DNA of 64,000 nucleotides, from the NCBI GenBank assembly GCA_029258795.1, contig JAPDKB010000007.1, positions 55,070-119,069 on the forward strand, written 5' to 3'. Shown here piece after piece: positions 1 to 64,000 of the stretch; the first letter of the stretch is position 1; each line of letters begins with the position of its first letter. Under the pieces are notes generated by a model. That model was given only the letters and a program-made list of their open reading frames with translations, was not told the DNA's origin and made no database searches. The position numbers and the translations under genes are program-made. This DNA comes from an archaeon. Lineage in GTDB: Archaea > EX4484-52 > WAPT01.

Positions 1-266
1 TCTCCCGGCAGAACTGAAAATGGAAATTGCTCTACGACAGAACAAGAGACATTTACCGCCTCTTCATTTCCATCATTGACGACCTTAATCCAGACATCCA
101 GATCCTTCCCCGCTTCAGCAGGATAGGGTTCATATTTAACGTTCAACACGGTTAGATGTGGCGCAGCAAAAGCACCCGTGTTCATAAACACCAACACGAT
201 TAATGCAAAAACTAGCGCACGCACCACATTTCCATAATCAATTCTGTGCTCATATTTGCCAGACAT
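1..266 (-). CDS. Partial CDS (N-terminal part; the gene runs off the left edge): putative secreted/surface protein with a CARDB/S-layer-like beta domain
   Basis: ATG at 266 on the minus strand gives MSGKYEHRIDYGNVVRALVFALIVLVFMNTGAFAAPHLTVLNVKYEPYPAEAGKDLDVWIKVVNDGNEEAVNVS... This is a hydrophobic signal/anchor followed by a pattern typical of CARDB-type domains. The frame stays open to the window edge. It is not in the supplied ORF track because it is incomplete. Confidence 0.4.
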   Translation of the reverse strand, partial: MSGKYEHRIDYGNVVRALVFALIVLVFMNTGAFAAPHLTVLNVKYEPYPAEAGKDLDVWIKVVNDGNEEAVNVSCSVVEQFPFSVLPG

Positions 267-395
267 AACTCCACCACCCCTGAATTTATATCGAACCGAT
301 ATATTCGTCTATTATCGTAAAATTATTTATAGATTTCGGTGACATCCCACACAAAAATAAAAAGCACCTACCCAAACTTACGGCAGCACCACAGT

Positions 396-1100
396 TCATA
401 TTCTCATTATCTTGACCAGAGTTTCAACTCTGTCCTCCATTTTCTGGAGCTGCTCCACGCATCTCTCCAGCTCATCTATGCCTTTAGAGCGAGTGTCCTT
501 CATCTCTTTTATCAGCTTGGTGAGCTCTCCAGTGCTTGAGCCTATCTCGCGGAGCATGGACACAATCTCTTTATATCTGGATAAGCTCACGAAGACCGGT
601 CCTTCAACCTCGGCAATGGAGCGCATCTCCAGCATCCTTTTTTCGAGATTTTCTGCACTCATCTCCTCACGGACAGCAGGACTTCTGACACTCTCTTTCT
701 TGGGAGCTTGAAGAGCTTGAGCTGGTTGGGCATCGGATCCTGAAGCAACCTCCTTTCCTTCACTCTGCTCAACACTCTCCACACGGAACAGCTCCTCCTC
801 AATCGGCTTCAGATTTTCCAGCTCCGCAACTTCCTCTTCTGGAATCACCTCAATTTTCTCCATCTCTTCCTTCACTTTCTCCGATTTCTTCTCCTTCTTT
901 TTACTCGGAGCCACTTTGACCTCTTCCTTAGCTTCAGGCACGACTTCCGTAACTTCCACTATCTCCTTTCCCCCCTCCTTCGTTTCAGAAGCAGCAGCTT
1001 CAACATCCTTTGCTATCTCCTTCAATTCCTCTTCAAGAAGTTTGAGTTCATCATCAAGTTTATCATGTTTTTTTGCTTTTTTTGAGGTTCTGGCTACCAT
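396..1100 (-). CDS. Hypothetical Lys/Glu-rich coiled-coil protein with a conserved-looking C-terminal helical domain
   Basis: ORF 396..1184. The likely true start is the internal MVARTSKKAKK at 1100, 5 nt after the gltX stop at 1105. Composition is low-complexity KE-rich. The C-terminus is GPVFVSLSRYKEIVSMLREI...; I do not recognise a family. Confidence 0.5.
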   Translation of the reverse strand: MVARTSKKAKKHDKLDDELKLLEEELKEIAKDVEAAASETKEGGKEIVEVTEVVPEAKEEVKVAPSKKKEKKSEKVKEEMEKIEVIPEEEVAELENLKPIEEELFRVESVEQSEGKEVASGSDAQPAQALQAPKKESVRSPAVREEMSAENLEKRMLEMRSIAEVEGPVFVSLSRYKEIVSMLREIGSSTGELTKLIKEMKDTRSKGIDELERCVEQLQKMEDRVETLVKIMRI

Positions 1101-1104
1101 GGTA

Positions 1105-2901
1105 TCACCTGTGTGTATAATATGCCAGCAATTCTTTATTAAGTTTATCATAGCTTTCAATTCTGCAGAATCCGAATCGTTCAAACTGGACTATTGTGTC
1201 GGGCTTCACACTGGCACATGTGCTCTCAGCATAACCCTTGAGAATTGTTGCATCAGGCATTACAACACGTGCACTGATGAAATCATGGGCTGGTACCCAC
1301 TGCACCTTTACAATTTTCCTCATATCCACTTCATCATCTTCAATCCTCCTTACCACCATTCTATCATTTTCCTCCCCCACAAACTCCACATTCATCAGAT
1401 CTTTTAATCTTACAATCCTCTGAGTCCTCAGGAGCTCCGCGTCCTGCTTGGTTATGTAAGCTTTACCTTTGAACTCCAGCTTTCTATGGCCACGCCCCCT
1501 GAAATCCGGATGTAACGGAGGTGTGGCAGCTACGGGCTGAGTGCAGTTTTCAATCTCCAGAAGAACAGGGTCATGCACGAAAAAGTATCTGTTTGCCAGC
1601 GGATCGATAAGCCTTCTGTTCTCCTTGTAGAGCGCTTCCACCGGCACCACTATATCTGCTTCGCTCATGCCAACTGATAGCACGAACCTTCTGATGGCTT
1701 CCGGCATGAAGCCCCTCTTTCTCAACGATTGCATGCTCCAGGTGCGCGGATCATGCCATCCCATGAACTCTCCACTTTTCACCTCCTTCTGGAACTTGCT
1801 CTTGCTGAGCTTTACACCTTCTATCCTCATCAGGCCAGTGTGAATAACAACGGGGTGCTCCCAACCAAAAATATCCCAGATGAACTTTTCCATCTCCGTC
1901 TCCATCATCAGATCCTTACCCCTCAGAATGTGGGTGATGCCAAGAAGATGGTCGTCTATAGCCCAGGAGAATTCCAGCAGAGGCCACACCACATACTTGT
2001 TTCCTACTCGCGGATGCTCTCTTTCACTTATCCTCATGAGCACTCTATCCCTGAAAGCTGGGTTCGGGTGCTTCATGTCCGTTTTTATGCGGAGGGATGC
2101 CTCCCCCTCTTTATACTCGTGGTTCAGCATCCTTTCAAAATATTCAAGGTTTTCTTCAACGCTCTGCTTCCTGTGCTCGCACTCCATACCCTTCCTCCTG
2201 TTCTCCCTCAAAGTTTCCACGTCGCAGAGGCACACGTATGCCTTACCCATTTCTATGAGCTTCCTCGCATAATCGTAATAGAGCTCCAGCCTGTCGGATT
2301 TATAAACAACCTCATGCCATTCAACGCCGAGCCATCTCAACCCCTCGGGAATCAAATCATAAGCTTCGGGATCTATCTCCTTTCCTCCCCCGCCGATGGT
2401 GTCGTCAAAGACCAGAATGAGCTTTCCATCGTACATTTTCACATACTCATCGTTGAGAATGAAGGGCCTAGCGTTGCCTATATGGATCGGGCCTGAAGGA
2501 AAGGGTGCTATGCGCATCACGACTTTTCCTTTTTCCGCATGAGGTAATGGAGGGAGCTTTACTCCTTCATCCCCACCTTTTTCCTCCTCAACTGTAGCCA
2601 CACCAAGCTCCGTTGCAAGCTTCTCCATTTCCTCTTTGCTCATCGAATTGACCTTAGCAACAGCTCGCTTTACCGCTTCCATCACAGCTTTTATATCCTT
2701 CTTCAGCTCGGGATTCTCCTTAAGAATCATACCCATAACTGGCTTCTCACTCGCTTTACTATCGTGCTGCAGCGCATTTTTCAGAGCCATTCGAAGCGCG
2801 ATATCTTTCAGATTCTGCATAGGAGGCATGCTGATATTATGAAGGGTAACATTTTTTAAAAGCTCCGTCAGAGGTGTGCGCAAGCGAATTGACGGATTCA
2901 C
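1105..2901 (-). CDS. gltX: Glutamyl-tRNA synthetase, archaeal/eukaryal type
   Basis: HIGH motif (PSGPIHIGNARPFILN) and KMSKS-like motif (VKLSKSK). The N-terminal helical region (ALKNALQHDSKASEKPVMGMILKENPELK) is typical of archaeal GluRS as far as I recall. The true start is probably an internal Met, near 2829 or 2820. Confidence 0.93.
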   Translation of the reverse strand: MNPSIRLRTPLTELLKNVTLHNISMPPMQNLKDIALRMALKNALQHDSKASEKPVMGMILKENPELKKDIKAVMEAVKRAVAKVNSMSKEEMEKLATELGVATVEEEKGGDEGVKLPPLPHAEKGKVVMRIAPFPSGPIHIGNARPFILNDEYVKMYDGKLILVFDDTIGGGGKEIDPEAYDLIPEGLRWLGVEWHEVVYKSDRLELYYDYARKLIEMGKAYVCLCDVETLRENRRKGMECEHRKQSVEENLEYFERMLNHEYKEGEASLRIKTDMKHPNPAFRDRVLMRISEREHPRVGNKYVVWPLLEFSWAIDDHLLGITHILRGKDLMMETEMEKFIWDIFGWEHPVVIHTGLMRIEGVKLSKSKFQKEVKSGEFMGWHDPRTWSMQSLRKRGFMPEAIRRFVLSVGMSEADIVVPVEALYKENRRLIDPLANRYFFVHDPVLLEIENCTQPVAATPPLHPDFRGRGHRKLEFKGKAYITKQDAELLRTQRIVRLKDLMNVEFVGEENDRMVVRRIEDDEVDMRKIVKVQWVPAHDFISARVVMPDATILKGYAESTCASVKPDTIVQFERFGFCRIESYDKLNKELLAYYTHR

Positions 2902-3075
2902 CCTACTCGGTCAGAAACAGCAGCCCCACTCCAAAGAAAGTCAAACAAAGCAAGATTAGAGCTACGAGTCCACTCAGCAAATCCATGAAAGTTTTGATGG
3001 ATGAAGTTGAATATAAAGCTTTTTGTGTCTCGAGATACCGAAAAAATTAATAATTATGTGTTTTCTACCATTTTC

Positions 3076-3261
3076 ATGGTTCACGACCCCATCGAATATA
3101 TCAGAAAGATAAGGCAAGAGGAGCTGGAGAAGTGCACCGCAGCCCTGAGGGCTGCAAGAGGAGAGGAAATAGAAAAAGCTATGCTGGCAAAAAGCTACCG
3201 GGAAGAAAGATGGCAGCAACTCTACGAGCTGCCGAGAGATCTGCAGAAAAAATATGTGTGA
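3076..3261 (+). CDS. Small hypothetical helical protein (61 aa from the internal Met)
   Basis: ORF 3001..3261. The plausible start is MVHDPIEYIRKIRQEELEK. It converges on the RuBisCO 3' end. No family recognised. Confidence 0.25.
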   Translation: MVHDPIEYIRKIRQEELEKCTAALRAARGEEIEKAMLAKSYREERWQQLYELPRDLQKKYV

Positions 3262-3262
3262 G

Positions 3263-4687
3263 TTATATCGTCCACACTTCCCTGAAGCTCATCCTGCCGG
3301 AGAGTACCATTTCCACAAGCAAGTCCCTGTTCTTCTTCTCAAACTCAAGCTTGCCGTAAATCTCGCGGGGGTCAGCATAATTGAAGTAGGAAAGCGCTTC
3401 CTTCAGCTCTTTGTGTTTTTTAGCATATTCCTTAAGCGATTTACCTTCAGCCACAGCTTCTGCTGCCTGCCTCATGGCTCTGGCTCCGGCTTTCGTGCCC
3501 TTCGGATGGCCGTGCACGCCACCCCCTGCCTGCGCAGTAACATTTTTGCCGTGCAAAGCTATGAGCGCTTCCATTCTTGCCGGATCGAGCCCTCCAGAAG
3601 CAACAGGCATGAGCGGCTTTATGTGGGGAGCAAACTCAAACTCCAAGGCGCCAAGGTAAAGTTTATCGTGCACCTTTCTCTTTTCTGCAATCTCGTGAAA
3701 GTGCTTTATCAAAAGCGTGCCTCCTTCCATCTTGCCCACTCCCGTGCCTATGTGGAGCTGATCCACCCCAATCATGCGGTAAAGCTTCTCAAGCACCTGA
3801 AAGTTTATGCCGAAAGATCCGCGATGCCAGGCAGCGTAGCCAGCTCTGTGTGCATGGATGGCAAGCCTCCTTTTTCTCGCTTCCTCCACCAGAAAGCTGA
3901 GCGCAGCAAATCCAAGAATGAAAACATCCAGCATTATCATGTTGTGCCCTCTTTCCACCACGTAATCCATTCTATCCAGCATCCTTTCGAAGCTCACATC
4001 GGTGATGTTGGTGCAATACAGCTTTTTCTCGCCCGTTTCCCTTTCAGCTTTATCCATCGCATCAAAGGTGGCATCAAACCTTTCCTTCCATTTGCAGAAC
4101 TCCTGATCCACCAGATTCTCATCATCCTTGACAAGGTCAAGACCACCGACCCAAGAATCGTATGCAACCTGCGCAAACTCCTTCGGAGCAAGCCCGACCT
4201 TTGGCTTGACTATGGTGCCGACATGCGGCCTTCTGTTTTTGGTGGTGCCGACATGCTTCCTTATGCCCTCAAGTCCGTAGAGCGGGCCCTTGAACTGCTT
4301 CTGGAACTCAGCGGGGAACTTTATGTCCAGCACGTAAAGCTCGTCCAGCTCTTTCAGGCCAAATATGTTTCCGAGCACTGACGCTTGGAATTGCAGCAGG
4401 TTTTTGGTGTCGAAATGCTGGAAGGGATAAGCCACAAAAACGTAGCCGGATGTCTCGCTCGTTTTCTCGATTCTGAAAACTCTTGCTCTGTATTCCTTCA
4501 GAACTTTCTCGTTCATGGTCTTAATCGCGACCCATGTTCCGACCGAGCTCTCGGAAGCCACGGCTTCAGCAAGCTTCTCCACCCTTTCCTTTCCCTTCAC
4601 CCAGAAAAGCACGATGAAATCATCCTTTCCCGGCTGGTAATCCGGCTCAAGATAACTGTAGCCGCCGTATGCCATAAAACCCACCAC
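3263..4687 (-). CDS. rbcL: Ribulose-1,5-bisphosphate carboxylase/oxygenase large subunit, archaeal form III (or II/III)-like
   Basis: Catalytic signatures are all visible: ESSVGTW, GNIFGLK, VKPKVGL, GGLDLVKDDENL, IHAHRAG, HIGTGVGKMEG, PVASGGL. Length is 474 aa, with extra C-terminal residues. Confidence 0.9.
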   Translation of the reverse strand: MVGFMAYGGYSYLEPDYQPGKDDFIVLFWVKGKERVEKLAEAVASESSVGTWVAIKTMNEKVLKEYRARVFRIEKTSETSGYVFVAYPFQHFDTKNLLQFQASVLGNIFGLKELDELYVLDIKFPAEFQKQFKGPLYGLEGIRKHVGTTKNRRPHVGTIVKPKVGLAPKEFAQVAYDSWVGGLDLVKDDENLVDQEFCKWKERFDATFDAMDKAERETGEKKLYCTNITDVSFERMLDRMDYVVERGHNMIMLDVFILGFAALSFLVEEARKRRLAIHAHRAGYAAWHRGSFGINFQVLEKLYRMIGVDQLHIGTGVGKMEGGTLLIKHFHEIAEKRKVHDKLYLGALEFEFAPHIKPLMPVASGGLDPARMEALIALHGKNVTAQAGGGVHGHPKGTKAGARAMRQAAEAVAEGKSLKEYAKKHKELKEALSYFNYADPREIYGKLEFEKKNRDLLVEMVLSGRMSFREVWTI

Positions 4688-4734
4688 TGTCCTGCACTCA
4701 ACATATCTAAAGTTTTCGTTCCAATATATAAATT

Positions 4735-5031
4735 ATGGTCGCCGACAATAACAACACCCGGACTGCAGCTCTCATAAGAGTATATGGCGTGGTGCAGGGC
4801 GTTGGCTACAGGGCTTTTGCCATGCAGCGTGCAGAAAGGTTGGGGCTGGTTGGCTACGTGAGGAATCTGGATGACGGAAGCGTGGAAGTTTATGCGGAAG
4901 GGGAAAAGCAGGCAATAGAAGCGCTGATAAAAGAACTGGAAGAAGGTCCGTTTCTTGCAAGGGTGGAGAAGGTGGATGTGCAGTGGGTCGAGCCCTCAGG
5001 AAGCTATGAGGAGTTCAGGATAGAATATTGA
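4735..5031 (+). CDS. acyP: Acylphosphatase
   Basis: 98 aa with the signature VYGVVQGVGYRAFAMQRAERLGLVGYVRNLDDGSVEV. Confidence 0.85.
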   Translation: MVADNNNTRTAALIRVYGVVQGVGYRAFAMQRAERLGLVGYVRNLDDGSVEVYAEGEKQAIEALIKELEEGPFLARVEKVDVQWVEPSGSYEEFRIEY

Positions 5032-5092
5032 TGGAAACGAAAAAGCTGAGCGAGTTATTGCAAGTTATTGACAACAACATGCAACAACAAAA

Positions 5093-6409
5093 TCACAACC
5101 CGAAGCCCGGCATGAGCTTGCCCATCTTCATTCCCCTCCTGAACATCCTGCCCTTCTTCAGCTTCCTGATCATCTTCTTCATTTCCTTGTAAGCTTTGAT
5201 TAGTTCAGCTACTTCTTCAGGCTTCGTTCCGCTACCCCTCGCTATCCTCTCGATTCTGGAGCGGTTTATGATTTCGGGATTCATCCTCTCTTCCTTCGTC
5301 ATCGAATCTATCATGTACTTCCACTTTTTGAACTTCTCCTCCTGCACCTCCAGCATATCCTTCGGTATCTTCACACCCGGCAGCGGAAGCATCTCCATAA
5401 TTCTGGCAAGTCCGCCCATCTTCCTAACATTTTCTATTTGCGCGTAGAAATCCAGAATGGTGAACTCGCCCTCCAGCATTCTTTTTGCCTGCTCCTCATC
5501 CACAACTTCTTTTGCCTTTTCAAGCAGCGTTTGCAGATCACCCATACCAAGGAGGCGAGAGACAAACCTGACGGGATCGTACTCCTCAAGATCGTCTATT
5601 TTCTCTCCAACCCCTATGAACTTGACTTTTGCTCCAGAGGCGTGACAGGCAGAGAGAGCTCCACCCCCCTTGGCTGATGAGTCCATTTTGGTCACTATTA
5701 TTCCTGTTATGCCTATCGCTTCGTTGAATCCTTTGGCTTGAGTGTAAGCCGCCTGTCCGATATCCCCAGATATAACGAGCCATTTTTCATCAGGATTGAG
5801 AATGCTCACTATAGATTTGAGTTCATGAATGAGCTCGTCATCCAGCGCTGACCTTCCTGCAGAGTCCACAATCATAACATCATACTTTTTCTCATCATAA
5901 ACTCTCATCGCTTCCCGTACGATTTTCGTCGCATCCCTCTCGTTCTCCATCCCGAAGAAATCTATGCCGTGCTTCTCACACAGTTGTTTGAGCTGAGCAT
6001 AAGCGGCTGGCCTGTGCACATCTGCCGCAACCGCAAGCACCTTCAAGCCGCGCTTCATGAAATACCTCGCGAGTTTAGCAGTACTCGTTGTCTTCCCGCT
6101 TCCGTAAATTCCCACAAGCAGAATCTTCTGCTTACCGATGTTGATTTCAGCTTTACTCTCTCCCAGCAACTCCACAAGCTCGTCATAAACAACCTTTATA
6201 ACATGCTCCCTTCTTGTCATTCCTGCGGGGGGTTCTTTTTCAAGTGCTCTTTCCTTTATCCGCTTGGAAAGTTCAAAAACCAGCTTTACATCAACATCCG
6301 ATTGAATAAGAACACGCTGAATATTCCTCACAAGTTCTTCCACTTCCGCTTTACCTGGGGAGGGCTTTGAAAGGAAAGCCCCCACAGCATCCTTAAGCTT
6401 GGATAGCAT
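5093..6409 (-). CDS. srp54: Signal recognition particle protein SRP54
   Basis: NG domain GTPase motifs (GIYGSGKTT, DSAGR, TKMDSSAKGG) plus a Met-rich M domain at the C-terminus. Confidence 0.95.
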   Translation of the reverse strand: MLSKLKDAVGAFLSKPSPGKAEVEELVRNIQRVLIQSDVDVKLVFELSKRIKERALEKEPPAGMTRREHVIKVVYDELVELLGESKAEINIGKQKILLVGIYGSGKTTSTAKLARYFMKRGLKVLAVAADVHRPAAYAQLKQLCEKHGIDFFGMENERDATKIVREAMRVYDEKKYDVMIVDSAGRSALDDELIHELKSIVSILNPDEKWLVISGDIGQAAYTQAKGFNEAIGITGIIVTKMDSSAKGGGALSACHASGAKVKFIGVGEKIDDLEEYDPVRFVSRLLGMGDLQTLLEKAKEVVDEEQAKRMLEGEFTILDFYAQIENVRKMGGLARIMEMLPLPGVKIPKDMLEVQEEKFKKWKYMIDSMTKEERMNPEIINRSRIERIARGSGTKPEEVAELIKAYKEMKKMIRKLKKGRMFRRGMKMGKLMPGFGL

Positions 6410-6544
6410 GAACGTTGTTTTGGTGGCTTAATTTTTTAAGATTGTAAAGCTTGTTTAGGGCGTGCTCTGTGCGAGCTGTGCAAACGCAGCACATTTTTAA
6501 AGGTTCATGTACAGAAGCATGGTAAAGCGATAGAGGTGTGTAGA

Positions 6545-6970
6545 ATGGTGGATGAGCAGCAGAGGTTTGCAAAAATCATGCAGGCGGAAATTTATGGGCA
6601 GGAGATGAAGAAGCTGGAGCAGGAATACGGCATGTTGATGATGCGGCTTCAGGAACTGGAAAAAACCGTAAAGGCACTGGATGACGTGATCGCAAAGAAA
6701 AAATTCAAGGCGATGGTTCCGTTAGGGAGCGGTATATTCCTCAATACTGAAGTGAATGACGTCTCTCAGTTTCTTGTTGCGGTCAGCTCAAAATATCTGG
6801 TTAAGATGGATCCGAAAAGGGCAAGAGAGTTCCTACAGGAACAGAAGAAGCTTGTGGAGGATGCTGCTGAAAGGCTTGAGAAGCAGTTCGAAGCTCTGGA
6901 AGAACAGCTTCAGAAGGTCGTCAACGAGCTGCAGGAAATGGAACGGGAAACCGAAAGCCATAATGAGTGA
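6545..6970 (+). CDS. pfdA: Prefoldin alpha subunit
   Basis: About 141 aa with coiled coil, beta hairpins (VPLGSGIFLNTEV) and coiled coil. The ATG at 6545 is preceded by GAGGTG. Confidence 0.8.
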   Translation: MVDEQQRFAKIMQAEIYGQEMKKLEQEYGMLMMRLQELEKTVKALDDVIAKKKFKAMVPLGSGIFLNTEVNDVSQFLVAVSSKYLVKMDPKRAREFLQEQKKLVEDAAERLEKQFEALEEQLQKVVNELQEMERETESHNE

Positions 6971-7497
6971 TGGTTCATTTTTACTTTCACACTGGCGCAG
7001 GTGGAAGGAGGATGGTAAGAGGAAGTGTGGTTGATGAAGCCCCTCATATCAACGATTTTGCCAAGGACCCTTACAAAGACAGAATAGTTGTCGGAGTGAT
7101 CATCTATATCTTCGATGAAAAGGGCAGAACACTTCTGTTTAAGAGGAAGAACCACCCGTATCAGGGTTACTGGGAAGCTGTCGGAGGTAAGGTGAACTTT
7201 CTGGAAAGGCTGGAGGAAGCGGCTGTACGTGAAGCGGAGGAGGAAGCGGGAATAAAGATAGAGGAGGAAGATCTCAAATTCGTGTGTGTTTTTCAGCATA
7301 TAGTGAAGAAGGAAAGATATCATCGTGTTCTTGTGGTTTATGCCACCAAGGTTGATTCGTCGGTGCATATAAAACTCAGCGAGCATGATGAGTATGGATG
7401 GTTCGAGATGAATAAACTGCCGGAAAAGTTTCTCTGCGGGCCTGTGGAAGAAGCTTACAAAGTGGTGTTCGGTGAAGAACCGTGCTTAAACGACTGA
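6967..7497 (+). CDS. NUDIX hydrolase
   Basis: Nudix box GGKVNFLERLEEAAVREAEEEAGI. The start is uncertain (6967 or an internal Met near 7012). Confidence 0.8.
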   Translation: MMVHFYFHTGAGGRRMVRGSVVDEAPHINDFAKDPYKDRIVVGVIIYIFDEKGRTLLFKRKNHPYQGYWEAVGGKVNFLERLEEAAVREAEEEAGIKIEEEDLKFVCVFQHIVKKERYHRVLVVYATKVDSSVHIKLSEHDEYGWFEMNKLPEKFLCGPVEEAYKVVFGEEPCLND

Positions 7498-8522
7498 AGA
7501 AAAGACTGGAGAGTATTTTCAAGGATGTGGAAGAAGAACTTGAAGAGAAGGAAGTGGAAGGGCTGGAAGGTAAAGAATCTAAGGATGGGATGGCAAAAGA
7601 GGTTAATGGTAGTGGTGAGGTTAGAAAAGACGAGGGGAGGGCTGCTGAAAAAAGCAAAGCACTGCCATTGTTAACGGTTAAGCTTGATGAGAGTAAGCTT
7701 GATGATCTTCTCTGGCAGGTGGAGCTTGCGATGCTGGAAAACAATGTGGCTGAGGAAGCATCTTCCTTCATCTGCCAGAAAGCGAAGGAAAAGTTGATGG
7801 GTAAGGTTGTGAGCAGAAAGGACGTTGGTAAGGTTGTCAAGCAGGCCATAAGGGATGTGATGGAAGAGCTTTTAACATGGGATGATGTTGATGTTGTCAA
7901 GATTGTTGAGGGAAGAGCGAAGGAAGGTAAGCCAGCACTCATTCTTTTCTTTGGATTTAACGGTACGGGTAAGACGACAACCATGGCTAAAGTGGCGAAG
8001 ATGCTTAAAGATCACGGCTTCAGTGTCGTTTTTGCGGCAGCAGACACTTTCCGTGCTGCTAGCATAGAGCAGCTGGAGGAGCACGGTTCGAAGCTGGGTA
8101 TTAGAGTGATAAAGCACAAGTACGGCTCTGACCCCGCTGCCGTGATTTTTGATGCCATGCGCTATGCGGAAAGCAAGGGGATAAACGCTGTGCTTGCAGA
8201 TACAGCGGGGAGGAGTCACGCTGACAGAAACCTTCTGGAAGAGCTGAAGAAGATCGTGAGGGTGAACAAGCCAGATCTGCGCATCCTTGTGCTTGAAGCC
8301 ATAGCTGGCAACGATATAGTGGAGCAGGCGAGGAGGTTTGAGGAGGCGGGAGTGGATGGGATAATTCTAACCAAGTGGGATGTTGATGAGAGGGGGGGAG
8401 CCGCTGTCTCAGTTTCCTACGTATTGAAAAAGCCCATCCTCTTCATAGGCACGGGACAGAACTATGAGGATTTGGAGAAGTTTGACAAAAAGAGGGTGCT
8501 GGACGAGATAATCGGAAACTGA
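7482..8522 (+). CDS. ftsY: SRP receptor FtsY
   Basis: Acidic N-terminal region followed by an NG domain (GFNGTGKTTT, DTAGRSH, TKWDVDERGG). Confidence 0.93.
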   Translation: MLKRLKKRLESIFKDVEEELEEKEVEGLEGKESKDGMAKEVNGSGEVRKDEGRAAEKSKALPLLTVKLDESKLDDLLWQVELAMLENNVAEEASSFICQKAKEKLMGKVVSRKDVGKVVKQAIRDVMEELLTWDDVDVVKIVEGRAKEGKPALILFFGFNGTGKTTTMAKVAKMLKDHGFSVVFAAADTFRAASIEQLEEHGSKLGIRVIKHKYGSDPAAVIFDAMRYAESKGINAVLADTAGRSHADRNLLEELKKIVRVNKPDLRILVLEAIAGNDIVEQARRFEEAGVDGIILTKWDVDERGGAAVSVSYVLKKPILFIGTGQNYEDLEKFDKKRVLDEIIGN

Positions 8523-8548
8523 TATAAAGATTTAAATTCTAGTTTTTT

Positions 8549-9028
8549 GTGGGGGTTGAAATGGTGTTGACAATAAGGAAGATAAAGAGTAAAGAAATGG
8601 AAGATGTTGAACTTTCTGAGGTGGAGGCAAAGATAGAACAATTGAAAAAAGAAGTAGAAGAAAAAAAGAAAAAGGAAAAAACATTGATTAGTAAAAAGAA
8701 AGATGATGAAGAAAATAAAAAAATTAAAAAAGAAATTAGTTCGCTTCATAATGAGGTAGAAATGCTCAAGATGGAAGTTGATAAAATTAAAAATATCGAG
8801 AGCTCTGAGCTAAACCAAAAAATCAAAATTCTTGAAGCCGAATTGAATGGATTAAAACCGGTTGTCGATAATTTGCGTGCTGAGTTTGAATCCAGTGAAA
8901 AGAGAAAGGATGATTTGAACAGAATAAAAGAGCTCGAAAGCCATGTAAAGGAGCTCGAGGACAAGCTTCTGAAAATGGAAGAGACGATGCTCAAGATGCT
9001 GGGTCTTATAGAACAGCTAGTTAAATGA
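8549..9028 (+). CDS. Hypothetical coiled-coil protein (KE-rich)
   Basis: 159-aa ORF with heptad-like KE-rich sequence. No family recognised. Confidence 0.45.
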   Translation: MGVEMVLTIRKIKSKEMEDVELSEVEAKIEQLKKEVEEKKKKEKTLISKKKDDEENKKIKKEISSLHNEVEMLKMEVDKIKNIESSELNQKIKILEAELNGLKPVVDNLRAEFESSEKRKDDLNRIKELESHVKELEDKLLKMEETMLKMLGLIEQLVK

Positions 9029-9038
9029 TATGATTTTG

Positions 9039-9203
9039 TGGCGAGCCCGGGGGGATTTCCAGCAGGGCTCAAAAGCCATCAGGTTTTCTTGTAGAAACCC
9101 TGATTTTGAACCCCCGACCACTGGCTCCGAAGGCCAGCGCTCTTTCTGACCGCACAGCTTTACAGAGCGTGGCCGTGCGGAGTCCAGACTGAGCTACGGG
9201 CCC
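9039..9203 (-). tRNA. tRNA-Arg (anticodon UCG) with two non-canonical introns (D-loop and T-loop); CCA encoded
   Basis: The reverse complement reads GGGCCCG-TA-GCTC-AGTCTGGA[~38 nt insert]..GAGC-G-CTGGC-CTTCGGA-GCCAG-TGGTC-GGGGG-TTCAAA[~49 nt insert]T-CCCCC-CGGGCTC-G-CCA. All four stems pair once the two inserts are removed. Each insert can form its own hairpin (CCGCAC/GTGCGG; ATCAGGGTTT/AAAACCTGAT). Exact splice junctions were not determined. Confidence 0.8.
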
Positions 9204-9281
9204 GCTTGATATACATCAAAATTAAGTCAGTCATTCTTTAAAATTCTTTCTCTGAAACGCAGCATGCAAAGAGCAAGAATT

Positions 9282-11060
9282 TCACTTCACCGTCACACTC
9301 TTCGCCAGGTTTCTCGGCTTGTCAGGGTCATAACCGCGCAGCACCGCTATGCGATATGCGAGATACTGGACGGGGAGAATTGAAAGAATGGCATTTCCTA
9401 TTTCGGTGTGAGGTACCTTTATGAACTCATCGAAAACCTCATGCCTCCTTGAACCAATTCCTATTATCCACCCGCCCCTGCTCTTCACTTCCATCGCGTT
9501 GCTCACAATTTCGTCATGGGTTTCATCTTCCGGGGCAAAAACGATACATGGCGTGCCCTTTTCTATCAGAGCTATGTTGCCGTGCTTTAAAGCTCCACCA
9601 GCGAACCCCTCAGCATGGATGTAGGTGACTTCCTTTATTTTGAGTGCTGCCTCCAGCGCCATGGCGTGAGATATTCCCCTTCCTATGCAAAAAATGTGGT
9701 GCTTCTCCACCATCCTCTCCGCAAGCCCGTCCAAAAAGTTTCTGTTGCCGGGTGAGAGCACATCCCTGATGTGCGGAACCAAATCCTCATAAGCTTTTCT
9801 CACTTCCTTTGCTTTCTGAACGGTTGCATAAGCCAGAGTTTCCAGTATGGCTAGCTGTGCTGTGAAGGACTTTGTGGCAACCACACATATTTCTGGGCCG
9901 CAGTTCATGAGGATTGTGAAGTCCGCCATCCTCATCAGGGTGGAGCCCATAACATTCGTTATTGCCATTATCCTGGCTTTCTTTTTCTTGGCTGTCTTAA
10001 CTGCATCAAGCACATCAGCAGTTTCCCCACTCTGAGATATGGCAACAACAAGCGTCTTGGGGGTTATAAAGTGCTCGTAATATTTGAACTCGGAAGCATC
10101 AACCACATTTATGTGTTTTTTTGCCACCTTCGAGAAAATGTATGAGGATGCCAGCGCCGCGTAATAAGATGAGCCGCACGCCACAAAAAACACACCGTAA
10201 GCTTCATTCAACATGCGGGCTGCTTTCTCAATAACCTTTTCCGGCTGCATCACAGCTTTGAGTATCGTGTCCTCCTGCTCCATGATTTCCTTTTCCATGA
10301 AGTGAGGATAACCCTGCTTCTCCGCTCTGCTCACATCCCATTCTATGATAATGGGATTCTTTTTCTTTAGGACATCCCTCTCCAAATCAATTATCCACAC
10401 ACCATTCTCCGTCACAACACCCATTTCGTGGTCATCTAGAAATATTGCTTTTTTCGTGTGCTCTAAAAATGCAACGGGATCACTGCATATGAAGTGGCCG
10501 TGGTCAGCCATGCCTATAACGAGGGGTGAGTCCTTTCTCGCGCATAACAACGCTTTACTGCCACCATGAGCAGCTATAATTGCATAGCTTCCCTTCAGCT
10601 CACGTATCGCCTCTCTGAACGCCATCCCAAAGCTCATGCCCGCCTTCATATTTTCCTCGATGAGGTGTGCCACCACCTCGCTATCAGTGTCTGATGAAAA
10701 CTCGTGCCCCTTTCTTTCCAGACGCCTGCGGAGTTCAGCATAGTTTTCTATAATGCCGTTGTGAACTATCGCTATGTTTCCTGTGCAGTCAAGATGCGGA
10801 TGAGCGTTGGCTTCACACACACCACCGTGTGTTGCCCACCTTGTATGACCTATGGCTGCATGAGCATTAACCCCATCATCAAATCTTAATGTTGCTTCAC
10901 TTATAGCACCAACATATTTTTTTACCGCCACACTTGGATTTGAAACAAGGGCAATACCCCAAGAATCGTAACCCCTGTACTCGAGCTTTCTGAGACCGTC
11001 CAGAATGATATCCTGCAACTCCTCTCTTTTACGTCCGATGTATCCCACTATACCACACAT
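9282..11060 (-). CDS. glmS: Glutamine--fructose-6-phosphate aminotransferase
   Basis: N-terminal MCGIVGY (Ntn amidotransferase), two SIS domains, C-terminal ...LAKSVTVK. Confidence 0.95.
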   Translation of the reverse strand: MCGIVGYIGRKREELQDIILDGLRKLEYRGYDSWGIALVSNPSVAVKKYVGAISEATLRFDDGVNAHAAIGHTRWATHGGVCEANAHPHLDCTGNIAIVHNGIIENYAELRRRLERKGHEFSSDTDSEVVAHLIEENMKAGMSFGMAFREAIRELKGSYAIIAAHGGSKALLCARKDSPLVIGMADHGHFICSDPVAFLEHTKKAIFLDDHEMGVVTENGVWIIDLERDVLKKKNPIIIEWDVSRAEKQGYPHFMEKEIMEQEDTILKAVMQPEKVIEKAARMLNEAYGVFFVACGSSYYAALASSYIFSKVAKKHINVVDASEFKYYEHFITPKTLVVAISQSGETADVLDAVKTAKKKKARIMAITNVMGSTLMRMADFTILMNCGPEICVVATKSFTAQLAILETLAYATVQKAKEVRKAYEDLVPHIRDVLSPGNRNFLDGLAERMVEKHHIFCIGRGISHAMALEAALKIKEVTYIHAEGFAGGALKHGNIALIEKGTPCIVFAPEDETHDEIVSNAMEVKSRGGWIIGIGSRRHEVFDEFIKVPHTEIGNAILSILPVQYLAYRIAVLRGYDPDKPRNLAKSVTVK

Positions 11061-11301
11061 GAGAATGTATCGAGAACATCATTCCTTATAAATCTACATT
11101 AAGAGTGCGTATTAAACACTAAAATCCGATTTTTAGATAAGTTTTAAATAGCACCTTTTATACCATCTTGAGATGTCGATATGCTTGAAGGTAAATTTAT
11201 AAATCTTATCAAAAGTTTACAGTACATTCTAACAAAAGCTATTAAAATATTACAAATAATTTTTTAATATCGCTACAATCATTCAACCAGGGTTGTGTTT
11301 T

Positions 11302-12246
11302 ATGCCGTTCATAATAAAGGACGATGGAAAGATTCAGAAGATGAAAAGTGCCGAGATAATAAAAGACGCCGGGAAGTTGAGAGCTCTTCTCCACGAAACA
11401 CGATGGAAGATTCTGGAATTGCTGGCCGAAAAGCCGAGACACGCGCTCGAAATTGCAAGAATACTGGGGGAGCACGAGCAGAAGATATATTATCACATCA
11501 GGCAGCTTGAAAACATGGGTTTGATACGCTTGGTCAAAAAGGTCGAAAGACACGGCACGATAGCCAAAATCTATACCCTGAAATCTCACGCTTTTATACT
11601 CGACCTCCCCGGCGGGACTGAGGAGTCCATCGACAACCCCATACCTAAAAAAGACAAACATCTTTTGAAGTTTCTGCACCCCCACATAATAAACGGCAAA
11701 ATCAACACAACCATTGTTGTGGGTTCTCCGGACCCTCACGGCCCCTATCAGGTAAGAGCAAGGGACGCCCACCACGCAATAGAGCTTGCGGTTTTGCTTG
11801 GGAGCTATGCTCCGGAGGTAGAGAGGGCATCTGTTAAACTTGATGTCGAGGTGAAGGCCTCAAAAGCTTTTGATTCCAACATGATTCTGGTGGGAGGTGT
11901 GCTGACCAACACCATAACCTACGAAATAAACCCTCATCTCCCGATAAGGTTTGATACGTCCAGCTTTCCTTTTCGTAAAATGATATCCACGCTTTCCGGC
12001 AAAACCTACGAGTATGAGACCTCCGGCCTGATCGCGAAACTTCCCAACCCGTTCAACCCGGAGAAATCAATAATAGTTCTTGCCGGAACACGGCATGCCG
12101 GAACCAAAGCAGCGATACTTGCCTTATGCAAGTTCAGTAAAGAAGTGCTGTCAGATTATGAAGGAGAGGATTTGTGGGCGCGTGTGATAAGAGGTATGGA
12201 TCTTGATGGTGATGGAAGGATAGATAGTGTGGAAGTTATTGAGTGA
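11302..12246 (+). CDS. ArsR-family winged-helix protein with an uncharacterised C-terminal alpha/beta domain
   Basis: N-terminus LRALLHETRWKILELLAEKPRHALEIARILGEHEQKIYYHIRQLENMGLI is ArsR/SmtB-type HTH. I do not recognise the C-terminal ~200 aa. ATG at 11302 (the track uses an upstream TTG at 11293). Confidence 0.7.
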   Translation: MPFIIKDDGKIQKMKSAEIIKDAGKLRALLHETRWKILELLAEKPRHALEIARILGEHEQKIYYHIRQLENMGLIRLVKKVERHGTIAKIYTLKSHAFILDLPGGTEESIDNPIPKKDKHLLKFLHPHIINGKINTTIVVGSPDPHGPYQVRARDAHHAIELAVLLGSYAPEVERASVKLDVEVKASKAFDSNMILVGGVLTNTITYEINPHLPIRFDTSSFPFRKMISTLSGKTYEYETSGLIAKLPNPFNPEKSIIVLAGTRHAGTKAAILALCKFSKEVLSDYEGEDLWARVIRGMDLDGDGRIDSVEVIE

Positions 12247-12290
12247 TGTGTGTATAAACTTTTTATTATCGAGTTTTCTTAAAATGGATA

Positions 12291-13325
12291 ATGAAAGAAG
12301 TGAAAATAAATATATCCATAACAATAAGTAGAAGACATTTCTTTATACTATCGGGTTTGCTTATTTTAATTGCATTAACAAATCTCTCGAGTTTTATTAA
12401 AGCGGACATTAGTAACGGAGTTTATCACAATTTAAGGGACATTGTTACAGATATAGGGGGCGGGTTAGAGAATGTGGCAACATCGGATGGTTACATAAAT
12501 TCCAAATTTCTGAAAATAACCAGAAACCTGAACATGAATGGGCATAATGTGGTTAATGCAAACCAGGTTAGTGCAAATACGATAAAGGAAGGTGGGAGCT
12601 TACTGAGCGATAAATATGCCATAAAAAGCCACACACACGATACAAGGTATTACACTAAAGGTCAATCAGACAGCAGATTTTTGAATGTTGCTGGAGACAC
12701 CATGTACGGAGACCTAAACATGAATGGATATAGTGTGGTTAATGCGAACAAAATTTCCGGGAACCAGTTGTGCATAGGCACAGAATGTAAAACTAGTTGG
12801 AGTGAGATTAGCGGTGGATGCGTAATTGAAGGGAGGAGAGTTTCCGATGGTGTATGGGTCATACTTGCTGATGCGGCATCAGTAGATACTAATTGTTTCT
12901 ATGACTGGGGGAGAAATTGTTATAAATTAGAAGTGGTTTATAGTAGTGGGTTTAGAAGATGGGGTAGCGGTCAGAGAAGGGTAACTAAGAATGGTGCTTT
13001 GCTTGGGGTTTGTACTAGTGGCTCAGATCCTAAAACTTCCGACGGTTATTGGATTAGTGCGGGAACCGATGGCGACTATGGTGGGAATCCTTCTGCAATG
13101 AAACAATATTGCGAAAATTGTTTGGGTGGATACGGGGATGTAGAGCAGTTTAGTTGGTATTGGCCAAGCGGGTGTTATTGTACTCGGGTAACTTCGGATT
13201 GTCGATGTACCGGCTGTGTTCCTGCAAATAGCGGTTCTGCTGTGAAAAGTTTTGTTTGTTGTAAACCTGAAACGATATATGATGGTCTACGAGTTAGATG
13301 TGGAAGTAACACATACTATTACTGA
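12291..13325 (+). CDS. Secreted/anchored protein with tail-fibre-like repeats and a Cys-rich C-terminal domain
   Basis: N-terminal hydrophobic anchor (FFILSGLLILIALTNL). A duplicated motif (LNMNGHNVVNANQVS / GDTMYGDLNMNGYSVVNANKIS) resembles phage tail-fibre/adhesin repeats. The C-terminal half contains about 20 Cys (CYCTRVTSDCRCTGC, FVCCKPE). Confidence 0.6.
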   Translation: MKEVKINISITISRRHFFILSGLLILIALTNLSSFIKADISNGVYHNLRDIVTDIGGGLENVATSDGYINSKFLKITRNLNMNGHNVVNANQVSANTIKEGGSLLSDKYAIKSHTHDTRYYTKGQSDSRFLNVAGDTMYGDLNMNGYSVVNANKISGNQLCIGTECKTSWSEISGGCVIEGRRVSDGVWVILADAASVDTNCFYDWGRNCYKLEVVYSSGFRRWGSGQRRVTKNGALLGVCTSGSDPKTSDGYWISAGTDGDYGGNPSAMKQYCENCLGGYGDVEQFSWYWPSGCYCTRVTSDCRCTGCVPANSGSAVKSFVCCKPETIYDGLRVRCGSNTYYY

Positions 13326-13349
13326 TTTTTTGATAATATTCGAAATGCC

Positions 13350-14285
13350 TCATTTTTCCTCCTTTTCCTTTATCAGCTTCACGAGCTCATCCGCTTCCTC
13401 GATATCGCTCAATTCATCCAAACCTATGGTAGCCACGCCCTCTATACCCTTCCTTCTGGATTCCCGTGTCAGGAGGAATTTGTGGACGGAACAGAAATCT
13501 GCAAAGCTTTTAAACCTCGCTACGGCCCTTCTATTCACCGTGCTGAGACAGATTTTGGTGGCAATAACTTCCTCTTCCTTTTTCTTTTCTTCCTTCGCAA
13601 CATTCATCGCGTCTGCAGGAGCTCTCTTCACAAAATAACACCTGAAGCCATACCTGAGCATGAATCTATCAAACTTTCTTTCAAGAGTTGTTGAAGGCCT
13701 TTCCTTTTCTGGCTGGAACTTCCACTCAAATATGTTGATGGGCTTCGTTATTCTTTCATCGAAGAAGTTTTCGATTTTCTCTACCACCTCCAGACTCGCT
13801 TTGCCTTCGCGCTCCATCAAGTATATTGTTTTTTTGGTCACATTTATTCTCTCGGCCAGATCGTCCATACTCATCTCTCTGGATTTTCTGAGGTCTCTGA
13901 CCTTGGAAGCATCAACGCTTGCAATTCTCTTTCCTTTTTTGGATAATGTAAAAACTTCCTCACCCTCTATGATTCGTTTGAAGGTGGAAACAGACACCAC
14001 TGGAATGTTAAATCTTTCATAAATCACATCATCCTCCACTCTAAAGTTCCTGCCTCTCACAGCAATTATGATTGGAGTGGCGTTAAGGACAGATGCCATG
14101 GTTTTCAAATTTCTGGCCTGTTCTTCTCCATAGCTGTCCACATTGGCAAGAACCTTCGCCAGCAGTATTTTTTCATCTCTTTTTGCTATGATATCAAAGG
14201 CCTCACGTTCCATGATCAGAATAGAGTAACCGCTCTGTAAAAGCACATCCCTGACTTCCTGTAAAAGCTTGTACTGAAGTAACAT
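13350..14285 (-). CDS. Archaeal HTH (XRE/Cro-C1 type) transcriptional regulator, COG1395-like
   Basis: Central HTH MSMDDLAERINVTKKTIYLMEREGKASLEVVEKIE, flanked by N- and C-terminal domains of the conserved archaeal 'putative HTH-type transcriptional regulatory protein' family. Confidence 0.75.
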   Translation of the reverse strand: MLLQYKLLQEVRDVLLQSGYSILIMEREAFDIIAKRDEKILLAKVLANVDSYGEEQARNLKTMASVLNATPIIIAVRGRNFRVEDDVIYERFNIPVVSVSTFKRIIEGEEVFTLSKKGKRIASVDASKVRDLRKSREMSMDDLAERINVTKKTIYLMEREGKASLEVVEKIENFFDERITKPINIFEWKFQPEKERPSTTLERKFDRFMLRYGFRCYFVKRAPADAMNVAKEEKKKEEEVIATKICLSTVNRRAVARFKSFADFCSVHKFLLTRESRRKGIEGVATIGLDELSDIEEADELVKLIKEKEEK

Positions 14286-14493
14286 ATAAATCGCACCTAT
14301 TTCAATAAAATGTGGTCAATCTTTAAAGATTTTTTGAATGGAATTGCAATATTTGAATGGAGTAAGTTAGCGGTGCTTCTCGATTCTCGAAATCTTTAAA
14401 AAAACTACCTCACGATTAATACATAACTTCTAGTGGGTTGGAAAAATGAAGTAAATACTGGAGAAAAAGGTGACTGTTTCAGAGGTGTTGAAT

Positions 14494-15198
14494 ATGGATG
14501 TTGCGCCGGACATAATGGGATACGACAGGGCCATCGTGATCTTCTCGCCAGATGGTCGGCTGTTTCAGGTTGAGTATGCGAGGGAAGCTGTGAAAAAGGG
14601 TACTACAGCCATTGGTGTGGTGTACGATGAAGGTGTGGTGTTGGTGACCACAAGAAAGAAGAGCAATGTTGTCATGTCTGGTGAAAAAATAGCTAAGGTG
14701 GACGATCACATAGGCATAGCTTCTGCTGGATTGGTGGCGGATGCGAGAATTCTGGTTGATATGGCGAGAATAAAGGCCCAGCAAAACCGCTTGCTTTATG
14801 ATGAGCCCATAACTGTCAAATCCATGGCCAAGTTTCTGGCTGACAGACAGCAGCTATACACACAGTATGCGGGAGTAAGGCCGTACGGTGTATCCCTCCT
14901 TATAGGCGGTTATGATCTCGAGCCCAAGCTCTTTGAGACGGACCCTTCTGGCGTGATGCTGGAAGCTAAAGCAAGAGCGATAGGAAGGAACAGCGATAAG
15001 ATAAACGAGGCGCTGGAAAAAAGCTACAAGAAGGGAATGAAGTTCAAGGACGCAGTAAAGATGGTGATTGACCTCTACAATAAACACGAGAAAGATCTGA
15101 AAATAACCAAGGACACATTTTTCGGGGTAAAGATAGACAGAGAAGGGTTTAAGGAGATTGATGTGAAAGAACTGAGCAAGCACGGGATAAAGCTATGA
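14494..15198 (+). CDS. psmA: Proteasome subunit alpha
   Basis: YDRAIVIFSPDGRLFQVEYAREAVKKGTTAIGV signature. ATG at 14494 (the track starts at an upstream GTG at 14470). Confidence 0.93.
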   Translation: MDVAPDIMGYDRAIVIFSPDGRLFQVEYAREAVKKGTTAIGVVYDEGVVLVTTRKKSNVVMSGEKIAKVDDHIGIASAGLVADARILVDMARIKAQQNRLLYDEPITVKSMAKFLADRQQLYTQYAGVRPYGVSLLIGGYDLEPKLFETDPSGVMLEAKARAIGRNSDKINEALEKSYKKGMKFKDAVKMVIDLYNKHEKDLKITKDTFFGVKIDREGFKEIDVKELSKHGIKL

Positions 15199-15887
15199 GC
15201 AGCAAAGAGATAATTGCAAGGATCAAAAAACATGGATTGAAGTTCGAAATCGTTATTGATAAGGACAAATACTTGGAGTACAAGGAAGGGAAGATAAAAG
15301 AGCTGCGAGATATATTGATAGGGGATGCTGTTTTTAGCGATGCGAGCAAGGCGATGCGGGCAAAAAAGGAGGATCTGGAAAAAGCTTTTGGCACCACGGA
15401 CTTTTTCAAGATAGCAGAGGAGATAATAAAGGACGGGGAGGTGCAGATAACAACAGAAGAAAGAAGAAAGCTGATTGAGGAAAAGCGAAAGAGAATAGTG
15501 GATATGATTTCCAAGAGGTGCATAAACCCCCAAACCGGCAAGCCACATCCACCCCAGCGTATAGAGATAGCGATGGAACAGGCCAATGTACACATAGACC
15601 CATTTAAAAATGTTGAGGAACAATATAAGGCAGTTGTTGAAGCTCTCAGAAAAATACTGCCCTTAAGGGTTGAATACAGGGATTATGTGGTCAGAATTCC
15701 TGTGGAATATGCTGGTAAGGTAAGAAGCGTTGTTGTTGATATGTGCACCCTGAAGAAAGAGGAGTGGTCCTCAAACTACTGGTATGCTGAAATTGAGATG
15801 TTGGCTGCGATGGAGGAAGATGTGTTTTCAAAGCTCAACTCCATAACGCACGGACATGTTGAAAGCAAACTGTTGAATAAAAGGTGA
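15195..15887 (+). CDS. SBDS-family ribosome maturation protein (Sdo1)
   Basis: 230 aa with N-terminus IARIKKHGLKFEIVIDKDKYLEYKEG. It occupies the conserved position between psmA and rrp4. Confidence 0.85.
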   Translation: MSSKEIIARIKKHGLKFEIVIDKDKYLEYKEGKIKELRDILIGDAVFSDASKAMRAKKEDLEKAFGTTDFFKIAEEIIKDGEVQITTEERRKLIEEKRKRIVDMISKRCINPQTGKPHPPQRIEIAMEQANVHIDPFKNVEEQYKAVVEALRKILPLRVEYRDYVVRIPVEYAGKVRSVVVDMCTLKKEEWSSNYWYAEIEMLAAMEEDVFSKLNSITHGHVESKLLNKR

Positions 15888-16621
15888 TGATAAAGAAAAA
15901 GGTGAGTGTGATGAGCTCAGATAGTAAAACGGAAATTGTGTTACCGGGAGATGTTCTGTATAAAGGTAAGAATATGTTACCCGGAAGAGGTACATACCGT
16001 TTGGGTGATGAAATCATTGCTAAAGTCGTTGGACTGAAAGCAATAAAAAACAGAACCGTAAGCGTAATACCTCTTGCCGGAACTTACATTCCAAAAGCAG
16101 GAGATTACGTTATTGGAGAGGTTGTGGAGATAGGGCTGAACTACTGGCTCATCGATATAAACTCTCCATACCAGGCAGCTCTGCTCATGTTTGACCTGCC
16201 GGAGTTTGTGGAGAAAAACACTGATATTTCTCGCTACTACGACTTCGGAGACATAGTGTTTGCGAAGATAACCAACGTCACCAAAACAAAATACATCAAC
16301 CTGACAATGAAAGATCCCAAGTGTAAGAAGCTGATCGGAGGGTTGATAGTGCACATAACTCCAAGTAAAGTTCCGCGACTCATAGGAAAAAAGGGGTCTA
16401 TGATCAACATGATAAAGAATTTGACCGGCAGCAAGATTTTGGTCGGACAGAATGGTAGAGTGTGGATAAAGGGTGGAAAAGAAACTCTGGCTGCCGAAGC
16501 AATCTACATGATTGATAAGTACTCTCATCAGAGCGGATTAACCGAGAAGATTGAGGAGTTTCTCAAAAAAGAGTTGGAAAAAGAAGCAAAGGGTGAAATA
16601 AATGCCGAAAAAGAAGAGTGA
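15884..16621 (+). CDS. rrp4: Exosome complex RNA-binding subunit Rrp4 (S1 + KH)
   Basis: VLPGDVL N-terminal motif, S1-like GDYVIGEVVEI, KH motif LIGKKGSMINMIK. Operon context supports the call. Confidence 0.85.
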   Translation: MMIKKKVSVMSSDSKTEIVLPGDVLYKGKNMLPGRGTYRLGDEIIAKVVGLKAIKNRTVSVIPLAGTYIPKAGDYVIGEVVEIGLNYWLIDINSPYQAALLMFDLPEFVEKNTDISRYYDFGDIVFAKITNVTKTKYINLTMKDPKCKKLIGGLIVHITPSKVPRLIGKKGSMINMIKNLTGSKILVGQNGRVWIKGGKETLAAEAIYMIDKYSHQSGLTEKIEEFLKKELEKEAKGEINAEKEE

Positions 16622-17360
16622 GGAAAGTAAAAGTAATAATAAAGGAGCTGTAAGACCTGACGGAAGGAAGGTGGATGAACTCAGGCCTGTTAAGATGGAA
16701 GTGGGAGTGATAGAGAGGGCTAACGGCTCTGCTTATGTTGAGTTTGGCAAGACAAAGGTTGTGGCAGCGGTTTACGGGCCGGAACCCATGCACCCCAGAC
16801 ATCTTGCTGATCCAGAAAAAGCGGTGCTCATCTGCCGTTACAACATGCTTCCGTTCTCGGTGGAGGATAGAAAGAAGCCCGGTCCCGACAGGAGAAGTAT
16901 AGAGATAAGCAAGGTGATCAAGGATGCTCTGTCAACCATAGTTGCGCTCGAGGAATTTCCCAAATGCATGATAAGCGTTGACATGGTTGTGTTGCAGGCG
17001 GACGCCGGTACAAGAGTGGCTGCACTTACCGCAGCATCTCTTGCCTTGGCCGATGCGGGCATACCCATGAGAGAGATGATGAGTGCCGTGGCTTGTGGAA
17101 GAGCCAACGGGAAGATAGTGGTGGACCTCACAAAAGAAGAGGAGGATGCGGAGGATGCGGTTGATGTACCCGTAGCGATGTCCTCTTTAACTAAAAAAAT
17201 AGCGCTTCTCCAGATGGATGGTGATATGACGCTGGAAGAGTTTGAAGAGATTCTAAACAAGGCGGAAGAGGCATGTTCAAAAATATACGATATGCAAAGA
17301 GAAGCTTTGCTGAATAAATATGAGAAAGAAGGTAAAGAGGTGAACATAAATGATGAGTAG
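16602..17360 (+). CDS. rrp41: Exosome complex exonuclease Rrp41 (RNase PH domain)
   Basis: RPDGRKVDELRPVKMEVGV...NGSAYVEFGKTKV and ADAGTRVAALTAASLALADAGIP are RNase PH signatures. Confidence 0.9.
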   Translation: MPKKKSEESKSNNKGAVRPDGRKVDELRPVKMEVGVIERANGSAYVEFGKTKVVAAVYGPEPMHPRHLADPEKAVLICRYNMLPFSVEDRKKPGPDRRSIEISKVIKDALSTIVALEEFPKCMISVDMVVLQADAGTRVAALTAASLALADAGIPMREMMSAVACGRANGKIVVDLTKEEEDAEDAVDVPVAMSSLTKKIALLQMDGDMTLEEFEEILNKAEEACSKIYDMQREALLNKYEKEGKEVNINDE

Positions 17361-18159
17361 CAAGCTTACTGCTGAATATGTCAGGAGTTTGATTGAGAGA
17401 GGTAAGAGATTGGATGGAAGAAAGCTGGACGAATTCAGAGAGATTAAAATAAATTATGGTGTGTCGGAAAAAGCTGAAGGAAGTGCCGAGGTCATGATAG
17501 GCAACACGAGAGTTGTTGCCGGTGTGAAGATGGATATTGGCGAGCCCTATCCCGATATGCCCAACAAAGGTGTGCTTGTGACAAGCGCTGAGTTTCTGGC
17601 AATGGCCGCTCCCGAATTCGAGCCGGGTTTGCCGGGTGAGAATGCCATAGAACTGGCGAGAGTTGTGGATAGAGGTGTAAGGGAGAGCGGAGCCATTGAC
17701 CTTGAGAAACTTTGTCTGGTGGAGGGCGAAAAGGTCTGGGTGGTATTCCTTGACATATTCGTGCTGAACCACGATGGCAACCTGATAGATGCTGCAGGTA
17801 TAGCAGCCATAGCCGCGTTGCTGAATGCAAAGCTTCCAAAAATTACGGAAGATTACGAGATTGTGAGGGATGAGCTGACTGACCCACTTCCGATCAAAGA
17901 CATACCGATTCCGATAACAATCAGGAAATACGGAGAACATCTGTTGCTGGACACTACTGCACTGGAGGAAGATGTGCTTACAGGTAAGTTCACAGTGACC
18001 ACCAAAATAAACGGAAACATATGTGCTATGCAGCTCAGCGATGGAATGAGCATGACGAAGGATGAGGTGTTGCAGGCAGCCAGAATGGCAAGGGATGCTG
18101 CCACCAAGATAAGGGAAAAACTGTTCAAAGATAAGCTCAAGGAGCTCAAAAAAGCGTAA
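17350..18159 (+). CDS. rrp42: Exosome complex subunit Rrp42
   Basis: RLDGRKLDEFREIKINYGV...EGSAEVMIGNTRV is an RNase PH-like domain. It follows rrp41 with an overlap. Confidence 0.88.
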   Translation: MMSSKLTAEYVRSLIERGKRLDGRKLDEFREIKINYGVSEKAEGSAEVMIGNTRVVAGVKMDIGEPYPDMPNKGVLVTSAEFLAMAAPEFEPGLPGENAIELARVVDRGVRESGAIDLEKLCLVEGEKVWVVFLDIFVLNHDGNLIDAAGIAAIAALLNAKLPKITEDYEIVRDELTDPLPIKDIPIPITIRKYGEHLLLDTTALEEDVLTGKFTVTTKINGNICAMQLSDGMSMTKDEVLQAARMARDAATKIREKLFKDKLKELKKA

Positions 18160-18207
18160 CTTTAAAAAAATTTTTCCCGAAAATATGGCTGTTCCGGTGG
18201 TGTTCTT

Positions 18208-18531
18208 ATGGCACGCACGAAGAAGATTAAATCTGCGGCAAGATTCGGAGCAAGGTACGGTAAGAAGATCAGACACCTTGTTGCAGAGATAGAGTCCTCT
18301 TCCCGCGCCAAACATGTTTGCCCTCAATGTAAAGCCAGGAGGCTTAAAAGAGTCGCCGCGGGAATTTGGGAATGTAGAAAATGTGGCACGAAAGTTGCTG
18401 GCGGGGCATATGCCCCCAGCACTACTGCAGGCAAGATTCTGATGAAGGTTGAAAGGTTGGCCAAAATAAGTGAAGCCGAAAAAGTTAAAGAAGAGCTTGT
18501 GGATCTTCTGGAAAAGAAGGCGGAAGAGTAA
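18208..18531 (+). CDS. rpl37ae: Ribosomal protein L37Ae (eL43) with a C-terminal KE-rich extension
   Basis: MARTKKIKSAARFGARYGKKIR...CPQCKARRLKRVAAGIWECRKCG zinc ribbon. Confidence 0.9.
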   Translation: MARTKKIKSAARFGARYGKKIRHLVAEIESSSRAKHVCPQCKARRLKRVAAGIWECRKCGTKVAGGAYAPSTTAGKILMKVERLAKISEAEKVKEELVDLLEKKAEE

Positions 18532-18552
18532 AGATGGAGATGGTGATAAAAC

Positions 18553-18693
18553 ATGTCCGAATATATCTGTTACAGATGTGGAGCGAGGGTGGAGCTGAAT
18601 AATGTGAACACTGTTATCGCATGTCCAAATTGCGCGTGCAAGATATTGATAAAAGCTGTGCCGAACGTCGTTAAACGCGTTTCCTGTGACTGA
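18553..18693 (+). CDS. rpoP: DNA-directed RNA polymerase subunit P (Rpo12)
   Basis: 46-aa ORF absent from the supplied track: MSEYICYRCGARVELNNVNTVIACPNCACKILIKAVPNVVKRVSCD. It has a CxxC...CxxC zinc ribbon plus the ILxK motif, in the conserved position after rpl37ae. Confidence 0.75.
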   Translation: MSEYICYRCGARVELNNVNTVIACPNCACKILIKAVPNVVKRVSCD

Positions 18694-18695
18694 AA

Positions 18696-18929
18696 ATGCT
18701 CAGAGCTTTTCTTAAACTGGAAGAAGAAAATGAGGAAGAGGCAAAAAGGGTCTATCTTGCAGCTTTTTATGGAGATGTTGTGGAGGATTCCCGTGTTAAG
18801 GTCAAACATCTGCAGAAGGGAAAAGAGATAATATTCGAAATTGAGGCTAAGGATCCTGTTGCGATGAGGGCTGTGCTTAACAGCATTTTGAGAAACTATA
18901 AATTGATTTGCTCCTTAAAAGATGTTTAA
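18696..18929 (+). CDS. pcc1: KEOPS complex subunit Pcc1-like
   Basis: 77 aa. The pattern ...EIIFEIEAKDPVAMRAVLNSILRNYKLI resembles the Pcc1/CTAG family. It sits within the exosome superoperon. Confidence 0.6.
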   Translation: MLRAFLKLEEENEEEAKRVYLAAFYGDVVEDSRVKVKHLQKGKEIIFEIEAKDPVAMRAVLNSILRNYKLICSLKDV

Positions 18930-18950
18930 CGGGAGTGGAGGTGAGTTAAA

Positions 18951-19289
18951 ATGGTTGAGAATAGAGAGATGATCGCACAGTTCAACCAGCTTCAGCAGCA
19001 ACTTCAGCTGATACTGGTGCAGAAGGAGACAACATCTGCTCAAATTCAGGAGCTTAAGAATGCTCTTAAAGAAGTGGAGAAAGCAAAGGGAACTGTGTAT
19101 AAGGCAAGCGGTATGATAATGATAGAAATGACGGCTGAGGATGCAAAGAAGGATATAGAGATGGAACTGGAAACACTTGAGTTGAGGATGAAATCGCTTG
19201 AAAAGCAGGAGAAAGTTGTGAGAGATAAGCTCATGGAGTTGCGCGATAAGATTTACAGCTCACAGGCCGGTGGTGGAGCGGCTGGATGA
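18951..19289 (+). CDS. pfdB: Prefoldin beta subunit
   Basis: 112 aa with coiled coil, hairpin (VYKASGMIMIEM) and coiled coil. GGAGGTGA precedes the ATG. Confidence 0.85.
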   Translation: MVENREMIAQFNQLQQQLQLILVQKETTSAQIQELKNALKEVEKAKGTVYKASGMIMIEMTAEDAKKDIEMELETLELRMKSLEKQEKVVRDKLMELRDKIYSSQAGGGAAG

Positions 19290-19352
19290 AAATAGAGATG
19301 ATGGATATGTGCAGCCGTTTGATTTAAAATTCTCCTTCTTTAATTTTTATCC

Positions 19353-20588
19353 ATGCTTTCCGTGCTCAAAAAATTGTTTGGGGATGAAATAACTCTATCT
19401 GTTTTTGAATTCATGCTCAAACATGCTGACGATCTTATTAGTGTGGATGATATTTCCTCGAAATTCAACATCAAGAAGAATGATGCCAGAAAGGTGTTGG
19501 AGAAGCTGGTAAGCATCGGTGTGGTGGAGAAGAGAGGAGAGGGCTACATTCTTTCCATGGAGCATGAAGTGGTGAGATGGTTGAAAAATGAGGAAGCGGT
19601 TCATCACTTCTCCCGTGAAAAAATTTCCAAGCTCACAGAAATGCTCAAAAAAGCGAGGAAATGCGATATTCTGCTGCACCACAACGCTGATCCAGATGCT
19701 GTGGGTAGCGGTGTAGCTCTAGCCATTGGGCTCAAACAGCTCGGTGTTGAATGCAGGGTTGTTGCGCCTCTCGGGTTGAGTGCTCAGTCAAAAAAGCTTC
19801 TTCAGGCTTATCCATACCCCATCGAGGAAGATGCCAGCCAGCTTTCAGAAATGGTGATTGTGGTTGATACCGGCTCCTCGGCACAGCTGCCTGCACAAGC
19901 GCTGAACAACAAAAAGGTTGTGGTGATTGATCACCACACCCCCGGAGATGTTGCCAAGAGTGCTCTTATATCCTTCGTGGATGAAAAATGCAGAGCTACT
20001 GCTGTGGTCATATACTACCTGCTGCTCGGCATGAATGTGAAAATCACGCGCGAAATAGCCACTTACTTGATCGCGGGCATAGTTGCGGATACGGGTTTTC
20101 TCAGAATGTGCAGGAATGAGGAGGTGCATGTGTTGGACGCGCTCCTCAAAAAAGGTGTGGACCTCCAGCATATAATGAACGTTCTGCACGTGGAGAGGGA
20201 CTATTCGGAAAGGATTGCCGTGCTAAAGGGTGTGCGGAGAGTCGAGCTTTATTCTGTGGGGGAAGTTATAGTTGCCATCACGGAGATAGGGAGCTACGAA
20301 TCCATGGTTGCGCTGTCCTTGCTGAAGCTTGGCGCTGATGTTGGTGTTGCTGCGAACATTCAGAAAGATGAGATCAGAATTTCGTGCAGGGTGAGGAGCT
20401 CCGTTGCCCAACAGATAAATATGCTGGAAATTTTCAGCCAGCTTGAAAATCTACTAAATGGAAAGAGTGGCGGGCACATCACAGCCGTTTCATTCAACGG
20501 AAAAGCTCCTGAGAACTGGGATAAGGCGAGAGAACAGATTGTGAAAGCGATATCAGAAAAGCTTGGCAAAAAAGTTAAAAAGATTTGA
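19353..20588 (+). CDS. DHH/DHHA1 phosphoesterase (NrnA/RecJ-like) with an N-terminal winged-helix domain
   Basis: Motifs HHNADPDAVGSG, VVVDTGS, VVVIDHH, and the GGH motif (GKSGGHITAVSF). The N-terminal ~70 aa look like a wHTH. Confidence 0.8.
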   Translation: MLSVLKKLFGDEITLSVFEFMLKHADDLISVDDISSKFNIKKNDARKVLEKLVSIGVVEKRGEGYILSMEHEVVRWLKNEEAVHHFSREKISKLTEMLKKARKCDILLHHNADPDAVGSGVALAIGLKQLGVECRVVAPLGLSAQSKKLLQAYPYPIEEDASQLSEMVIVVDTGSSAQLPAQALNNKKVVVIDHHTPGDVAKSALISFVDEKCRATAVVIYYLLLGMNVKITREIATYLIAGIVADTGFLRMCRNEEVHVLDALLKKGVDLQHIMNVLHVERDYSERIAVLKGVRRVELYSVGEVIVAITEIGSYESMVALSLLKLGADVGVAANIQKDEIRISCRVRSSVAQQINMLEIFSQLENLLNGKSGGHITAVSFNGKAPENWDKAREQIVKAISEKLGKKVKKI

Positions 20589-20653
20589 ACTGCAGGTATA
20601 AACAACTTCATTCTTGAAGTTAAAGCGCGGTTTCAAATCTCTGTTTTAGGGAG

Positions 20654-20920
20654 GTGATGCACATGGACGCATTACAGGACATAAAAGCCATTCTGAGAGA
20701 GCTCGCGGATGATAGAAAGATTCCGAAGAACGTGAGGGCTGTTATCGAAGATGCTATAAAGGAGCTGAACAAGGAAGAGCTGCCTGCCAAAACCAGAGTT
20801 AATACTGTCATAACCATGCTGGAAGAGGTCAGCAATGATCCCAACTTGCAGCCCTTCTCAAGAACTGAAATATGGAATGTCGTATCAATGCTGGAGATGA
20901 TTCAGAAGGATCTGGGATGA
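20654..20920 (+). CDS. UPF0147-family small helical protein
   Basis: 88 aa. DDRKIPKNVRAVIEDAIKEL...SNDPNLQPFSRTEIWNVVSMLE matches my memory of the archaeal UPF0147 family. Confidence 0.55.
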   Translation: MMHMDALQDIKAILRELADDRKIPKNVRAVIEDAIKELNKEELPAKTRVNTVITMLEEVSNDPNLQPFSRTEIWNVVSMLEMIQKDLG

Positions 20921-20946
20921 TCAAAAGCGCTCCCTGCTTCTTCATT

Positions 20947-23900
20947 TTATTCACTCTTTTTTGTTCGGAACACTGTAATCGCTGCTAAAGTCAGCACAGC
21001 CAGCATTTCTATGAAACCGATACCTGGCTGTTCGGTGGGTGCTTCGCCCGCTTTTGGTGAGACCACAGTATATCCTATTTTCTTGGGCTCGCTCGCTTCA
21101 TTAAAGACGTTGCTTTTTGCAGTTACGTTGAAATAATAGCTACCCTCTTCAAGAGGCTTTATGTTCACAAACACAATTCTTCGTGAGTTAGCGTTGATTA
21201 AGAAAGTCACACAGTTTCCTGAGGGGCTCATTCCTCCATATTCCATCACTTCCACTCTTGCCCCTCTTCCAAACGGATTGTTAACACACACTGTAATGTT
21301 ATCGGGTACAGGGTTCAAATTGTAGATGATGAGAGGCACCCTATATGATTCCATGTTTAATGGAATTATTAATCCTGCTGAGATTGTTGGTGCGCCCCCA
21401 ATACTGGGTGCTCCTTTAACCTCGCTCAAGGCGGCGCAACTTCTATCCATCAACCTACATACGTGAGAGAAACATTCATCGTTAGAACTGCAAGCACATC
21501 CTGAAGCCTTCTTAACCTCAAACGTTCCTTTAATTTCCCATCTATTTCCTGAACCATCTTTGAGTTTGAGAGTATAACCGTAAGTTCCGTAGTCCTCACA
21601 TTTAGTAGGAGTTCTGAAAGTGCATTTCTTTGAGAGTTCGGGTGTGGGGCTGGAAGCTGAGGCGAAGCATGTTGATGTTGTCATGTTGGTGGTCAGCTCC
21701 ATATATGTACAGCCCGAATCATCATCCTCACACGTTATGGTGAAGTTGATATAGGAGGCGGTAGATGCTATCTCTGGCTCCACCAGCACGCTGCCTGCTG
21801 GCTTTTTCTTATCTATGAAAACCTTCACACTCTTCCAGTCCTCTTTATTGCCAGCATTATCCACACTACGATAGAACAATTCATCAATGCAAACCTCACC
21901 ATCAGGACATGTGACCTGTATTGTGGCTGAACCGCCATCAACACTTTTCACATTGGATTGCCCTTGTGTGGCATAATAATATTCTATCCGATTACATCCT
22001 GATCCTGCAAAATCATTGCAGGTGAGTTTGAACTCTACATCCTGATTTGTCCAGGTTCCGGGAGTGTAGGAAGATACACGCTGAGTGATGGGTTTTTGTA
22101 TGTCTTGTTTGAAGGGATTGCTTTCATGGGTGGTTTCTTTATTTCCCCATTTATCGATGCTGAAATAGCAAATCTTGTTTTGACACACATAGTTGGAACT
22201 AGAAGAGCATTTTAAAGTTAAGGTGATAGATTGGAGTTGAGAGGATGAATAATCATTGATATTTGTCGGGCACTGCTCCCCAACTTTAACCACCTTATAA
22301 TATGTTTTATAACAACCCGACCCGGAAAAATCTGTGCACTTCAAGGTAACGCTTACATCCTCATTTGTCCAGTCCACACCATTCGGATTAATGGTGGTGG
22401 ATGGAGGTTGATTATCTATGAATATTTTCTCGCACTTCTGTGTCCCTTTGTTGCCTGCTTTATCTACAGAATAATAGCATACCGTCCATGTCACCACCTC
22501 GCCCTCTGGCGAGGTTAGAGTGAAAGCTCCAGTGTACTTGGTGGTGGGGTTGCAGGTGGTGGAGGAAGTGGTCTTGCAGTAGTAGGTTGCTGCGCATCCG
22601 CTTGCTGCAGGACTATGGTCGTCACAAATTAATTTGACTTCAAAGGTGCTAGAGCTCTTCTTAGTTTTACTCAAGTAAGTTGTTGGAGGTGTGTAATCAC
22701 ATCTTATATATCCGTTGGAAGGATTATACCACCACCCTCCCACATTACCATTGACATCCTTGCATCTGAGAGCAAATCTAACCGCGTCGTATTGTTGTGC
22801 TTTAAATATGTAGGTTGTTCCGGTGCTCCATGAAAGATAGTGCCAACTACCACCATAATATATGGCCAGCTGGTAGGGATATGATGCCAGTCCGACATTA
22901 TCGGTGCATTTCCAGTTGAGACTGTAGGTGCAGGATTTTGTCCAGCCTGCCACCACATTTTGCATGTATTTTTCCTCCGCACCTATGGAGACCTTCGGTT
23001 CTGGGCTTATATATTTTCGAATTCTTATATCATCCACCCACAACCATTGAGAATGGTCTCCCATATCACACCAATCACAGCTATAATCCATAACGATCAA
23101 TCTTATTCTCACGCTCTGACCCTTGTACCGAGATATATCCTGACTGAAAAATGTCCAGCCAGTAGGTATCTTTGGTGGTGTGTAGAGTGTGCCAGTTTCA
23201 GGGTCTTTTCTGTTGGTACATGCACGGAGAGCACTCCACCCTCTATGACTGCACGCAAGCCAGTAAACGTTATTGTGAGTACCTCCGCCCAGTTCTATGC
23301 ACGGCTTTGGTCCATAACCATAACCATCCTTTTCTATGGCGACACCTTTCAGCCAGCTCCAGTAATCTCCACTCACTTTAGCTTTGAATTCTATCTTGAG
23401 TTTGGCAGGTGTTGATGGTAATGTAACAGATCTTACCAAGCCCGCATCTCCACAGAAACCACTCCACCCAGTGTAAAGATATGCACCGTAAGGAGGTGAT
23501 GTGTATGCTGATGCCTTAGTTGTGATTGTAGACATGGTATCGGTAGTTGTACATACATCGCGAGTATCTGCATCCCCCTTGTTACAATCGGTAACCCTGT
23601 TGATGAAGGATGTGAACCCGCTCGAGCTAAAATCATCGAAGAAATCAAATACTGCTGCGCCATTACTTTCGCTTGTTGCTGATGGATTACCGTAGTACAT
23701 GTAGATCAGTGTTTTCTTGTTTGTTCCTGCCGGGAGCTTCGGCAGTTTGACCCATATTATGGCTTGTGTTGATGTGCATTTTTCTATATAGTAGCTTAAC
23801 TTCTGTCCACCTTGGTATGTAACGAATCTTATATCCGAGCAATCAGACTTCATCTTTCCACTTGAGATTAATGTGGAGGGGTCAAAAACTATTTTTACAG

Positions 23901-26900
23901 GATAATTTGTGATTTCTTTTGTAGTGGATGAAGTTATTGTGATCAGTTTTCTGTATTTCCAGTTAGCGTTCCACCATCCACTACCTGTTGGCACTCCTGC
24001 ATCAAAATAGACCAAAGTTGGAGGTTGTGTGTCTGCATATGTTTCAACTATCACCTCACAATTTAAACCCGCACCATCCGGACAGCAACAGCAACCACCA
24101 CAACTGTTTCGGCTTGAAGTACCGAAGTGAAGTTTCCAGTAGTCGTGATACTTTGCCGTATAATATCCTCCTCTCACACTACATTTTGGTATGCTAACTA
24201 CTCTCCATTTCTTCGTGTTGACATATAGCTCACCTTCAACTGCAGCACATCTGGCGCATCCGTAACAACAATCAGCATGCTCTGTTGTACCAATGAGCCT
24301 GATCTTCCATCGTGTGCCACTTTCCTTTATCTTGTTCGCATACCATCCTCTGTAACGAGTACAACAATCTCTACCCGGACGATAGTAGCACCAGTACTCA
24401 CAGCACCCTCTACACGACGGGTCACTCGGATTCAAGCGGAAATTGAATGTTTCCGTATAGGTGAACTGACTGTTAAGGGTGGTGCAGTATGTGCTGCCCA
24501 CACTTCCGTGGGAAGAGGTGAATGGATGTATTGGTCCATATCTAGCGGTTGTCCATTTTACACCCACTTCGGAACATGGAGCAGCGTGAGCGGTTGTTGA
24601 GTTGAGCGTTACAAATATCGTGGTGAATGCAAATAGAAGCACCGTTATTTTCAGAATAAAGGGTGGCGGTACATTGTAGGGTTGTGGGGGCAGCACACTT
24701 CCACCACTTTCATTCTCACCTTCACTTTTGCGTTGGGATATGTATTTTATGAGTAGGTAAATTACTACAACGATCAAGAGGATCAATATCAACACCATCC
24801 ACCATTTCCTTTCTTTGGTCTTTGATTCCTTTTTTGCCTCTGCCTGCTCTGCAGAAGAAGGTAAGGTTGCTCCTGTCTGCTTTAATGATAAAGTTTCGGT
24901 AACTGAAGCCGATTTTAGGGATTCACCACCCGGATAAATGATATCAACTCTGGCCTCACCGTATTTGTTTGTGTAGGATGGTGCTCTAAATGTCGCTTTA
25001 AACTCGCCGTTCTCATCTGTTGTCACATCCATAACATGTTGATTTGTCACTCCATCATAAATTTCCAGTTTCAGATTAGGTACTGGAGTTCCTTCGGTGT
25101 CTTGAACTTCTCCTTCCAAAGAAATGTAAGTTCTATTAAGCTCGTCATGCCATATTTTCTTTTCAGTAATTGTAATTGTGATTAGCTTAGTGGCGTTATT
25201 ACAAAGTTCGGTAGCTTCCGTTTCTAGCTCTTTTTCCTTAAATCTGGTATAGAATATAACGCTCTTGTGAATAACTTCTCCATCTTTATACCTGCAGTAA
25301 ACATCCAACTTATTTTCGCCTTCCTTTGGGTATATCCATAAGTCGGTGTCATTCGCTAATGTTGAGTTCAGGCCATTGTTGAGAGAGTAAAGGCAGGTTT
25401 GTACGCTCCCTGTGTATGCCGCCCTAAATTTCACCTCCGATGATGTGTAAATGGCAGCATCTTCAGGATACAATATAGTAAGTTCTCTTTTTTCCTCCCA
25501 TCCACACTTCACTGAATTATTCTCGATTGTTTTGTACACACATTTGTTAAGAGAGACATTATAATACCCGTCAGAATAGTAAGTTGTGCCTACGCATTTG
25601 TCCGGGCATTCGGTAACCGTTGTTTCCTTAGAAGGTTGAGTGGTTTCCGTGGGGGCGCCTATTTCAACCGTTTCATCTTCTTCCACCCCTGCACATAGAG
25701 GTGAAGAGTACACAACCGTTAAATACTCACACTCTCCCGTAGTTGAAATGCATATACCATTGGAATAGTAAGTTGTGCCTACGCATTTGTCCGGGCATGT
25801 AACGTCCTGGCATGGATCCACCGTTTCATTAACGCTTACCGGTGGCTGTGGTGGTGTTTCTGGCTCTGGAGTGCTTTCTTCACATATGTCGGCATTTTCA
25901 ATGATGGTAAGATACATGCAATCTCCCGTCGAGGAATCGCATATACCATCGGAATAGTAAGTTGTGCCTACGCATTTGTCCGGGCATGTAACGTCCTGGC
26001 ATGGATCCACCCATTCTGATTTACAATCATCAGGACACGTCTCTGAGTTCTCTCCACTTTCACATATGCCATCACCACACACGGGCTGATAAATCTCTAA
26101 TTCTTCAATGGGTACTGTGGAATCTTGCATCGTATAAATATCATCATTACCCTCCCTATCTGACCTCCACACCACATAATAAATGTCATTACTTGAATCA
26201 TAATAGAGGAAGGGATCTTCATCATTTGCTGTGGAATTTGTTATGTATTTGCTTGATGACCATCCGTTGGTAGATGAATAAAATGAATAATGGATATCAC
26301 CTTGATGGGAATATATGGCCAGCAAATTGGTCGAGTTGCTTATCACCATACAGTTGGATACATTATGAGTCACTACCGATCCTCCTGTTTTAAGAGATTC
26401 AAGCCTGTCTCCAACCACTACATTGCAAACGTTATTTTCAATCCACGAGAGTATGTACTTTCCCCCATAATATGTTAAAACAATTCTACTGGTGTCAGAA
26501 GAAAATATTCTTACTTCTGTCTCGTTATTCCAGTCATCTCCATCCGAACTCCAGCTGCATTTCATCGTTCCAACTATACCCATACCCGTAACCTCCGCAA
26601 ACTCAAGCCAGCACACCACAAAATGTGTTCCGTTAAAAATCGCTGTGGTACTTGAAATATCTGCATCATTTGATGGGATGTACAACACACTTGCATTTGT
26701 CCATCCTTCTTCGGGAGAATAAGTAGCATAATGAATCGCTTTTTCATTAAGCATTGAAGTGATGTTTCTATTCACCCACACTACTAGAAACTTGCCATTA
26801 CCGTAGGTTACAGAAGGAAATTGGTTCAAAGTCGTGTTAGAAGTGTTAGATATCGTAGCACCATCAAAAGAAAATGATTTTGAATAGTATGCAGCTACAA

Positions 26901-27117
26901 TATCCCATGTTTCCGAATTCTGTTCAACCCACACAACCATTGTCTCGTTATTGGGACTGATTGACATGGAAGGCATAACTTCATCCATTTCAGTCAGTGT
27001 AATTCTGGAAGGGGTCGCAGAAAAAGCTGCTTGATGTATGTATAGGAACGTTATAGTAATTATTAAAACCAAATAACAGATTCTTCGAATATTGAAAATA
27101 CGCTGTATTGGGCACAT
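20947..27117 (-). CDS. Giant (2056 aa) multi-domain cell-surface protein
   Basis: N-terminal signal-like segment (RRICYLVLIITITFLYIHQAAFSA). Three CPDKCVGTTYYSDG Cys-knot-like repeats. Internal TM (WWMVLILILLIVVVIYLLI) followed by a second signal-like segment. Cys-cluster domain. DUF2341-like block (WKYRKLITIT...IWVKLPKLPAGTNKKTLIYMYYGN). Four or more Ig-like modules with the C-x-D-F-x-GSGC...YY signature. C-terminal hydrophobic anchor followed by RTKKSE. Confidence 0.85.
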   Translation of the reverse strand: MCPIQRIFNIRRICYLVLIITITFLYIHQAAFSATPSRITLTEMDEVMPSMSISPNNETMVVWVEQNSETWDIVAAYYSKSFSFDGATISNTSNTTLNQFPSVTYGNGKFLVVWVNRNITSMLNEKAIHYATYSPEEGWTNASVLYIPSNDADISSTTAIFNGTHFVVCWLEFAEVTGMGIVGTMKCSWSSDGDDWNNETEVRIFSSDTSRIVLTYYGGKYILSWIENNVCNVVVGDRLESLKTGGSVVTHNVSNCMVISNSTNLLAIYSHQGDIHYSFYSSTNGWSSSKYITNSTANDEDPFLYYDSSNDIYYVVWRSDREGNDDIYTMQDSTVPIEELEIYQPVCGDGICESGENSETCPDDCKSEWVDPCQDVTCPDKCVGTTYYSDGICDSSTGDCMYLTIIENADICEESTPEPETPPQPPVSVNETVDPCQDVTCPDKCVGTTYYSNGICISTTGECEYLTVVYSSPLCAGVEEDETVEIGAPTETTQPSKETTVTECPDKCVGTTYYSDGYYNVSLNKCVYKTIENNSVKCGWEEKRELTILYPEDAAIYTSSEVKFRAAYTGSVQTCLYSLNNGLNSTLANDTDLWIYPKEGENKLDVYCRYKDGEVIHKSVIFYTRFKEKELETEATELCNNATKLITITITEKKIWHDELNRTYISLEGEVQDTEGTPVPNLKLEIYDGVTNQHVMDVTTDENGEFKATFRAPSYTNKYGEARVDIIYPGGESLKSASVTETLSLKQTGATLPSSAEQAEAKKESKTKERKWWMVLILILLIVVVIYLLIKYISQRKSEGENESGGSVLPPQPYNVPPPFILKITVLLFAFTTIFVTLNSTTAHAAPCSEVGVKWTTARYGPIHPFTSSHGSVGSTYCTTLNSQFTYTETFNFRLNPSDPSCRGCCEYWCYYRPGRDCCTRYRGWYANKIKESGTRWKIRLIGTTEHADCCYGCARCAAVEGELYVNTKKWRVVSIPKCSVRGGYYTAKYHDYWKLHFGTSSRNSCGGCCCCPDGAGLNCEVIVETYADTQPPTLVYFDAGVPTGSGWWNANWKYRKLITITSSTTKEITNYPVKIVFDPSTLISSGKMKSDCSDIRFVTYQGGQKLSYYIEKCTSTQAIIWVKLPKLPAGTNKKTLIYMYYGNPSATSESNGAAVFDFFDDFSSSGFTSFINRVTDCNKGDADTRDVCTTTDTMSTITTKASAYTSPPYGAYLYTGWSGFCGDAGLVRSVTLPSTPAKLKIEFKAKVSGDYWSWLKGVAIEKDGYGYGPKPCIELGGGTHNNVYWLACSHRGWSALRACTNRKDPETGTLYTPPKIPTGWTFFSQDISRYKGQSVRIRLIVMDYSCDWCDMGDHSQWLWVDDIRIRKYISPEPKVSIGAEEKYMQNVVAGWTKSCTYSLNWKCTDNVGLASYPYQLAIYYGGSWHYLSWSTGTTYIFKAQQYDAVRFALRCKDVNGNVGGWWYNPSNGYIRCDYTPPTTYLSKTKKSSSTFEVKLICDDHSPAASGCAATYYCKTTSSTTCNPTTKYTGAFTLTSPEGEVVTWTVCYYSVDKAGNKGTQKCEKIFIDNQPPSTTINPNGVDWTNEDVSVTLKCTDFSGSGCYKTYYKVVKVGEQCPTNINDYSSSQLQSITLTLKCSSSSNYVCQNKICYFSIDKWGNKETTHESNPFKQDIQKPITQRVSSYTPGTWTNQDVEFKLTCNDFAGSGCNRIEYYYATQGQSNVKSVDGGSATIQVTCPDGEVCIDELFYRSVDNAGNKEDWKSVKVFIDKKKPAGSVLVEPEIASTASYINFTITCEDDDSGCTYMELTTNMTTSTCFASASSPTPELSKKCTFRTPTKCEDYGTYGYTLKLKDGSGNRWEIKGTFEVKKASGCACSSNDECFSHVCRLMDRSCAALSEVKGAPSIGGAPTISAGLIIPLNMESYRVPLIIYNLNPVPDNITVCVNNPFGRGARVEVMEYGGMSPSGNCVTFLINANSRRIVFVNIKPLEEGSYYFNVTAKSNVFNEASEPKKIGYTVVSPKAGEAPTEQPGIGFIEMLAVLTLAAITVFRTKKSE
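25574..26010. repeat. Intragenic tandem repeat, period ~189 nt, three copies (two share an exact 60-nt block)
   Basis: The 36-nt core gaatagtaagttgtgcctacgcatttgtccgggcat occurs at 25574, 25763 and 25952. Positions 25762..25821 and 25951..26010 are identical over 60 nt. The repeat encodes DPCQDVTCPDKCVGTTYYS(D/N)GIC. Confidence 0.85.
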
Positions 27118-27155
27118 GTACGATTTAACTGCAAGTTGAATTATATAAAAATTTT

Positions 27156-27428
27156 GTGGGTGGAAGGATTATCATGGAAATGGATACGTTGTTTTCAATC
27201 GGACTATTTTTTATATTACTTGGAATTCTAATCATTATTTTCAGCATTGTTCTGGGGGTTTCTAAAGGAGAAGAAAATGTGAAGGCAGAGGGCGCTTTCA
27301 TCGGTTTTATTGGCCCCATACCTATAGTCATAGGCACGAGCAAACAGGCAATCATTACGGCCCTGCTCTTTTTCGGGGTTATGGTGGTGCTGTGGGTGTT
27401 GCTGCTGAGAAATCACGGTGTGTGGTGA
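27156..27428 (+). CDS. Small membrane protein, DUF131/TIGR00304-like
   Basis: 90 aa with two or three hydrophobic helices. The central FIGFIGPIPIVIGTS motif is as I recall it for archaeal DUF131. Confidence 0.5.
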   Translation: MGGRIIMEMDTLFSIGLFFILLGILIIIFSIVLGVSKGEENVKAEGAFIGFIGPIPIVIGTSKQAIITALLFFGVMVVLWVLLLRNHGVW

Positions 27429-27819
27429 GTGTGTGCGCAAAAAATTCGTGGTGGTGAGGAACACGACCAAAAAGCTTGAGCTAAAGGGCGTGGAGGTGGC
27501 AAGCAACATTTTCCAGCTCACCAGGGGGTTGATGTTTCGGAATGAGGGAAGCATGCTTCTCGATTTTGGTGTTGAATGCAAACCCGGAATCTGGATGCTG
27601 TTCATGCGTTATCCGCTGATGCTTGCATTTGTTAGCGCTGATGGGGAGGTAAAGGGAGTTGTGAAGCATGCCCCACCCATCACCTTTGATCCGAGAACGT
27701 GGAAAGTATTTTATCCTCCCACAAAAATAAGATACGTGCTGGAAGTTGATGTTCGTGCGGTTGAGCGTGGTGAATTTAATGCTGATGTGGGGGATGTGCT
27801 GGAATTTCTGCCTTCCTGA
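27418..27819 (+). CDS. DUF192 (COG1430) family protein
   Basis: LTRGLMFRNEGSMLLDF...GIWMLFMRYPLMLAFVSADGEV matches the DUF192 pattern. Confidence 0.7.
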   Translation: MCGECVRKKFVVVRNTTKKLELKGVEVASNIFQLTRGLMFRNEGSMLLDFGVECKPGIWMLFMRYPLMLAFVSADGEVKGVVKHAPPITFDPRTWKVFYPPTKIRYVLEVDVRAVERGEFNADVGDVLEFLPS

Positions 27820-27875
27820 AAGCGCGGAGAACCATTTTTAAAAGTTGTGCTCCATCTTTATTCCTCGTGCGACTT

Positions 27876-27998
27876 GGGGCCGTGGGGTAGCTTGGCCAGC
27901 CTTCCGGCTTCGGGTGCCGGCGACCCCGGTTCAAATGCCGCGGAGCAAGCTCCTTGTTTCCAGTTACTTCGCGGCTGAGAATCCGGGCGGCCCCACCA
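27876..27998 (+). tRNA. tRNA-Pro (anticodon CGG) with a ~46-nt intron in the T-loop; CCA encoded
   Basis: GGGGCCG-TG-GGGT-AGCTTGGCCA-GCCT-T-CCGGC-TTCGGGT-GCCGG-CGAC-CCCGG-TTCAAAT[GCCGCGG...CGCGGCTGAGAAT]-CCGGG-CGGCCCC-A-CCA. The insert forms its own GCCGCG/CGCGGC stem. The junction is ambiguous by the repeated AAT. Confidence 0.8.
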
Positions 27999-28018
27999 CA
28001 AAAGATTTGGAGGTGTGC

Positions 28019-30343
28019 TTACTTCTTGAAAAGCCTGTGTCTGTGCTTGAGAAGGTCGAGAAATGCCATTCTTTCGTATCTTGCCACCAGATACTTGACG
28101 TGCTTCAGCTTATCCCTCTCCACAAAAATGCAATCCACTCCGTGATCCACCAGCAACCTGATGACATCCACGGATTCAACAGCCCTGCCGCTGATCATCA
28201 CCTTGAAGCCATTACTGTTGAAGTGGGAAATGCCAGCAGACAACATGTTCATGAAACCTTTATGGGAAGAGAGGTGTGTTATTGCATCATACCTCACATT
28301 CTGAAAAGCTGATCTGAGCAATGCATCAACATCGATCAACACTTGATTTATGCTCGCTTTCTTCAGCAATTCGCCCATGAAAAGGGATGCTGGCCTGTCT
28401 ATCAGCACAGTTACATTTGTTCTTACCCTCCCAATATTACTGTTCTTTATGGCTGAAGCAATCGTTTCAAACTCATGCGGCAGCAAGAATGATGGAAGCA
28501 CCACACCCACGTTTCTGAAACCCTTCATGATAACATTGGCCACGCTGTTCAGCTCCGCCATCAGGAAATTTCCCGCATCAACGGGATGCAGCTGAACCCA
28601 TACAGGAAGAGAGGATTCATCCTTGATTATTCTGGAAAGCAGGGCACTCAATCTCGATACCAAACCGCCTCCATCCGATGAAATTCCTCCGTTCATGCTT
28701 TCTCCACCAAAGCCCATGCCTGCACCAAAATGAACGCTTTCTCCATACATTGCACTCTCCATAACTTCTCTGCTCACAAGGAACGCTTCCCCTCCTGGAG
28801 CTGATCTAATGGTGAAGTTGGGGTGCGGAATCACAACTCCAACCTTCACCGCAGTGATCAAATCTTCCATATGGCTGGTGGAGGGAACGACTTCTGTAAC
28901 ATCAGCATGCGAAATAGCATCAGTCATGGAGATTGTGCTGAACTCCTCCCTCTCCCTAAGGAGTTTCACGGAATTCTCTGCAGGGTCTATGATAATTTTT
29001 GTTCCTTCCGTAATTTCATCTTCCATTAGAGCTACGCCTTTCTTCAGGTATGATGCGAAGAGCACGGATCTGGATGTGATATTAGCTGCTTTTGTAACTA
29101 TTCCGTTCAGTTTGTGTAGAGCTATGACGAAACCTCTGGATAAATGAGGTACAAATGCTATGCTCCCGTCCAATTCTTCCCTCTGCACCTCCGCTTCAGA
29201 AGACACGTGCACCACGATTCCCTCAGCATTCCATGGTGTAAGGCAAGCAGCTCTTACTTTCCTTTCCTCTTCCCCACTCGCGTCACTCTCCACAGAGTGC
29301 CGTGCAACACTCATTGCGCCTGATTTCAAAAACGGCAAAGGTGTTACTGACACCACCTGTGCTTTCTCACGCTGGAACACCACATCCACCAGGCAGGAGT
29401 CATCTACCGTGCTGCTGATCCTGTCCAGAATCTCGTGCACTTTTTTCAGCTCCTCCTCATCAAGCGCCGCTGATCTCTCCAGCGAGCCGTTGAGCGCTTC
29501 CCTCCTTATTTCCGTTCTTATAGGATCGGCAGCATACAGATACCTTTTTTCCCTTACAACTCTTTCTTCCACCTCACCGCTCTCCTTGGAAATCACGAAA
29601 AAATCCGCCACGAATTCATTCTCAAAGATGGGTACGCTGAATCCATAGCATGCTTCAATAACGAACTTGGAGGTACCCTTGGTGGGGTGGAAGGTAAGGG
29701 CTCTGCATGATTTTTCGGCATTTACCATTTCCTGCACAACCACGCTTATCTTGAAGGGGTTTGCACCCATCTTCTTGAGCATGTAAATGTTCTCCGCCTG
29801 AAAAGCATCCATCCATGCCCGCATCACGGCATTTTTCAGGGTGTTGAGACCCCTTACGTTAAACACAGGTCTTGAAAATACGAAAGGCGCATCCCCAAAT
29901 ACCAGCTTCACAACTACTTTAGAATCGCCTCTTGCAGCAGAAACGAGGCTCTTTATCTTCTCGCTAAGCTCATAAACATCATCATGCATGCTCATCCGCT
30001 GATACGCTTCCTTCAGCTCTGCTGTCAGCCACTCAGGGAACTTTGCGGAGAATATGGTTCGCTGCATCCTTTTCGATATATTGTCCAGAGCCATTACATC
30101 TTCTTCATCAAGATTGCGGTAATCATCCTGCAAACTCTGCCCTATACCCGCTTCCTTTATAAAGCGGTAAAAAGCCGCAGGTGTGATTATGAAGCAGTTG
30201 GGAACGTCAACACCCGCTTTTTTGCACTCCACCAATTTAACTATCTTCTCTCCCAGAAATTCTCTGTGCTTTTCCTCCACATCTTTCAGCCAGAGTATGC
30301 TGCTCATGAATCTCGCCTTGTAAAGAGAGATGGAACTCTGCAT
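28019..30343 (-). CDS. PEP synthase / pyruvate phosphate dikinase-like three-domain protein, apparently lacking the catalytic His and Cys
   Basis: N-terminal PPDK_N-like ATP-grasp region (FLGEKIVKLVECKKAGVDVPNCFIITPAAF). The swivel-domain segment is GIVTKAANITSRSVLFASYLKKGVAL, where GG-x-TSH-AAI-x-AR-ELGIPAV is expected. The C-terminal barrel has VMISGRAVES where GICGE is expected. Confidence 0.8.
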   Translation of the reverse strand: MQSSISLYKARFMSSILWLKDVEEKHREFLGEKIVKLVECKKAGVDVPNCFIITPAAFYRFIKEAGIGQSLQDDYRNLDEEDVMALDNISKRMQRTIFSAKFPEWLTAELKEAYQRMSMHDDVYELSEKIKSLVSAARGDSKVVVKLVFGDAPFVFSRPVFNVRGLNTLKNAVMRAWMDAFQAENIYMLKKMGANPFKISVVVQEMVNAEKSCRALTFHPTKGTSKFVIEACYGFSVPIFENEFVADFFVISKESGEVEERVVREKRYLYAADPIRTEIRREALNGSLERSAALDEEELKKVHEILDRISSTVDDSCLVDVVFQREKAQVVSVTPLPFLKSGAMSVARHSVESDASGEEERKVRAACLTPWNAEGIVVHVSSEAEVQREELDGSIAFVPHLSRGFVIALHKLNGIVTKAANITSRSVLFASYLKKGVALMEDEITEGTKIIIDPAENSVKLLREREEFSTISMTDAISHADVTEVVPSTSHMEDLITAVKVGVVIPHPNFTIRSAPGGEAFLVSREVMESAMYGESVHFGAGMGFGGESMNGGISSDGGGLVSRLSALLSRIIKDESSLPVWVQLHPVDAGNFLMAELNSVANVIMKGFRNVGVVLPSFLLPHEFETIASAIKNSNIGRVRTNVTVLIDRPASLFMGELLKKASINQVLIDVDALLRSAFQNVRYDAITHLSSHKGFMNMLSAGISHFNSNGFKVMISGRAVESVDVIRLLVDHGVDCIFVERDKLKHVKYLVARYERMAFLDLLKHRHRLFKK

Positions 30344-30387
30344 AATTTATGGTGGGAATTCTATTAAAATTTGGTGGTGGTTTCAGC

Positions 30388-30708
30388 TCAAATCACACTT
30401 TCCAATTTCCTCAATCTTTCATAGAACTCTCTACCCATGTCAGTTAAATGATATTTTTTCTTATCTCCATTTTCTTCACAATACACCAATCCCAAATCAG
30501 CAAATCTATTGAGGAATTTTCTCACACCCGAATGTTCCAAATATCTTCCGTCCTTCTTCCGTATTTCTGTAATAGTTAAGCCCTCACCGTTCATCCTATA
30601 GAGTCGCTCCATAACATACCTTCCTGTATCACTCGCCATTAATTTCAACGATTCCATTAATTTTCGGTAACTTTCCTCATCTTTACTCAGCAAGAAATCA
30701 CCCCCCAT
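30388..30708 (-). CDS. Small winged-helix DNA-binding protein
   Basis: 106 aa. LTITEIRKKDGRYLEHSGVRKFLNRFADLGLVYCEENGDKKKYHLTDMG is a wHTH pattern. Confidence 0.5.
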   Translation of the reverse strand: MGGDFLLSKDEESYRKLMESLKLMASDTGRYVMERLYRMNGEGLTITEIRKKDGRYLEHSGVRKFLNRFADLGLVYCEENGDKKKYHLTDMGREFYERLRKLESVI

Positions 30709-30717
30709 GCGGCTTTC

Positions 30718-31686
30718 TTATTCCAGATAGATATGGCCGAAAACCTTCGTCCAGATCCATGGATCTTCAGTTTCCGCTTCCTCCCTATACCTTATCATGA
30801 GATCAAGCTTGGCATCCATCTCATCCGCGAGATGTACGGCCATTGCTTCCGGCAATTGAGGAGTTTTGGGCGAGCCGTAGTGGTTCTTGCCGTGATGGCT
30901 GAGAATGATGTGCAATACCTTCAGCATGAGGTTTTCAGGAAAATCGGGCAGGGCTCTTATTTTCTGGAGCACCATATCCTTGCCGAGCACTATGTGGCCG
31001 AGAAGCATGCCTTCACGCGATACATCGATGCTTGTCGTTATCTCAAACTCTTTCACCTTGCCAACATCATGCAGCAATGCCCCCGCCAGCAATAAATCCC
31101 TATCCATGTTCGGATGAATGGAATGAATGGCAGCGCATATCTTCGCCACATTGACCGTGTGCTCCATCAGCCCGCCTATGTAGTTCTGGTGGTAGTGCAT
31201 GGCAGCAGGCGCTTTTCTGAACTCTTTCATGAAGTTCTCATCCCTGAAAAAAGCATTGAGAAGCGAGCTTAAATGGCGATTTTTCACCTCGTCCACGAAG
31301 CTCAGAAGCTCCCTCTCAAGCTCTTTCATGTCCTTCGGGCAGATGCCAACAAAATCCTCTATGTCGTATTCATATTTACTCACCCTGCGCAGCAAATCCT
31401 TTGAGTCCATGTTTATTTCCATCCTGTCCCTGTACTGCACCACCGTGCCGGTTATGTGCACAACATCCCCATTTGAGAAGGAGCTGTAAATCCTCATCAC
31501 CTCCTCCCTGCTTGCTGAACCCCAGTATTTGGCGGTGATCTCTCCGGTCTTATCGCTCAACCTCATCTCAAAATAGTATCCCGACTCGTATGGCTTCGGA
31601 GGTTTTTTGAACTTGACTGCAAAGAAATCATTCACCTGCTCCCCATCCTTGAGCTTGTTTACGAACTGGTGCTTTCGCCTCGTCAT
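30718..31686 (-). CDS. OB-fold + HD-domain phosphohydrolase (YhaM/Cbf1-like 3'-5' exoribonuclease family)
   Basis: N-terminal OB-like region (GDVVHITGTVVQYRDRMEINM), then HD motifs GGLMEHT, LLHDVGK and ILSHHG. Confidence 0.8.
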   Translation of the reverse strand: MTRRKHQFVNKLKDGEQVNDFFAVKFKKPPKPYESGYYFEMRLSDKTGEITAKYWGSASREEVMRIYSSFSNGDVVHITGTVVQYRDRMEINMDSKDLLRRVSKYEYDIEDFVGICPKDMKELERELLSFVDEVKNRHLSSLLNAFFRDENFMKEFRKAPAAMHYHQNYIGGLMEHTVNVAKICAAIHSIHPNMDRDLLLAGALLHDVGKVKEFEITTSIDVSREGMLLGHIVLGKDMVLQKIRALPDFPENLMLKVLHIILSHHGKNHYGSPKTPQLPEAMAVHLADEMDAKLDLMIRYREEAETEDPWIWTKVFGHIYLE

Positions 31687-31744
31687 CCTGTCATGAATTT
31701 ACGGTGGGAAAACTTAAAAAAGTCATGAAGCAGAGAAGAATGTC

Positions 31745-32128
31745 ATGCATCCGTACTTTGGCATGATTCACGGAATGGCGATGCTGTCAGCCAATTATAT
31801 TGTTATGGAGCTTGTTATTGCAATAATTCAGGTTTTTGCGATTTATATTGCCTGCAAACTTCTGGACATAGATACCTCTTTTGGTTCCGTCATCGTTTTT
31901 GTGATAATGGTGTCATTGGTTAAAGGGCTCGCTCAGTTTGTTTTCGGCGCACTCGGCAGTATTGGAGGTCTTTTCCTTGAGCTGTTCATAGCAAAGCATT
32001 ACTTTGACATTTCGTGGTTTAAAGCGTTTGCTCTGTTTCTTGTGAGCGTGATGGTTGTGTTTGTGCTGAGCATGCTAGGTATAGCTGCGGTCATTGCCGC
32101 GAGCATCATTTCCTCTTTATCGGTTTGA
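31745..32128 (+). CDS. Hypothetical integral membrane protein (3-4 TM)
   Basis: 127 aa, almost entirely hydrophobic helices. No family recognised. Confidence 0.5.
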   Translation: MHPYFGMIHGMAMLSANYIVMELVIAIIQVFAIYIACKLLDIDTSFGSVIVFVIMVSLVKGLAQFVFGALGSIGGLFLELFIAKHYFDISWFKAFALFLVSVMVVFVLSMLGIAAVIAASIISSLSV

Positions 32129-32137
32129 CGGTGGTGT

Positions 32138-32842
32138 GTGGTGGAACAGAAAGGAAAGGACGGGGATATCATCCTTGGAATAGATGAAGCCGGCCGTGGC
32201 CCTCTGCTCGGGCCGATGATCATAGCAGGAGTGGAAATTGAAAGGAAGGATGAAGATAAACTGGTGGAGCTGGGTGTGAAGGACTCGAAGCTGCTCTCTC
32301 ACACTTCACGGCTCAGATGCTATGCCGAGATCATGAAGATAGCGAAGGCCGTGCATGTCATCAAAATCCAGCCGAAGGAGCTGGACGAGAAGATGGCATT
32401 CATGTCCATCAACAGGGTGGAGATGCAGGCCATGGCAAAGATAATCAACAGCTCGAAAGCAGGCGTTGTCTATATCGATCTGCCGTCCAACGGCAAGAAT
32501 TTTGTGCCGGCGCTAAGAGCAAGGCTGAAGAGGGATGTTGAAATTGTGGCTGAGCATAAAGCCGATGCGAAGTATCCTGTAGTGAGCGCTGCTTCCATCG
32601 TTGCGAAGTGCGTGAGAGAAGAGGAGATGGACAAGATAAGGAACAAGTACAAGCAGTACGGAGATATCGGATCCGGCTATCCTGCAGATGAAAGAACGAT
32701 GCGCTTCGTGGAGGAGTATTACAGGAGAGAGGGTAAGTTTCCGGAAGAAGCAAGAATGAGCTGGTCAACCACAAAGGACATCAAGAATAAGCATGCTCAA
32801 AAAACTCTATTCGATGCACGCTCTGATGAATCCAAGGAATAA
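32138..32842 (+). CDS. rnhB: Ribonuclease HII
   Basis: GIDEAGRGPLLGPMIIAGV, DSK, SAASIVAKCVRE, GSGYPAD motifs. Confidence 0.92.
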   Translation: MVEQKGKDGDIILGIDEAGRGPLLGPMIIAGVEIERKDEDKLVELGVKDSKLLSHTSRLRCYAEIMKIAKAVHVIKIQPKELDEKMAFMSINRVEMQAMAKIINSSKAGVVYIDLPSNGKNFVPALRARLKRDVEIVAEHKADAKYPVVSAASIVAKCVREEEMDKIRNKYKQYGDIGSGYPADERTMRFVEEYYRREGKFPEEARMSWSTTKDIKNKHAQKTLFDARSDESKE

Positions 32843-34423
32843 TGGGTGTGGGTTTAGCGGGCGGCTCTTGAATTCCGGATGTGCCTGCGTTGCCACAAAG
32901 AATTTGTGGTTAGGGAGCTCGAGAAACTCCATGAGTATGCCATCCGGACTCTTGCCAGAGAACACGAGGCCGTGCTTCTCCAGCACCTCCACATATTTCG
33001 GGTTGACCTCATATCTATGGCGGTGTCTTTCGGAAACTTCCTTTTTTCCGTAGAGCTTGTGCACAAGCGTGCCTTCTTTAAGCACGGCTGGCCACGCTCC
33101 CAATCGCATGGTTGCGCCGTACATCTTTTTCTCTATGAGCTCCTTCTGCTCCGGAATGATGTCCACCACCGGATGTGGTGTGTCCGGATCAACTTCTGTT
33201 GTGTGTGCTCCCTCAAGCTTGCACACGTTTCTTGCAAATTCAACCACAGCCAGCTGCATTCCGAAACATAAGCCAAGGAAAGGTACGTTGTTCTCCCTGC
33301 AGTACCTTATGGCCTCTATCTTGCCCCCCACACCGGTTGTGCCAAAGCCCCCGGGCACGATGATACCATCAAATCCCTTCAGCAGGGCTGCCGCTCCCCT
33401 CTTCTCAATTTCGGTGGAGGACACCTGCTTTATCTCCGGTTTGAGCTCGAGATGATAAGCGGCATGTTTTATCGCTTCCATTACGGATATGTAAACGTCC
33501 TTGTGCTCAGCGCTTCCGTAAGCGACGTATTTGCCCACTATACCCACCCTTACGGGCTTTTTTGCCCTGTCTATCTTTGCCACGAACTCGCGCCACGGTT
33601 GCATCTCGTCCTTTCTCTTCTCCAGCCCGAGTTTTTTCAGAATCTTGGTTATGAGATTCTGCTCCTCGAACAACAACGGCAGCCTGTAGATGGAATCCAG
33701 ATCGGGATCATCTATTATGTGGTCCTTCGGTATGAAGCAGCTTCTGGCTATTTTTTCCCTTCTCGGCTCATCCAGTCCTGTTTCGGAGCGCACCACCACG
33801 AAATCCGGAAAGATGCCCGTCTCTCTGAGCTTTGCTATCGCATGCTGAGTGGGCTTGGTTTTCAACTCGCCCACATTCTTCAAGAGTGGTGCATAGGTAA
33901 CCATGACCGCCACGGAAGGGTACTCGTTCATCAAGCTCCTTATGGCAAAGAGAAACACGAGGTTCTCTATGTCTCCCGTCGTGCCGCCAACCTCAACTAT
34001 GGAAACATCATAACCCTGTGAAGCTTCCAGAATCCTTCTCTTTGCTTCATTCATCACATCCGGGATGATCTGCACGTCTCTGCCCCCATATTCAAGTGCA
34101 CGCTCCCTCTTTATCACCTCAAGATAAACCTGCCCTGTCGTTATGTTGTTTTTCTTCGGAAGGTTCATGTTGAGAAATCTCTCATATGTGCCCAAGTCCT
34201 GATCTATCTCGCCACCATCATCGGTGACAAAAACCTCTCCATGCTCCGTCGGTCTCATCGTGCCCGCATCTATGTTCACATACGGATCTATCTTGATGGC
34301 AGTGACTTTGTAACCGTATGCCTGAATCACCTTGGCTATGGAAGCTGTCACCACACCCTTACCCAGTCCGGAGAGCACACCCCCTATTACAAAAACAAAG
34401 CGTGGCCACTCTTTCGTACTCAT
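32807..34423 (-). CDS. pyrG: CTP synthase
   Basis: FVIGGVLSGLGKG P-loop-like start. GATase domain with GLCFGMQL and HRHRYEVN. The likely start is MSTKEW at 34423 (the ORF is open to 34477). Confidence 0.95.
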   Translation of the reverse strand: MSTKEWPRFVFVIGGVLSGLGKGVVTASIAKVIQAYGYKVTAIKIDPYVNIDAGTMRPTEHGEVFVTDDGGEIDQDLGTYERFLNMNLPKKNNITTGQVYLEVIKRERALEYGGRDVQIIPDVMNEAKRRILEASQGYDVSIVEVGGTTGDIENLVFLFAIRSLMNEYPSVAVMVTYAPLLKNVGELKTKPTQHAIAKLRETGIFPDFVVVRSETGLDEPRREKIARSCFIPKDHIIDDPDLDSIYRLPLLFEEQNLITKILKKLGLEKRKDEMQPWREFVAKIDRAKKPVRVGIVGKYVAYGSAEHKDVYISVMEAIKHAAYHLELKPEIKQVSSTEIEKRGAAALLKGFDGIIVPGGFGTTGVGGKIEAIRYCRENNVPFLGLCFGMQLAVVEFARNVCKLEGAHTTEVDPDTPHPVVDIIPEQKELIEKKMYGATMRLGAWPAVLKEGTLVHKLYGKKEVSERHRHRYEVNPKYVEVLEKHGLVFSGKSPDGILMEFLELPNHKFFVATQAHPEFKSRPLNPHPLFLGFIRACIE

Positions 34424-34516
34424 TTCCTGCGCACCGTTGTTCCTCTTTCCCGGTGATGAAACACCTGAAGAATTCATACGTTATGTAAGAGACCGTTAAA
34501 TTTAATAAGATGTTCA

Positions 34517-35632
34517 TTATCTCTCCCGCTCCCCTCTTATAAACTCTTCAAGCATCTCCCTTGCTTTGAAATCCGGAATTTGCACGGGAGGGTGCTTCAT
34601 AAAATAAGCTGAAGCCGCAATCAGCGCTCCACCCACACCTCTATCCATTGCAAGCTTCGCACATCTCACGGCATCGATCATCACACCGGCGGAATTCGGA
34701 CTATCTTCCACGCTGAGCCGAAGCTCGATCTCGACGGGCACGTCTCCGAATTTCCTCCCCTCAATCCTTATGTAGCATACCTTGTTGTCCTTCAGCCACG
34801 GAACGTAATCACTCGGCCCGATGTGAATGTTCTCATCCGCAAGCTTCTCCTTGTTCATGCTCCTCACCGCTTCCGTTTTGCTTATCTTCTTGCTCTTCAG
34901 CCTGCTCCTTTCCAGCATGTTCAGAAAGTCCGTGTTTCCTCCGAAGTTGAGCTGGTATGTCCTGTCTATTTTCACCCCACGCTCAGCAAGCAACCTAACG
35001 AGCGTTCTGTGGACTATGGTGGCTCCCACCTGCGATTTGATGTCATCGCCTATGGCCGGGATGCCCGCTTCTCTGAAACGGGATTCCCATCTTTCATCCG
35101 AGACGATGAACTCCGGAATAGCATTTATGAACGCTGTGCCCGATTTCAGACAGGCTTCCGCATAGTATCTTGTGGCATGATAGCTTCCGACGGGCATGTA
35201 AGAAATGAGCACATCAGCATTTTTCTCCTCGAGCACTTTTGCAACATCAACTTCTTCCTCCTTGCTTATCGTGAAAGTTCTGTCCTCGGGCCATTCTCTC
35301 ATGTGGGATGAGAAGCCATCAAGCACGGGAGCTTTCTCAACCACCACTCCTATTTCAGGAATATCCTTGCAAAACACGGTTGTGCAGTTTGGTTTTGCAA
35401 AGATCGCCTCGCCTAAATCCTTGCCCACCTTTCTGGCATCTATGTCAAAAGCCGCAACCACCTCTATATCCCTGATCCGATAACCTCCGAGCACGTTATG
35501 CATTAATCCCGGCACAAGCTCGTCATTCTTGTCAACATGCCTGTAATAGTAAAGTCCCTGCACAAGTGCGGATGCACAGTTACCCACACCTGCTATAGCA
35601 AGCCTTATCCTGCTCATCTTGCTCACCTCCAC
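34517..35632 (-). CDS. ino1: myo-Inositol-1-phosphate synthase (archaeal type)
   Basis: [15 protein letters not shown] Rossmann start, [28 protein letters not shown]. The start is possibly at 35617 (MSRIRLAI). Confidence 0.9.
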
Positions 35633-35684
35633 GATTTTTACAGTATCGTAAAAATTAATTTTACAATACCATAAAATTCTGATG

Positions 35685-35693
35685 TTTATAAAG
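35685..35693 (+). promoter_or_regulatory. Candidate TATA box for the PadR gene (near-leaderless)
   Basis: TTTATAAAG lies 31 nt upstream of the ATG at 35716. No Shine-Dalgarno-like purine tract lies in between. Confidence 0.4.
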
Positions 35694-35715
35694 TTTACGA
35701 TATTGTAAATATTTC

Positions 35716-36060
35716 ATGCAGAAGCCGAGCGAGAGGTTGAAAAGAAAGGTGGAGAAGGAGAATCTATGGCTGTTCATTCTGACTTTGCTTAGAGATAACG
35801 GCAAGCTCACTGGTGCGGAGATCAGGAAATTGTTGCTCGAGAAAATGAAAGTGAGGGTTGGAACGGTCACTTCCTACAAGGTGCTCTACCTTCTGGAGAG
35901 AGGAGGATACGTGAAGCGAGAGAAAGAGGGCAGGAGGAAGCTGTATTCTATAGCTGAAGCAGGGATGGAGGAACTCATGAAAGCTGAAGAATTGTTGCAA
36001 AACTATGTGAAGCTTCTCCGGAAGCATGCCAGGGGCAAGAGAAAAGTCAGGATAGGCTAA
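35716..36060 (+). CDS. PadR-family transcriptional regulator
   Basis: ENLWLFILTLLRDNGKLTGAEIRKLL...GTVTSYKVLYLLERGGYVKRE is the PadR wHTH pattern. Confidence 0.8.
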   Translation: MQKPSERLKRKVEKENLWLFILTLLRDNGKLTGAEIRKLLLEKMKVRVGTVTSYKVLYLLERGGYVKREKEGRRKLYSIAEAGMEELMKAEELLQNYVKLLRKHARGKRKVRIG

Positions 36061-36117
36061 TCTTTCACCATTTTCCTCGAGCTTCCATATTTAAATTTTG
36101 TTAACAAAGCATCTTTC

Positions 36118-36471
36118 ATGCCGTTTCTTGGGGAGAGCGCAAAGGAGAAAAAGATAGCCGATGTGAACGAAGAAGACTTCATCGTGTGGATAGAGGGAAT
36201 GGTTATCTCCAAGGGAGAAGGAAAGATGGTTGTGGATGATGGCTCCGCCACCGTAGAGGTCTATGCTACTCCCGCCTACATGGATGATGTGAAAGAGAAT
36301 GACTATGTGCGCGTTATAGGCAGGGTTTTTCCAACGCCTTCTGGCATTGAAATTCATGCTGACATCATAAGAAAGCTTGAGATCAAGGACCTCAAAACGT
36401 ACATGAAAGCGAGGGAACTATGGCTGAAATTCAACACGAAAGTGGATGAGATGATCAAAAATCTGTTTTAA
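36118..36471 (+). CDS. Hypothetical OB-fold-like protein
   Basis: 117 aa. FIVWIEGMVISKGEGKMVVDDGSATVEVY...NDYVRVIGRV resembles a nucleic-acid-binding OB fold. Assignment is weak. Confidence 0.4.
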   Translation: MPFLGESAKEKKIADVNEEDFIVWIEGMVISKGEGKMVVDDGSATVEVYATPAYMDDVKENDYVRVIGRVFPTPSGIEIHADIIRKLEIKDLKTYMKARELWLKFNTKVDEMIKNLF

Positions 36472-36493
36472 AATGCTCAAAGTTCTTGCAGCA

Positions 36494-36511
36494 GCAACCT
36501 ATAAAAATTTT
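36494..36511 (+). promoter_or_regulatory. Candidate BRE/TATA promoter of the PCNA gene
   Basis: GCAACCTATAAAAATTTT lies about 55 nt upstream of ATG 36564, which itself has a GAGGTGA SD. It is identical over 18 nt to the element upstream of hsdM. Confidence 0.45.
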
Positions 36512-36563
36512 AGAATTTTAGGATTTAGTTACCGGACGTGTGAAAGTTTTTCATGATGAGGTG

Positions 36564-37322
36564 ATGAATGTGGCGTTCAAAGCTGTGTTTCTGGATGCTA
36601 CCCTCTTTAGGGATGCTGTCCGCGCAATAAACGACCTCATTGCCGAGGGCATCTTCCGCTTCACCAGTGACGGGTTGAAATTTGTGGCTACTGACCCAAC
36701 CATGGTGGCGATGGTGGACTTGTACATCAGCAAGGATGCGTTTGAAGAGCTGAACGTGGAGGGTGAGGAGGAGCAGATTCCGGTAAATCTGGACAACCTG
36801 CTCGCTGTGCTCAAGAGAGCCAAAAAAGCCGACAGATTGATCCTGGAGAAGGAGCAGGAGAACAGACTTGCTGTTGTGCTGGAAAGCAGTGTTAAGAGGA
36901 AGTTCGTCATCCCGCTGATCGACATGGAGGAGCAGAAGGTTCCGGAGCTCAATCTGCAGTTCCTCGGCACGGCTGAAGTTCTCAGGCAGGTGGTGGAGGA
37001 GGGCATAACCGATGCTGCTGTTGTGAGCGACACCATCATGTTCTCCATGGATCAGGACAAGTTCGTGATGACTGGAGAGGGCGATTTATCCAAAGCTGAG
37101 GTGGTTGTGGAGAAGGGATCCGAAGCGCTAATCTCGCTTGATGTGAAGGAGCCCGCAAAATCCAAGTTCTCTCTGGATTACCTGAAGAAAATGATAAAGG
37201 GAATGAAGCTCGGAGATCTGGTAAAGATAAGTTTGGGCAACGACTTCCCGATGGAGATGGAGATAAAGGCGGGAGAACTCGCAAAGCTGAAGTACGTGCT
37301 TGCTCCACGCGTGGAGGGCTGA
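36564..37322 (+). CDS. pcn: DNA polymerase sliding clamp PCNA
   Basis: 252 aa from MNVAFKAVFLDATLFRDAVRAINDLIAEGIFRFTSDGLKFVATDPTMVAMVDL. C-terminus ...LKYVLAPRVEG. Confidence 0.9.
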   Translation: MNVAFKAVFLDATLFRDAVRAINDLIAEGIFRFTSDGLKFVATDPTMVAMVDLYISKDAFEELNVEGEEEQIPVNLDNLLAVLKRAKKADRLILEKEQENRLAVVLESSVKRKFVIPLIDMEEQKVPELNLQFLGTAEVLRQVVEEGITDAAVVSDTIMFSMDQDKFVMTGEGDLSKAEVVVEKGSEALISLDVKEPAKSKFSLDYLKKMIKGMKLGDLVKISLGNDFPMEMEIKAGELAKLKYVLAPRVEG

Positions 37323-37388
37323 GGGTAAATGTACTAGATTTGCCTTCCTTCTCACTATTTTGTTTTTCACCTTCACACTGCGCAGAGC

Positions 37389-38747
37389 TCATTTGAGCAG
37401 ATACTTGAGAATGGGCGGAAGTACAAGGTTAAGAATGAGAAGAACAAGCGTCATCATCTCGATAACCCTAAACGCTCTCTTTCTTCTCTTATTCTCCATG
37501 AGTTCGTACAGCATCAGTCCGCCATCGAGCGGCCTTATAGGAAGGAGGTTGGCCACGCCGATTCCGAGGTTTAGCATGGCAAGAAAGTTCAGCAGGGTTA
37601 TCAAGCTGAGCAGGATGTACGGAATCCTCTCTCCAATAACTTCCCTTACTTCCTGCTTCACCGTTATGTTCGTTTTTATGCCCGCAATGCCTATGAAAGC
37701 CATGCTCCTGTTTTCGGGGTGTGGTGAGAGCTTGACCGTGTAATTGCAGTGGTTTACGGTCAGCACGACCGTGTCGTTCGGCTCGAACTTTGACAGAACT
37801 TCCTTGAGATCACTTATGGTGTTTATGGGCGTGCCGTTTATAGCTGTCAGCGTTCCACCGGGCGGGATGACGGAATGTGCATAGGTTCCGTTGATGGTGG
37901 ATGTGTAGATTATTCCGGCCGGCTGGAATATCAAACCCGCAACGTAAGTGAGTAACGTCATGATCAGCGCAAATATCACGGCAAATGTGAAGTTGCTCAT
38001 GGATCCAGCGCCATAAACCGCGAGCTTCTTTCGTTTTTGAGCTTTCTTCAGCTGCTCCTCGTCTGGCTCTGCAAATCCCAGCGGGATTATGGCGAGGAAT
38101 CCGTAGCCGATGGACTTGACCCTTATTCCGTGAGCCCTTGCCACCAGAGCGTGAGCGAACTCGTGCACCACCACGATGACAAGGATGGCCGTGATCCAGT
38201 AGGGAAGCGGGACGTAAAAGATCGGGGCTTTGGTTGTCTTGATGGGCAGCACCAGCTGTACAGAAGGTGCTGCACTTAGCGGTTTCAGGAGTGCGGATAT
38301 CAGATTAATTAGCAGGTAGGTGGGAGCAATAGTCACCACACCTCCGAAGAAAAAGAGCGGTATGTAAGCGTATCGATAAACCTGCACACCCGCATGATAA
38401 AAGAGTAAAGCAAGGAAAAACGATATTATGGCGCCAATGAGGGCAAGTATCTTCATTCTCCTCCCGTCCTTAATCACCACCCTGCTTCCAAGCAGACCGA
38501 GAGAAATGAAGATCGAAAGATCACCGAAGAACTGAAACAGGTTCTTATGCTTCTCCGCCTGTTGCTCTATAAAACGAAGTCCTCTCTTCGTCCTTCTCAG
38601 CAACATGATTCCTTCCTTCTCGAAGTTCCTTCTGTCAATGGTGTAGATCAGCAGGGTTAGAAGGGCTAGTACAGCGATGGATATAATGTTTTCCCTTCCG
38701 ATCTTTTCCATCAGAAGGTGAGCAATGCGTGCCACGTTTAACATCAT
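37389..38747 (-). CDS. Site-2 protease family (M50) membrane metalloprotease with a PDZ-like insert
   Basis: HEFAHALVARAHG (HExxH) and NLLPIRPLDGG motifs, with multiple TM helices. Confidence 0.85.
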   Translation of the reverse strand: MMLNVARIAHLLMEKIGRENIISIAVLALLTLLIYTIDRRNFEKEGIMLLRRTKRGLRFIEQQAEKHKNLFQFFGDLSIFISLGLLGSRVVIKDGRRMKILALIGAIISFFLALLFYHAGVQVYRYAYIPLFFFGGVVTIAPTYLLINLISALLKPLSAAPSVQLVLPIKTTKAPIFYVPLPYWITAILVIVVVHEFAHALVARAHGIRVKSIGYGFLAIIPLGFAEPDEEQLKKAQKRKKLAVYGAGSMSNFTFAVIFALIMTLLTYVAGLIFQPAGIIYTSTINGTYAHSVIPPGGTLTAINGTPINTISDLKEVLSKFEPNDTVVLTVNHCNYTVKLSPHPENRSMAFIGIAGIKTNITVKQEVREVIGERIPYILLSLITLLNFLAMLNLGIGVANLLPIRPLDGGLMLYELMENKRRKRAFRVIEMMTLVLLILNLVLPPILKYLLK

Positions 38748-38780
38748 TCGAAATTATCCATCCACACTCTTTTATATGTG

Positions 38781-40712
38781 TTACCTTGCAATCTCTCCTC
38801 CTCCTGCGGGAAGTCTGGCTATGATCTCGTCAATGCTCATCGATTCAAGCACCTCTTTCTCCTCCTTGGAAAGGAGGTTCATCAGCTTCGACTTAACCCG
38901 CTCCGCAAGCTCTTTGGGCTTTGTGGTGCCCGGCTTTATGACCACGAATTTGTTGGTTCTGCTCTTCACCGCTTCCACAGGCCACACCACAAGCTCATTA
39001 TCCAGCAGAGCCACAGCAAGCGAGAGCTCGGCCTTAATCCAGTTTCTCTCGCCGTAAATCATGAAAGCTCCTTTTCCCATGTACTCCCCAGCCGGTGTTT
39101 TCTTGCTCACCTGCTCCGGCTTGACATAAAACACCTGCAGAGCCGTGACACCTTCTCTCCAAGCTCTGGAGAAGGACGCCACGAACTGAGCCATCTCCCT
39201 TAAATCCTGCAGAGGAGCTTTATCAAGTGCTCCCTTCAACAAACCAAATGGCGCGCCCTTGTAATCAGCATGGAAAACCCAGTCCTCTTTCTCAGCATAT
39301 TTCTTGATGAGCACCTCGTTGGTTGTGGCATCTCTAGCGCACACACCCAGAAAGCCGGAAGAAGAGATGAACCACCTGAACTTCTCGTACCACTTCTTTT
39401 TCTTCTTTTCCTTTTTCACGATGATCTTCTTTTCTATCTCTTCTTCCACCATTTCTTCCTTCTGCCTCGCTTCCTCCAGCTTTCTTTTCGTTTCCTCCAT
39501 CTGGGACTTTAGCGTCTCCACTTTCTTTCTCATGCGCTTCGCTTCCTCGAAATGCATCGATGCAATCTCGTGAATGTTCCTGTCAAGCTTGAGTTTAATC
39601 TCCACACCGTCCAGCTCGATGACCACTTCTTTTTCTTTGGCCGATGCTCTCTTGACAAGGGGGTGATGCATAATTTCATGCAGTTCCATCGTGCTGAATT
39701 TGGAAAGCATCTCCTCCACTTTATCGTAGTGCTCGTAGATTTTCTCGCCCGCTTTCCTCAGCTTTTCTTCCATTTCCTCGTATCTTTTCAGAGCTTCCAT
39801 CTGCATCTCCAGCCTGTGCTCTAAACGTTCCGCTAAGCTGTATCTGCTCTTTCCCTTTCTCATTTCCTCGGCTTCCTTTACCTTCAGCATCTCCACAAAA
39901 TAATCGTTGATGGCATCGTTGAACGATTCGTAGTGCTTCAGCTTCATCTTCTCGTAAACCTTAAGGCGGAAAGGAACGACATCCACCATATTACCCTGAT
40001 CATCAAGAACTATGGCAGGACCGGGTTGTTTTTCAAAAAGCCCCCTCGCAGCTTCAACAATACTCTCCACATTTTCCTCACCAAGCTCGTGACACTTCTT
40101 GCTCTTCTCCACCCCTGCCCGCAGACACACCTCTTCTGCATACACTCCGCTCAGTCCCATTCTTTGAGCAAGGAAAACAACCACCTTTTTATCGCTTTCC
40201 TTCCTCATTTCCTTCAGCAGCTCCTCCATACTGACATTTCGTGGATCAAGGGGAGGAGCGGGTCTTTCATACGTTCCGTGTATCCTGAGCTCCCTGAATC
40301 TCAGATTCTTCTTTATCAAACAGCTCCAGATTATGTTCTTCTGGTTATCCACAAAGAAAATGTTCGGTTTGGGGAGTATCTCCACCACAAGCTTGTAGTC
40401 CTGCGTTTTAAGAACCACTATTCTATCAAATCCAAGCTGCTCAAAACTCTCAACTCTCTTGCCTCGCAGATGCTTTCTCAGAAGCATGGCAAAGTTAGAT
40501 GGCTTTTCTGGCCTTGGCACTTTGTAGTTGAGAAGCGCGACAAAGTCTCCGCCAAGCAAAAGCTCCTGCTGGCCATGGCTCGCTTTGTAAAGCTGCAAGA
40601 GCAGCTTGTCTTCCTCCAGCTGGTAAATCTTGCGGATGAGCGAGCCCTCCACTTTATCTTTTATTTCCTTCAGCAGGTAATGAAGGTCTAGAGCGGTAAG
40701 CTGCGATTTCAT
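38781..40712 (-). CDS. NFACT-family protein (FbpA/Rqc2 homologue, ribosome quality control)
   Basis: N-terminus LTALDLHYLLKEIKDKVEGSLIRKIYQ, a central coiled coil, and a C-terminal NFACT-R-like region (WFISSSGFLGVCARDATTNE). Confidence 0.85.
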   Translation of the reverse strand: MKSQLTALDLHYLLKEIKDKVEGSLIRKIYQLEEDKLLLQLYKASHGQQELLLGGDFVALLNYKVPRPEKPSNFAMLLRKHLRGKRVESFEQLGFDRIVVLKTQDYKLVVEILPKPNIFFVDNQKNIIWSCLIKKNLRFRELRIHGTYERPAPPLDPRNVSMEELLKEMRKESDKKVVVFLAQRMGLSGVYAEEVCLRAGVEKSKKCHELGEENVESIVEAARGLFEKQPGPAIVLDDQGNMVDVVPFRLKVYEKMKLKHYESFNDAINDYFVEMLKVKEAEEMRKGKSRYSLAERLEHRLEMQMEALKRYEEMEEKLRKAGEKIYEHYDKVEEMLSKFSTMELHEIMHHPLVKRASAKEKEVVIELDGVEIKLKLDRNIHEIASMHFEEAKRMRKKVETLKSQMEETKRKLEEARQKEEMVEEEIEKKIIVKKEKKKKKWYEKFRWFISSSGFLGVCARDATTNEVLIKKYAEKEDWVFHADYKGAPFGLLKGALDKAPLQDLREMAQFVASFSRAWREGVTALQVFYVKPEQVSKKTPAGEYMGKGAFMIYGERNWIKAELSLAVALLDNELVVWPVEAVKSRTNKFVVIKPGTTKPKELAERVKSKLMNLLSKEEKEVLESMSIDEIIARLPAGGGEIAR

Positions 40713-40811
40713 GACTCTGACTTTGGATGAGAGGTTTTTAAATGGTAACGGTTGTGGTTTTCGGGTTTGAAATCCAAACGTTTTTAAAATCTGTGTGGTA
40801 ATTACTTATGG

Positions 40812-41390
40812 GTGGTTAAAACGAAGGTGGGATGGAAAAATCCCGAAATAAGAGAAATTTATGATGATGTCGTTTCGGACTACCGTAATGGAAGGAAAGT
40901 GGAGATGGATGTTGTTGTTAAGCTGAAGTTCGGGTATCCTGCATTTCCTTCTGAGGAGGAGTTAGAGTATGCTGCCAGAAGGACGGGAGGTGTTGAATGC
41001 GAGAGGGTTTTCACGGATGGGGATAAAAGGAAAATTGATGCTGGAAAGGTGCTTGATGAGAGCGGTGGTGCGGAAGCAATTTACAAAGTGGTTTTGAAAG
41101 GAGTCACGTATTTTGAAGAGATAAGAGATGTCCTGTGGAATATATCCAAATATCTTAAAGACAAAAAAGGTGGTGTGCTACCTCTTACTGAAGCAGTGAT
41201 TGACGAGTTGCATGTGCATTATAAGGATTGTGGACTGAAGTTTTCTGTGCTGGATGGAGAGGTTGTACTTGCTCCTTCGGAATTGAATTATGTGTGCGGC
41301 GGAAAGAATGATATAGTTTACCCTTCAAAATGTCCTTATCGAAGCAAGGAGTTTTGCAAGAAGTTTGCGAGGGAAGAGCCGGAGGATTGA
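40812..41390 (+). CDS. Hypothetical protein
   Basis: 192-aa ORF with coding-like composition. C-terminal Cys pairs are present. No family recognised. Confidence 0.45.
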   Translation: MVKTKVGWKNPEIREIYDDVVSDYRNGRKVEMDVVVKLKFGYPAFPSEEELEYAARRTGGVECERVFTDGDKRKIDAGKVLDESGGAEAIYKVVLKGVTYFEEIRDVLWNISKYLKDKKGGVLPLTEAVIDELHVHYKDCGLKFSVLDGEVVLAPSELNYVCGGKNDIVYPSKCPYRSKEFCKKFAREEPED

Positions 41391-41401
41391 GGTGGTTTGG
41401 T

Positions 41402-41926
41402 GTGCTGCTCGGTAAGGATGAAATAATGGAACTCGTTGATGAGGGCTGGCTTGTACAGGGCATGCTTGATCCTGAGGTGCAGGTGCAGCCAGCAGGCATT
41501 GATTTGACGCTCGCCAAGATTTTCAGGCTGGAGGGAGAGGGTGCAATAGATTTCTCCAACGCCAAAAGAAAGCTTCCGGAATACGTGGAGATTGAGCCGG
41601 ATGAGGATGATTGCTGGAAGCTCGATAAGGGCACTTACAACGGCACGATGAACGAGTACATAAAGCTTCCAAACGATGTTGCAGCGATTGTGTTACCGAG
41701 GTCGTCCGCTCTGGTGTGCGGCATAGAAGCTCATTCCGCTCTCTGGGATCCGGGATATGAGGGGAGGGGCTTCCTGCACTTCACCATAACGAGGCCTGTG
41801 AGGATTTACAGGAACGCGCGAATAGTGCAGATGATATTCTTCAGGGTTAGCAGTGAGACGGAAGGTTATGATGGAGTGTTTAAGGGAGAGGATCTGCTTA
41901 AGAAAAGCAGGAGAGGTAGGGAATGA
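41402..41926 (+). CDS. dcd: dCTP deaminase / dUTPase family protein
   Basis: A GTG start at 41402 gives MLLGKDEIMELVDEGWLV..., typical of a Dcd N-terminus. Also PAGIDLTL, VLPRSSALVCGI and WDPGYEGRG. Confidence 0.85.
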   Translation: MLLGKDEIMELVDEGWLVQGMLDPEVQVQPAGIDLTLAKIFRLEGEGAIDFSNAKRKLPEYVEIEPDEDDCWKLDKGTYNGTMNEYIKLPNDVAAIVLPRSSALVCGIEAHSALWDPGYEGRGFLHFTITRPVRIYRNARIVQMIFFRVSSETEGYDGVFKGEDLLKKSRRGRE

Positions 41927-41927
41927 T

Positions 41928-42695
41928 ATGGTGGTTCTTGACAGAATTTTTGAAACCGTGTACGACCACCTCAGAAGAATTGGAGATGAAACAAATGAAG
42001 TGTCATTCAACCACTTCAAAAAATATGTGGATGAGGGTCGGTTTTTGAAAGCTGTGTGCGGCTCGGAGAAAATACTGAAAGGGGCTCTTGAAGGTGAGTT
42101 GAAGTGCGTTATCTATTACATCGCAAAAGATAAGGAAGGTATTACCCTAAATGAGAGTTTTAAAACCCTCTCCGAACTGTTCCGGGAGCTGGATTCTTCC
42201 ATCAAAATTGAAGTTTATGGTAGGGTGTTGAGCTATGATGAGATAGGAGAGGATGAGAGGAAAATTGGAAACAAGTATTCCGGTTATGTCCTGACTCCGA
42301 GAAGAGTAGGGCAGCTCCACACCAAAATTTATGAGCAAATAAAAGACGATGACCTGCTCAGAGAGAAGCACGTTGATGAAACAACTGCCAAGATGGTCGT
42401 GTTCGAACGTGACTTTGAGAACAGCGGTGTCTCATGCGCGAGAGAGGAGAACGAAAAGATCATTAAGGATTATGCACTCTGCTTTTGTGGTATAAGAGAT
42501 GTTGTTACATGGGCGCACGAGCTGGGACACAAACTCGGTTTGATGCACGTGCTTGACCCCCATGACATTATGTATGAGAGCTCGCATCCCTTTTCCTGCA
42601 TCCCCATCCCCAGAAAATTCAGGAAATGGTCAAAGAAACAATGGAAGTATATAAAAAAGCGCATTAATTGGGCGGGATCTGCTGAAAAAAGGTAA
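41928..42695 (+). CDS. Cytoplasmic metzincin-like zinc metallopeptidase (HExxHxxGxxH)
   Basis: AHELGHKLGLMHVLDPHDIMYE is a perfect HExxHxxGxxH followed by a Met-turn-like DIMY. There is no signal peptide. I do not recognise the ~195-aa N-terminal region. Confidence 0.65.
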   Translation: MVVLDRIFETVYDHLRRIGDETNEVSFNHFKKYVDEGRFLKAVCGSEKILKGALEGELKCVIYYIAKDKEGITLNESFKTLSELFRELDSSIKIEVYGRVLSYDEIGEDERKIGNKYSGYVLTPRRVGQLHTKIYEQIKDDDLLREKHVDETTAKMVVFERDFENSGVSCAREENEKIIKDYALCFCGIRDVVTWAHELGHKLGLMHVLDPHDIMYESSHPFSCIPIPRKFRKWSKKQWKYIKKRINWAGSAEKR

Positions 42696-42700
42696 AAGAG

Positions 42701-43411
42701 GTGAGAGTCGTGATACGAAAGATACTGCAATACTTAAAACCGGGTAAGGGTGATTCTTCATCGGAAATATCGAGCTTGATGGACGCGAATTTCGGCACAA
42801 TAAAAAGGATGTTGAGTGAGAGAAAACTGGATGTGATTTTGTATCCGGTTGATACTGCGTGGCATTCATGGAACGATCTTTATGAAGATTATGTCAGGGT
42901 TTATGCTGCTGTGCGCAAGGGATTTAAAGAACTTGGTGGTGTGAATGCTGAGGTTTACTCTTTCAGACCAAACATGAGTCCTGAAACTTTTGAAGAATAC
43001 TCGACCTTGCTTGACCTTAGCTTAAATAAGATGAAGACACTCCACCAGACAATATATGAGGATGTTATGTTCCCGCAAAAACTCGAGAATCTTCATGAAG
43101 ATATAAGTGTTGTGAAGGTGGTTATTCTCCCCACCAAAAAAGGCGAAAATAGTTATGACGGAGGGGTTATCCCTCCACGCGAAGCAGAGTCAGGGAGATA
43201 TGTGAGAGATTATGTGGTTATCAAGAGCGATAAACTTGATCCCGGTATGATTTTGCACTATCTCGGACATATGTGTGGATTAACTCACGTTACAGACGGG
43301 AAGGATGTTATGTTCTCACCATCTCCGGGATGTCCTTCCGAAGTTCATTCTCATAAATTCGGAAGGAAAAGCAAAGAACGATGGTCTAAAATAAAAAGAT
43401 ATTTCTCATGA
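42701..43411 (+). CDS. Paralog of the preceding metzincin-like protein, with the catalytic Glu replaced (HYxxHxxGxxH)
   Basis: ILHYLGHMCGLTHVTDGKDVMFS. It shares layout with its neighbour (LHTKIYEQI vs LHQTIYEDV; basic C-terminal tails RKFRKWSKKQWKYIKK vs RKSKERWSKIKRYF). Confidence 0.6.
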   Translation: MRVVIRKILQYLKPGKGDSSSEISSLMDANFGTIKRMLSERKLDVILYPVDTAWHSWNDLYEDYVRVYAAVRKGFKELGGVNAEVYSFRPNMSPETFEEYSTLLDLSLNKMKTLHQTIYEDVMFPQKLENLHEDISVVKVVILPTKKGENSYDGGVIPPREAESGRYVRDYVVIKSDKLDPGMILHYLGHMCGLTHVTDGKDVMFSPSPGCPSEVHSHKFGRKSKERWSKIKRYFS

Positions 43412-43417
43412 TAGGCT

Positions 43418-43999
43418 TTAAGCTTCATCCTTCTTGTTTTTTCTCTCATCTGATTTTTCCTGTGCTTCGCTTTTTTCTTCCTTTTCCTCCAGATCCTCCT
43501 CCCTTATCTTCAGCTTTTCAAAGTATTTTTTGAGTTCTGCCTCACTCTTCAATCCAAAATACTTCAGGAGGGTTTTGGTTACCCTGAGTTCTTTCGTGTG
43601 TCCTTTTGGTTTGACGGTGACGAATCCGCGCTTCACAAGCTCCTCTATTTGCTCGTAAGCCCTGTTGCCCCTGACTTTAACGACATCGCTCTGCTTGACA
43701 GGGCTTTTGTAAGCTATCAGCGCAAGGGTTTTAAGAGTGCCCGGTGAGAAATCCTTTTCTGGAGCGAGCTTCTCCACATGTTTGAGGTATTGCTCCCTCA
43801 CATGCATTTCGTAAACGTCATTGCCCAGATGCCTCACAACCAATGACGTGTTTTCGTATCTCCTCTCCAGCTCCTGAAGGGCTGAAAGAACAGCATCCTT
43901 CTTCAAACCTGTGATTCTCTTTATTTCATCTACGCTTAACGGCTTGCCCGCCATGAAAAGAGCTGCCTCAACTATGTTAGCATCATTGTTGTTCTGCAT
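43418..43999 (-). CDS. scpB: Segregation and condensation protein B
   Basis: IVEAALFMAGKPLSVDEIKRITG followed by a second wHTH (SPVKQSDVVKVRGNRAYEQIEELVKRGFV). Confidence 0.85.
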   Translation of the reverse strand: MQNNNDANIVEAALFMAGKPLSVDEIKRITGLKKDAVLSALQELERRYENTSLVVRHLGNDVYEMHVREQYLKHVEKLAPEKDFSPGTLKTLALIAYKSPVKQSDVVKVRGNRAYEQIEELVKRGFVTVKPKGHTKELRVTKTLLKYFGLKSEAELKKYFEKLKIREEDLEEKEEKSEAQEKSDERKNKKDEA

Positions 44000-44005
44000 A
44001 AGCTA

Positions 44006-44737
44006 TTATTGATTTTTTGGCTTTATTAAAATTTCACCGAAGAGAACGGGCTGCTCGCACACGATTTTCTCGTCCCTTATGAGATGGAGAAGAGATGCAA
44101 AATCCCTTATTATCTCTTCCTTCGTCTTGCTTTTGACAAGCTCGGAGAAGAACACCACACCACTCGGATACAAAAGCTGGAGAATCCTTTCATAGATCTT
44201 TTCGATGTGCTCCGAGAAATCCTTTTGATTCAGCTCGAGGTTGACCATGAAATGGCGCAGCTCCCTTCTTTTCTTCACCTTCATCGCTTTGTTGAGAGCT
44301 TCAACCAGCTCCTCAAGCGTGATGCGTCTTTTGAACTCCCTTCTGATGGGTAAGCGTAACGGAGGAATCACCACTTGCTGCCCTCCACCCAGCTGTGCCT
44401 GCTCTTCCGTACCCTGCTGTTCTTGCTGTGTCTGCTCATCAGCTTTTCCTTCAGCTTCAACGCCCATCAGAGCTTCGCATTTCATTCTGTAGATGATGCT
44501 TGCGGCAAGGATTATCCTTGCCGGGATGCGAAGATTTTCATCCCTCATTTTCTGCAGGATGGTCGTGAATCTATCGCTGAGCTTAACTATGTCTATATCC
44601 CAGGGGTCCATATCCTGCACTAGCATTATAAGTACCTGCTCCCAGTCATCGTAGAGTATGGCTCTTATTAACTCTTCCTCGTAGTCCTTTTCAGAGGTAA
44701 AGCTCACTCTTTCATTTTCTGCAAGCACCTCAGGCAT
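44006..44737 (-). CDS. scpA: Segregation and condensation protein A (kleisin)
   Basis: 243 aa with DPWDIDIVKLSDRF and a C-terminal wHTH-like FASLLHLIRDEKI. It lies adjacent to scpB. Confidence 0.85.
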   Translation of the reverse strand: MPEVLAENERVSFTSEKDYEEELIRAILYDDWEQVLIMLVQDMDPWDIDIVKLSDRFTTILQKMRDENLRIPARIILAASIIYRMKCEALMGVEAEGKADEQTQQEQQGTEEQAQLGGGQQVVIPPLRLPIRREFKRRITLEELVEALNKAMKVKKRRELRHFMVNLELNQKDFSEHIEKIYERILQLLYPSGVVFFSELVKSKTKEEIIRDFASLLHLIRDEKIVCEQPVLFGEILIKPKNQ

Positions 44738-44750
44738 GTTGATTACCCTT

Positions 44751-44954
44751 CTACACCCACCAGACCACTCGCTTTCTCATGCCGATCTTCTGGGCTTCTG
44801 TCCTCCTTTTAACTTTGCCCTCAGCTTTAAGTCTGTATAGGTGCATGTTTGCTGTGCTCCAGCTTATGCCGAGCTCTTTTGCTATCTCGTAGGTTGAAAG
44901 AGGTCCCTTTTTGGAAAGCAACTTCACCAGCTCTTCATCCACAGACCTAGGCAT
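44751..44954 (-). CDS. Small winged-helix DNA-binding protein (67 aa)
   Basis: LVKLLSKKGPLSTYEIAKELGISWSTANMHLYRLKAEGKVKR. This is the first gene of the AT-rich accessory island. Confidence 0.6.
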   Translation of the reverse strand: MPRSVDEELVKLLSKKGPLSTYEIAKELGISWSTANMHLYRLKAEGKVKRRTEAQKIGMRKRVVWWV

Positions 44955-44979
44955 GTTTTATCCCCCTTACTGGTCATCT

Positions 44980-44999
44980 CCGCCTGAAGAATCAGGCGG
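44980..44999. promoter_or_regulatory. Perfect 8-bp-arm palindrome in the 5' leader of the 67-aa wHTH gene (candidate operator or RNA hairpin)
   Basis: CCGCCTGA-AGAA-TCAGGCGG lies about 25 nt upstream of the ATG at 44954 on the minus strand. Confidence 0.35.
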
Positions 45000-45115
45000 G
45001 TAAGTTTAGGTAGTGCTCAGCTATTTATATACTTTTATATGGTGAGTTTTTTATATTGGCGCGTCTAAAAAGATGGTGTTATATTGAGATATTTTGAAGA
45101 GGTTCCTGTGAGGGA

Positions 45116-46399
45116 TCATAGGTAGTATGCAGGCACTCTATATATTGTACAGCCGTTCCTTTTTTCCTTTCCGAACTCGTTGAGGGTGATGACCAGAGCC
45201 CTCTCTGGTCTGTACTCGTTCAGAAAGCTGTAAAATGACCTTCCCAATCTACCAGAGGTGAGCTTTACTTCCACCGGTACTATGGTGTTTTCGTCCCTTA
45301 TCAGCACGAAATCCACTTCAGCTTTACCTGTTGTGCGCCAATAACAAAGCTTGTACTCCTCAAACCCTGTGAATAGCTCCCTGAAAACGAAGTTTTCCAG
45401 TAGGGCTCCAGCATCACTCCTCGTCTCGAACTCGGAGAAGTTGTTTATTATTGCATTTCTTATCCCCATATCCAGAAAATATATTTTCGGAGTTTTTCTC
45501 AGCTCTGTTACAAGGTTTCTATGAAACGGTCTTAAAGTTTGCACGATATACGTGTGCTTGAGTATGCTGAGGTATTCCTCAGCTTTGTAGAAGCTGATGT
45601 TGAGCTGTGATGCGAGAGAAGATGTGGACATCAGAGATGCTGTTTTGAATGCCAGCAGCTTCAAAAAATCCTCGAACCTTTCCACCTCCTTTATCCCGAA
45701 GTGCACCACAACGTCTTTTTCGAGATATAGAGTGTAGATGTTTTTGAGTACGAGCTGCTTTTCCTCCGTGCCCTCTGTCTTTATCACTTCGGGATAGCCG
45801 CCGAAGATCATGTAATCTTTCAGGTGAGTCAGCAATTCCTTCTGGAAAATTGGCGGAGCGGGCTCGTCCCTTCCCTTAAGGAAGTTTTTTACTGAAGCGT
45901 GCTTCTCTCTGAAGACTCTGGCAAGACCATCATCCCTGGCTATCAGAAACTCCTCGAAATCGAAAGAGTAGAGCTCGAAAAGAAAGAGCCTCCCTACCAA
46001 GTACGGAAGCACATTTGTTCTTAATTCCAAGGATGAAGAGCCGGAGAAGATCACTTTTACATCTTCCGCAAAGTGATCGTAGATCAGTTTGAGCTTCTCT
46101 CCCGCATTTTTGACACGCTGAATCTCGTCCAGAAAGAGGAACAGCCTTTTTCCCTCTTTTTTGAATCTTCTCACAAAGTTTAAAGGGTCATCCTCAAGAG
46201 CGCGTCTCATATCTGGAAGATCAAGATTTATGAACGCTTTTTCTTCATTCTGTATTTTTTGGAAGAGGAGTTGAAGGAGGGTTGTTTTTCCCACCTGTCT
46301 TGCACCCCTCACACCCAGCATCTCCTTCCTGTCCAGCAGCTTCAATAACCTGTCCTCAAGCTTCCTCTTGTAGATTTTATTTGCACCAGCTCCATCCAT
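45116..46399 (-). CDS. AAA+ ATPase of the DUF4143 family
   Basis: Walker A GARQVGKTTLL, Walker B LFLFLDEIQ, and a C-terminal restriction-endonuclease-like region (EVDFVL...VPVEVK). Confidence 0.85.
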   Translation of the reverse strand: MDGAGANKIYKRKLEDRLLKLLDRKEMLGVRGARQVGKTTLLQLLFQKIQNEEKAFINLDLPDMRRALEDDPLNFVRRFKKEGKRLFLFLDEIQRVKNAGEKLKLIYDHFAEDVKVIFSGSSSLELRTNVLPYLVGRLFLFELYSFDFEEFLIARDDGLARVFREKHASVKNFLKGRDEPAPPIFQKELLTHLKDYMIFGGYPEVIKTEGTEEKQLVLKNIYTLYLEKDVVVHFGIKEVERFEDFLKLLAFKTASLMSTSSLASQLNISFYKAEEYLSILKHTYIVQTLRPFHRNLVTELRKTPKIYFLDMGIRNAIINNFSEFETRSDAGALLENFVFRELFTGFEEYKLCYWRTTGKAEVDFVLIRDENTIVPVEVKLTSGRLGRSFYSFLNEYRPERALVITLNEFGKEKRNGCTIYRVPAYYL

Positions 46400-46772
46400 G
46401 CAATTCTATTTTTACTCACAACTATTTAAAATTTATTCTATAATTTTTGAATTGAATTTGAAAATTCTAGAGATAAAAAAAGGACTCCAGTCATGAGTTG
46501 GATTGAGTCATGTAGTGTTAGATTTTGCTAACGGTTGTTAGAAAGTTGTGATAATTCATCACAAGCCGAAACTGGTAAGAAAAACGTTCCAGACAGAGTG
46601 TGCAATTATTGGTAGAATTATAGCAGGGTCAGGTTAAGGAACTCGACCCTGCTAAAACGCAATTTAAATGCCGGGGCTCATACTTTGTGTGGCTTGTATT
46701 GAATATTTTTGGTTAAATTTTTAATTCTACCTTTCTAAATAGGTTAAAATGCATTTAACCTATAGCTTAAGA

Positions 46773-46790
46773 GCAACCTATAAAAATTTT
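46773..46790 (+). promoter_or_regulatory. Candidate BRE/TATA promoter of the type I R-M operon (near-leaderless)
   Basis: GCAACCTATAAAAATTTT, with the TATA beginning 30 nt upstream of the hsdM ATG (46809). It is an 18-nt exact match to the PCNA upstream element. Confidence 0.45.
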
Positions 46791-46808
46791 TAAACCCACA
46801 TAAAAACC

Positions 46809-48506
46809 ATGTCATCAAAGGCCTTTGAGCCGTGGATCCGGATTAGATATCAGATTCTGCTTAAAGAGTTCGGAGAGCGAGAATTCACAAGAAAGGATGC
46901 GGAAATTGCTTTAAGCAAGCATGACAAACCCTTACTAAACATAAACGAGCTCTTCAGCATCTTGGCAAAAGAGGGCTTGTTACAATCTAAAGAAAAAAAC
47001 GGTAAGCACTTCTACAGGCTCACACCACCTACAGAAGAGAAAGTTAAGGCTACGAGGGACCAAATTATAAGAGTTCTGAAAAATGGGGCAGATATCATCA
47101 GGAATAGGGAATACAGAATGCTGCTTGTTCTCTTGTTCTATAAAGCTCTGAGTGATAGGTGGGTCAAGAAGGTGGAGGAATATCTTAAAGAGGTTGATGA
47201 TGTCAAGGCTGCTTATCATCTCGCAAATATCGAATACTATTACCTTTATGATGAGCCAGAAGATAAGCTTTATACATGGGATGAGGTTGTAAAGGATAAG
47301 GTTAATCTGGTAAACAACTTCATAGTGGCCTTGAATAGGATTGCTGAACTAAATGATAAGCTGGCCGATATTAAAATTCTTGTCGATAAACTTGGATTTG
47401 CAGGATTTGTAGCCAATGAGGAGAACTATCTATTGTTTAAGGATCTTGTAGAGAGTTTTAACAGGTTGGACTTGAGGGAAGCTAACTATGATATCATTGG
47501 AGATGCTTATGAATGGATTCTGTCCTATTTTGCTCCAACCAAAGCAAAGGCAGGAGAGATCTATACACCTAGAGAAGTTATCCGCCTGATGGTTGAGATT
47601 CTTGATATTCCTCCCAATTCAGATGTTCTTGATCCTGCATGTGGTTCATGTGCCATGCTCATAGAAGCGTACAAATACGCTAGTGAGAAATACCAAGACG
47701 GTAAAACTTTGAGGCTTGAAGGTCAGGAATGGGATGATCTAACTTGTGTGCTCGGAAAACTTAACCTTGTTATGCATGGAATCACAGAAAACTACACGGT
47801 GCATCTTGGGGATAGCTTGATAAACCAGAAGTTTTCTCAAGCAGATTATGTTCTGGCCAATCCGCCTTGGAATTTAGATTATGACATCAACAAATCCATG
47901 AATGAGAAACTGAAGGAGATTTACAAGTATGGCATCACTCCAAAACAAAGTGCTGACTGGCTTTGGGTTCAGCTCATGATTCACTTTGCAAGAAAAAAGG
48001 TGGCTGTTGTTCTGGATAACGGTGCTTTGTTTAGGGGAGGAAAAGAGAGGATAATAAGGGAAGGTATAGTTAAAGATGATCTGGTGGAGTGTGTTATCTT
48101 GCTTCCTGAGAAATTGTTCTACAATACAGGAGCACCAGGAATTATAATGATTCTCAACAAAAACAAACCAGAAGAAAGGAAGGGAAAGATTCTGTTTATA
48201 AATGCTTCTCAGGAGTTTGAAAAACACCCGGAAGTCAGGAAATTGAACATCCTAAGCAGGAAAAACATCAACAAAATCGTGAAAGCTTACCGCGAGTTTA
48301 AGGACATTGAAGGATTCTGCAGAGTCGTGAGCTTGGAAGAAATCAAAGAGAATGATTACAACTTGAACGTCACGCTTTACGTTTTCCCACAGGAGGAAGT
48401 TGAGGAAATTGACGTTAAAAAGGAGTGGGAGGAACTGAAGAGGGTTGAGGAGGAGATAAAGGAGGTTGAGAAGAGGGTTGAAGAATTTATTAGGGTGGTG
48501 AAGTGA
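46809..48506 (+). CDS. hsdM: Type I restriction-modification system methyltransferase subunit HsdM, with an ~80-aa N-terminal wHTH-like extension
   Basis: HsdM_N-like LLVLLFYKALSDRW. Motif I VLDPACGSCAML. Motif IV ANPPWN. Confidence 0.93.
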   Translation: MSSKAFEPWIRIRYQILLKEFGEREFTRKDAEIALSKHDKPLLNINELFSILAKEGLLQSKEKNGKHFYRLTPPTEEKVKATRDQIIRVLKNGADIIRNREYRMLLVLLFYKALSDRWVKKVEEYLKEVDDVKAAYHLANIEYYYLYDEPEDKLYTWDEVVKDKVNLVNNFIVALNRIAELNDKLADIKILVDKLGFAGFVANEENYLLFKDLVESFNRLDLREANYDIIGDAYEWILSYFAPTKAKAGEIYTPREVIRLMVEILDIPPNSDVLDPACGSCAMLIEAYKYASEKYQDGKTLRLEGQEWDDLTCVLGKLNLVMHGITENYTVHLGDSLINQKFSQADYVLANPPWNLDYDINKSMNEKLKEIYKYGITPKQSADWLWVQLMIHFARKKVAVVLDNGALFRGGKERIIREGIVKDDLVECVILLPEKLFYNTGAPGIIMILNKNKPEERKGKILFINASQEFEKHPEVRKLNILSRKNINKIVKAYREFKDIEGFCRVVSLEEIKENDYNLNVTLYVFPQEEVEEIDVKKEWEELKRVEEEIKEVEKRVEEFIRVVK

Positions 48507-49609
48507 AAGAAAATATCTATCCTATAGGTTTTTGGAATAAGGAAGAGTTAATAGATATAATTAAATCTAATTTGCCAGAGGACATATGTGTGAAAACGAT
48601 TGATTCAAAGTCTTTTCAAGAATTTCTTATATTGTCCGATGATCATGGAAAGATAATTCTTAATTATGATAAGAGTGGACACTTTATTTTAAACTTGACA
48701 CAATGTAAAGAACCTGAAAAAATACAACAATCGCTAGAAAAGGCACTCAATTTAGACTACACTCTTCCAGGAAAATACAGAACTAAAACGTGGAAGTTAA
48801 CTTCTCCTAATTTATCTCGAGAACTTTTGGAGATTTTAATAGATAACTTTCCTAACCAGGTCAAAAAAATAAAACACACCCCAGACATGTATTTTCAGTG
48901 CAAACTTATCGGCAAAAATACACTAACTCATATGAAAAATGGTGATCTCCACTTAAGAGTCGAGCACCGGAATAAAGCAATTGATGAAATTTATGAGATA
49001 ATTGAATCATTTTTAAAAGATAAAATATCACAGAATATGCGAAAATTAAAAGAAATTGATGTAGGCAAAGAAAGCTACGAAGATTTTATCAAAAATCATA
49101 TTTCTATAGACATTGTTCAGTATATTGATAAAGATGTTTACAATTATCTTTCAGGAAGAGACGTTTGGGAAATATCGGATGGATTAAGAATTTTTCATAT
49201 GATAAAAATCGGAAATATCCCATTAAAAAATTATAAATGCTTAGTAAGAAATTTTTCTATTGCATTTGAAGGGTTTTTAATTAAATACTTTCTTGAAATA
49301 GGTTTCATTGATAAGGAAGAGTATGAGCAAGATCCAACCACGGCTAGGATATTTAGCTGTATTAATCGATTGAGAAAGGAGTATGGAGAAATAATTAATC
49401 GACGTGAAAAAGGTCTGACAGGAACACTTTCTGGATTATGGGTAGAGTGTAGGAATAATTATTTGCATTCTGATATGTACAGTTTTTCACACCTATACAC
49501 AATAAAGGAAGCAGAGTCAAAAATTATTGAGATCTTACTCACAATGAAAAGATTGCTCAATGTGTTGCCTCTAATAAGAAACAATAATACAAATGGAGAT
49601 GAGTCATGA
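48503..49609 (+). CDS. Restriction-linked ORF A: putative HEPN-domain RNase with RnlA/LsoA-like architecture
   Basis: ATGA overlap with hsdM. Two segments (GKIILNYDKSGHFILNL; NTLTHMKNGDLHLRVEH) resemble the TBP-like/RNase HIII-N fold motif. A C-terminal helical domain carries R-NNYL-H (codons 49451-49468). Length is 368 aa. Confidence 0.55.
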   Translation: MKENIYPIGFWNKEELIDIIKSNLPEDICVKTIDSKSFQEFLILSDDHGKIILNYDKSGHFILNLTQCKEPEKIQQSLEKALNLDYTLPGKYRTKTWKLTSPNLSRELLEILIDNFPNQVKKIKHTPDMYFQCKLIGKNTLTHMKNGDLHLRVEHRNKAIDEIYEIIESFLKDKISQNMRKLKEIDVGKESYEDFIKNHISIDIVQYIDKDVYNYLSGRDVWEISDGLRIFHMIKIGNIPLKNYKCLVRNFSIAFEGFLIKYFLEIGFIDKEEYEQDPTTARIFSCINRLRKEYGEIINRREKGLTGTLSGLWVECRNNYLHSDMYSFSHLYTIKEAESKIIEILLTMKRLLNVLPLIRNNNTNGDES

Positions 49610-49620
49610 AAATTAACATC

Positions 49621-49684
49621 GGCGGATCCGTACCGGCGCGAATGTGCACCATCCGGTGCACGGCCGAGTACGGACTTACCCGCC
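49621..49684. other. GC-rich 64-nt extended stem-loop in an otherwise AT-rich island
   Basis: GGCGG-A-TCCGTAC-CGGC-GCGAAT-GTGCACC-ATCC-GGTGCAC-G-GCCG-A-GTACGGA-CTTAC-CCGCC, with about 23 paired positions by eye. It overlaps a possible 40-aa ORF (49606..49728) whose ATG overlaps the stop of ORF A. Confidence 0.6.
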
Positions 49685-49827
49685 TAAAAGATAATTATGA
49701 GTCGGATTATATAAAACTTTCGATTTAGAAATTCGCGGAAAAATCGGAAAGAACTGGAAAGATATTGATAAGTGATAAAAGTAGATAGAAAAGATGATTA
49801 ACTTACTGAAATAGTGAGTGTGGTCCT

Positions 49828-51291
49828 ATGACATCTTACAAGGAAATTGAGGGATGGTTTGTGGATCTCATAGAAACATTTAGACGGGAGTATGAGAAAC
49901 TCAGCGATTCAGAAAAATCGCAACTTTTGAACAGTTTTGATTATACTTTTCCCTGTCAAATCGAGGTCTTTTGGATGAATGACCCAATAGAATATCAAGT
50001 TATAGTTGTAACCCACGATGAAGATAGGAGTGATATGGAAATAATAATTCATGGTCCTTTTAAAGCTCATGAGTTTTTAGAAAAAATAGAAAAAATCATG
50101 GAAGAGTCCCGATGGCAAAAAGTTGCATATACGCGTCACCCTCATAAAGAAGTAGTAAAATATTCCGATCTCTTTATCTCAATACTCAGCAATCTATTTA
50201 GGATAATCAAAAATTCTATTTTTTCGAAAGTTAGTAAAGGGTATATCGGAGGAGTAGCTCTAGGAGCTAGAGAATGGTGTTGGTATGTTTCGGGTAATGT
50301 TATAGAACTTGATCCCTACGAGTTAGTAAAGAATTCAATTGACGAAATGAAGTACAGAGTAAAAAATAAAACTTCTCAGGGAGAAGAAACAATCCAATTA
50401 TCTCGTATTTCTGAAAATAGATTGAAAGGTTATGGGACATACTTCTATCCTATGGTCTGGATAGGAAAAATACCTGAACCGACATTTAAAGAAAAGGTCA
50501 CTGGAGAGTACAATTTATCTTCAAGTAAAGTTTTCGACACAAAATTTAATACTTTCAAACTTATCGTAAATTCAGACGGATTTATAGGAATAGTCACTGA
50601 AGACAGAACAGAAGCCATTAGGATTTTAAACCTGATCTTCGGTGTGGCGTTAGTATTAGGCCATACTTGCTTTGCTGTAAGGGAGTCTGAAATAGCTGAA
50701 ATAGAAGTCGATCCTCAATCATTAGAAATCTGCTCAATTTCAATGCCATATTTATCCCTAAAAACTCTATTTATAGATCATTTGAGACCAAAGATTACGT
50801 ATTTCGGGATGAAAGAAATTTCTGAAAGTGACATTAGAGAAATCATAAAAATAGCTGAAAAAATAAATAAAAATCCATACTTGTCAGAACTCTTAATTTT
50901 TCTACTTGAAGGAAGTACCCACTATGTAAATGCAGAATATTCGCAATCCTTCATTATGAATTGGGTCATAATTGAAAGATACATCGATAAATTGTGGAGA
51001 GAATTTTTAGATGAAAAACAAATGTCTAATAGGCGAAAAGATAAACTTACTAATCCTGCTTTATGGAACATAGATTCTATACTCGAAGTGTTAAATTTAA
51101 GTGGGAAACTTGATGATGAGGGTTATGAATTGTTACGTGATCTAAAAAATAAGAGAAATAATTTCGTCCATAGAGGGCGACTTATTGATAAAGAAAGCGC
51201 GAAAGAGTTGCTAAATTTTAGTTATGTGATTGTCAAGAACGAATTATTCGATTTCTTGAATCTTGAAAATAAGCAAGAGGTGAGGGAATGA
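49828..51291 (+). CDS. Restriction-linked ORF B: 487-aa protein with a C-terminal HEPN-like domain
   Basis: C-terminus ...YELLRDLKNKRNNFVHRGRLIDKESA has an L-x-x-L-x-x-RN-x-x-x-H signature (R 51154-56, H 51169-71). I do not recognise the N-terminal ~330 aa. Confidence 0.55.
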   Translation: MTSYKEIEGWFVDLIETFRREYEKLSDSEKSQLLNSFDYTFPCQIEVFWMNDPIEYQVIVVTHDEDRSDMEIIIHGPFKAHEFLEKIEKIMEESRWQKVAYTRHPHKEVVKYSDLFISILSNLFRIIKNSIFSKVSKGYIGGVALGAREWCWYVSGNVIELDPYELVKNSIDEMKYRVKNKTSQGEETIQLSRISENRLKGYGTYFYPMVWIGKIPEPTFKEKVTGEYNLSSSKVFDTKFNTFKLIVNSDGFIGIVTEDRTEAIRILNLIFGVALVLGHTCFAVRESEIAEIEVDPQSLEICSISMPYLSLKTLFIDHLRPKITYFGMKEISESDIREIIKIAEKINKNPYLSELLIFLLEGSTHYVNAEYSQSFIMNWVIIERYIDKLWREFLDEKQMSNRRKDKLTNPALWNIDSILEVLNLSGKLDDEGYELLRDLKNKRNNFVHRGRLIDKESAKELLNFSYVIVKNELFDFLNLENKQEVRE

Positions 51292-51608
51292 ACGAAAAAA
51301 TGGTCATAAGTATACTCGTAACCGGACTAATAGGAGGTCTCTTTTTTGGAATTAGCTTAAAAACTGGGGAAAGTGTCAATCCAGAATCGATAATGATAAA
51401 AATGGGTAAATTGATTTGTGAAGAAATTGATAATCCCGAACTTTCTTCCACATGTAAGTTCAATATCCAAATCGTATCACTTATAGCAGGGATTTCAGGA
51501 ATTATTGAAACCTTTTCGGTTGCTAAAAAAGCCGGTGATATTAGAATTGGTCTAATGTTATTGTTTGTAGGATTTATGTTTGGATTACTGATTTCATTGG
51601 TGAGTTAA
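51288..51608 (+). CDS. Small 3-TM membrane protein coupled to ORF B
   Basis: 106 aa. ATGA overlap with the ORF B stop, and its own stop abuts the hsdS ATG. Hydrophobic helices: ISILVTGLIGGLFFGI, IQIVSLIAGISGII, IGLMLLFVGFMFGLLISLV. Confidence 0.6.
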   Translation: MNEKMVISILVTGLIGGLFFGISLKTGESVNPESIMIKMGKLICEEIDNPELSSTCKFNIQIVSLIAGISGIIETFSVAKKAGDIRIGLMLLFVGFMFGLLISLVS

Positions 51609-52862
51609 ATGGAAAAGACCTTTGTCGGACAAATTCCGAAAGATTGGGAAATTGTAAGAGCTGGTCACATCTTTGATATTTACGGCGGCACAACACCATC
51701 AACTAATAATAAAGAATATTGGAACGGTGACATATTATGGGTAACTCCTACAGATGTAACTAAATTAAACAATACTCCCTATTTAGATGATACCGAAAAG
51801 AAGATAACAGAAAAAGCTGTAAGAGAGTGTTCATTAAAAATTTTACAACCTGGAACGCTTTTATTGACTTCTAGAGCTACAATCGGATTTACTGCAATAA
51901 ACAAAAAGCCAGTTACAATCAACCAAGGGATAACCGCACTTATTCCAAAGAAAAAAGATATGGTCGATGTTTTATTTTATAATTATTATTTTAGATTGCT
52001 AAGAACCTATCTTCAACAACTCGGAGCAGGAAGCACATTTAAAGAAATTTCTAGATCGATAATTAAGAAGCTCAAAATCCCACTCCCACCCCTCCCCGAA
52101 CAAAAAAAGATAGCCGAAATTTTAAGTACAGTAGATAAAGCAATCCAGAAAGTCGATGAAGCGATAGCGAAGACTGAAAGGCTGAAGAAGGGTTTGATGC
52201 AGGAGCTTTTGACGAAAGGCATAGGGCACAAGGAGTTTAAGAATACGGAGATTGGCAGGATTCCGAAGGAGTGGAAAATAGTAAAGTTGGAGGATGTAGC
52301 CAAAGTGTTTGATTGCAAACATCGGACGCCCACGTACTATTCTGAAGGCTTTCCGGTTTTACTTCCGAGAAATGTTCAAGAGGGACGCATATCTTTAGAG
52401 GATGCTCCGAGAACAAGTTACGAAGAATATCTCGATCTCACAGAAAAATACAAACCTGCAAGAGGCGATATTATTTATACGAGAAACGCTAAAGTAGGAG
52501 TTGCAGGAATGGTGATGACTAATGAAGAATTTGCACTAGGACAAGATTTAGTAGGCATAAGACCTCTCAAAAAAGTCGAGTCCAATTATTTGTTATATGT
52601 GTTGAATTCTAGTATAATCAGGAGATATTTGATAAAAGCCCAAACAGGTTCTACCTTTAAAAGGATAAATCTAAGTTTAATTAGAAAATTAAAAATTCCA
52701 CTCCCATCACTCGAAGAACAACACAAGATCGCCGAAATTCTCTCAACAGTTGATAGAAAGCTCGAACTCGAAAGGAAAAGAAAGGAGAAGCTTGAAAGGA
52801 TTAAGAAGGGTTTGATGAATGATTTGTTGACGGGGAGGAAGAGGGTGAGAGTAGAATGTTAG
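51609..52862 (+). CDS. hsdS: Type I R-M specificity subunit HsdS (two target-recognition domains)
   Basis: Duplicated conserved spacer regions: LKIPLPPLPEQKKIAEILSTVDKAI...LKKGLMQELLTKG and LKIPLPSLEEQHKIAEILSTVDRKL...IKKGLMNDLLTGR. Confidence 0.92.
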   Translation: MEKTFVGQIPKDWEIVRAGHIFDIYGGTTPSTNNKEYWNGDILWVTPTDVTKLNNTPYLDDTEKKITEKAVRECSLKILQPGTLLLTSRATIGFTAINKKPVTINQGITALIPKKKDMVDVLFYNYYFRLLRTYLQQLGAGSTFKEISRSIIKKLKIPLPPLPEQKKIAEILSTVDKAIQKVDEAIAKTERLKKGLMQELLTKGIGHKEFKNTEIGRIPKEWKIVKLEDVAKVFDCKHRTPTYYSEGFPVLLPRNVQEGRISLEDAPRTSYEEYLDLTEKYKPARGDIIYTRNAKVGVAGMVMTNEEFALGQDLVGIRPLKKVESNYLLYVLNSSIIRRYLIKAQTGSTFKRINLSLIRKLKIPLPSLEEQHKIAEILSTVDRKLELERKRKEKLERIKKGLMNDLLTGRKRVRVEC

Positions 52863-53824
52863 CAGATAGTTTAATTGTTAAGGGAAAAGTTTTCGTTAAT
52901 CTACCCTTCAGAGAGTATAGAAAATTAAAAGATGCTATAATAGAATTTATGAAAGCTGAAGGCTATGATTTTATTTCGCCTTTTTCTCTTTTTCATGAAT
53001 TCTTATCTTTAACATTCACATTACGGTTCCCCAATGAAGTTCCAATTTCCTTACGAATCAAAAAGTTTCTTAACATTATCGACCATACCAAGTTTCGCGA
53101 AAAGGTGTATTTTTACTATCTCTTACGTGTAAGAAACGACGTACCTTTTGAATTGACTATTCTCCTCTATCCTGGAAAAATGAAAAGGAAAGATGGTATC
53201 ATACTTGAAATAACAGCCAAACCCACCATTTATTTCAAACTTACACAACTCCACACAAAAACAAAATTAATTAGTGAAGAGGACTATAGTTTCATAATAT
53301 TTGAAAATAAAGAATTTATAAAGAAAATAGCCAGATCTATTGGTGGGTACATAGTAGAAGAGCCAAAACCGTTGTTAGAATATGTAAAAAGTGAAGTCTC
53401 TGAAAAATTAAGAAAATTTGAATTTGATAGGTTAGCTAAAATATTAGAAGAGAGCAAAGCAAAAATAGAAACTGGTAAAATCAAAGAAGGTATGGACGAT
53501 TTGCGAGGGTTCATTGAAAACTTTTTCTTTGAGCTTGTTTCTAGAACTGGAGAAAAACCAAAATCGAGAGATCAACCTGAGAAAAATCTAGAAATTTTAG
53601 AAAAAGTAGGATACATAAGTGGAGAAATAAAAGGATTAATTTATTCTTCACTTATCAATGGAGTATATAGAAAAATCTTATCTGAAAAACATCATAAAAG
53701 AGAATCCTCTGATCTATTCACAGCAAGATTATGTGTTAAGATAGTAGAAAACGTCGTTGATATTCTATTAGAGTTGGTTTATCATTATAAAATCAAGATA
53801 CGAAATAATGAGGGTGTCCCCTAA
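52856..53824 (+). CDS. Restriction-linked ORF D: 322-aa protein with a C-terminal helical (possibly HEPN-like) domain
   Basis: Overlaps the hsdS stop by 7 nt and the hsdR ATG by 1 nt. C-terminus DDLRGFIENFFFELV...VYRKILSEKHHKRESSDLFTARL has R-x6-H about 43 aa from the end, a position similar to that in ORFs A and B. The motif match is weak. Confidence 0.5.
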   Translation: MLADSLIVKGKVFVNLPFREYRKLKDAIIEFMKAEGYDFISPFSLFHEFLSLTFTLRFPNEVPISLRIKKFLNIIDHTKFREKVYFYYLLRVRNDVPFELTILLYPGKMKRKDGIILEITAKPTIYFKLTQLHTKTKLISEEDYSFIIFENKEFIKKIARSIGGYIVEEPKPLLEYVKSEVSEKLRKFEFDRLAKILEESKAKIETGKIKEGMDDLRGFIENFFFELVSRTGEKPKSRDQPEKNLEILEKVGYISGEIKGLIYSSLINGVYRKILSEKHHKRESSDLFTARLCVKIVENVVDILLELVYHYKIKIRNNEGVP

Positions 53825-56800
53825 TGTCCCTTGAAAAAGCTTATCTTGATGAGTTTTGTAAAAAGCTGGAAGAGATTGGGTGGAAAGAGTTAAAGCCTCA
53901 AAGCTTGGATAATCATTTAATCAAAGAAATTTTTGAGAAGAAGGTGGAGGAGCTGAATAAGGACGTTCTTGATGCTTATGCGGAGCAGAAAGATAAGATC
54001 ATGAATCAGGTTTATTTGACTATCCAGAATGCTGATGAAGTGAAGATGCTTGATATTTTGAGGTTTGGTGCTGACATCGTGATCAAAAAATGGAATTCTT
54101 TGATTCCTTTGAATATAAAGCTGATTGATTATGAAAATGTCCGAAGAAATAAGTTCAATTACATAAGAGAGCAGGAAATAAAGCATGGGAATAATGTTGA
54201 CAGGCCTGACATTCTGCTTTTTGTTAACGGAATTCCTCTTGTTTTGATAGAGGGTAAAAGTCCGATCATGCAGAGTTTCGGCGAGCCGTATTATGAAGGA
54301 CTAAAGCAAATAATGAGGTATCAAAAGGAAATAAGATCCCTCTTCAAATTCGTTCAGTTTGGTGTAGTTGCAGCAGATAGAAATCCTTACATCCCCACGT
54401 TCCCGAGAGAAGAAATAAAATCTCCTGCCGGCTACGGATTCTGGAAAGTAAATAGAAAGGAGAGCATCTTTGATCTGTTAAAACCTGACAGATTGCTTGA
54501 TGTTATAAGACACTTCATATTTTTCACGAGAGACAAGAAGGGAGAGAGAACAAAGATCATAGCAAGATACATGCAGTATTTTGCCACAAAACGAGCAATG
54601 GAAAGGATCAGCAAATATTTGGAAAACAAGGATAACAAAAATCAGGGTTTGATATGGCATTGGCAGGGATCGGGTAAAACATACACAATGTTCTTCATTG
54701 CTTACCAGTTCCTTCTCAGGTATAACAAAAGGAATCCACTTGTGTTTTTTGTTATTGACAGAATAGAGCTGGAGAAACAGCTGGAGGATGTGTTTAAGTC
54801 AATAGAACACAAAAGAGTTGGAGATGTTAAAAGAATAGAAAAGATAGAAGAACTGAAAGAAGTCATAAAAAATGCAGATAGAGAATGGGGACTTAAAATA
54901 ACCACGATACAAAAATTCCAGCCTAGGGAACTAGACATAAAAGAAAAGGTTGAGAAGAAAGAAGTCCTCTTTCTGATAGATGAAGCTCATAGAAGTCAAT
55001 ATGGAGATTTAGCAGCCACAATGAGAAAAATATTTAGCAAAGCCATCTTCATTGGATTTACCGGCACGCCAGTATTCGTAAACGAAAGAAACACATTCAA
55101 GCACTTTGCTTACCCTCCTGACGAAATATATCTTGATGTTTATTTCATTCAGCAGTCTCAGGAAGATGGCTTTACTTTACCTATAATTTTCAGAGTGATC
55201 GAGGAGAAAAAAGAGAAAATAGGGGGAATAGACATACTGCTAAGCGAGGATGATATAAGGGCGATATTAGAAGCTTACAAAGAGGATGAAATGGAAGTTG
55301 ACAGCATCTTAGAAGGTGAGATAGCAAGGAAGTTAAAGAAGCAACTAAGGAGCAAAATTAGGAAGACAAGAATAATTCTAGAGAACGAAAAAAGAATTGA
55401 GAAGGTGGTGGAATACATAAAGGAGAATATAAGGGAAGACACGGAAAACTTTACTTTCAAGGCAATGATAGTAGCGGCAAATAGGACAGCTTGTGTAAGG
55501 TACAAGAAAATAATGGATAAGCACTTCCCAGAAGAATTTAGTGAAGTTGTGATGTCATACCAACAAAATGAAAAAGAAGAAATCCACACGTTTAAGGAGA
55601 AATTCCTTAAGAGATACAACACAAGGGACTGGAATGAAGCTAACGAAAAGGTAAGAGAAAACTTCCTTAAGAAGGAGTATCCAAAAGTTCTTATCGTTAC
55701 TGACATGCTGCTAACTGGATTTGATGCTCCCATTCTCAAAGTGATGTATTTGGATAAGCCGATATTTTATCACAGATTATTACAAGCAACAGCAAGGGTT
55801 AATAGGCCTTATCCTGAACTGAATAAAAAACACGGGTTAATTGTGGATAGTGTCGGATTGCTGGCCCACATACAAAGAACCCTGAATATCTACCAATATC
55901 TAGCGGAAGAGAATTCAGAAAAAATAAGGGAGGATTTGAAAAATGCATTTAAAGATAGTGAGAAAGAGCTGGAAATTTTAAAACAAAAAATAGATTACCT
56001 GAAAACCAAACTAAAGGATTATGGTATCGATCTGGAGATGATAGCTAAATGTCTAAAGAACAACGATCTAAGCTTTTATGAGGATCTTAAGGAAAAAATA
56101 AGCGGTCCTAATGGTATGGCGATGTATTTCACAGAAAAAGAAGATGTTAGAAAAATGATGAGATTCGTCAAGGAAGCCTTGGAAATATACAAATCGCTTG
56201 GTGCTTATCCTAAAAAGCTGGATTATAAGTGGGAAAAAGATGCTCTTTTTGTAATCTATAATATGTTTTTGAAAACAGTCAACAAAGGAAGGAAAAAGGT
56301 TGTTGGCGAGGTGTGGGATAAATTAATTGAACAAATTCACAGGTCAACTGTAGTAGAAGAGCTCATAGATAAGGTGGAGAAGGAAGTAAAAGCTGTAAAG
56401 CCTATAAAACCCCAAATCAAAGAGGCTGCTGTAACGTTCTATGAGATTAGGAACGTTGTTATGGATAGACTTCACAACCCTCTCTACAGAGAGATTTACG
56501 AGAGGTTAGAAAGATTACGAAAAATGTGGCTTGAAAGAAACATCGGCGTTGAGGAGTTCATAAAGGAGCTTGAAAAAGAGCGGGAGGAGGTAGAGAAACT
56601 TGAAAAGTTAGAACAAAAACCAGGTTGGGAAAAAATCTACAAAATGACCTCCGAATATTTACAGAAAAATCTTGGTGAAAGATTGGAAATTCCAGAATTG
56701 AAAAATAAGTTGAAGGATATCTTCGAGAGAAATAGATTTTTAGAGGTGGATGAAAAGGAAATCAGACTGATTGTTGCGAAAGCTTTATTGAGACATAAGA

Positions 56801-56877
56801 TGGATCCTAAAAAACGTTATGAATTAGAAACAAAGATCGTAGAAATGATAATAGACGAAGTTAGGAGATCGCTATGA
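53824..56877 (+). CDS. hsdR: Type I restriction enzyme endonuclease/helicase subunit HsdR
   Basis: N-terminal nuclease region (RPDILLFVNGIPLVLIEGK), Walker A WQGSGKTYTM, DEAH box LIDEAHRSQ, motif VI QATARVNR. Confidence 0.93.
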   Translation: MSLEKAYLDEFCKKLEEIGWKELKPQSLDNHLIKEIFEKKVEELNKDVLDAYAEQKDKIMNQVYLTIQNADEVKMLDILRFGADIVIKKWNSLIPLNIKLIDYENVRRNKFNYIREQEIKHGNNVDRPDILLFVNGIPLVLIEGKSPIMQSFGEPYYEGLKQIMRYQKEIRSLFKFVQFGVVAADRNPYIPTFPREEIKSPAGYGFWKVNRKESIFDLLKPDRLLDVIRHFIFFTRDKKGERTKIIARYMQYFATKRAMERISKYLENKDNKNQGLIWHWQGSGKTYTMFFIAYQFLLRYNKRNPLVFFVIDRIELEKQLEDVFKSIEHKRVGDVKRIEKIEELKEVIKNADREWGLKITTIQKFQPRELDIKEKVEKKEVLFLIDEAHRSQYGDLAATMRKIFSKAIFIGFTGTPVFVNERNTFKHFAYPPDEIYLDVYFIQQSQEDGFTLPIIFRVIEEKKEKIGGIDILLSEDDIRAILEAYKEDEMEVDSILEGEIARKLKKQLRSKIRKTRIILENEKRIEKVVEYIKENIREDTENFTFKAMIVAANRTACVRYKKIMDKHFPEEFSEVVMSYQQNEKEEIHTFKEKFLKRYNTRDWNEANEKVRENFLKKEYPKVLIVTDMLLTGFDAPILKVMYLDKPIFYHRLLQATARVNRPYPELNKKHGLIVDSVGLLAHIQRTLNIYQYLAEENSEKIREDLKNAFKDSEKELEILKQKIDYLKTKLKDYGIDLEMIAKCLKNNDLSFYEDLKEKISGPNGMAMYFTEKEDVRKMMRFVKEALEIYKSLGAYPKKLDYKWEKDALFVIYNMFLKTVNKGRKKVVGEVWDKLIEQIHRSTVVEELIDKVEKEVKAVKPIKPQIKEAAVTFYEIRNVVMDRLHNPLYREIYERLERLRKMWLERNIGVEEFIKELEKEREEVEKLEKLEQKPGWEKIYKMTSEYLQKNLGERLEIPELKNKLKDIFERNRFLEVDEKEIRLIVAKALLRHKMDPKKRYELETKIVEMIIDEVRRSL

Positions 56878-57158
56878 GGAACCTGAAAGATTTAGTCGAG
56901 GAAATTAAAAAGGAACTTGGAATTGAAGAAAAAGTAAAGATCGAACTTAAGAATTATAAGCGGTTGATAGCCTCTACGTCCCTTGAGAAAAACATTATAA
57001 GAATAAACAGAAAGATATTGGACAAAGATTTCGTGGAGAAAAAGCTAGGATATGAAAATCATGAAGAATTCGTGATGAAAGTGCTGAAACACGAACTAAT
57101 GCACATAAAACTAAAAACACGATGGCACGTTCCGCAATATTTTGAAAAATTGATGTAA
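56874..57158 (+). CDS. Mini DUF45/YgjP-like zinc metallopeptidase (94 aa)
   Basis: ATGA overlap with hsdR. ...IASTSLEKNIIRINRKIL...VLKHELMHIKLKTRWH..YF matches the C-terminal core of DUF45 (HExxH), a family commonly linked to hsdR. It is much shorter than the usual ~230 aa. Confidence 0.6.
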   Translation: MRNLKDLVEEIKKELGIEEKVKIELKNYKRLIASTSLEKNIIRINRKILDKDFVEKKLGYENHEEFVMKVLKHELMHIKLKTRWHVPQYFEKLM

Positions 57159-57345
57159 CGGCAGATTCTTTGGCGAGGAACTCTTTGTGTCCGCCATTTA
57201 TAAATGTTTTTCCACTTGGGCAAAAACTGCTTGCAATTTGTTTCCACTTGGAAAAGAACTGCAGGTAGTTTTTGACCAGATGGAAAGAAATATTAGATCC
57301 TGCTGAACGTAACATCCCGTGCGGAATTAATATCAAAAACAAAAC

Positions 57346-57381
57346 GTTAGATTTAAATAACAATTGTTACAAAAATCTAAC
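57346..57381. promoter_or_regulatory. Inverted repeat (9-bp arms) enclosing a 12-nt palindrome, immediately upstream of the MNT gene (candidate TA operator)
   Basis: GTTAGATTT (57346-54) ... TAACAATTGTTA (57358-69) ... AAATCTAAC (57373-81). The ATG is at 57384. Confidence 0.35.
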
Positions 57382-57383
57382 AT

Positions 57384-57917
57384 ATGTTAGAAAAATGTGA
57401 CGAGTTTAAATTGATGGAGTTGTTCTTCAGGAAGCCACTGTACAGATATCACTTTCGTGAGTTATGCAGGTTGCTGGGCTGGAGCCCCTCCAAGCTCAGG
57501 AGCAAAATAAACATCTTGAAAAGGATGGGTCTCGTGAAAGAAATGAAAGAAAAAAACATGAAAATATTCATTGCCAACACGGAAAATGAAAACTACAGGA
57601 GATACAAAATCGTTTACAATCTTCTAAATGCTTACAAAATTGCGGATTATCTCGAAAAAAACCTGGAATACTTCGATGTCATTATCCTTTTTGGCTCAGC
57701 GGCTGATGGAGAGGATACTGAAACCAGCGATTTCGATATATGCATTATGGGCAGTAAAGAAACACCTCTAAATCTCGAAACCCTCGAAAAAAAGCTCGGA
57801 AGAAAGATCTCGTTGCTTTTCATTGAAAACATAAATATGTTGCAGAAAAGAAACCCCGAACTTTTAAACAATATTCTGAACGGCTTTGTTATTAAGGGTT
57901 ATCTGAAGGTGTTCTGA
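57384..57917 (+). CDS. Minimal nucleotidyltransferase (MNT) with an N-terminal wHTH
   Basis: ILFGSAADGEDTETSDFDICI matches the GSxxxGxxxxxSDxD NTase motif. wHTH: LCRLLGWSPSKLRSKINILKRMGLV. Confidence 0.8.
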   Translation: MLEKCDEFKLMELFFRKPLYRYHFRELCRLLGWSPSKLRSKINILKRMGLVKEMKEKNMKIFIANTENENYRRYKIVYNLLNAYKIADYLEKNLEYFDVIILFGSAADGEDTETSDFDICIMGSKETPLNLETLEKKLGRKISLLFIENINMLQKRNPELLNNILNGFVIKGYLKVF

Positions 57918-58186
57918 TGCAATGGGATGAGTGTATGAAAAAGAATTTGGTAAAAATGAAAAGAAAAGATCCAGAACTGGCGAGATCATTGCTAAAAATC
58001 GCAATAGAAAGGGTTAAATTCTTTTCATCCAGAGATGTGTCTGTGTTCATGCTGGAAGGTATCTATGAAGCCATACTCGAAGTTTGTCATGCATTTCTGG
58101 CTCTGGAAAAATATATTTCCAAAGAGCTGGAAATTTTCGAAATTCTGAAGAATGAGCTTGAAAAGCGCCTGAAAATTCAATCCTAA
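57917..58186 (+). CDS. Short HEPN-like partner of the MNT, apparently lacking the Rx4-6H motif (possibly truncated)
   Basis: 1-nt overlap with the MNT stop. 89 aa, helical (ARSLLKIAIERVKFF...YEAILEVCHAFLALE). It ends where the catalytic helix would be expected. The smc stop follows 18 nt later. Confidence 0.5.
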   Translation: MQWDECMKKNLVKMKRKDPELARSLLKIAIERVKFFSSRDVSVFMLEGIYEAILEVCHAFLALEKYISKELEIFEILKNELEKRLKIQS

Positions 58187-58203
58187 ACTTAAGATAGAAA
58201 CAC

Positions 58204-60765
58204 TCACCCTGCCTCCACCCCAGCCTTGCTTCTTGCTGTAATCTTCCTGTCCAGCACGAGCTTGCCGTTCTCGTCAAACTTCACGCCAAAGACTCTCGAG
58301 ATTCCGCCTTCCATCACCACGCCGTATATGCGAGATGCCTTTTTAACCGTTATGTCGTTGTGAGAAATAACTATGAACTGCGAACTCTTGGAATACATGT
58401 TGATCAGATCGCCGAGCTTTTCAGAATTCACAGGATCCAAAGCTGCATCTATCTCATCCAGAGCATAGAACGGATACGGCTTGTACTGCTGCACAGCGAA
58501 CAGAAAAGCTATGGCAACCATCGTTTTTTCTCCGCCGGACAAAGCGTCAATGCTCGTGATCTTCTTGTTTTTCGGCCTCACGTTTATCAGCAAACCGCTT
58601 TCTATGTCATCTTCCCTCTCAAGCTTCAGCTCCACACTTCCACCGATCAGCTCATCAAAAACCTCGTTGAACTTTTCATTCAGACCTCTCAGCGTGTCCA
58701 TAAAAACGCGCTTCCTCTTCTCCTCGATCTCCTCAATCATCCCGAGTATCCTGGCTTTCTCCTCCCTCAGCTTCTTAACCTTTTCAGCAAACTCCTCATA
58801 GTCTTTTCTGAACTCCTCGTAATCCTCTATAGCTTTAAGGTTGACAGGAGAGAGAGCACGTATCCTCATCTCTATGCTCCTTATCTCAGCCTGCAACTGC
58901 TGCGGGTCCTTCTGCTCCAGCCCCTCCCTGTCCTTATACTTCTCAAATTCAATCATGATGTTCTCCAGCTCTCCCTCCAGCCTCGCCTTCCTTATCTTCA
59001 GCTGGTTAACCTCCGCTTCCAGCCGCAACCTCTGCTCCACCTTGAACCTTCTTTCTTCCTTCAGCTTGGCAAGTTTCTCCATCAACTCCTTCTTCTTCTC
59101 TTCCAGCTTTTTGACCTCCTGATTCTCCTCCTTCTCGCTCCTTCTCTTCTCCTCAAGCAGAGAACTCAAGTCCTTTATCTCCTGCTCCAGCTCCTCCATC
59201 TCCTTATCTATTTCAGCAAGCCTTCTCTCATACTCCTTGATCTTGGCCATTTCAACTGCCTGAAGCTTCTTCTTAGCTTCCTTTATGTGCCCGCCAATTA
59301 TCGCTCCAGACGGTTCGAAAAGCTCGCCCTCAAGCGTAACAACCCTGACCCCTCTTGTCCTTCTCGCAGCTTCAATATCTTCAGCTACAAGCGTATCTCT
59401 GAACACGTACCTGAAGGCCTTCTCGTATTTCTTGTCGAATTCCACCAGATTGATTGCAAAATCCACTATACCCGGCATCTTTGCAGCTTGCTCTGCCTTG
59501 CCGGAAATCGGATGCTCTTCCAGCCTGTCAAGAGGTAAGAACCTCAACCTTCCAAGCTTTTCTCTCTTCAGATAATTTATGGCTTGAATGGCTACATCTT
59601 CGCTTTCAACAACCACATCATCGAGATGATTTCCTGCTGCAACCTCTATAGCTGTGCGGAACTTCTCGTCAACCTTCATGAGCTGTGCTATAGTGCCAAT
59701 GACACCATCCATGCCAAGAGCAAGCAGCTGGCTCAATGCTCTGTTTCCGGCATCGATAGCTGAGCTTACCCTTTTGAGATGAGCAATCATCTCTTCAACA
59801 TTCTTCCTCTCTCGCTTAAGTGCTTCAAGCTTCGCATGCCTCTTGTTTATCTTCATCACAAGTTCCTCTATCTCCCTCCTAAGCTCCGCATTCACACTCT
59901 TCTCTATTATCTCCTGGTTCAGCTTTTCAATTTCCTTCTCAATCCTCTCTATCTCCTCATCACTCTCTCCTGCCTTGGAGCTTATGGCTTCAAGCTCCTT
60001 CTCCTTGACCTCAAGGTTTCTTTTCACACTCTCCAGCATGGACTCAACCGCTTTAAGGCGGGAATAAGCAAGGTTTGCCTTCAGCATGTCAAGCCTTTCC
60101 TCCAGCTTTCTGTATTCAATGGCAGCATCCCTCTCCTTCTTCAGCTTCTCCACAATCTTCGTCTTCTCTTCCAGAATTATCTCCGCTTCCGCAAGCTTTC
60201 TCTCGGCTTTTTCCAGCTCCTTCAATGCCTTCTCCTTCTTCTCGTTGTACTCCCTTATACCGGCAATGTCATCGATTATCTCCCTCCTCTCCTTCGGCCT
60301 CATCTCAAGCAATCTTGTAATATCCCCCTGCTGGATTATGTTGAATGACTCCGCATCTATACCTATGCTTCTCAGCACCTCAACCAGCTTTCTCCTTGTC
60401 ACCGTCTTGCCGTTTATTTTGAAAACGGATTTCCCGCTCCTGTCAACCTTTCTGGAGATCACAAGAACATCATCCTCAACATCCTCCACAACTTTTCCGG
60501 AATTATCCAGATGAAGCTCAACAACCGCATAATCTGCTGGCTTCCTGCCGTTACCTCCGTTGAAAATGACCTGAGCAAGCCTCTCGGCTCTTATGTTGGA
60601 AGACCTTGAACCGAGAACGAACACCAACCCATCGATTATGTTGGACTTGCCCGAACCGTTTGGACCTATGATCGCGTTGAACTCCTTCTCCAGCGGTATC
60701 TCTACCCTGCCAGCGAAGGACTTGAAGTTCTCGAAAACTATGCGCTTTATGTGGGTGGTGCTCAT
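58204..60765 (-). CDS. smc: SMC chromosome segregation ATPase with unusually short coiled-coil arms (853 aa)
   Basis: Walker A GPNGSGKSN. Hinge from about aa 350 (GVIGTIAQLMKVDEKFRTAIEVAAGNHL...RFLPLD). Signature LSGGEKTMVAIAFLFA. Walker B FYALDEIDAALD. Confidence 0.9.
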   Translation of the reverse strand: MSTTHIKRIVFENFKSFAGRVEIPLEKEFNAIIGPNGSGKSNIIDGLVFVLGSRSSNIRAERLAQVIFNGGNGRKPADYAVVELHLDNSGKVVEDVEDDVLVISRKVDRSGKSVFKINGKTVTRRKLVEVLRSIGIDAESFNIIQQGDITRLLEMRPKERREIIDDIAGIREYNEKKEKALKELEKAERKLAEAEIILEEKTKIVEKLKKERDAAIEYRKLEERLDMLKANLAYSRLKAVESMLESVKRNLEVKEKELEAISSKAGESDEEIERIEKEIEKLNQEIIEKSVNAELRREIEELVMKINKRHAKLEALKRERKNVEEMIAHLKRVSSAIDAGNRALSQLLALGMDGVIGTIAQLMKVDEKFRTAIEVAAGNHLDDVVVESEDVAIQAINYLKREKLGRLRFLPLDRLEEHPISGKAEQAAKMPGIVDFAINLVEFDKKYEKAFRYVFRDTLVAEDIEAARRTRGVRVVTLEGELFEPSGAIIGGHIKEAKKKLQAVEMAKIKEYERRLAEIDKEMEELEQEIKDLSSLLEEKRRSEKEENQEVKKLEEKKKELMEKLAKLKEERRFKVEQRLRLEAEVNQLKIRKARLEGELENIMIEFEKYKDREGLEQKDPQQLQAEIRSIEMRIRALSPVNLKAIEDYEEFRKDYEEFAEKVKKLREEKARILGMIEEIEEKRKRVFMDTLRGLNEKFNEVFDELIGGSVELKLEREDDIESGLLINVRPKNKKITSIDALSGGEKTMVAIAFLFAVQQYKPYPFYALDEIDAALDPVNSEKLGDLINMYSKSSQFIVISHNDITVKKASRIYGVVMEGGISRVFGVKFDENGKLVLDRKITARSKAGVEAG

Positions 60766-60814
60766 ACAGTTTAATTTTGATGCAGAAGGTGTATAAATTA
60801 TTTTTTGAGGAGAT

Positions 60815-61693
60815 TCACAACCTCAAATTCTCCTGATCAACCAGCCATGCTCCAAGAATTATCAGAAGCAAGCCGATAATGGGTGCCGGTATTATTGGCT
60901 CGTGGATGATGAAGTAGATGAAGATAAGCGAGACAAACGGCGTTAAAAACACAATGGATGCCGGTCTTGCCACCTCTCCCAGCTCTATGGCTTTAAACCA
61001 CAAAAATGTTGCGATTCCATCGGTAAAGGCGCCTATCCACCCCACCCCAAAAAGCTCTAGCATGCTCAACTTTCTGATATGGATGAAGGGTGAGAATGTT
61101 AAAAGCGCGAGCAAGCATGCGAAAAGATAATAGTGGAAGGTGGCGACGAGCTTGTCGTACTTGAGCTTTTTGCCGAGAGCGAAAAACAGACCTGTGGTGA
61201 AAGCAGCAAGCACAGCAATAACATCTGCAAGCGGGTTGAAGGTGAGCATACCACCATTCCCTCCCAGAATTATTACCATAGCCCCTCCAAATCCGAGTGA
61301 GACTCCCGCGAGCTTGGTTTTTGTTAGCTTTTCATTGAGGAGGAAGCTTGCAAACAAGACAAGCGCCACAGGCCACAGGTAATTCAGAATGAAAACTTCC
61401 TGCGCACTTCCAATGTCCAGCGCTGCAAAAAAGAGGAAATAGTACATATAACAGCCCAAAAATCCCATAAATGCAAAAGTACCGTAATCTTTCAGGGTGT
61501 ATCCTTTCAATGCTCCCAACCCTTTGTCCAGAGCAATGGCAATTAACAGTGCAAGAACAGAAAAAGGAAAGCTATAAAACAAAAGCTCAAAGCTGTTCAT
61601 GTTTTGGAGAGTGATCTTGCCCACAGCCGGCGTGGTGGCCCATAAAAACACCACTGCCAAAGCAAGCATTATTTGTAGTTTGCTGCGATGCAT
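60815..61693 (-). CDS. EamA/DMT-family transporter (10 TM)
   Basis: 292 aa with two EamA-like halves and hydrophobic throughout. Confidence 0.85.
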   Translation of the reverse strand: MHRSKLQIMLALAVVFLWATTPAVGKITLQNMNSFELLFYSFPFSVLALLIAIALDKGLGALKGYTLKDYGTFAFMGFLGCYMYYFLFFAALDIGSAQEVFILNYLWPVALVLFASFLLNEKLTKTKLAGVSLGFGGAMVIILGGNGGMLTFNPLADVIAVLAAFTTGLFFALGKKLKYDKLVATFHYYLFACLLALLTFSPFIHIRKLSMLELFGVGWIGAFTDGIATFLWFKAIELGEVARPASIVFLTPFVSLIFIYFIIHEPIIPAPIIGLLLIILGAWLVDQENLRL

Positions 61694-61765
61694 AAAGGGT
61701 TAATTACTCGCTTGAGGCATATAAATGTTCCTCAAAAAGTAAAGTAAGAAAGGGAAAATACAGAA

Positions 61766-63964
61766 TCACTCCTCCTCGATCCTCGGCATTTCCAGCTTCA
61801 TTCCCTTCCTCTTCCTGATGTCCATGATGTATTTTTCCTGCAGCTCATCGGGCACCTTCTCATAGATGATGTCAACCAGCGACTGGAATCCTCTTCCTCC
61901 AGTTGCTGACTTAAGCGCTGCTTCAAATCCGCTTATCTCCGCAACTGGCAGCTTGACCTTCAGTATTGTCATTCCGCTTTCTTCATTCATCTCCAAAATC
62001 TGTCCTCTTCTGTTCTGCACTTCCTTGATGACATTACCTACGGTTTCTGATGGCGCGTCTATACGGAGAATCTGTTTCGGCTCGAGCAGCATCGCTCCAG
62101 CATCAAGCATCGCATTCCTTATAGCTTGCTTAACCGCTGGATAGACCTGCGCTGGACCTCTGTGGATGGAGTCCTCGTGCAGCTTGGCATCCATCAGCTT
62201 GACCTTCAGGCCAAAGCACGGCTCTCCTGCAAGAGGGCCTTCATCACATATCTGGCGGAAAGCATCTATAACAAGCTCCTTAACCTCCTCTATCTGAATT
62301 ATACCTCTGGTCATGTTGAGGATGATGTTCGTGTCATATATGTCCCACACGTTCCTAGCTTCCTCCCTGTCCATGCCCAGAGCGACGAGCTTCTCCGTTA
62401 TCTCCTTCACGTCCTGTCTTCTTATCTTGGCAACCTCAAGCTCCTTGCGGAACAGTGCTTCCACCACGCTCTGCTCGAGGGGCTCGACCATGATGTAGAA
62501 CTTGTTGTGCTTGTTGGGCGACTTACCCTCGAATATTCTGGATTGCTTCCTTACACTCTCTCTAAAGATGACGATCGGTGGTGAAACAATGATATCTATG
62601 CCCTTATCCTTCAGGAACCTCTCCACCTTGGCTTCTATGTGCAGTTCTCCAAGTCCGGAAACAAGCGTCTCGCCAGTATCCTCTGAAATCTGTACTCTCA
62701 GTGTTGGATCCTCCCTTGCGCGCTGTCTCAAAAGCTCTATCATCTTCGGCAGATTTTTGACATCCTTGACTTCAATGGATTTGGTCACGACAGGCTCGAA
62801 TATGTGCTTTATCTCTTCAAACGGCGCAACTTTCATTCCCGGATCGCACACTGTTTCTCCGGCAAAAGCATCCAGCAGACCGGTCACAGCAATTATGTTT
62901 CCTGCGGGAATTTCAGGCACAGCAAACCTTCTCGGTCCGAGGAAGAGTGCAACCTGCTGCACCCTCTCCTTCTTGTCCTGTGTTACCAGATACACCTCCT
63001 GCCCCTCTTTTATCGTACCGCTGAATATACGCATGGTTGTAACTGTGCCGGCATGAGGATCAGAAGCCACGTTCGTGACGACTCCAACAAGCGGGCCGTT
63101 GCTGTCACACTCAACCATTGATTTACCTTCAGGCGTGTCAAGGTCTCCAGTCCATATAGTCGCTATTCTGTACTTCTGAGCTTCCTTGGGGGAGGGTAAG
63201 TGTCTCACCACCATATCCAGCAATACCTGATGCACCTTTGCTTTCTTTGCAAGCTCGTCCTCCTTTCCGGCATTCGTAAGCTCAATTATGTCCTTGAATG
63301 TTATGCCCGTCTTCTGCATGAACGGGAAGGATATGGCCCATCTTCTGTAAGCCGAACCGAAGGCCACCTTGCCGGACTGCACGTCAACAAGCCACTTCTC
63401 CTTGTATTCATCAGGAGCGTACTTTCTTATCAGGTTGTTAACATCGTTTATGTGCTTCATCAATCTCTGCTGCATCTCTTCCGGAGAGAGCTTCAGCTCC
63501 TTGATCAAACGATCAACCTTATTGATGAAGAGCACGGGCTTGACCTTTTCCTTGAGCGCCTGCCTCAACACGGTTTCTGTTTGAGGCATCACGCCCTCAA
63601 CAGCACAGACAAGAACTATAACTCCATCAACTGCTCGCATGGCTCTTGTAACATCTCCACCAAAGTCAACGTGTCCGGGGGTATCTATCAGGTTTATCAA
63701 ATATTTTTCTCCACCATACTCGTGAATCATGGAAGCGTTAGCTGAATAGATGGTTATACCTCTCTCCTGCTCCTGCTTGTCGAAGTCCATGAAAAGCTGG
63801 CTTCCCGCAAGCTCCTCAGAAAGCATGCCCGCTCCTGCAAGCAGGTGATCGGAAAGAGTGGTCTTACCGTGATCTATGTGGGCAGCGATACCTATGTTTC
63901 TTATCTTGGTTGGATCCTTCGATATCTTCTTAATTTCATTTATCATGTCCTCAACCTTACCCAT
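61766..63964 (-). CDS. fusA: Translation elongation factor 2 (aEF-2)
   Basis: G1 AHIDHGKTT, DTPGHVDF, NKVD. Diphthamide-site region HEDSIHRGPAQ. GGTGAGGTG precedes the ATG. Confidence 0.96.
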   Translation of the reverse strand: MGKVEDMINEIKKISKDPTKIRNIGIAAHIDHGKTTLSDHLLAGAGMLSEELAGSQLFMDFDKQEQERGITIYSANASMIHEYGGEKYLINLIDTPGHVDFGGDVTRAMRAVDGVIVLVCAVEGVMPQTETVLRQALKEKVKPVLFINKVDRLIKELKLSPEEMQQRLMKHINDVNNLIRKYAPDEYKEKWLVDVQSGKVAFGSAYRRWAISFPFMQKTGITFKDIIELTNAGKEDELAKKAKVHQVLLDMVVRHLPSPKEAQKYRIATIWTGDLDTPEGKSMVECDSNGPLVGVVTNVASDPHAGTVTTMRIFSGTIKEGQEVYLVTQDKKERVQQVALFLGPRRFAVPEIPAGNIIAVTGLLDAFAGETVCDPGMKVAPFEEIKHIFEPVVTKSIEVKDVKNLPKMIELLRQRAREDPTLRVQISEDTGETLVSGLGELHIEAKVERFLKDKGIDIIVSPPIVIFRESVRKQSRIFEGKSPNKHNKFYIMVEPLEQSVVEALFRKELEVAKIRRQDVKEITEKLVALGMDREEARNVWDIYDTNIILNMTRGIIQIEEVKELVIDAFRQICDEGPLAGEPCFGLKVKLMDAKLHEDSIHRGPAQVYPAVKQAIRNAMLDAGAMLLEPKQILRIDAPSETVGNVIKEVQNRRGQILEMNEESGMTILKVKLPVAEISGFEAALKSATGGRGFQSLVDIIYEKVPDELQEKYIMDIRKRKGMKLEMPRIEEE

Positions 63965-64000
63965 AACACCTCACCACCGCTCGAAATCACTTGCAAAAGC

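Follow-up and report, generated by a model that had tools for sequence, protein, structure and literature searches.

Putative accessory defence genes nested between the hsd genes of an archaeal type I restriction-modification operon

The type I restriction-modification (R-M) operon at positions 46,809 to 57,158 of the window (the whole stretch of 64,000 nucleotides of archaeal DNA that was analysed) is a dense example of a described phenomenon, the nesting of defence genes in defence systems, and not a new composite machine of fixed make-up. We consider it fairly probable (roughly 65%) that its two inter-subunit gaps are landing slots for accessory defence cassettes that are independent units. 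In the first, between hsdM and hsdS, would lie ORF A, a putative RnlA-like HEPN endoribonuclease, followed by a GC-rich element, ORF B and ORF C; the second, between hsdS and hsdR, would hold ORF D, a recurrent occupant of exactly that slot. The anatomy of the operon, the folds and motifs of its products and the modularity of its cargo were observed directly, and a layered defence, the standard interpretation of such loci, is plausible.

Every ORF that the earlier note had placed in the operon was found at its position, and all junctions were re-measured, which bore out both the gene order and its tightness. The order is hsdM, ORF A, orf40 with the hairpin, ORF B, ORF C, hsdS, ORF D, hsdR and an ORF of 94 aa, so that four cargo genes (A, B, C and D) lie between hsd subunit genes on the same (+) strand. 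Overlaps of 4 nt were measured at hsdM/A, A/orf40 (followed by a 99-nt gap before ORF B), B/C and hsdR/94-aa ORF, of 7 nt at hsdS/D and of 1 nt at D/hsdR, while C and hsdS abut. Overlapping start and stop codons are a normal feature of operons, and in related operons the same 4-nt overlaps accompany very different cargo; the overlaps alone therefore imply no fixed stoichiometry, contrary to what had been deduced from them. The operon sits in the archaeal chromosome in a low-GC island bounded by scpA and smc (GC 0.30-0.40, against about 0.46 in the flanks), which was horizontally acquired. An MNT gene whose partner is apparently truncated lies near the operon.

The R-M core is intact, and the operon looks functional as judged from its predicted proteins. 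The methyltransferase subunit HsdM (565 aa; 46,809-48,506, +) matches Pfam N6_Mtase (7.1e-102) and HsdM_N as well as PADLOC MTase_I (5.7e-82), and its translation displays the DPACGS and NPPW motifs of a gamma-class N6-adenine methyltransferase. The specificity subunit HsdS (417 aa; 51,609-52,862, +) matches Pfam Methylase_S (6.1e-65), in two stretches corresponding to two target-recognition domains, and PADLOC Specificity_I (6.8e-101); its internal duplication is visible in blastp. The restriction/translocase subunit HsdR (1017 aa; 53,824-56,877, +) scores 600 bits against TIGR00348 (5.3e-180; cut-off 284.55) and combines an N-terminal nuclease with an SF2 motor, the Pfam domains being HSDR_N, SWI2_SNF2/ResIII and a T1R_D3-like region, and its translation shows GSGKT and DEAH motifs.

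Immediately downstream, the 94-aa protein (56,874-57,158, +) carries a HELMH motif, that is, HExxH. It had been called a mini-DUF45 peptidase. The Pfam scan gave no match to PF01863 (YgjP/DUF45) and only a below-threshold SprT-like match (E 0.0023). The protein does align, weakly (9.4 bits), to positions 124-190 of the YgjP profile of five related operons, a segment that covers the HExxH core, and its gene occupies the same place after hsdR as YgjP does in those five operons. These two observations weakly support a counterpart of the catalytic core of the YgjP/DUF45 metallopeptidases.

ORF A (368 aa; 48,503-49,609, +) was modelled with AF2 (pLDDT 87) as a helical domain preceded by two alpha/beta modules. 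A Foldseek search of this model against the PDB returned E. coli RnlA for all nine top matches (E 6.5e-7 to 1e-3), covering full-length RnlA chains and the NRD-HEPN fragment 7aex; TBP, matched by the N-terminal half, and the HEPN domains of sacsin and 4nqf followed more weakly. At the sequence level, neither A nor eight homologues had a Pfam match, and A found no match in the PDB, profile included, nor in PADLOC. In the family alignment (A2), R249, E256, R317, N318 and H322 are invariant; the last three belong to the RNNYLH motif, itself invariant across the family, and were present in 9/9 sequences. Together, fold and motif support the assignment of A as a HEPN protein, predicted to be RnlA-like by fold and to consist of two TBP-like modules and a HEPN domain.

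RnlA and LsoA are HEPN toxins of the RNase LS family, belonging to the anti-T4 toxin-antitoxin systems rnlAB and lsoAB. A shares with them almost the same length and the three-module architecture with a C-terminal HEPN domain, and its invariant R249/E256/R317/H322 form a catalytic-type tetrad nearly matching R255/E258/R318/H323 of RnlA (PMC8266594). The domains are oriented differently in A and RnlA, which keeps the global TM-score down to about 0.28. A differs from both toxins in having no similarity at the sequence level and no RnlB-like partner, and in being archaeal and mostly embedded in R-M operons (three of four contexts; it is also found outside R-M). No RnlB-type antitoxin adjoins A in these four contexts, where the downstream genes are all different: the hairpin with orf40, an EVE protein, a 3-TM protein and a 284-aa protein.

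ORF B (487 aa; 49,828-51,291, +) comprises a family-specific N-terminal region of about 350 aa and a putative C-terminal DUF4145-like HEPN domain. In an alignment of 27 homologues (A1), W379, E383, R443 and H448 are invariant, as is the Rx4H pattern (RNxFxH) to which its RNNFVH motif belongs. Pfam recognised DUF4145 (PF13643) in 7/27 family members (best 6.5e-7), HEPN_Swt1 in three and HEPN_RiboL-PSP in three; the B protein of this locus had no match above threshold, and PADLOC gave a faint, non-significant CARF_HEPN match at residues 367-463. Profile matches and motif thus support B as a HEPN protein. With the DUF4145-type HEPN proteins linked or fused to R-M components, treated by Anantharaman et al. 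(2013, PMC3710099) and Makarova et al. (2012, PMC3506569), it shares the invariant Rx4H, the PF13643 matches in its family and the operon setting; it differs from them by its large N-terminal region and by usually not being R-M-linked. The family is almost entirely archaeal. Among 73 distinct public loci, B adjoins hsd genes in only three and is standalone in the rest (1/25 when at least 3 kb is available on both sides), with no conserved neighbour. Some standalone copies adjoin pAgo/DpnII, Kiwa/TIR, Cas1 or type IIG R-M genes. Taken overall, the neighbourhoods of standalone B are mixed, with housekeeping genes among them.

The spacer between A and B contains a GC-rich (63%) stem-loop (49,621-49,684, +) that begins 12 nt past the stop codon of A. 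Its folding statistics confirm the hairpin noticed before as real and exceptionally stable (dG -46 kcal/mol over 131 nt, z = -5.06), and it is the most stable 70-nt segment within the 64 kb. No second copy, counterpart in related loci or Rfam match was found. The overlapping orf40 (40 codons; 49,606-49,728, +) has no support beyond its open frame and is probably not a gene. ORF C (106 aa; 51,288-51,608, +) is, as had been proposed, a small predicted membrane protein with three transmembrane segments (residues 4-22, 60-78 and 82-100). Its one homologue, of the same topology (38% identity, E 4e-25), is encoded in the related locus L102, 46 nt directly downstream of an A homologue. C was absent next to B elsewhere in the loci examined.

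ORF D (322 aa; 52,856-53,824, +; AF2 pLDDT 75) belongs to an uncharacterised family of about 315 aa, for which an exhaustive HMMER search yielded 154 representatives. Its N-terminal half is alpha/beta and its C-terminal half helical, and R217, E221, N244, H280, R282 and E298 are conserved in the family (conservation table, n = 65). The earlier note had read HEPN RNase signatures in A, B and D; the claim is supported for A and B but not for D, whose RKILSEKH is not a conserved Rx4-6H motif. H280 is present in 64/65 members, R272 in only 8/65, and Ser predominates five positions ahead of H280. The Foldseek results for D include no HEPN structure, and neither the PDB nor viral folds gave a significant match. 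A degenerate HEPN domain is hinted at, weakly, by profiles: hhalign pairs D with the HEPN domain of B at 20% probability (E 0.0012, 108 columns), placing H280 on H448, and Pfam matched DUF4145 weakly in 5/65 members and the Csm6 HEPN in one. D is found outside R-M operons as well, and it occupies the hsdS–hsdR slot, tightly abutting both genes, in five independent operons (5/7 informative contexts). These operons span R-M lineages with HsdR only 31-33% identical. The placement is not random and points, for D at least, to functional integration.

Comparison with related operons revealed the modularity of the cargo. The closest backbone, L010/L011, is 70% identical in HsdM, 72% in HsdR, 69% in the 94-aa protein, which lies in the same place, and 58% in D; a pAgo gene substitutes there for A, B and C. 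The same slots contain SLFN-AlbA2, OLD-ATPase, SduA_C, A, EVE, GNAT and NYN genes in L005/L006; up to ten embedded genes were counted in relatives. In L001, B is alone in the hsdM–hsdS slot and the hsdS–hsdR slot holds an unrelated membrane protein. Two operons, this one and L102, contain A together with D, and both also contain A together with C; A, B and D were never all found together elsewhere among the loci examined, and no viral relatives of any of the three were found. A fixed, co-evolved composite was rejected on these grounds: the nearest backbone has pAgo instead of A, B and C, B is mostly standalone, and copies of A and D exist outside R-M.

The architecture had been thought undescribed. 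In 2012-13, no fewer than 16 HEPN clades with ties to R-M operons and a 'repeated toxin displacement' had already been reported (PMC3710099, PMC3506569), and a systematic survey of embedding in type I R-M followed in 2024 under the name 'guilt-by-embedding' (Payne et al., bioRxiv 10.1101/2024.01.29.577857). That preprint finds PrrC almost exclusively embedded in type I R-M; further cited cases are TgvAB, inside the type I R-M of Vibrio cholerae VPI-2 (PMC11411939), and Campylobacter jejuni rloF (a DUF262 protein), between hsdR and hsdS. Like such embedded cassettes, the cargo described here is nested on the same strand among hsdM, hsdS and hsdR, varies between related host operons and also exists in non-embedded copies. 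The present case differs in its archaeal host and in that four cargo genes occupy both slots simultaneously. PADLOC-DB v2 lacks the A, C and D families and gives B only its faint matches; A, B and D are uncatalogued new instances of a described kind.

If the gaps are landing slots, restriction would act first, by cutting unmethylated invader DNA. A and B would be latent metal-independent RNases, each with its own trigger, and when a virus escapes restriction they would stop translation, resulting in abortive infection or dormancy. They would be co-transcribed with the hsd genes yet be modular add-ons rather than stoichiometric subunits. Against this reading stand the non-random placement of D and the recurrence of A with D and of A with C. 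The mixed contexts of standalone B also weigh against it, and no antitoxin or other regulator of A or B was identified. The case of D could also be understood differently: D may be a dedicated fourth component of one type I R-M lineage and not interchangeable cargo, its HEPN-like domain having degenerated, with the His retained and the Arg lost, and its gene being translationally coupled between hsdS and hsdR. We regard this as unlikely, if still worth entertaining; were it true, D would sense what state the restriction complex is in, or regulate that state, perhaps acting as decoy or guard towards anti-restriction proteins, perhaps modulating assembly or translocation.

Somewhat less probable still is a guard of the PrrC/EcoprrI type, the model of the earlier note, in which the Hsd complex would physically bind and mask at least one of A, B and D until a viral anti-restriction factor disables R-M and releases the RNases. 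Such masking, with release on subversion, has been proposed for R-M-linked HEPN proteins (PMC3710099), and it agrees with the translationally coupled embedding, with the recurrence of D between hsdS and hsdR, and with the failure to find a separate antitoxin for A or B. As with PrrC, a putative HEPN RNase gene lies among hsdM, hsdS and hsdR, and would form a second line behind restriction. However, B is overwhelmingly standalone and A and D also exist without R-M, implying that they can be controlled without Hsd proteins, A and B being only facultatively embedded; the nearest backbone manages without A, B and C; the catalytic arginine is missing from D; and PrrC has an ABC-ATPase regulatory domain, whereas Pfam, PADLOC and NCBIfam searches of A, B and D detected no ATPase domain. 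It is doubtful, too, that A serves as the toxin in a pair resembling toxin-antitoxin systems, with its neutraliser encoded immediately downstream, whether C (B having been inserted later), the hairpin in the role of an RNA antitoxin or the peptide of 40 aa. RnlA, which also acts in anti-phage defence, is the toxin of rnlAB and is kept inactive by RnlB (PMC3710099, PMC8266594), and both the position of the C homologue just after the A homologue in L102 and the unique, exceptionally stable hairpin just past A would suit a neutraliser. Yet C does not follow A in L005/L006 or L007, the hairpin has no counterpart downstream of any other A homologue, a 3-TM protein would be an unusual antitoxin, and the peptide has nothing but its open frame. 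We give equally little credence to the HEPN genes being addiction or selfish modules, or decaying passengers of a mobile island, with no role in virus defence. The horizontal acquisition of the island, the neighbouring MNT gene with its apparently truncated partner, the splitting of the D homologue in L010/L011 (88 + 220 aa) and the housekeeping neighbourhoods of some B copies would fit that view. Against it, the catalytic-type residues stay invariant even in A and B homologues whose identity falls to 27-40%, implying that activity is under purifying selection, and the slots of related operons hold recognised defence genes (pAgo, OLD-ATPase, SduA_C).

The locus reveals no new kind of system. 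What it offers is three candidate defence families, uncatalogued and testable, from the archaea, a domain whose defence repertoires have been little charted: A, a predicted RnlA-like HEPN protein detectable only by fold; B, a widespread archaeal single-gene family of putative HEPN proteins; and D, a family recurrently found at the hsdS–hsdR junction. Together with its relatives, it presents archaeal type I R-M operons as cargo hotspots and extends to archaea a principle known mainly from bacteria.

The ORF map of the window agrees with the operon as the earlier note described it. The operon begins with hsdM (46809-48506), which is overlapped by 4 nt by ORF A (48503-49609), itself overlapped by 4 nt by a 40-codon ORF lying over a GC-rich hairpin (49606-49728). 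After a 99-nt gap come B (49828-51291) and C (51288-51608, overlapping B by 4 nt), then hsdS (51609-52862), which abuts C (0 nt), D (52856-53824), which overlaps hsdS by 7 nt, hsdR (53824-56877), which overlaps D by 1 nt, and the ORF of a 94-aa HExxH protein (56874-57158), which overlaps hsdR by 4 nt. The sequences leave no ambiguity about the three hsd genes, which appear intact: hsdM matches N6_Mtase (7e-102) and hsdS Methylase_S (6e-65, two TRDs) in Pfam, hsdR scores 600 bits against TIGR00348 for a cut-off of 285, and the DPACGS, NPPW, GSGKT and DEAH motifs are seen in the translations. ORFs A to D had no significant match in Pfam, PADLOC or NCBIfam, and the PDB gave no sequence match, whether queried with individual proteins or with profiles of their families. 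Profile-profile comparison of A, B and D, full-length or domain-only, revealed no significant relationship, the likeness between A and B being limited to an 11-residue motif segment.

The earlier note had read A, B and D as HEPN-like proteins carrying an Rx4-6H motif, one or more of which the R-M complex would guard as latent RNases within a candidate composite R-M/abortive-infection system. Four residues, W379, E383, R443 and H448, do not vary among the 27 full-length homologues found for B, and N444 hardly does, giving K-R-N-x-F-x-H. Seven of the 27 match DUF4145 (best 6.5e-7), and the Swt1 and RiboL-PSP HEPN models are matched by three members each. On the basis of these invariant residues and model matches, the assignment of the C-terminal ~130 residues of B as a HEPN domain is well supported.

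Eight homologues of A (39-56% identity) were found, and R249, E256, R317, N318 and H322 are invariant in their alignment. The AlphaFold model obtained from this family alignment is confident (pLDDT 87, pTM 0.71) and places a helical domain after two alpha/beta modules. Against the PDB, E. coli RnlA accounted for each of the best nine Foldseek matches (E 6.5e-7 to 1e-3, probability 1.0), with full-length chains in eight cases, most aligned end to end; TATA-binding proteins, matching the N-terminal modules, came further down, followed by the HEPN domains of sacsin and 4nqf. RnlA consists of two TBP-like domains and a HEPN domain, with R255, E258, R318 and H323 as essential residues (PMC8266594). 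The invariant residues of A occupy nearly the same sequence positions as these, but a link at the sequence level is missing, and no RnlB-like neighbour is conserved beside A. Fold and residue positions argue for an RnlA-like protein, by its modelled structure and its probable chemistry, rather than a demonstrable member of that family.

For D, a word-indexed search gave 3 homologues, and exhaustive HMMER raised this to 154 representatives, of which 69 scored below 1e-30. The arginine of its RKILSEKH segment occurs in only 8 of 65 aligned sequences, the conserved residues being R217, E221, N244, H280 (64/65), R282 and E298. The model of D is moderate (pLDDT 75), and fold searches of the PDB and viral libraries returned no significant match and no HEPN, the weak matches covering the N-terminal alpha/beta half. 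A degenerate HEPN is faintly suggested by weak DUF4145 matches in 5 of the 65 members, a Csm6 HEPN match in one, and a domain-only hhalign comparison with the HEPN domain of B (108 columns, 20% probability) that aligned H280 with H448 of B. With the motif arginine poorly conserved and the fold searches devoid of HEPN, the reading of D as a HEPN RNase is not supported in the form in which it was put forward.

The position of D is notable. Five independent operons (those of the window, L010/L011, L096, L099 and L102) have it exactly between hsdS and hsdR, tight to both, and the HsdR proteins of the last three loci are only 31-33% identical to that of the window. This slot accounts for five of the seven informative contexts sampled in a family of 154 representatives, a share that we consider far above chance and that leaves room for a functional tie to the R-M machinery. 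The D homologue of L010 (6623-7601; L011 5915-6893) is split into two ORFs, of 88 and 220 aa, reflecting either a frameshift or pseudogenisation, or else a sequencing error in two independent assemblies. D also occurs without R-M, at L097 3632-7430 (= L098), where it overlaps the beginning of a 582-aa gene with a DUF4209 domain, and a 366-aa gene comes next; the three may form an alternative module. The 291- and 292-aa proteins lying between hsdS and hsdR in L001 and L005 were rejected as relatives of D, being multi-TM and lacking similarity to it.

Related operons reveal how the cargo varies. The nearest backbone, L010/L011 (HsdM 70%, HsdR 72%, the 94-aa protein 69% and D 58% identical to the window), reads hsdM, pAgo, hsdS, split D, hsdR and the 94-aa gene, with a single Argonaute in place of A, the hairpin, B and C. 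This 805-aa Piwi-domain protein (L010 2911-5328, L011 2203-4620) overlaps hsdM by 4 nt, and such nesting of a pAgo among type I R-M genes may merit a separate look. In L102, the order is hsdM, SLFN, A, a C-like gene, three small ORFs, hsdS, D, hsdR and YgjP; in L001, from Ca. Mnemosynella, it is hsdM, B, hsdS, the 291-aa multi-TM protein, hsdR and YgjP. Ten genes are embedded in L005 (3956-20815; = L006), most junctions overlapping: SLFN-AlbA2/HATPase, an OLD-like ATPase-TOPRIM, SduA_C, A, an EVE-domain protein, a 137-aa protein and GNAT between hsdM and hsdS, then the 292-aa multi-TM protein, a 107-aa protein and an NYN nuclease before hsdR, which is followed by a YgjP-like gene cut by the contig end. 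Five related operons encode a full-length YgjP/DUF45 protein after hsdR, and the 94-aa protein of the window shows a weak alignment to the HExxH core of these proteins.

In scans of genome and metagenome collections, B turned up at 73 distinct loci, almost all of them archaeal, and hsd genes adjoin it in only three (1 of the 25 loci that extend 3 kb or more to each side). No neighbour is conserved across B loci; some standalone copies adjoin pAgo/DpnII, Kiwa/Thoeris-TIR, Cas1 or type IIG R-M genes, and others housekeeping genes. A, too, is found without R-M (L007). With B rarely beside hsd, A and D also outside R-M, and pAgo replacing A to C in the nearest backbone, the fixed composite put forward by the earlier note does not hold. 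Overlaps of 4 nt accompany every kind of cargo and are thus no sign of a dedicated complex. Two loci (L004 12223-17076; L016 11886-16739, a Nitrosopumilus MAG) have a 1617-aa protein without Pfam domains encoded immediately downstream of a standalone B homologue, on the other strand, a neighbourhood that may represent conserved synteny. The viral contigs of IMG/VR yielded nothing related to A, B or D, and a viral origin was rejected.

ScpA and Smc are normally partners. Here, the low-GC block (0.30-0.40 vs ~0.46 in the flanks) separates scpA from smc (flanking regions 44006-46399 and 58204-60765) in an archaeal chromosome, whose archaeal GluRS and RqcH_arch score over their cut-offs, and its composition and position indicate a horizontally acquired island. 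The window lacks integrase and tRNA genes. On the minus strand, an AAA_14/DUF4143 ATPase gene (45116-46399) separates scpA from the left edge of the island, and a 2056-aa ORF occupies 20947-27117. At 57384-58186, just 3′ of the operon, a wHTH-fused minimal nucleotidyltransferase gene (MntA-like, PADLOC PDC-M05A 2e-17) is overlapped by 1 nt by an 89-aa ORF without family match or Rx4H motif, possibly the remnant of a HepT/HEPN partner truncated at the right edge of the island, beside the smc stop.

From the folds, motifs and modularity observed here, we favour, with a probability of about 0.65, a reading in which the R-M system would restrict at the DNA level while A and B, latent HEPN RNases acquired as cassettes and each independently regulated, would provide an RNA-level backup, C being a possible companion of A and D a possible R-M accessory. 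The RNase activity of A and B, its triggers and any contact with Hsd are parts of this scheme that we infer. A PrrC-like system masked by the Hsd complex is unlikely, and selfish or addiction passengers appear less probable still.

About as improbable as such passengers is a toxin-antitoxin pair of A with C or with the hairpin. C has three TM segments and one homologue, in L102 (38% identity, E 4e-25, same topology), directly 3′ of an A homologue; a C-like ORF was never found after B elsewhere, so that a partnership with B was rejected. The hairpin, a 64-nt stem-loop (49621-49684; 63% GC in a 30% GC context), starts 12 nt past the stop of A, and no other 70-nt segment in the 64-kb window folds as stably (-39 kcal/mol vs a mean of -11). 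No counterpart was found after A homologues or before B homologues in other loci; it is single-copy and without Rfam match, which excluded a repeated element and a known RNA family. As for its nature, a stable RNA, processing site, insulator or insertion scar is conceivable, and a putative AT-rich TATA-like box, 'TTATATAAAA', is read 3′ of it.

The preferred reading, cassette-borne RNases backing up restriction, has published precedents. At least 16 HEPN clades are linked to R-M operons, mainly in bacteria, according to a study that also described RNase LS-family HEPN domains fused to TBP-like domains and proposed the PrrC analogy (Anantharaman et al. 2013, PMC3710099). 'Repeated toxin displacement' has been described in R-M loci (Makarova et al. 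2012, PMC3506569), and TgvAB of Vibrio, which sits within a type I R-M operon, is a case of embedding validated by experiment (PMC11411939). 'Guilt-by-embedding', type I R-M included, has been systematised (Payne et al. 2024, bioRxiv 10.1101/2024.01.29.577857); the PADLOC database used contains the candidate models of that study, and with them A, C and D went unrecognised and B gave faint, non-significant matches only. Given its modular cargo and these precedents, the architecture of the window is a densely packed archaeal case of a phenomenon already known, of which A, B and D are new members.
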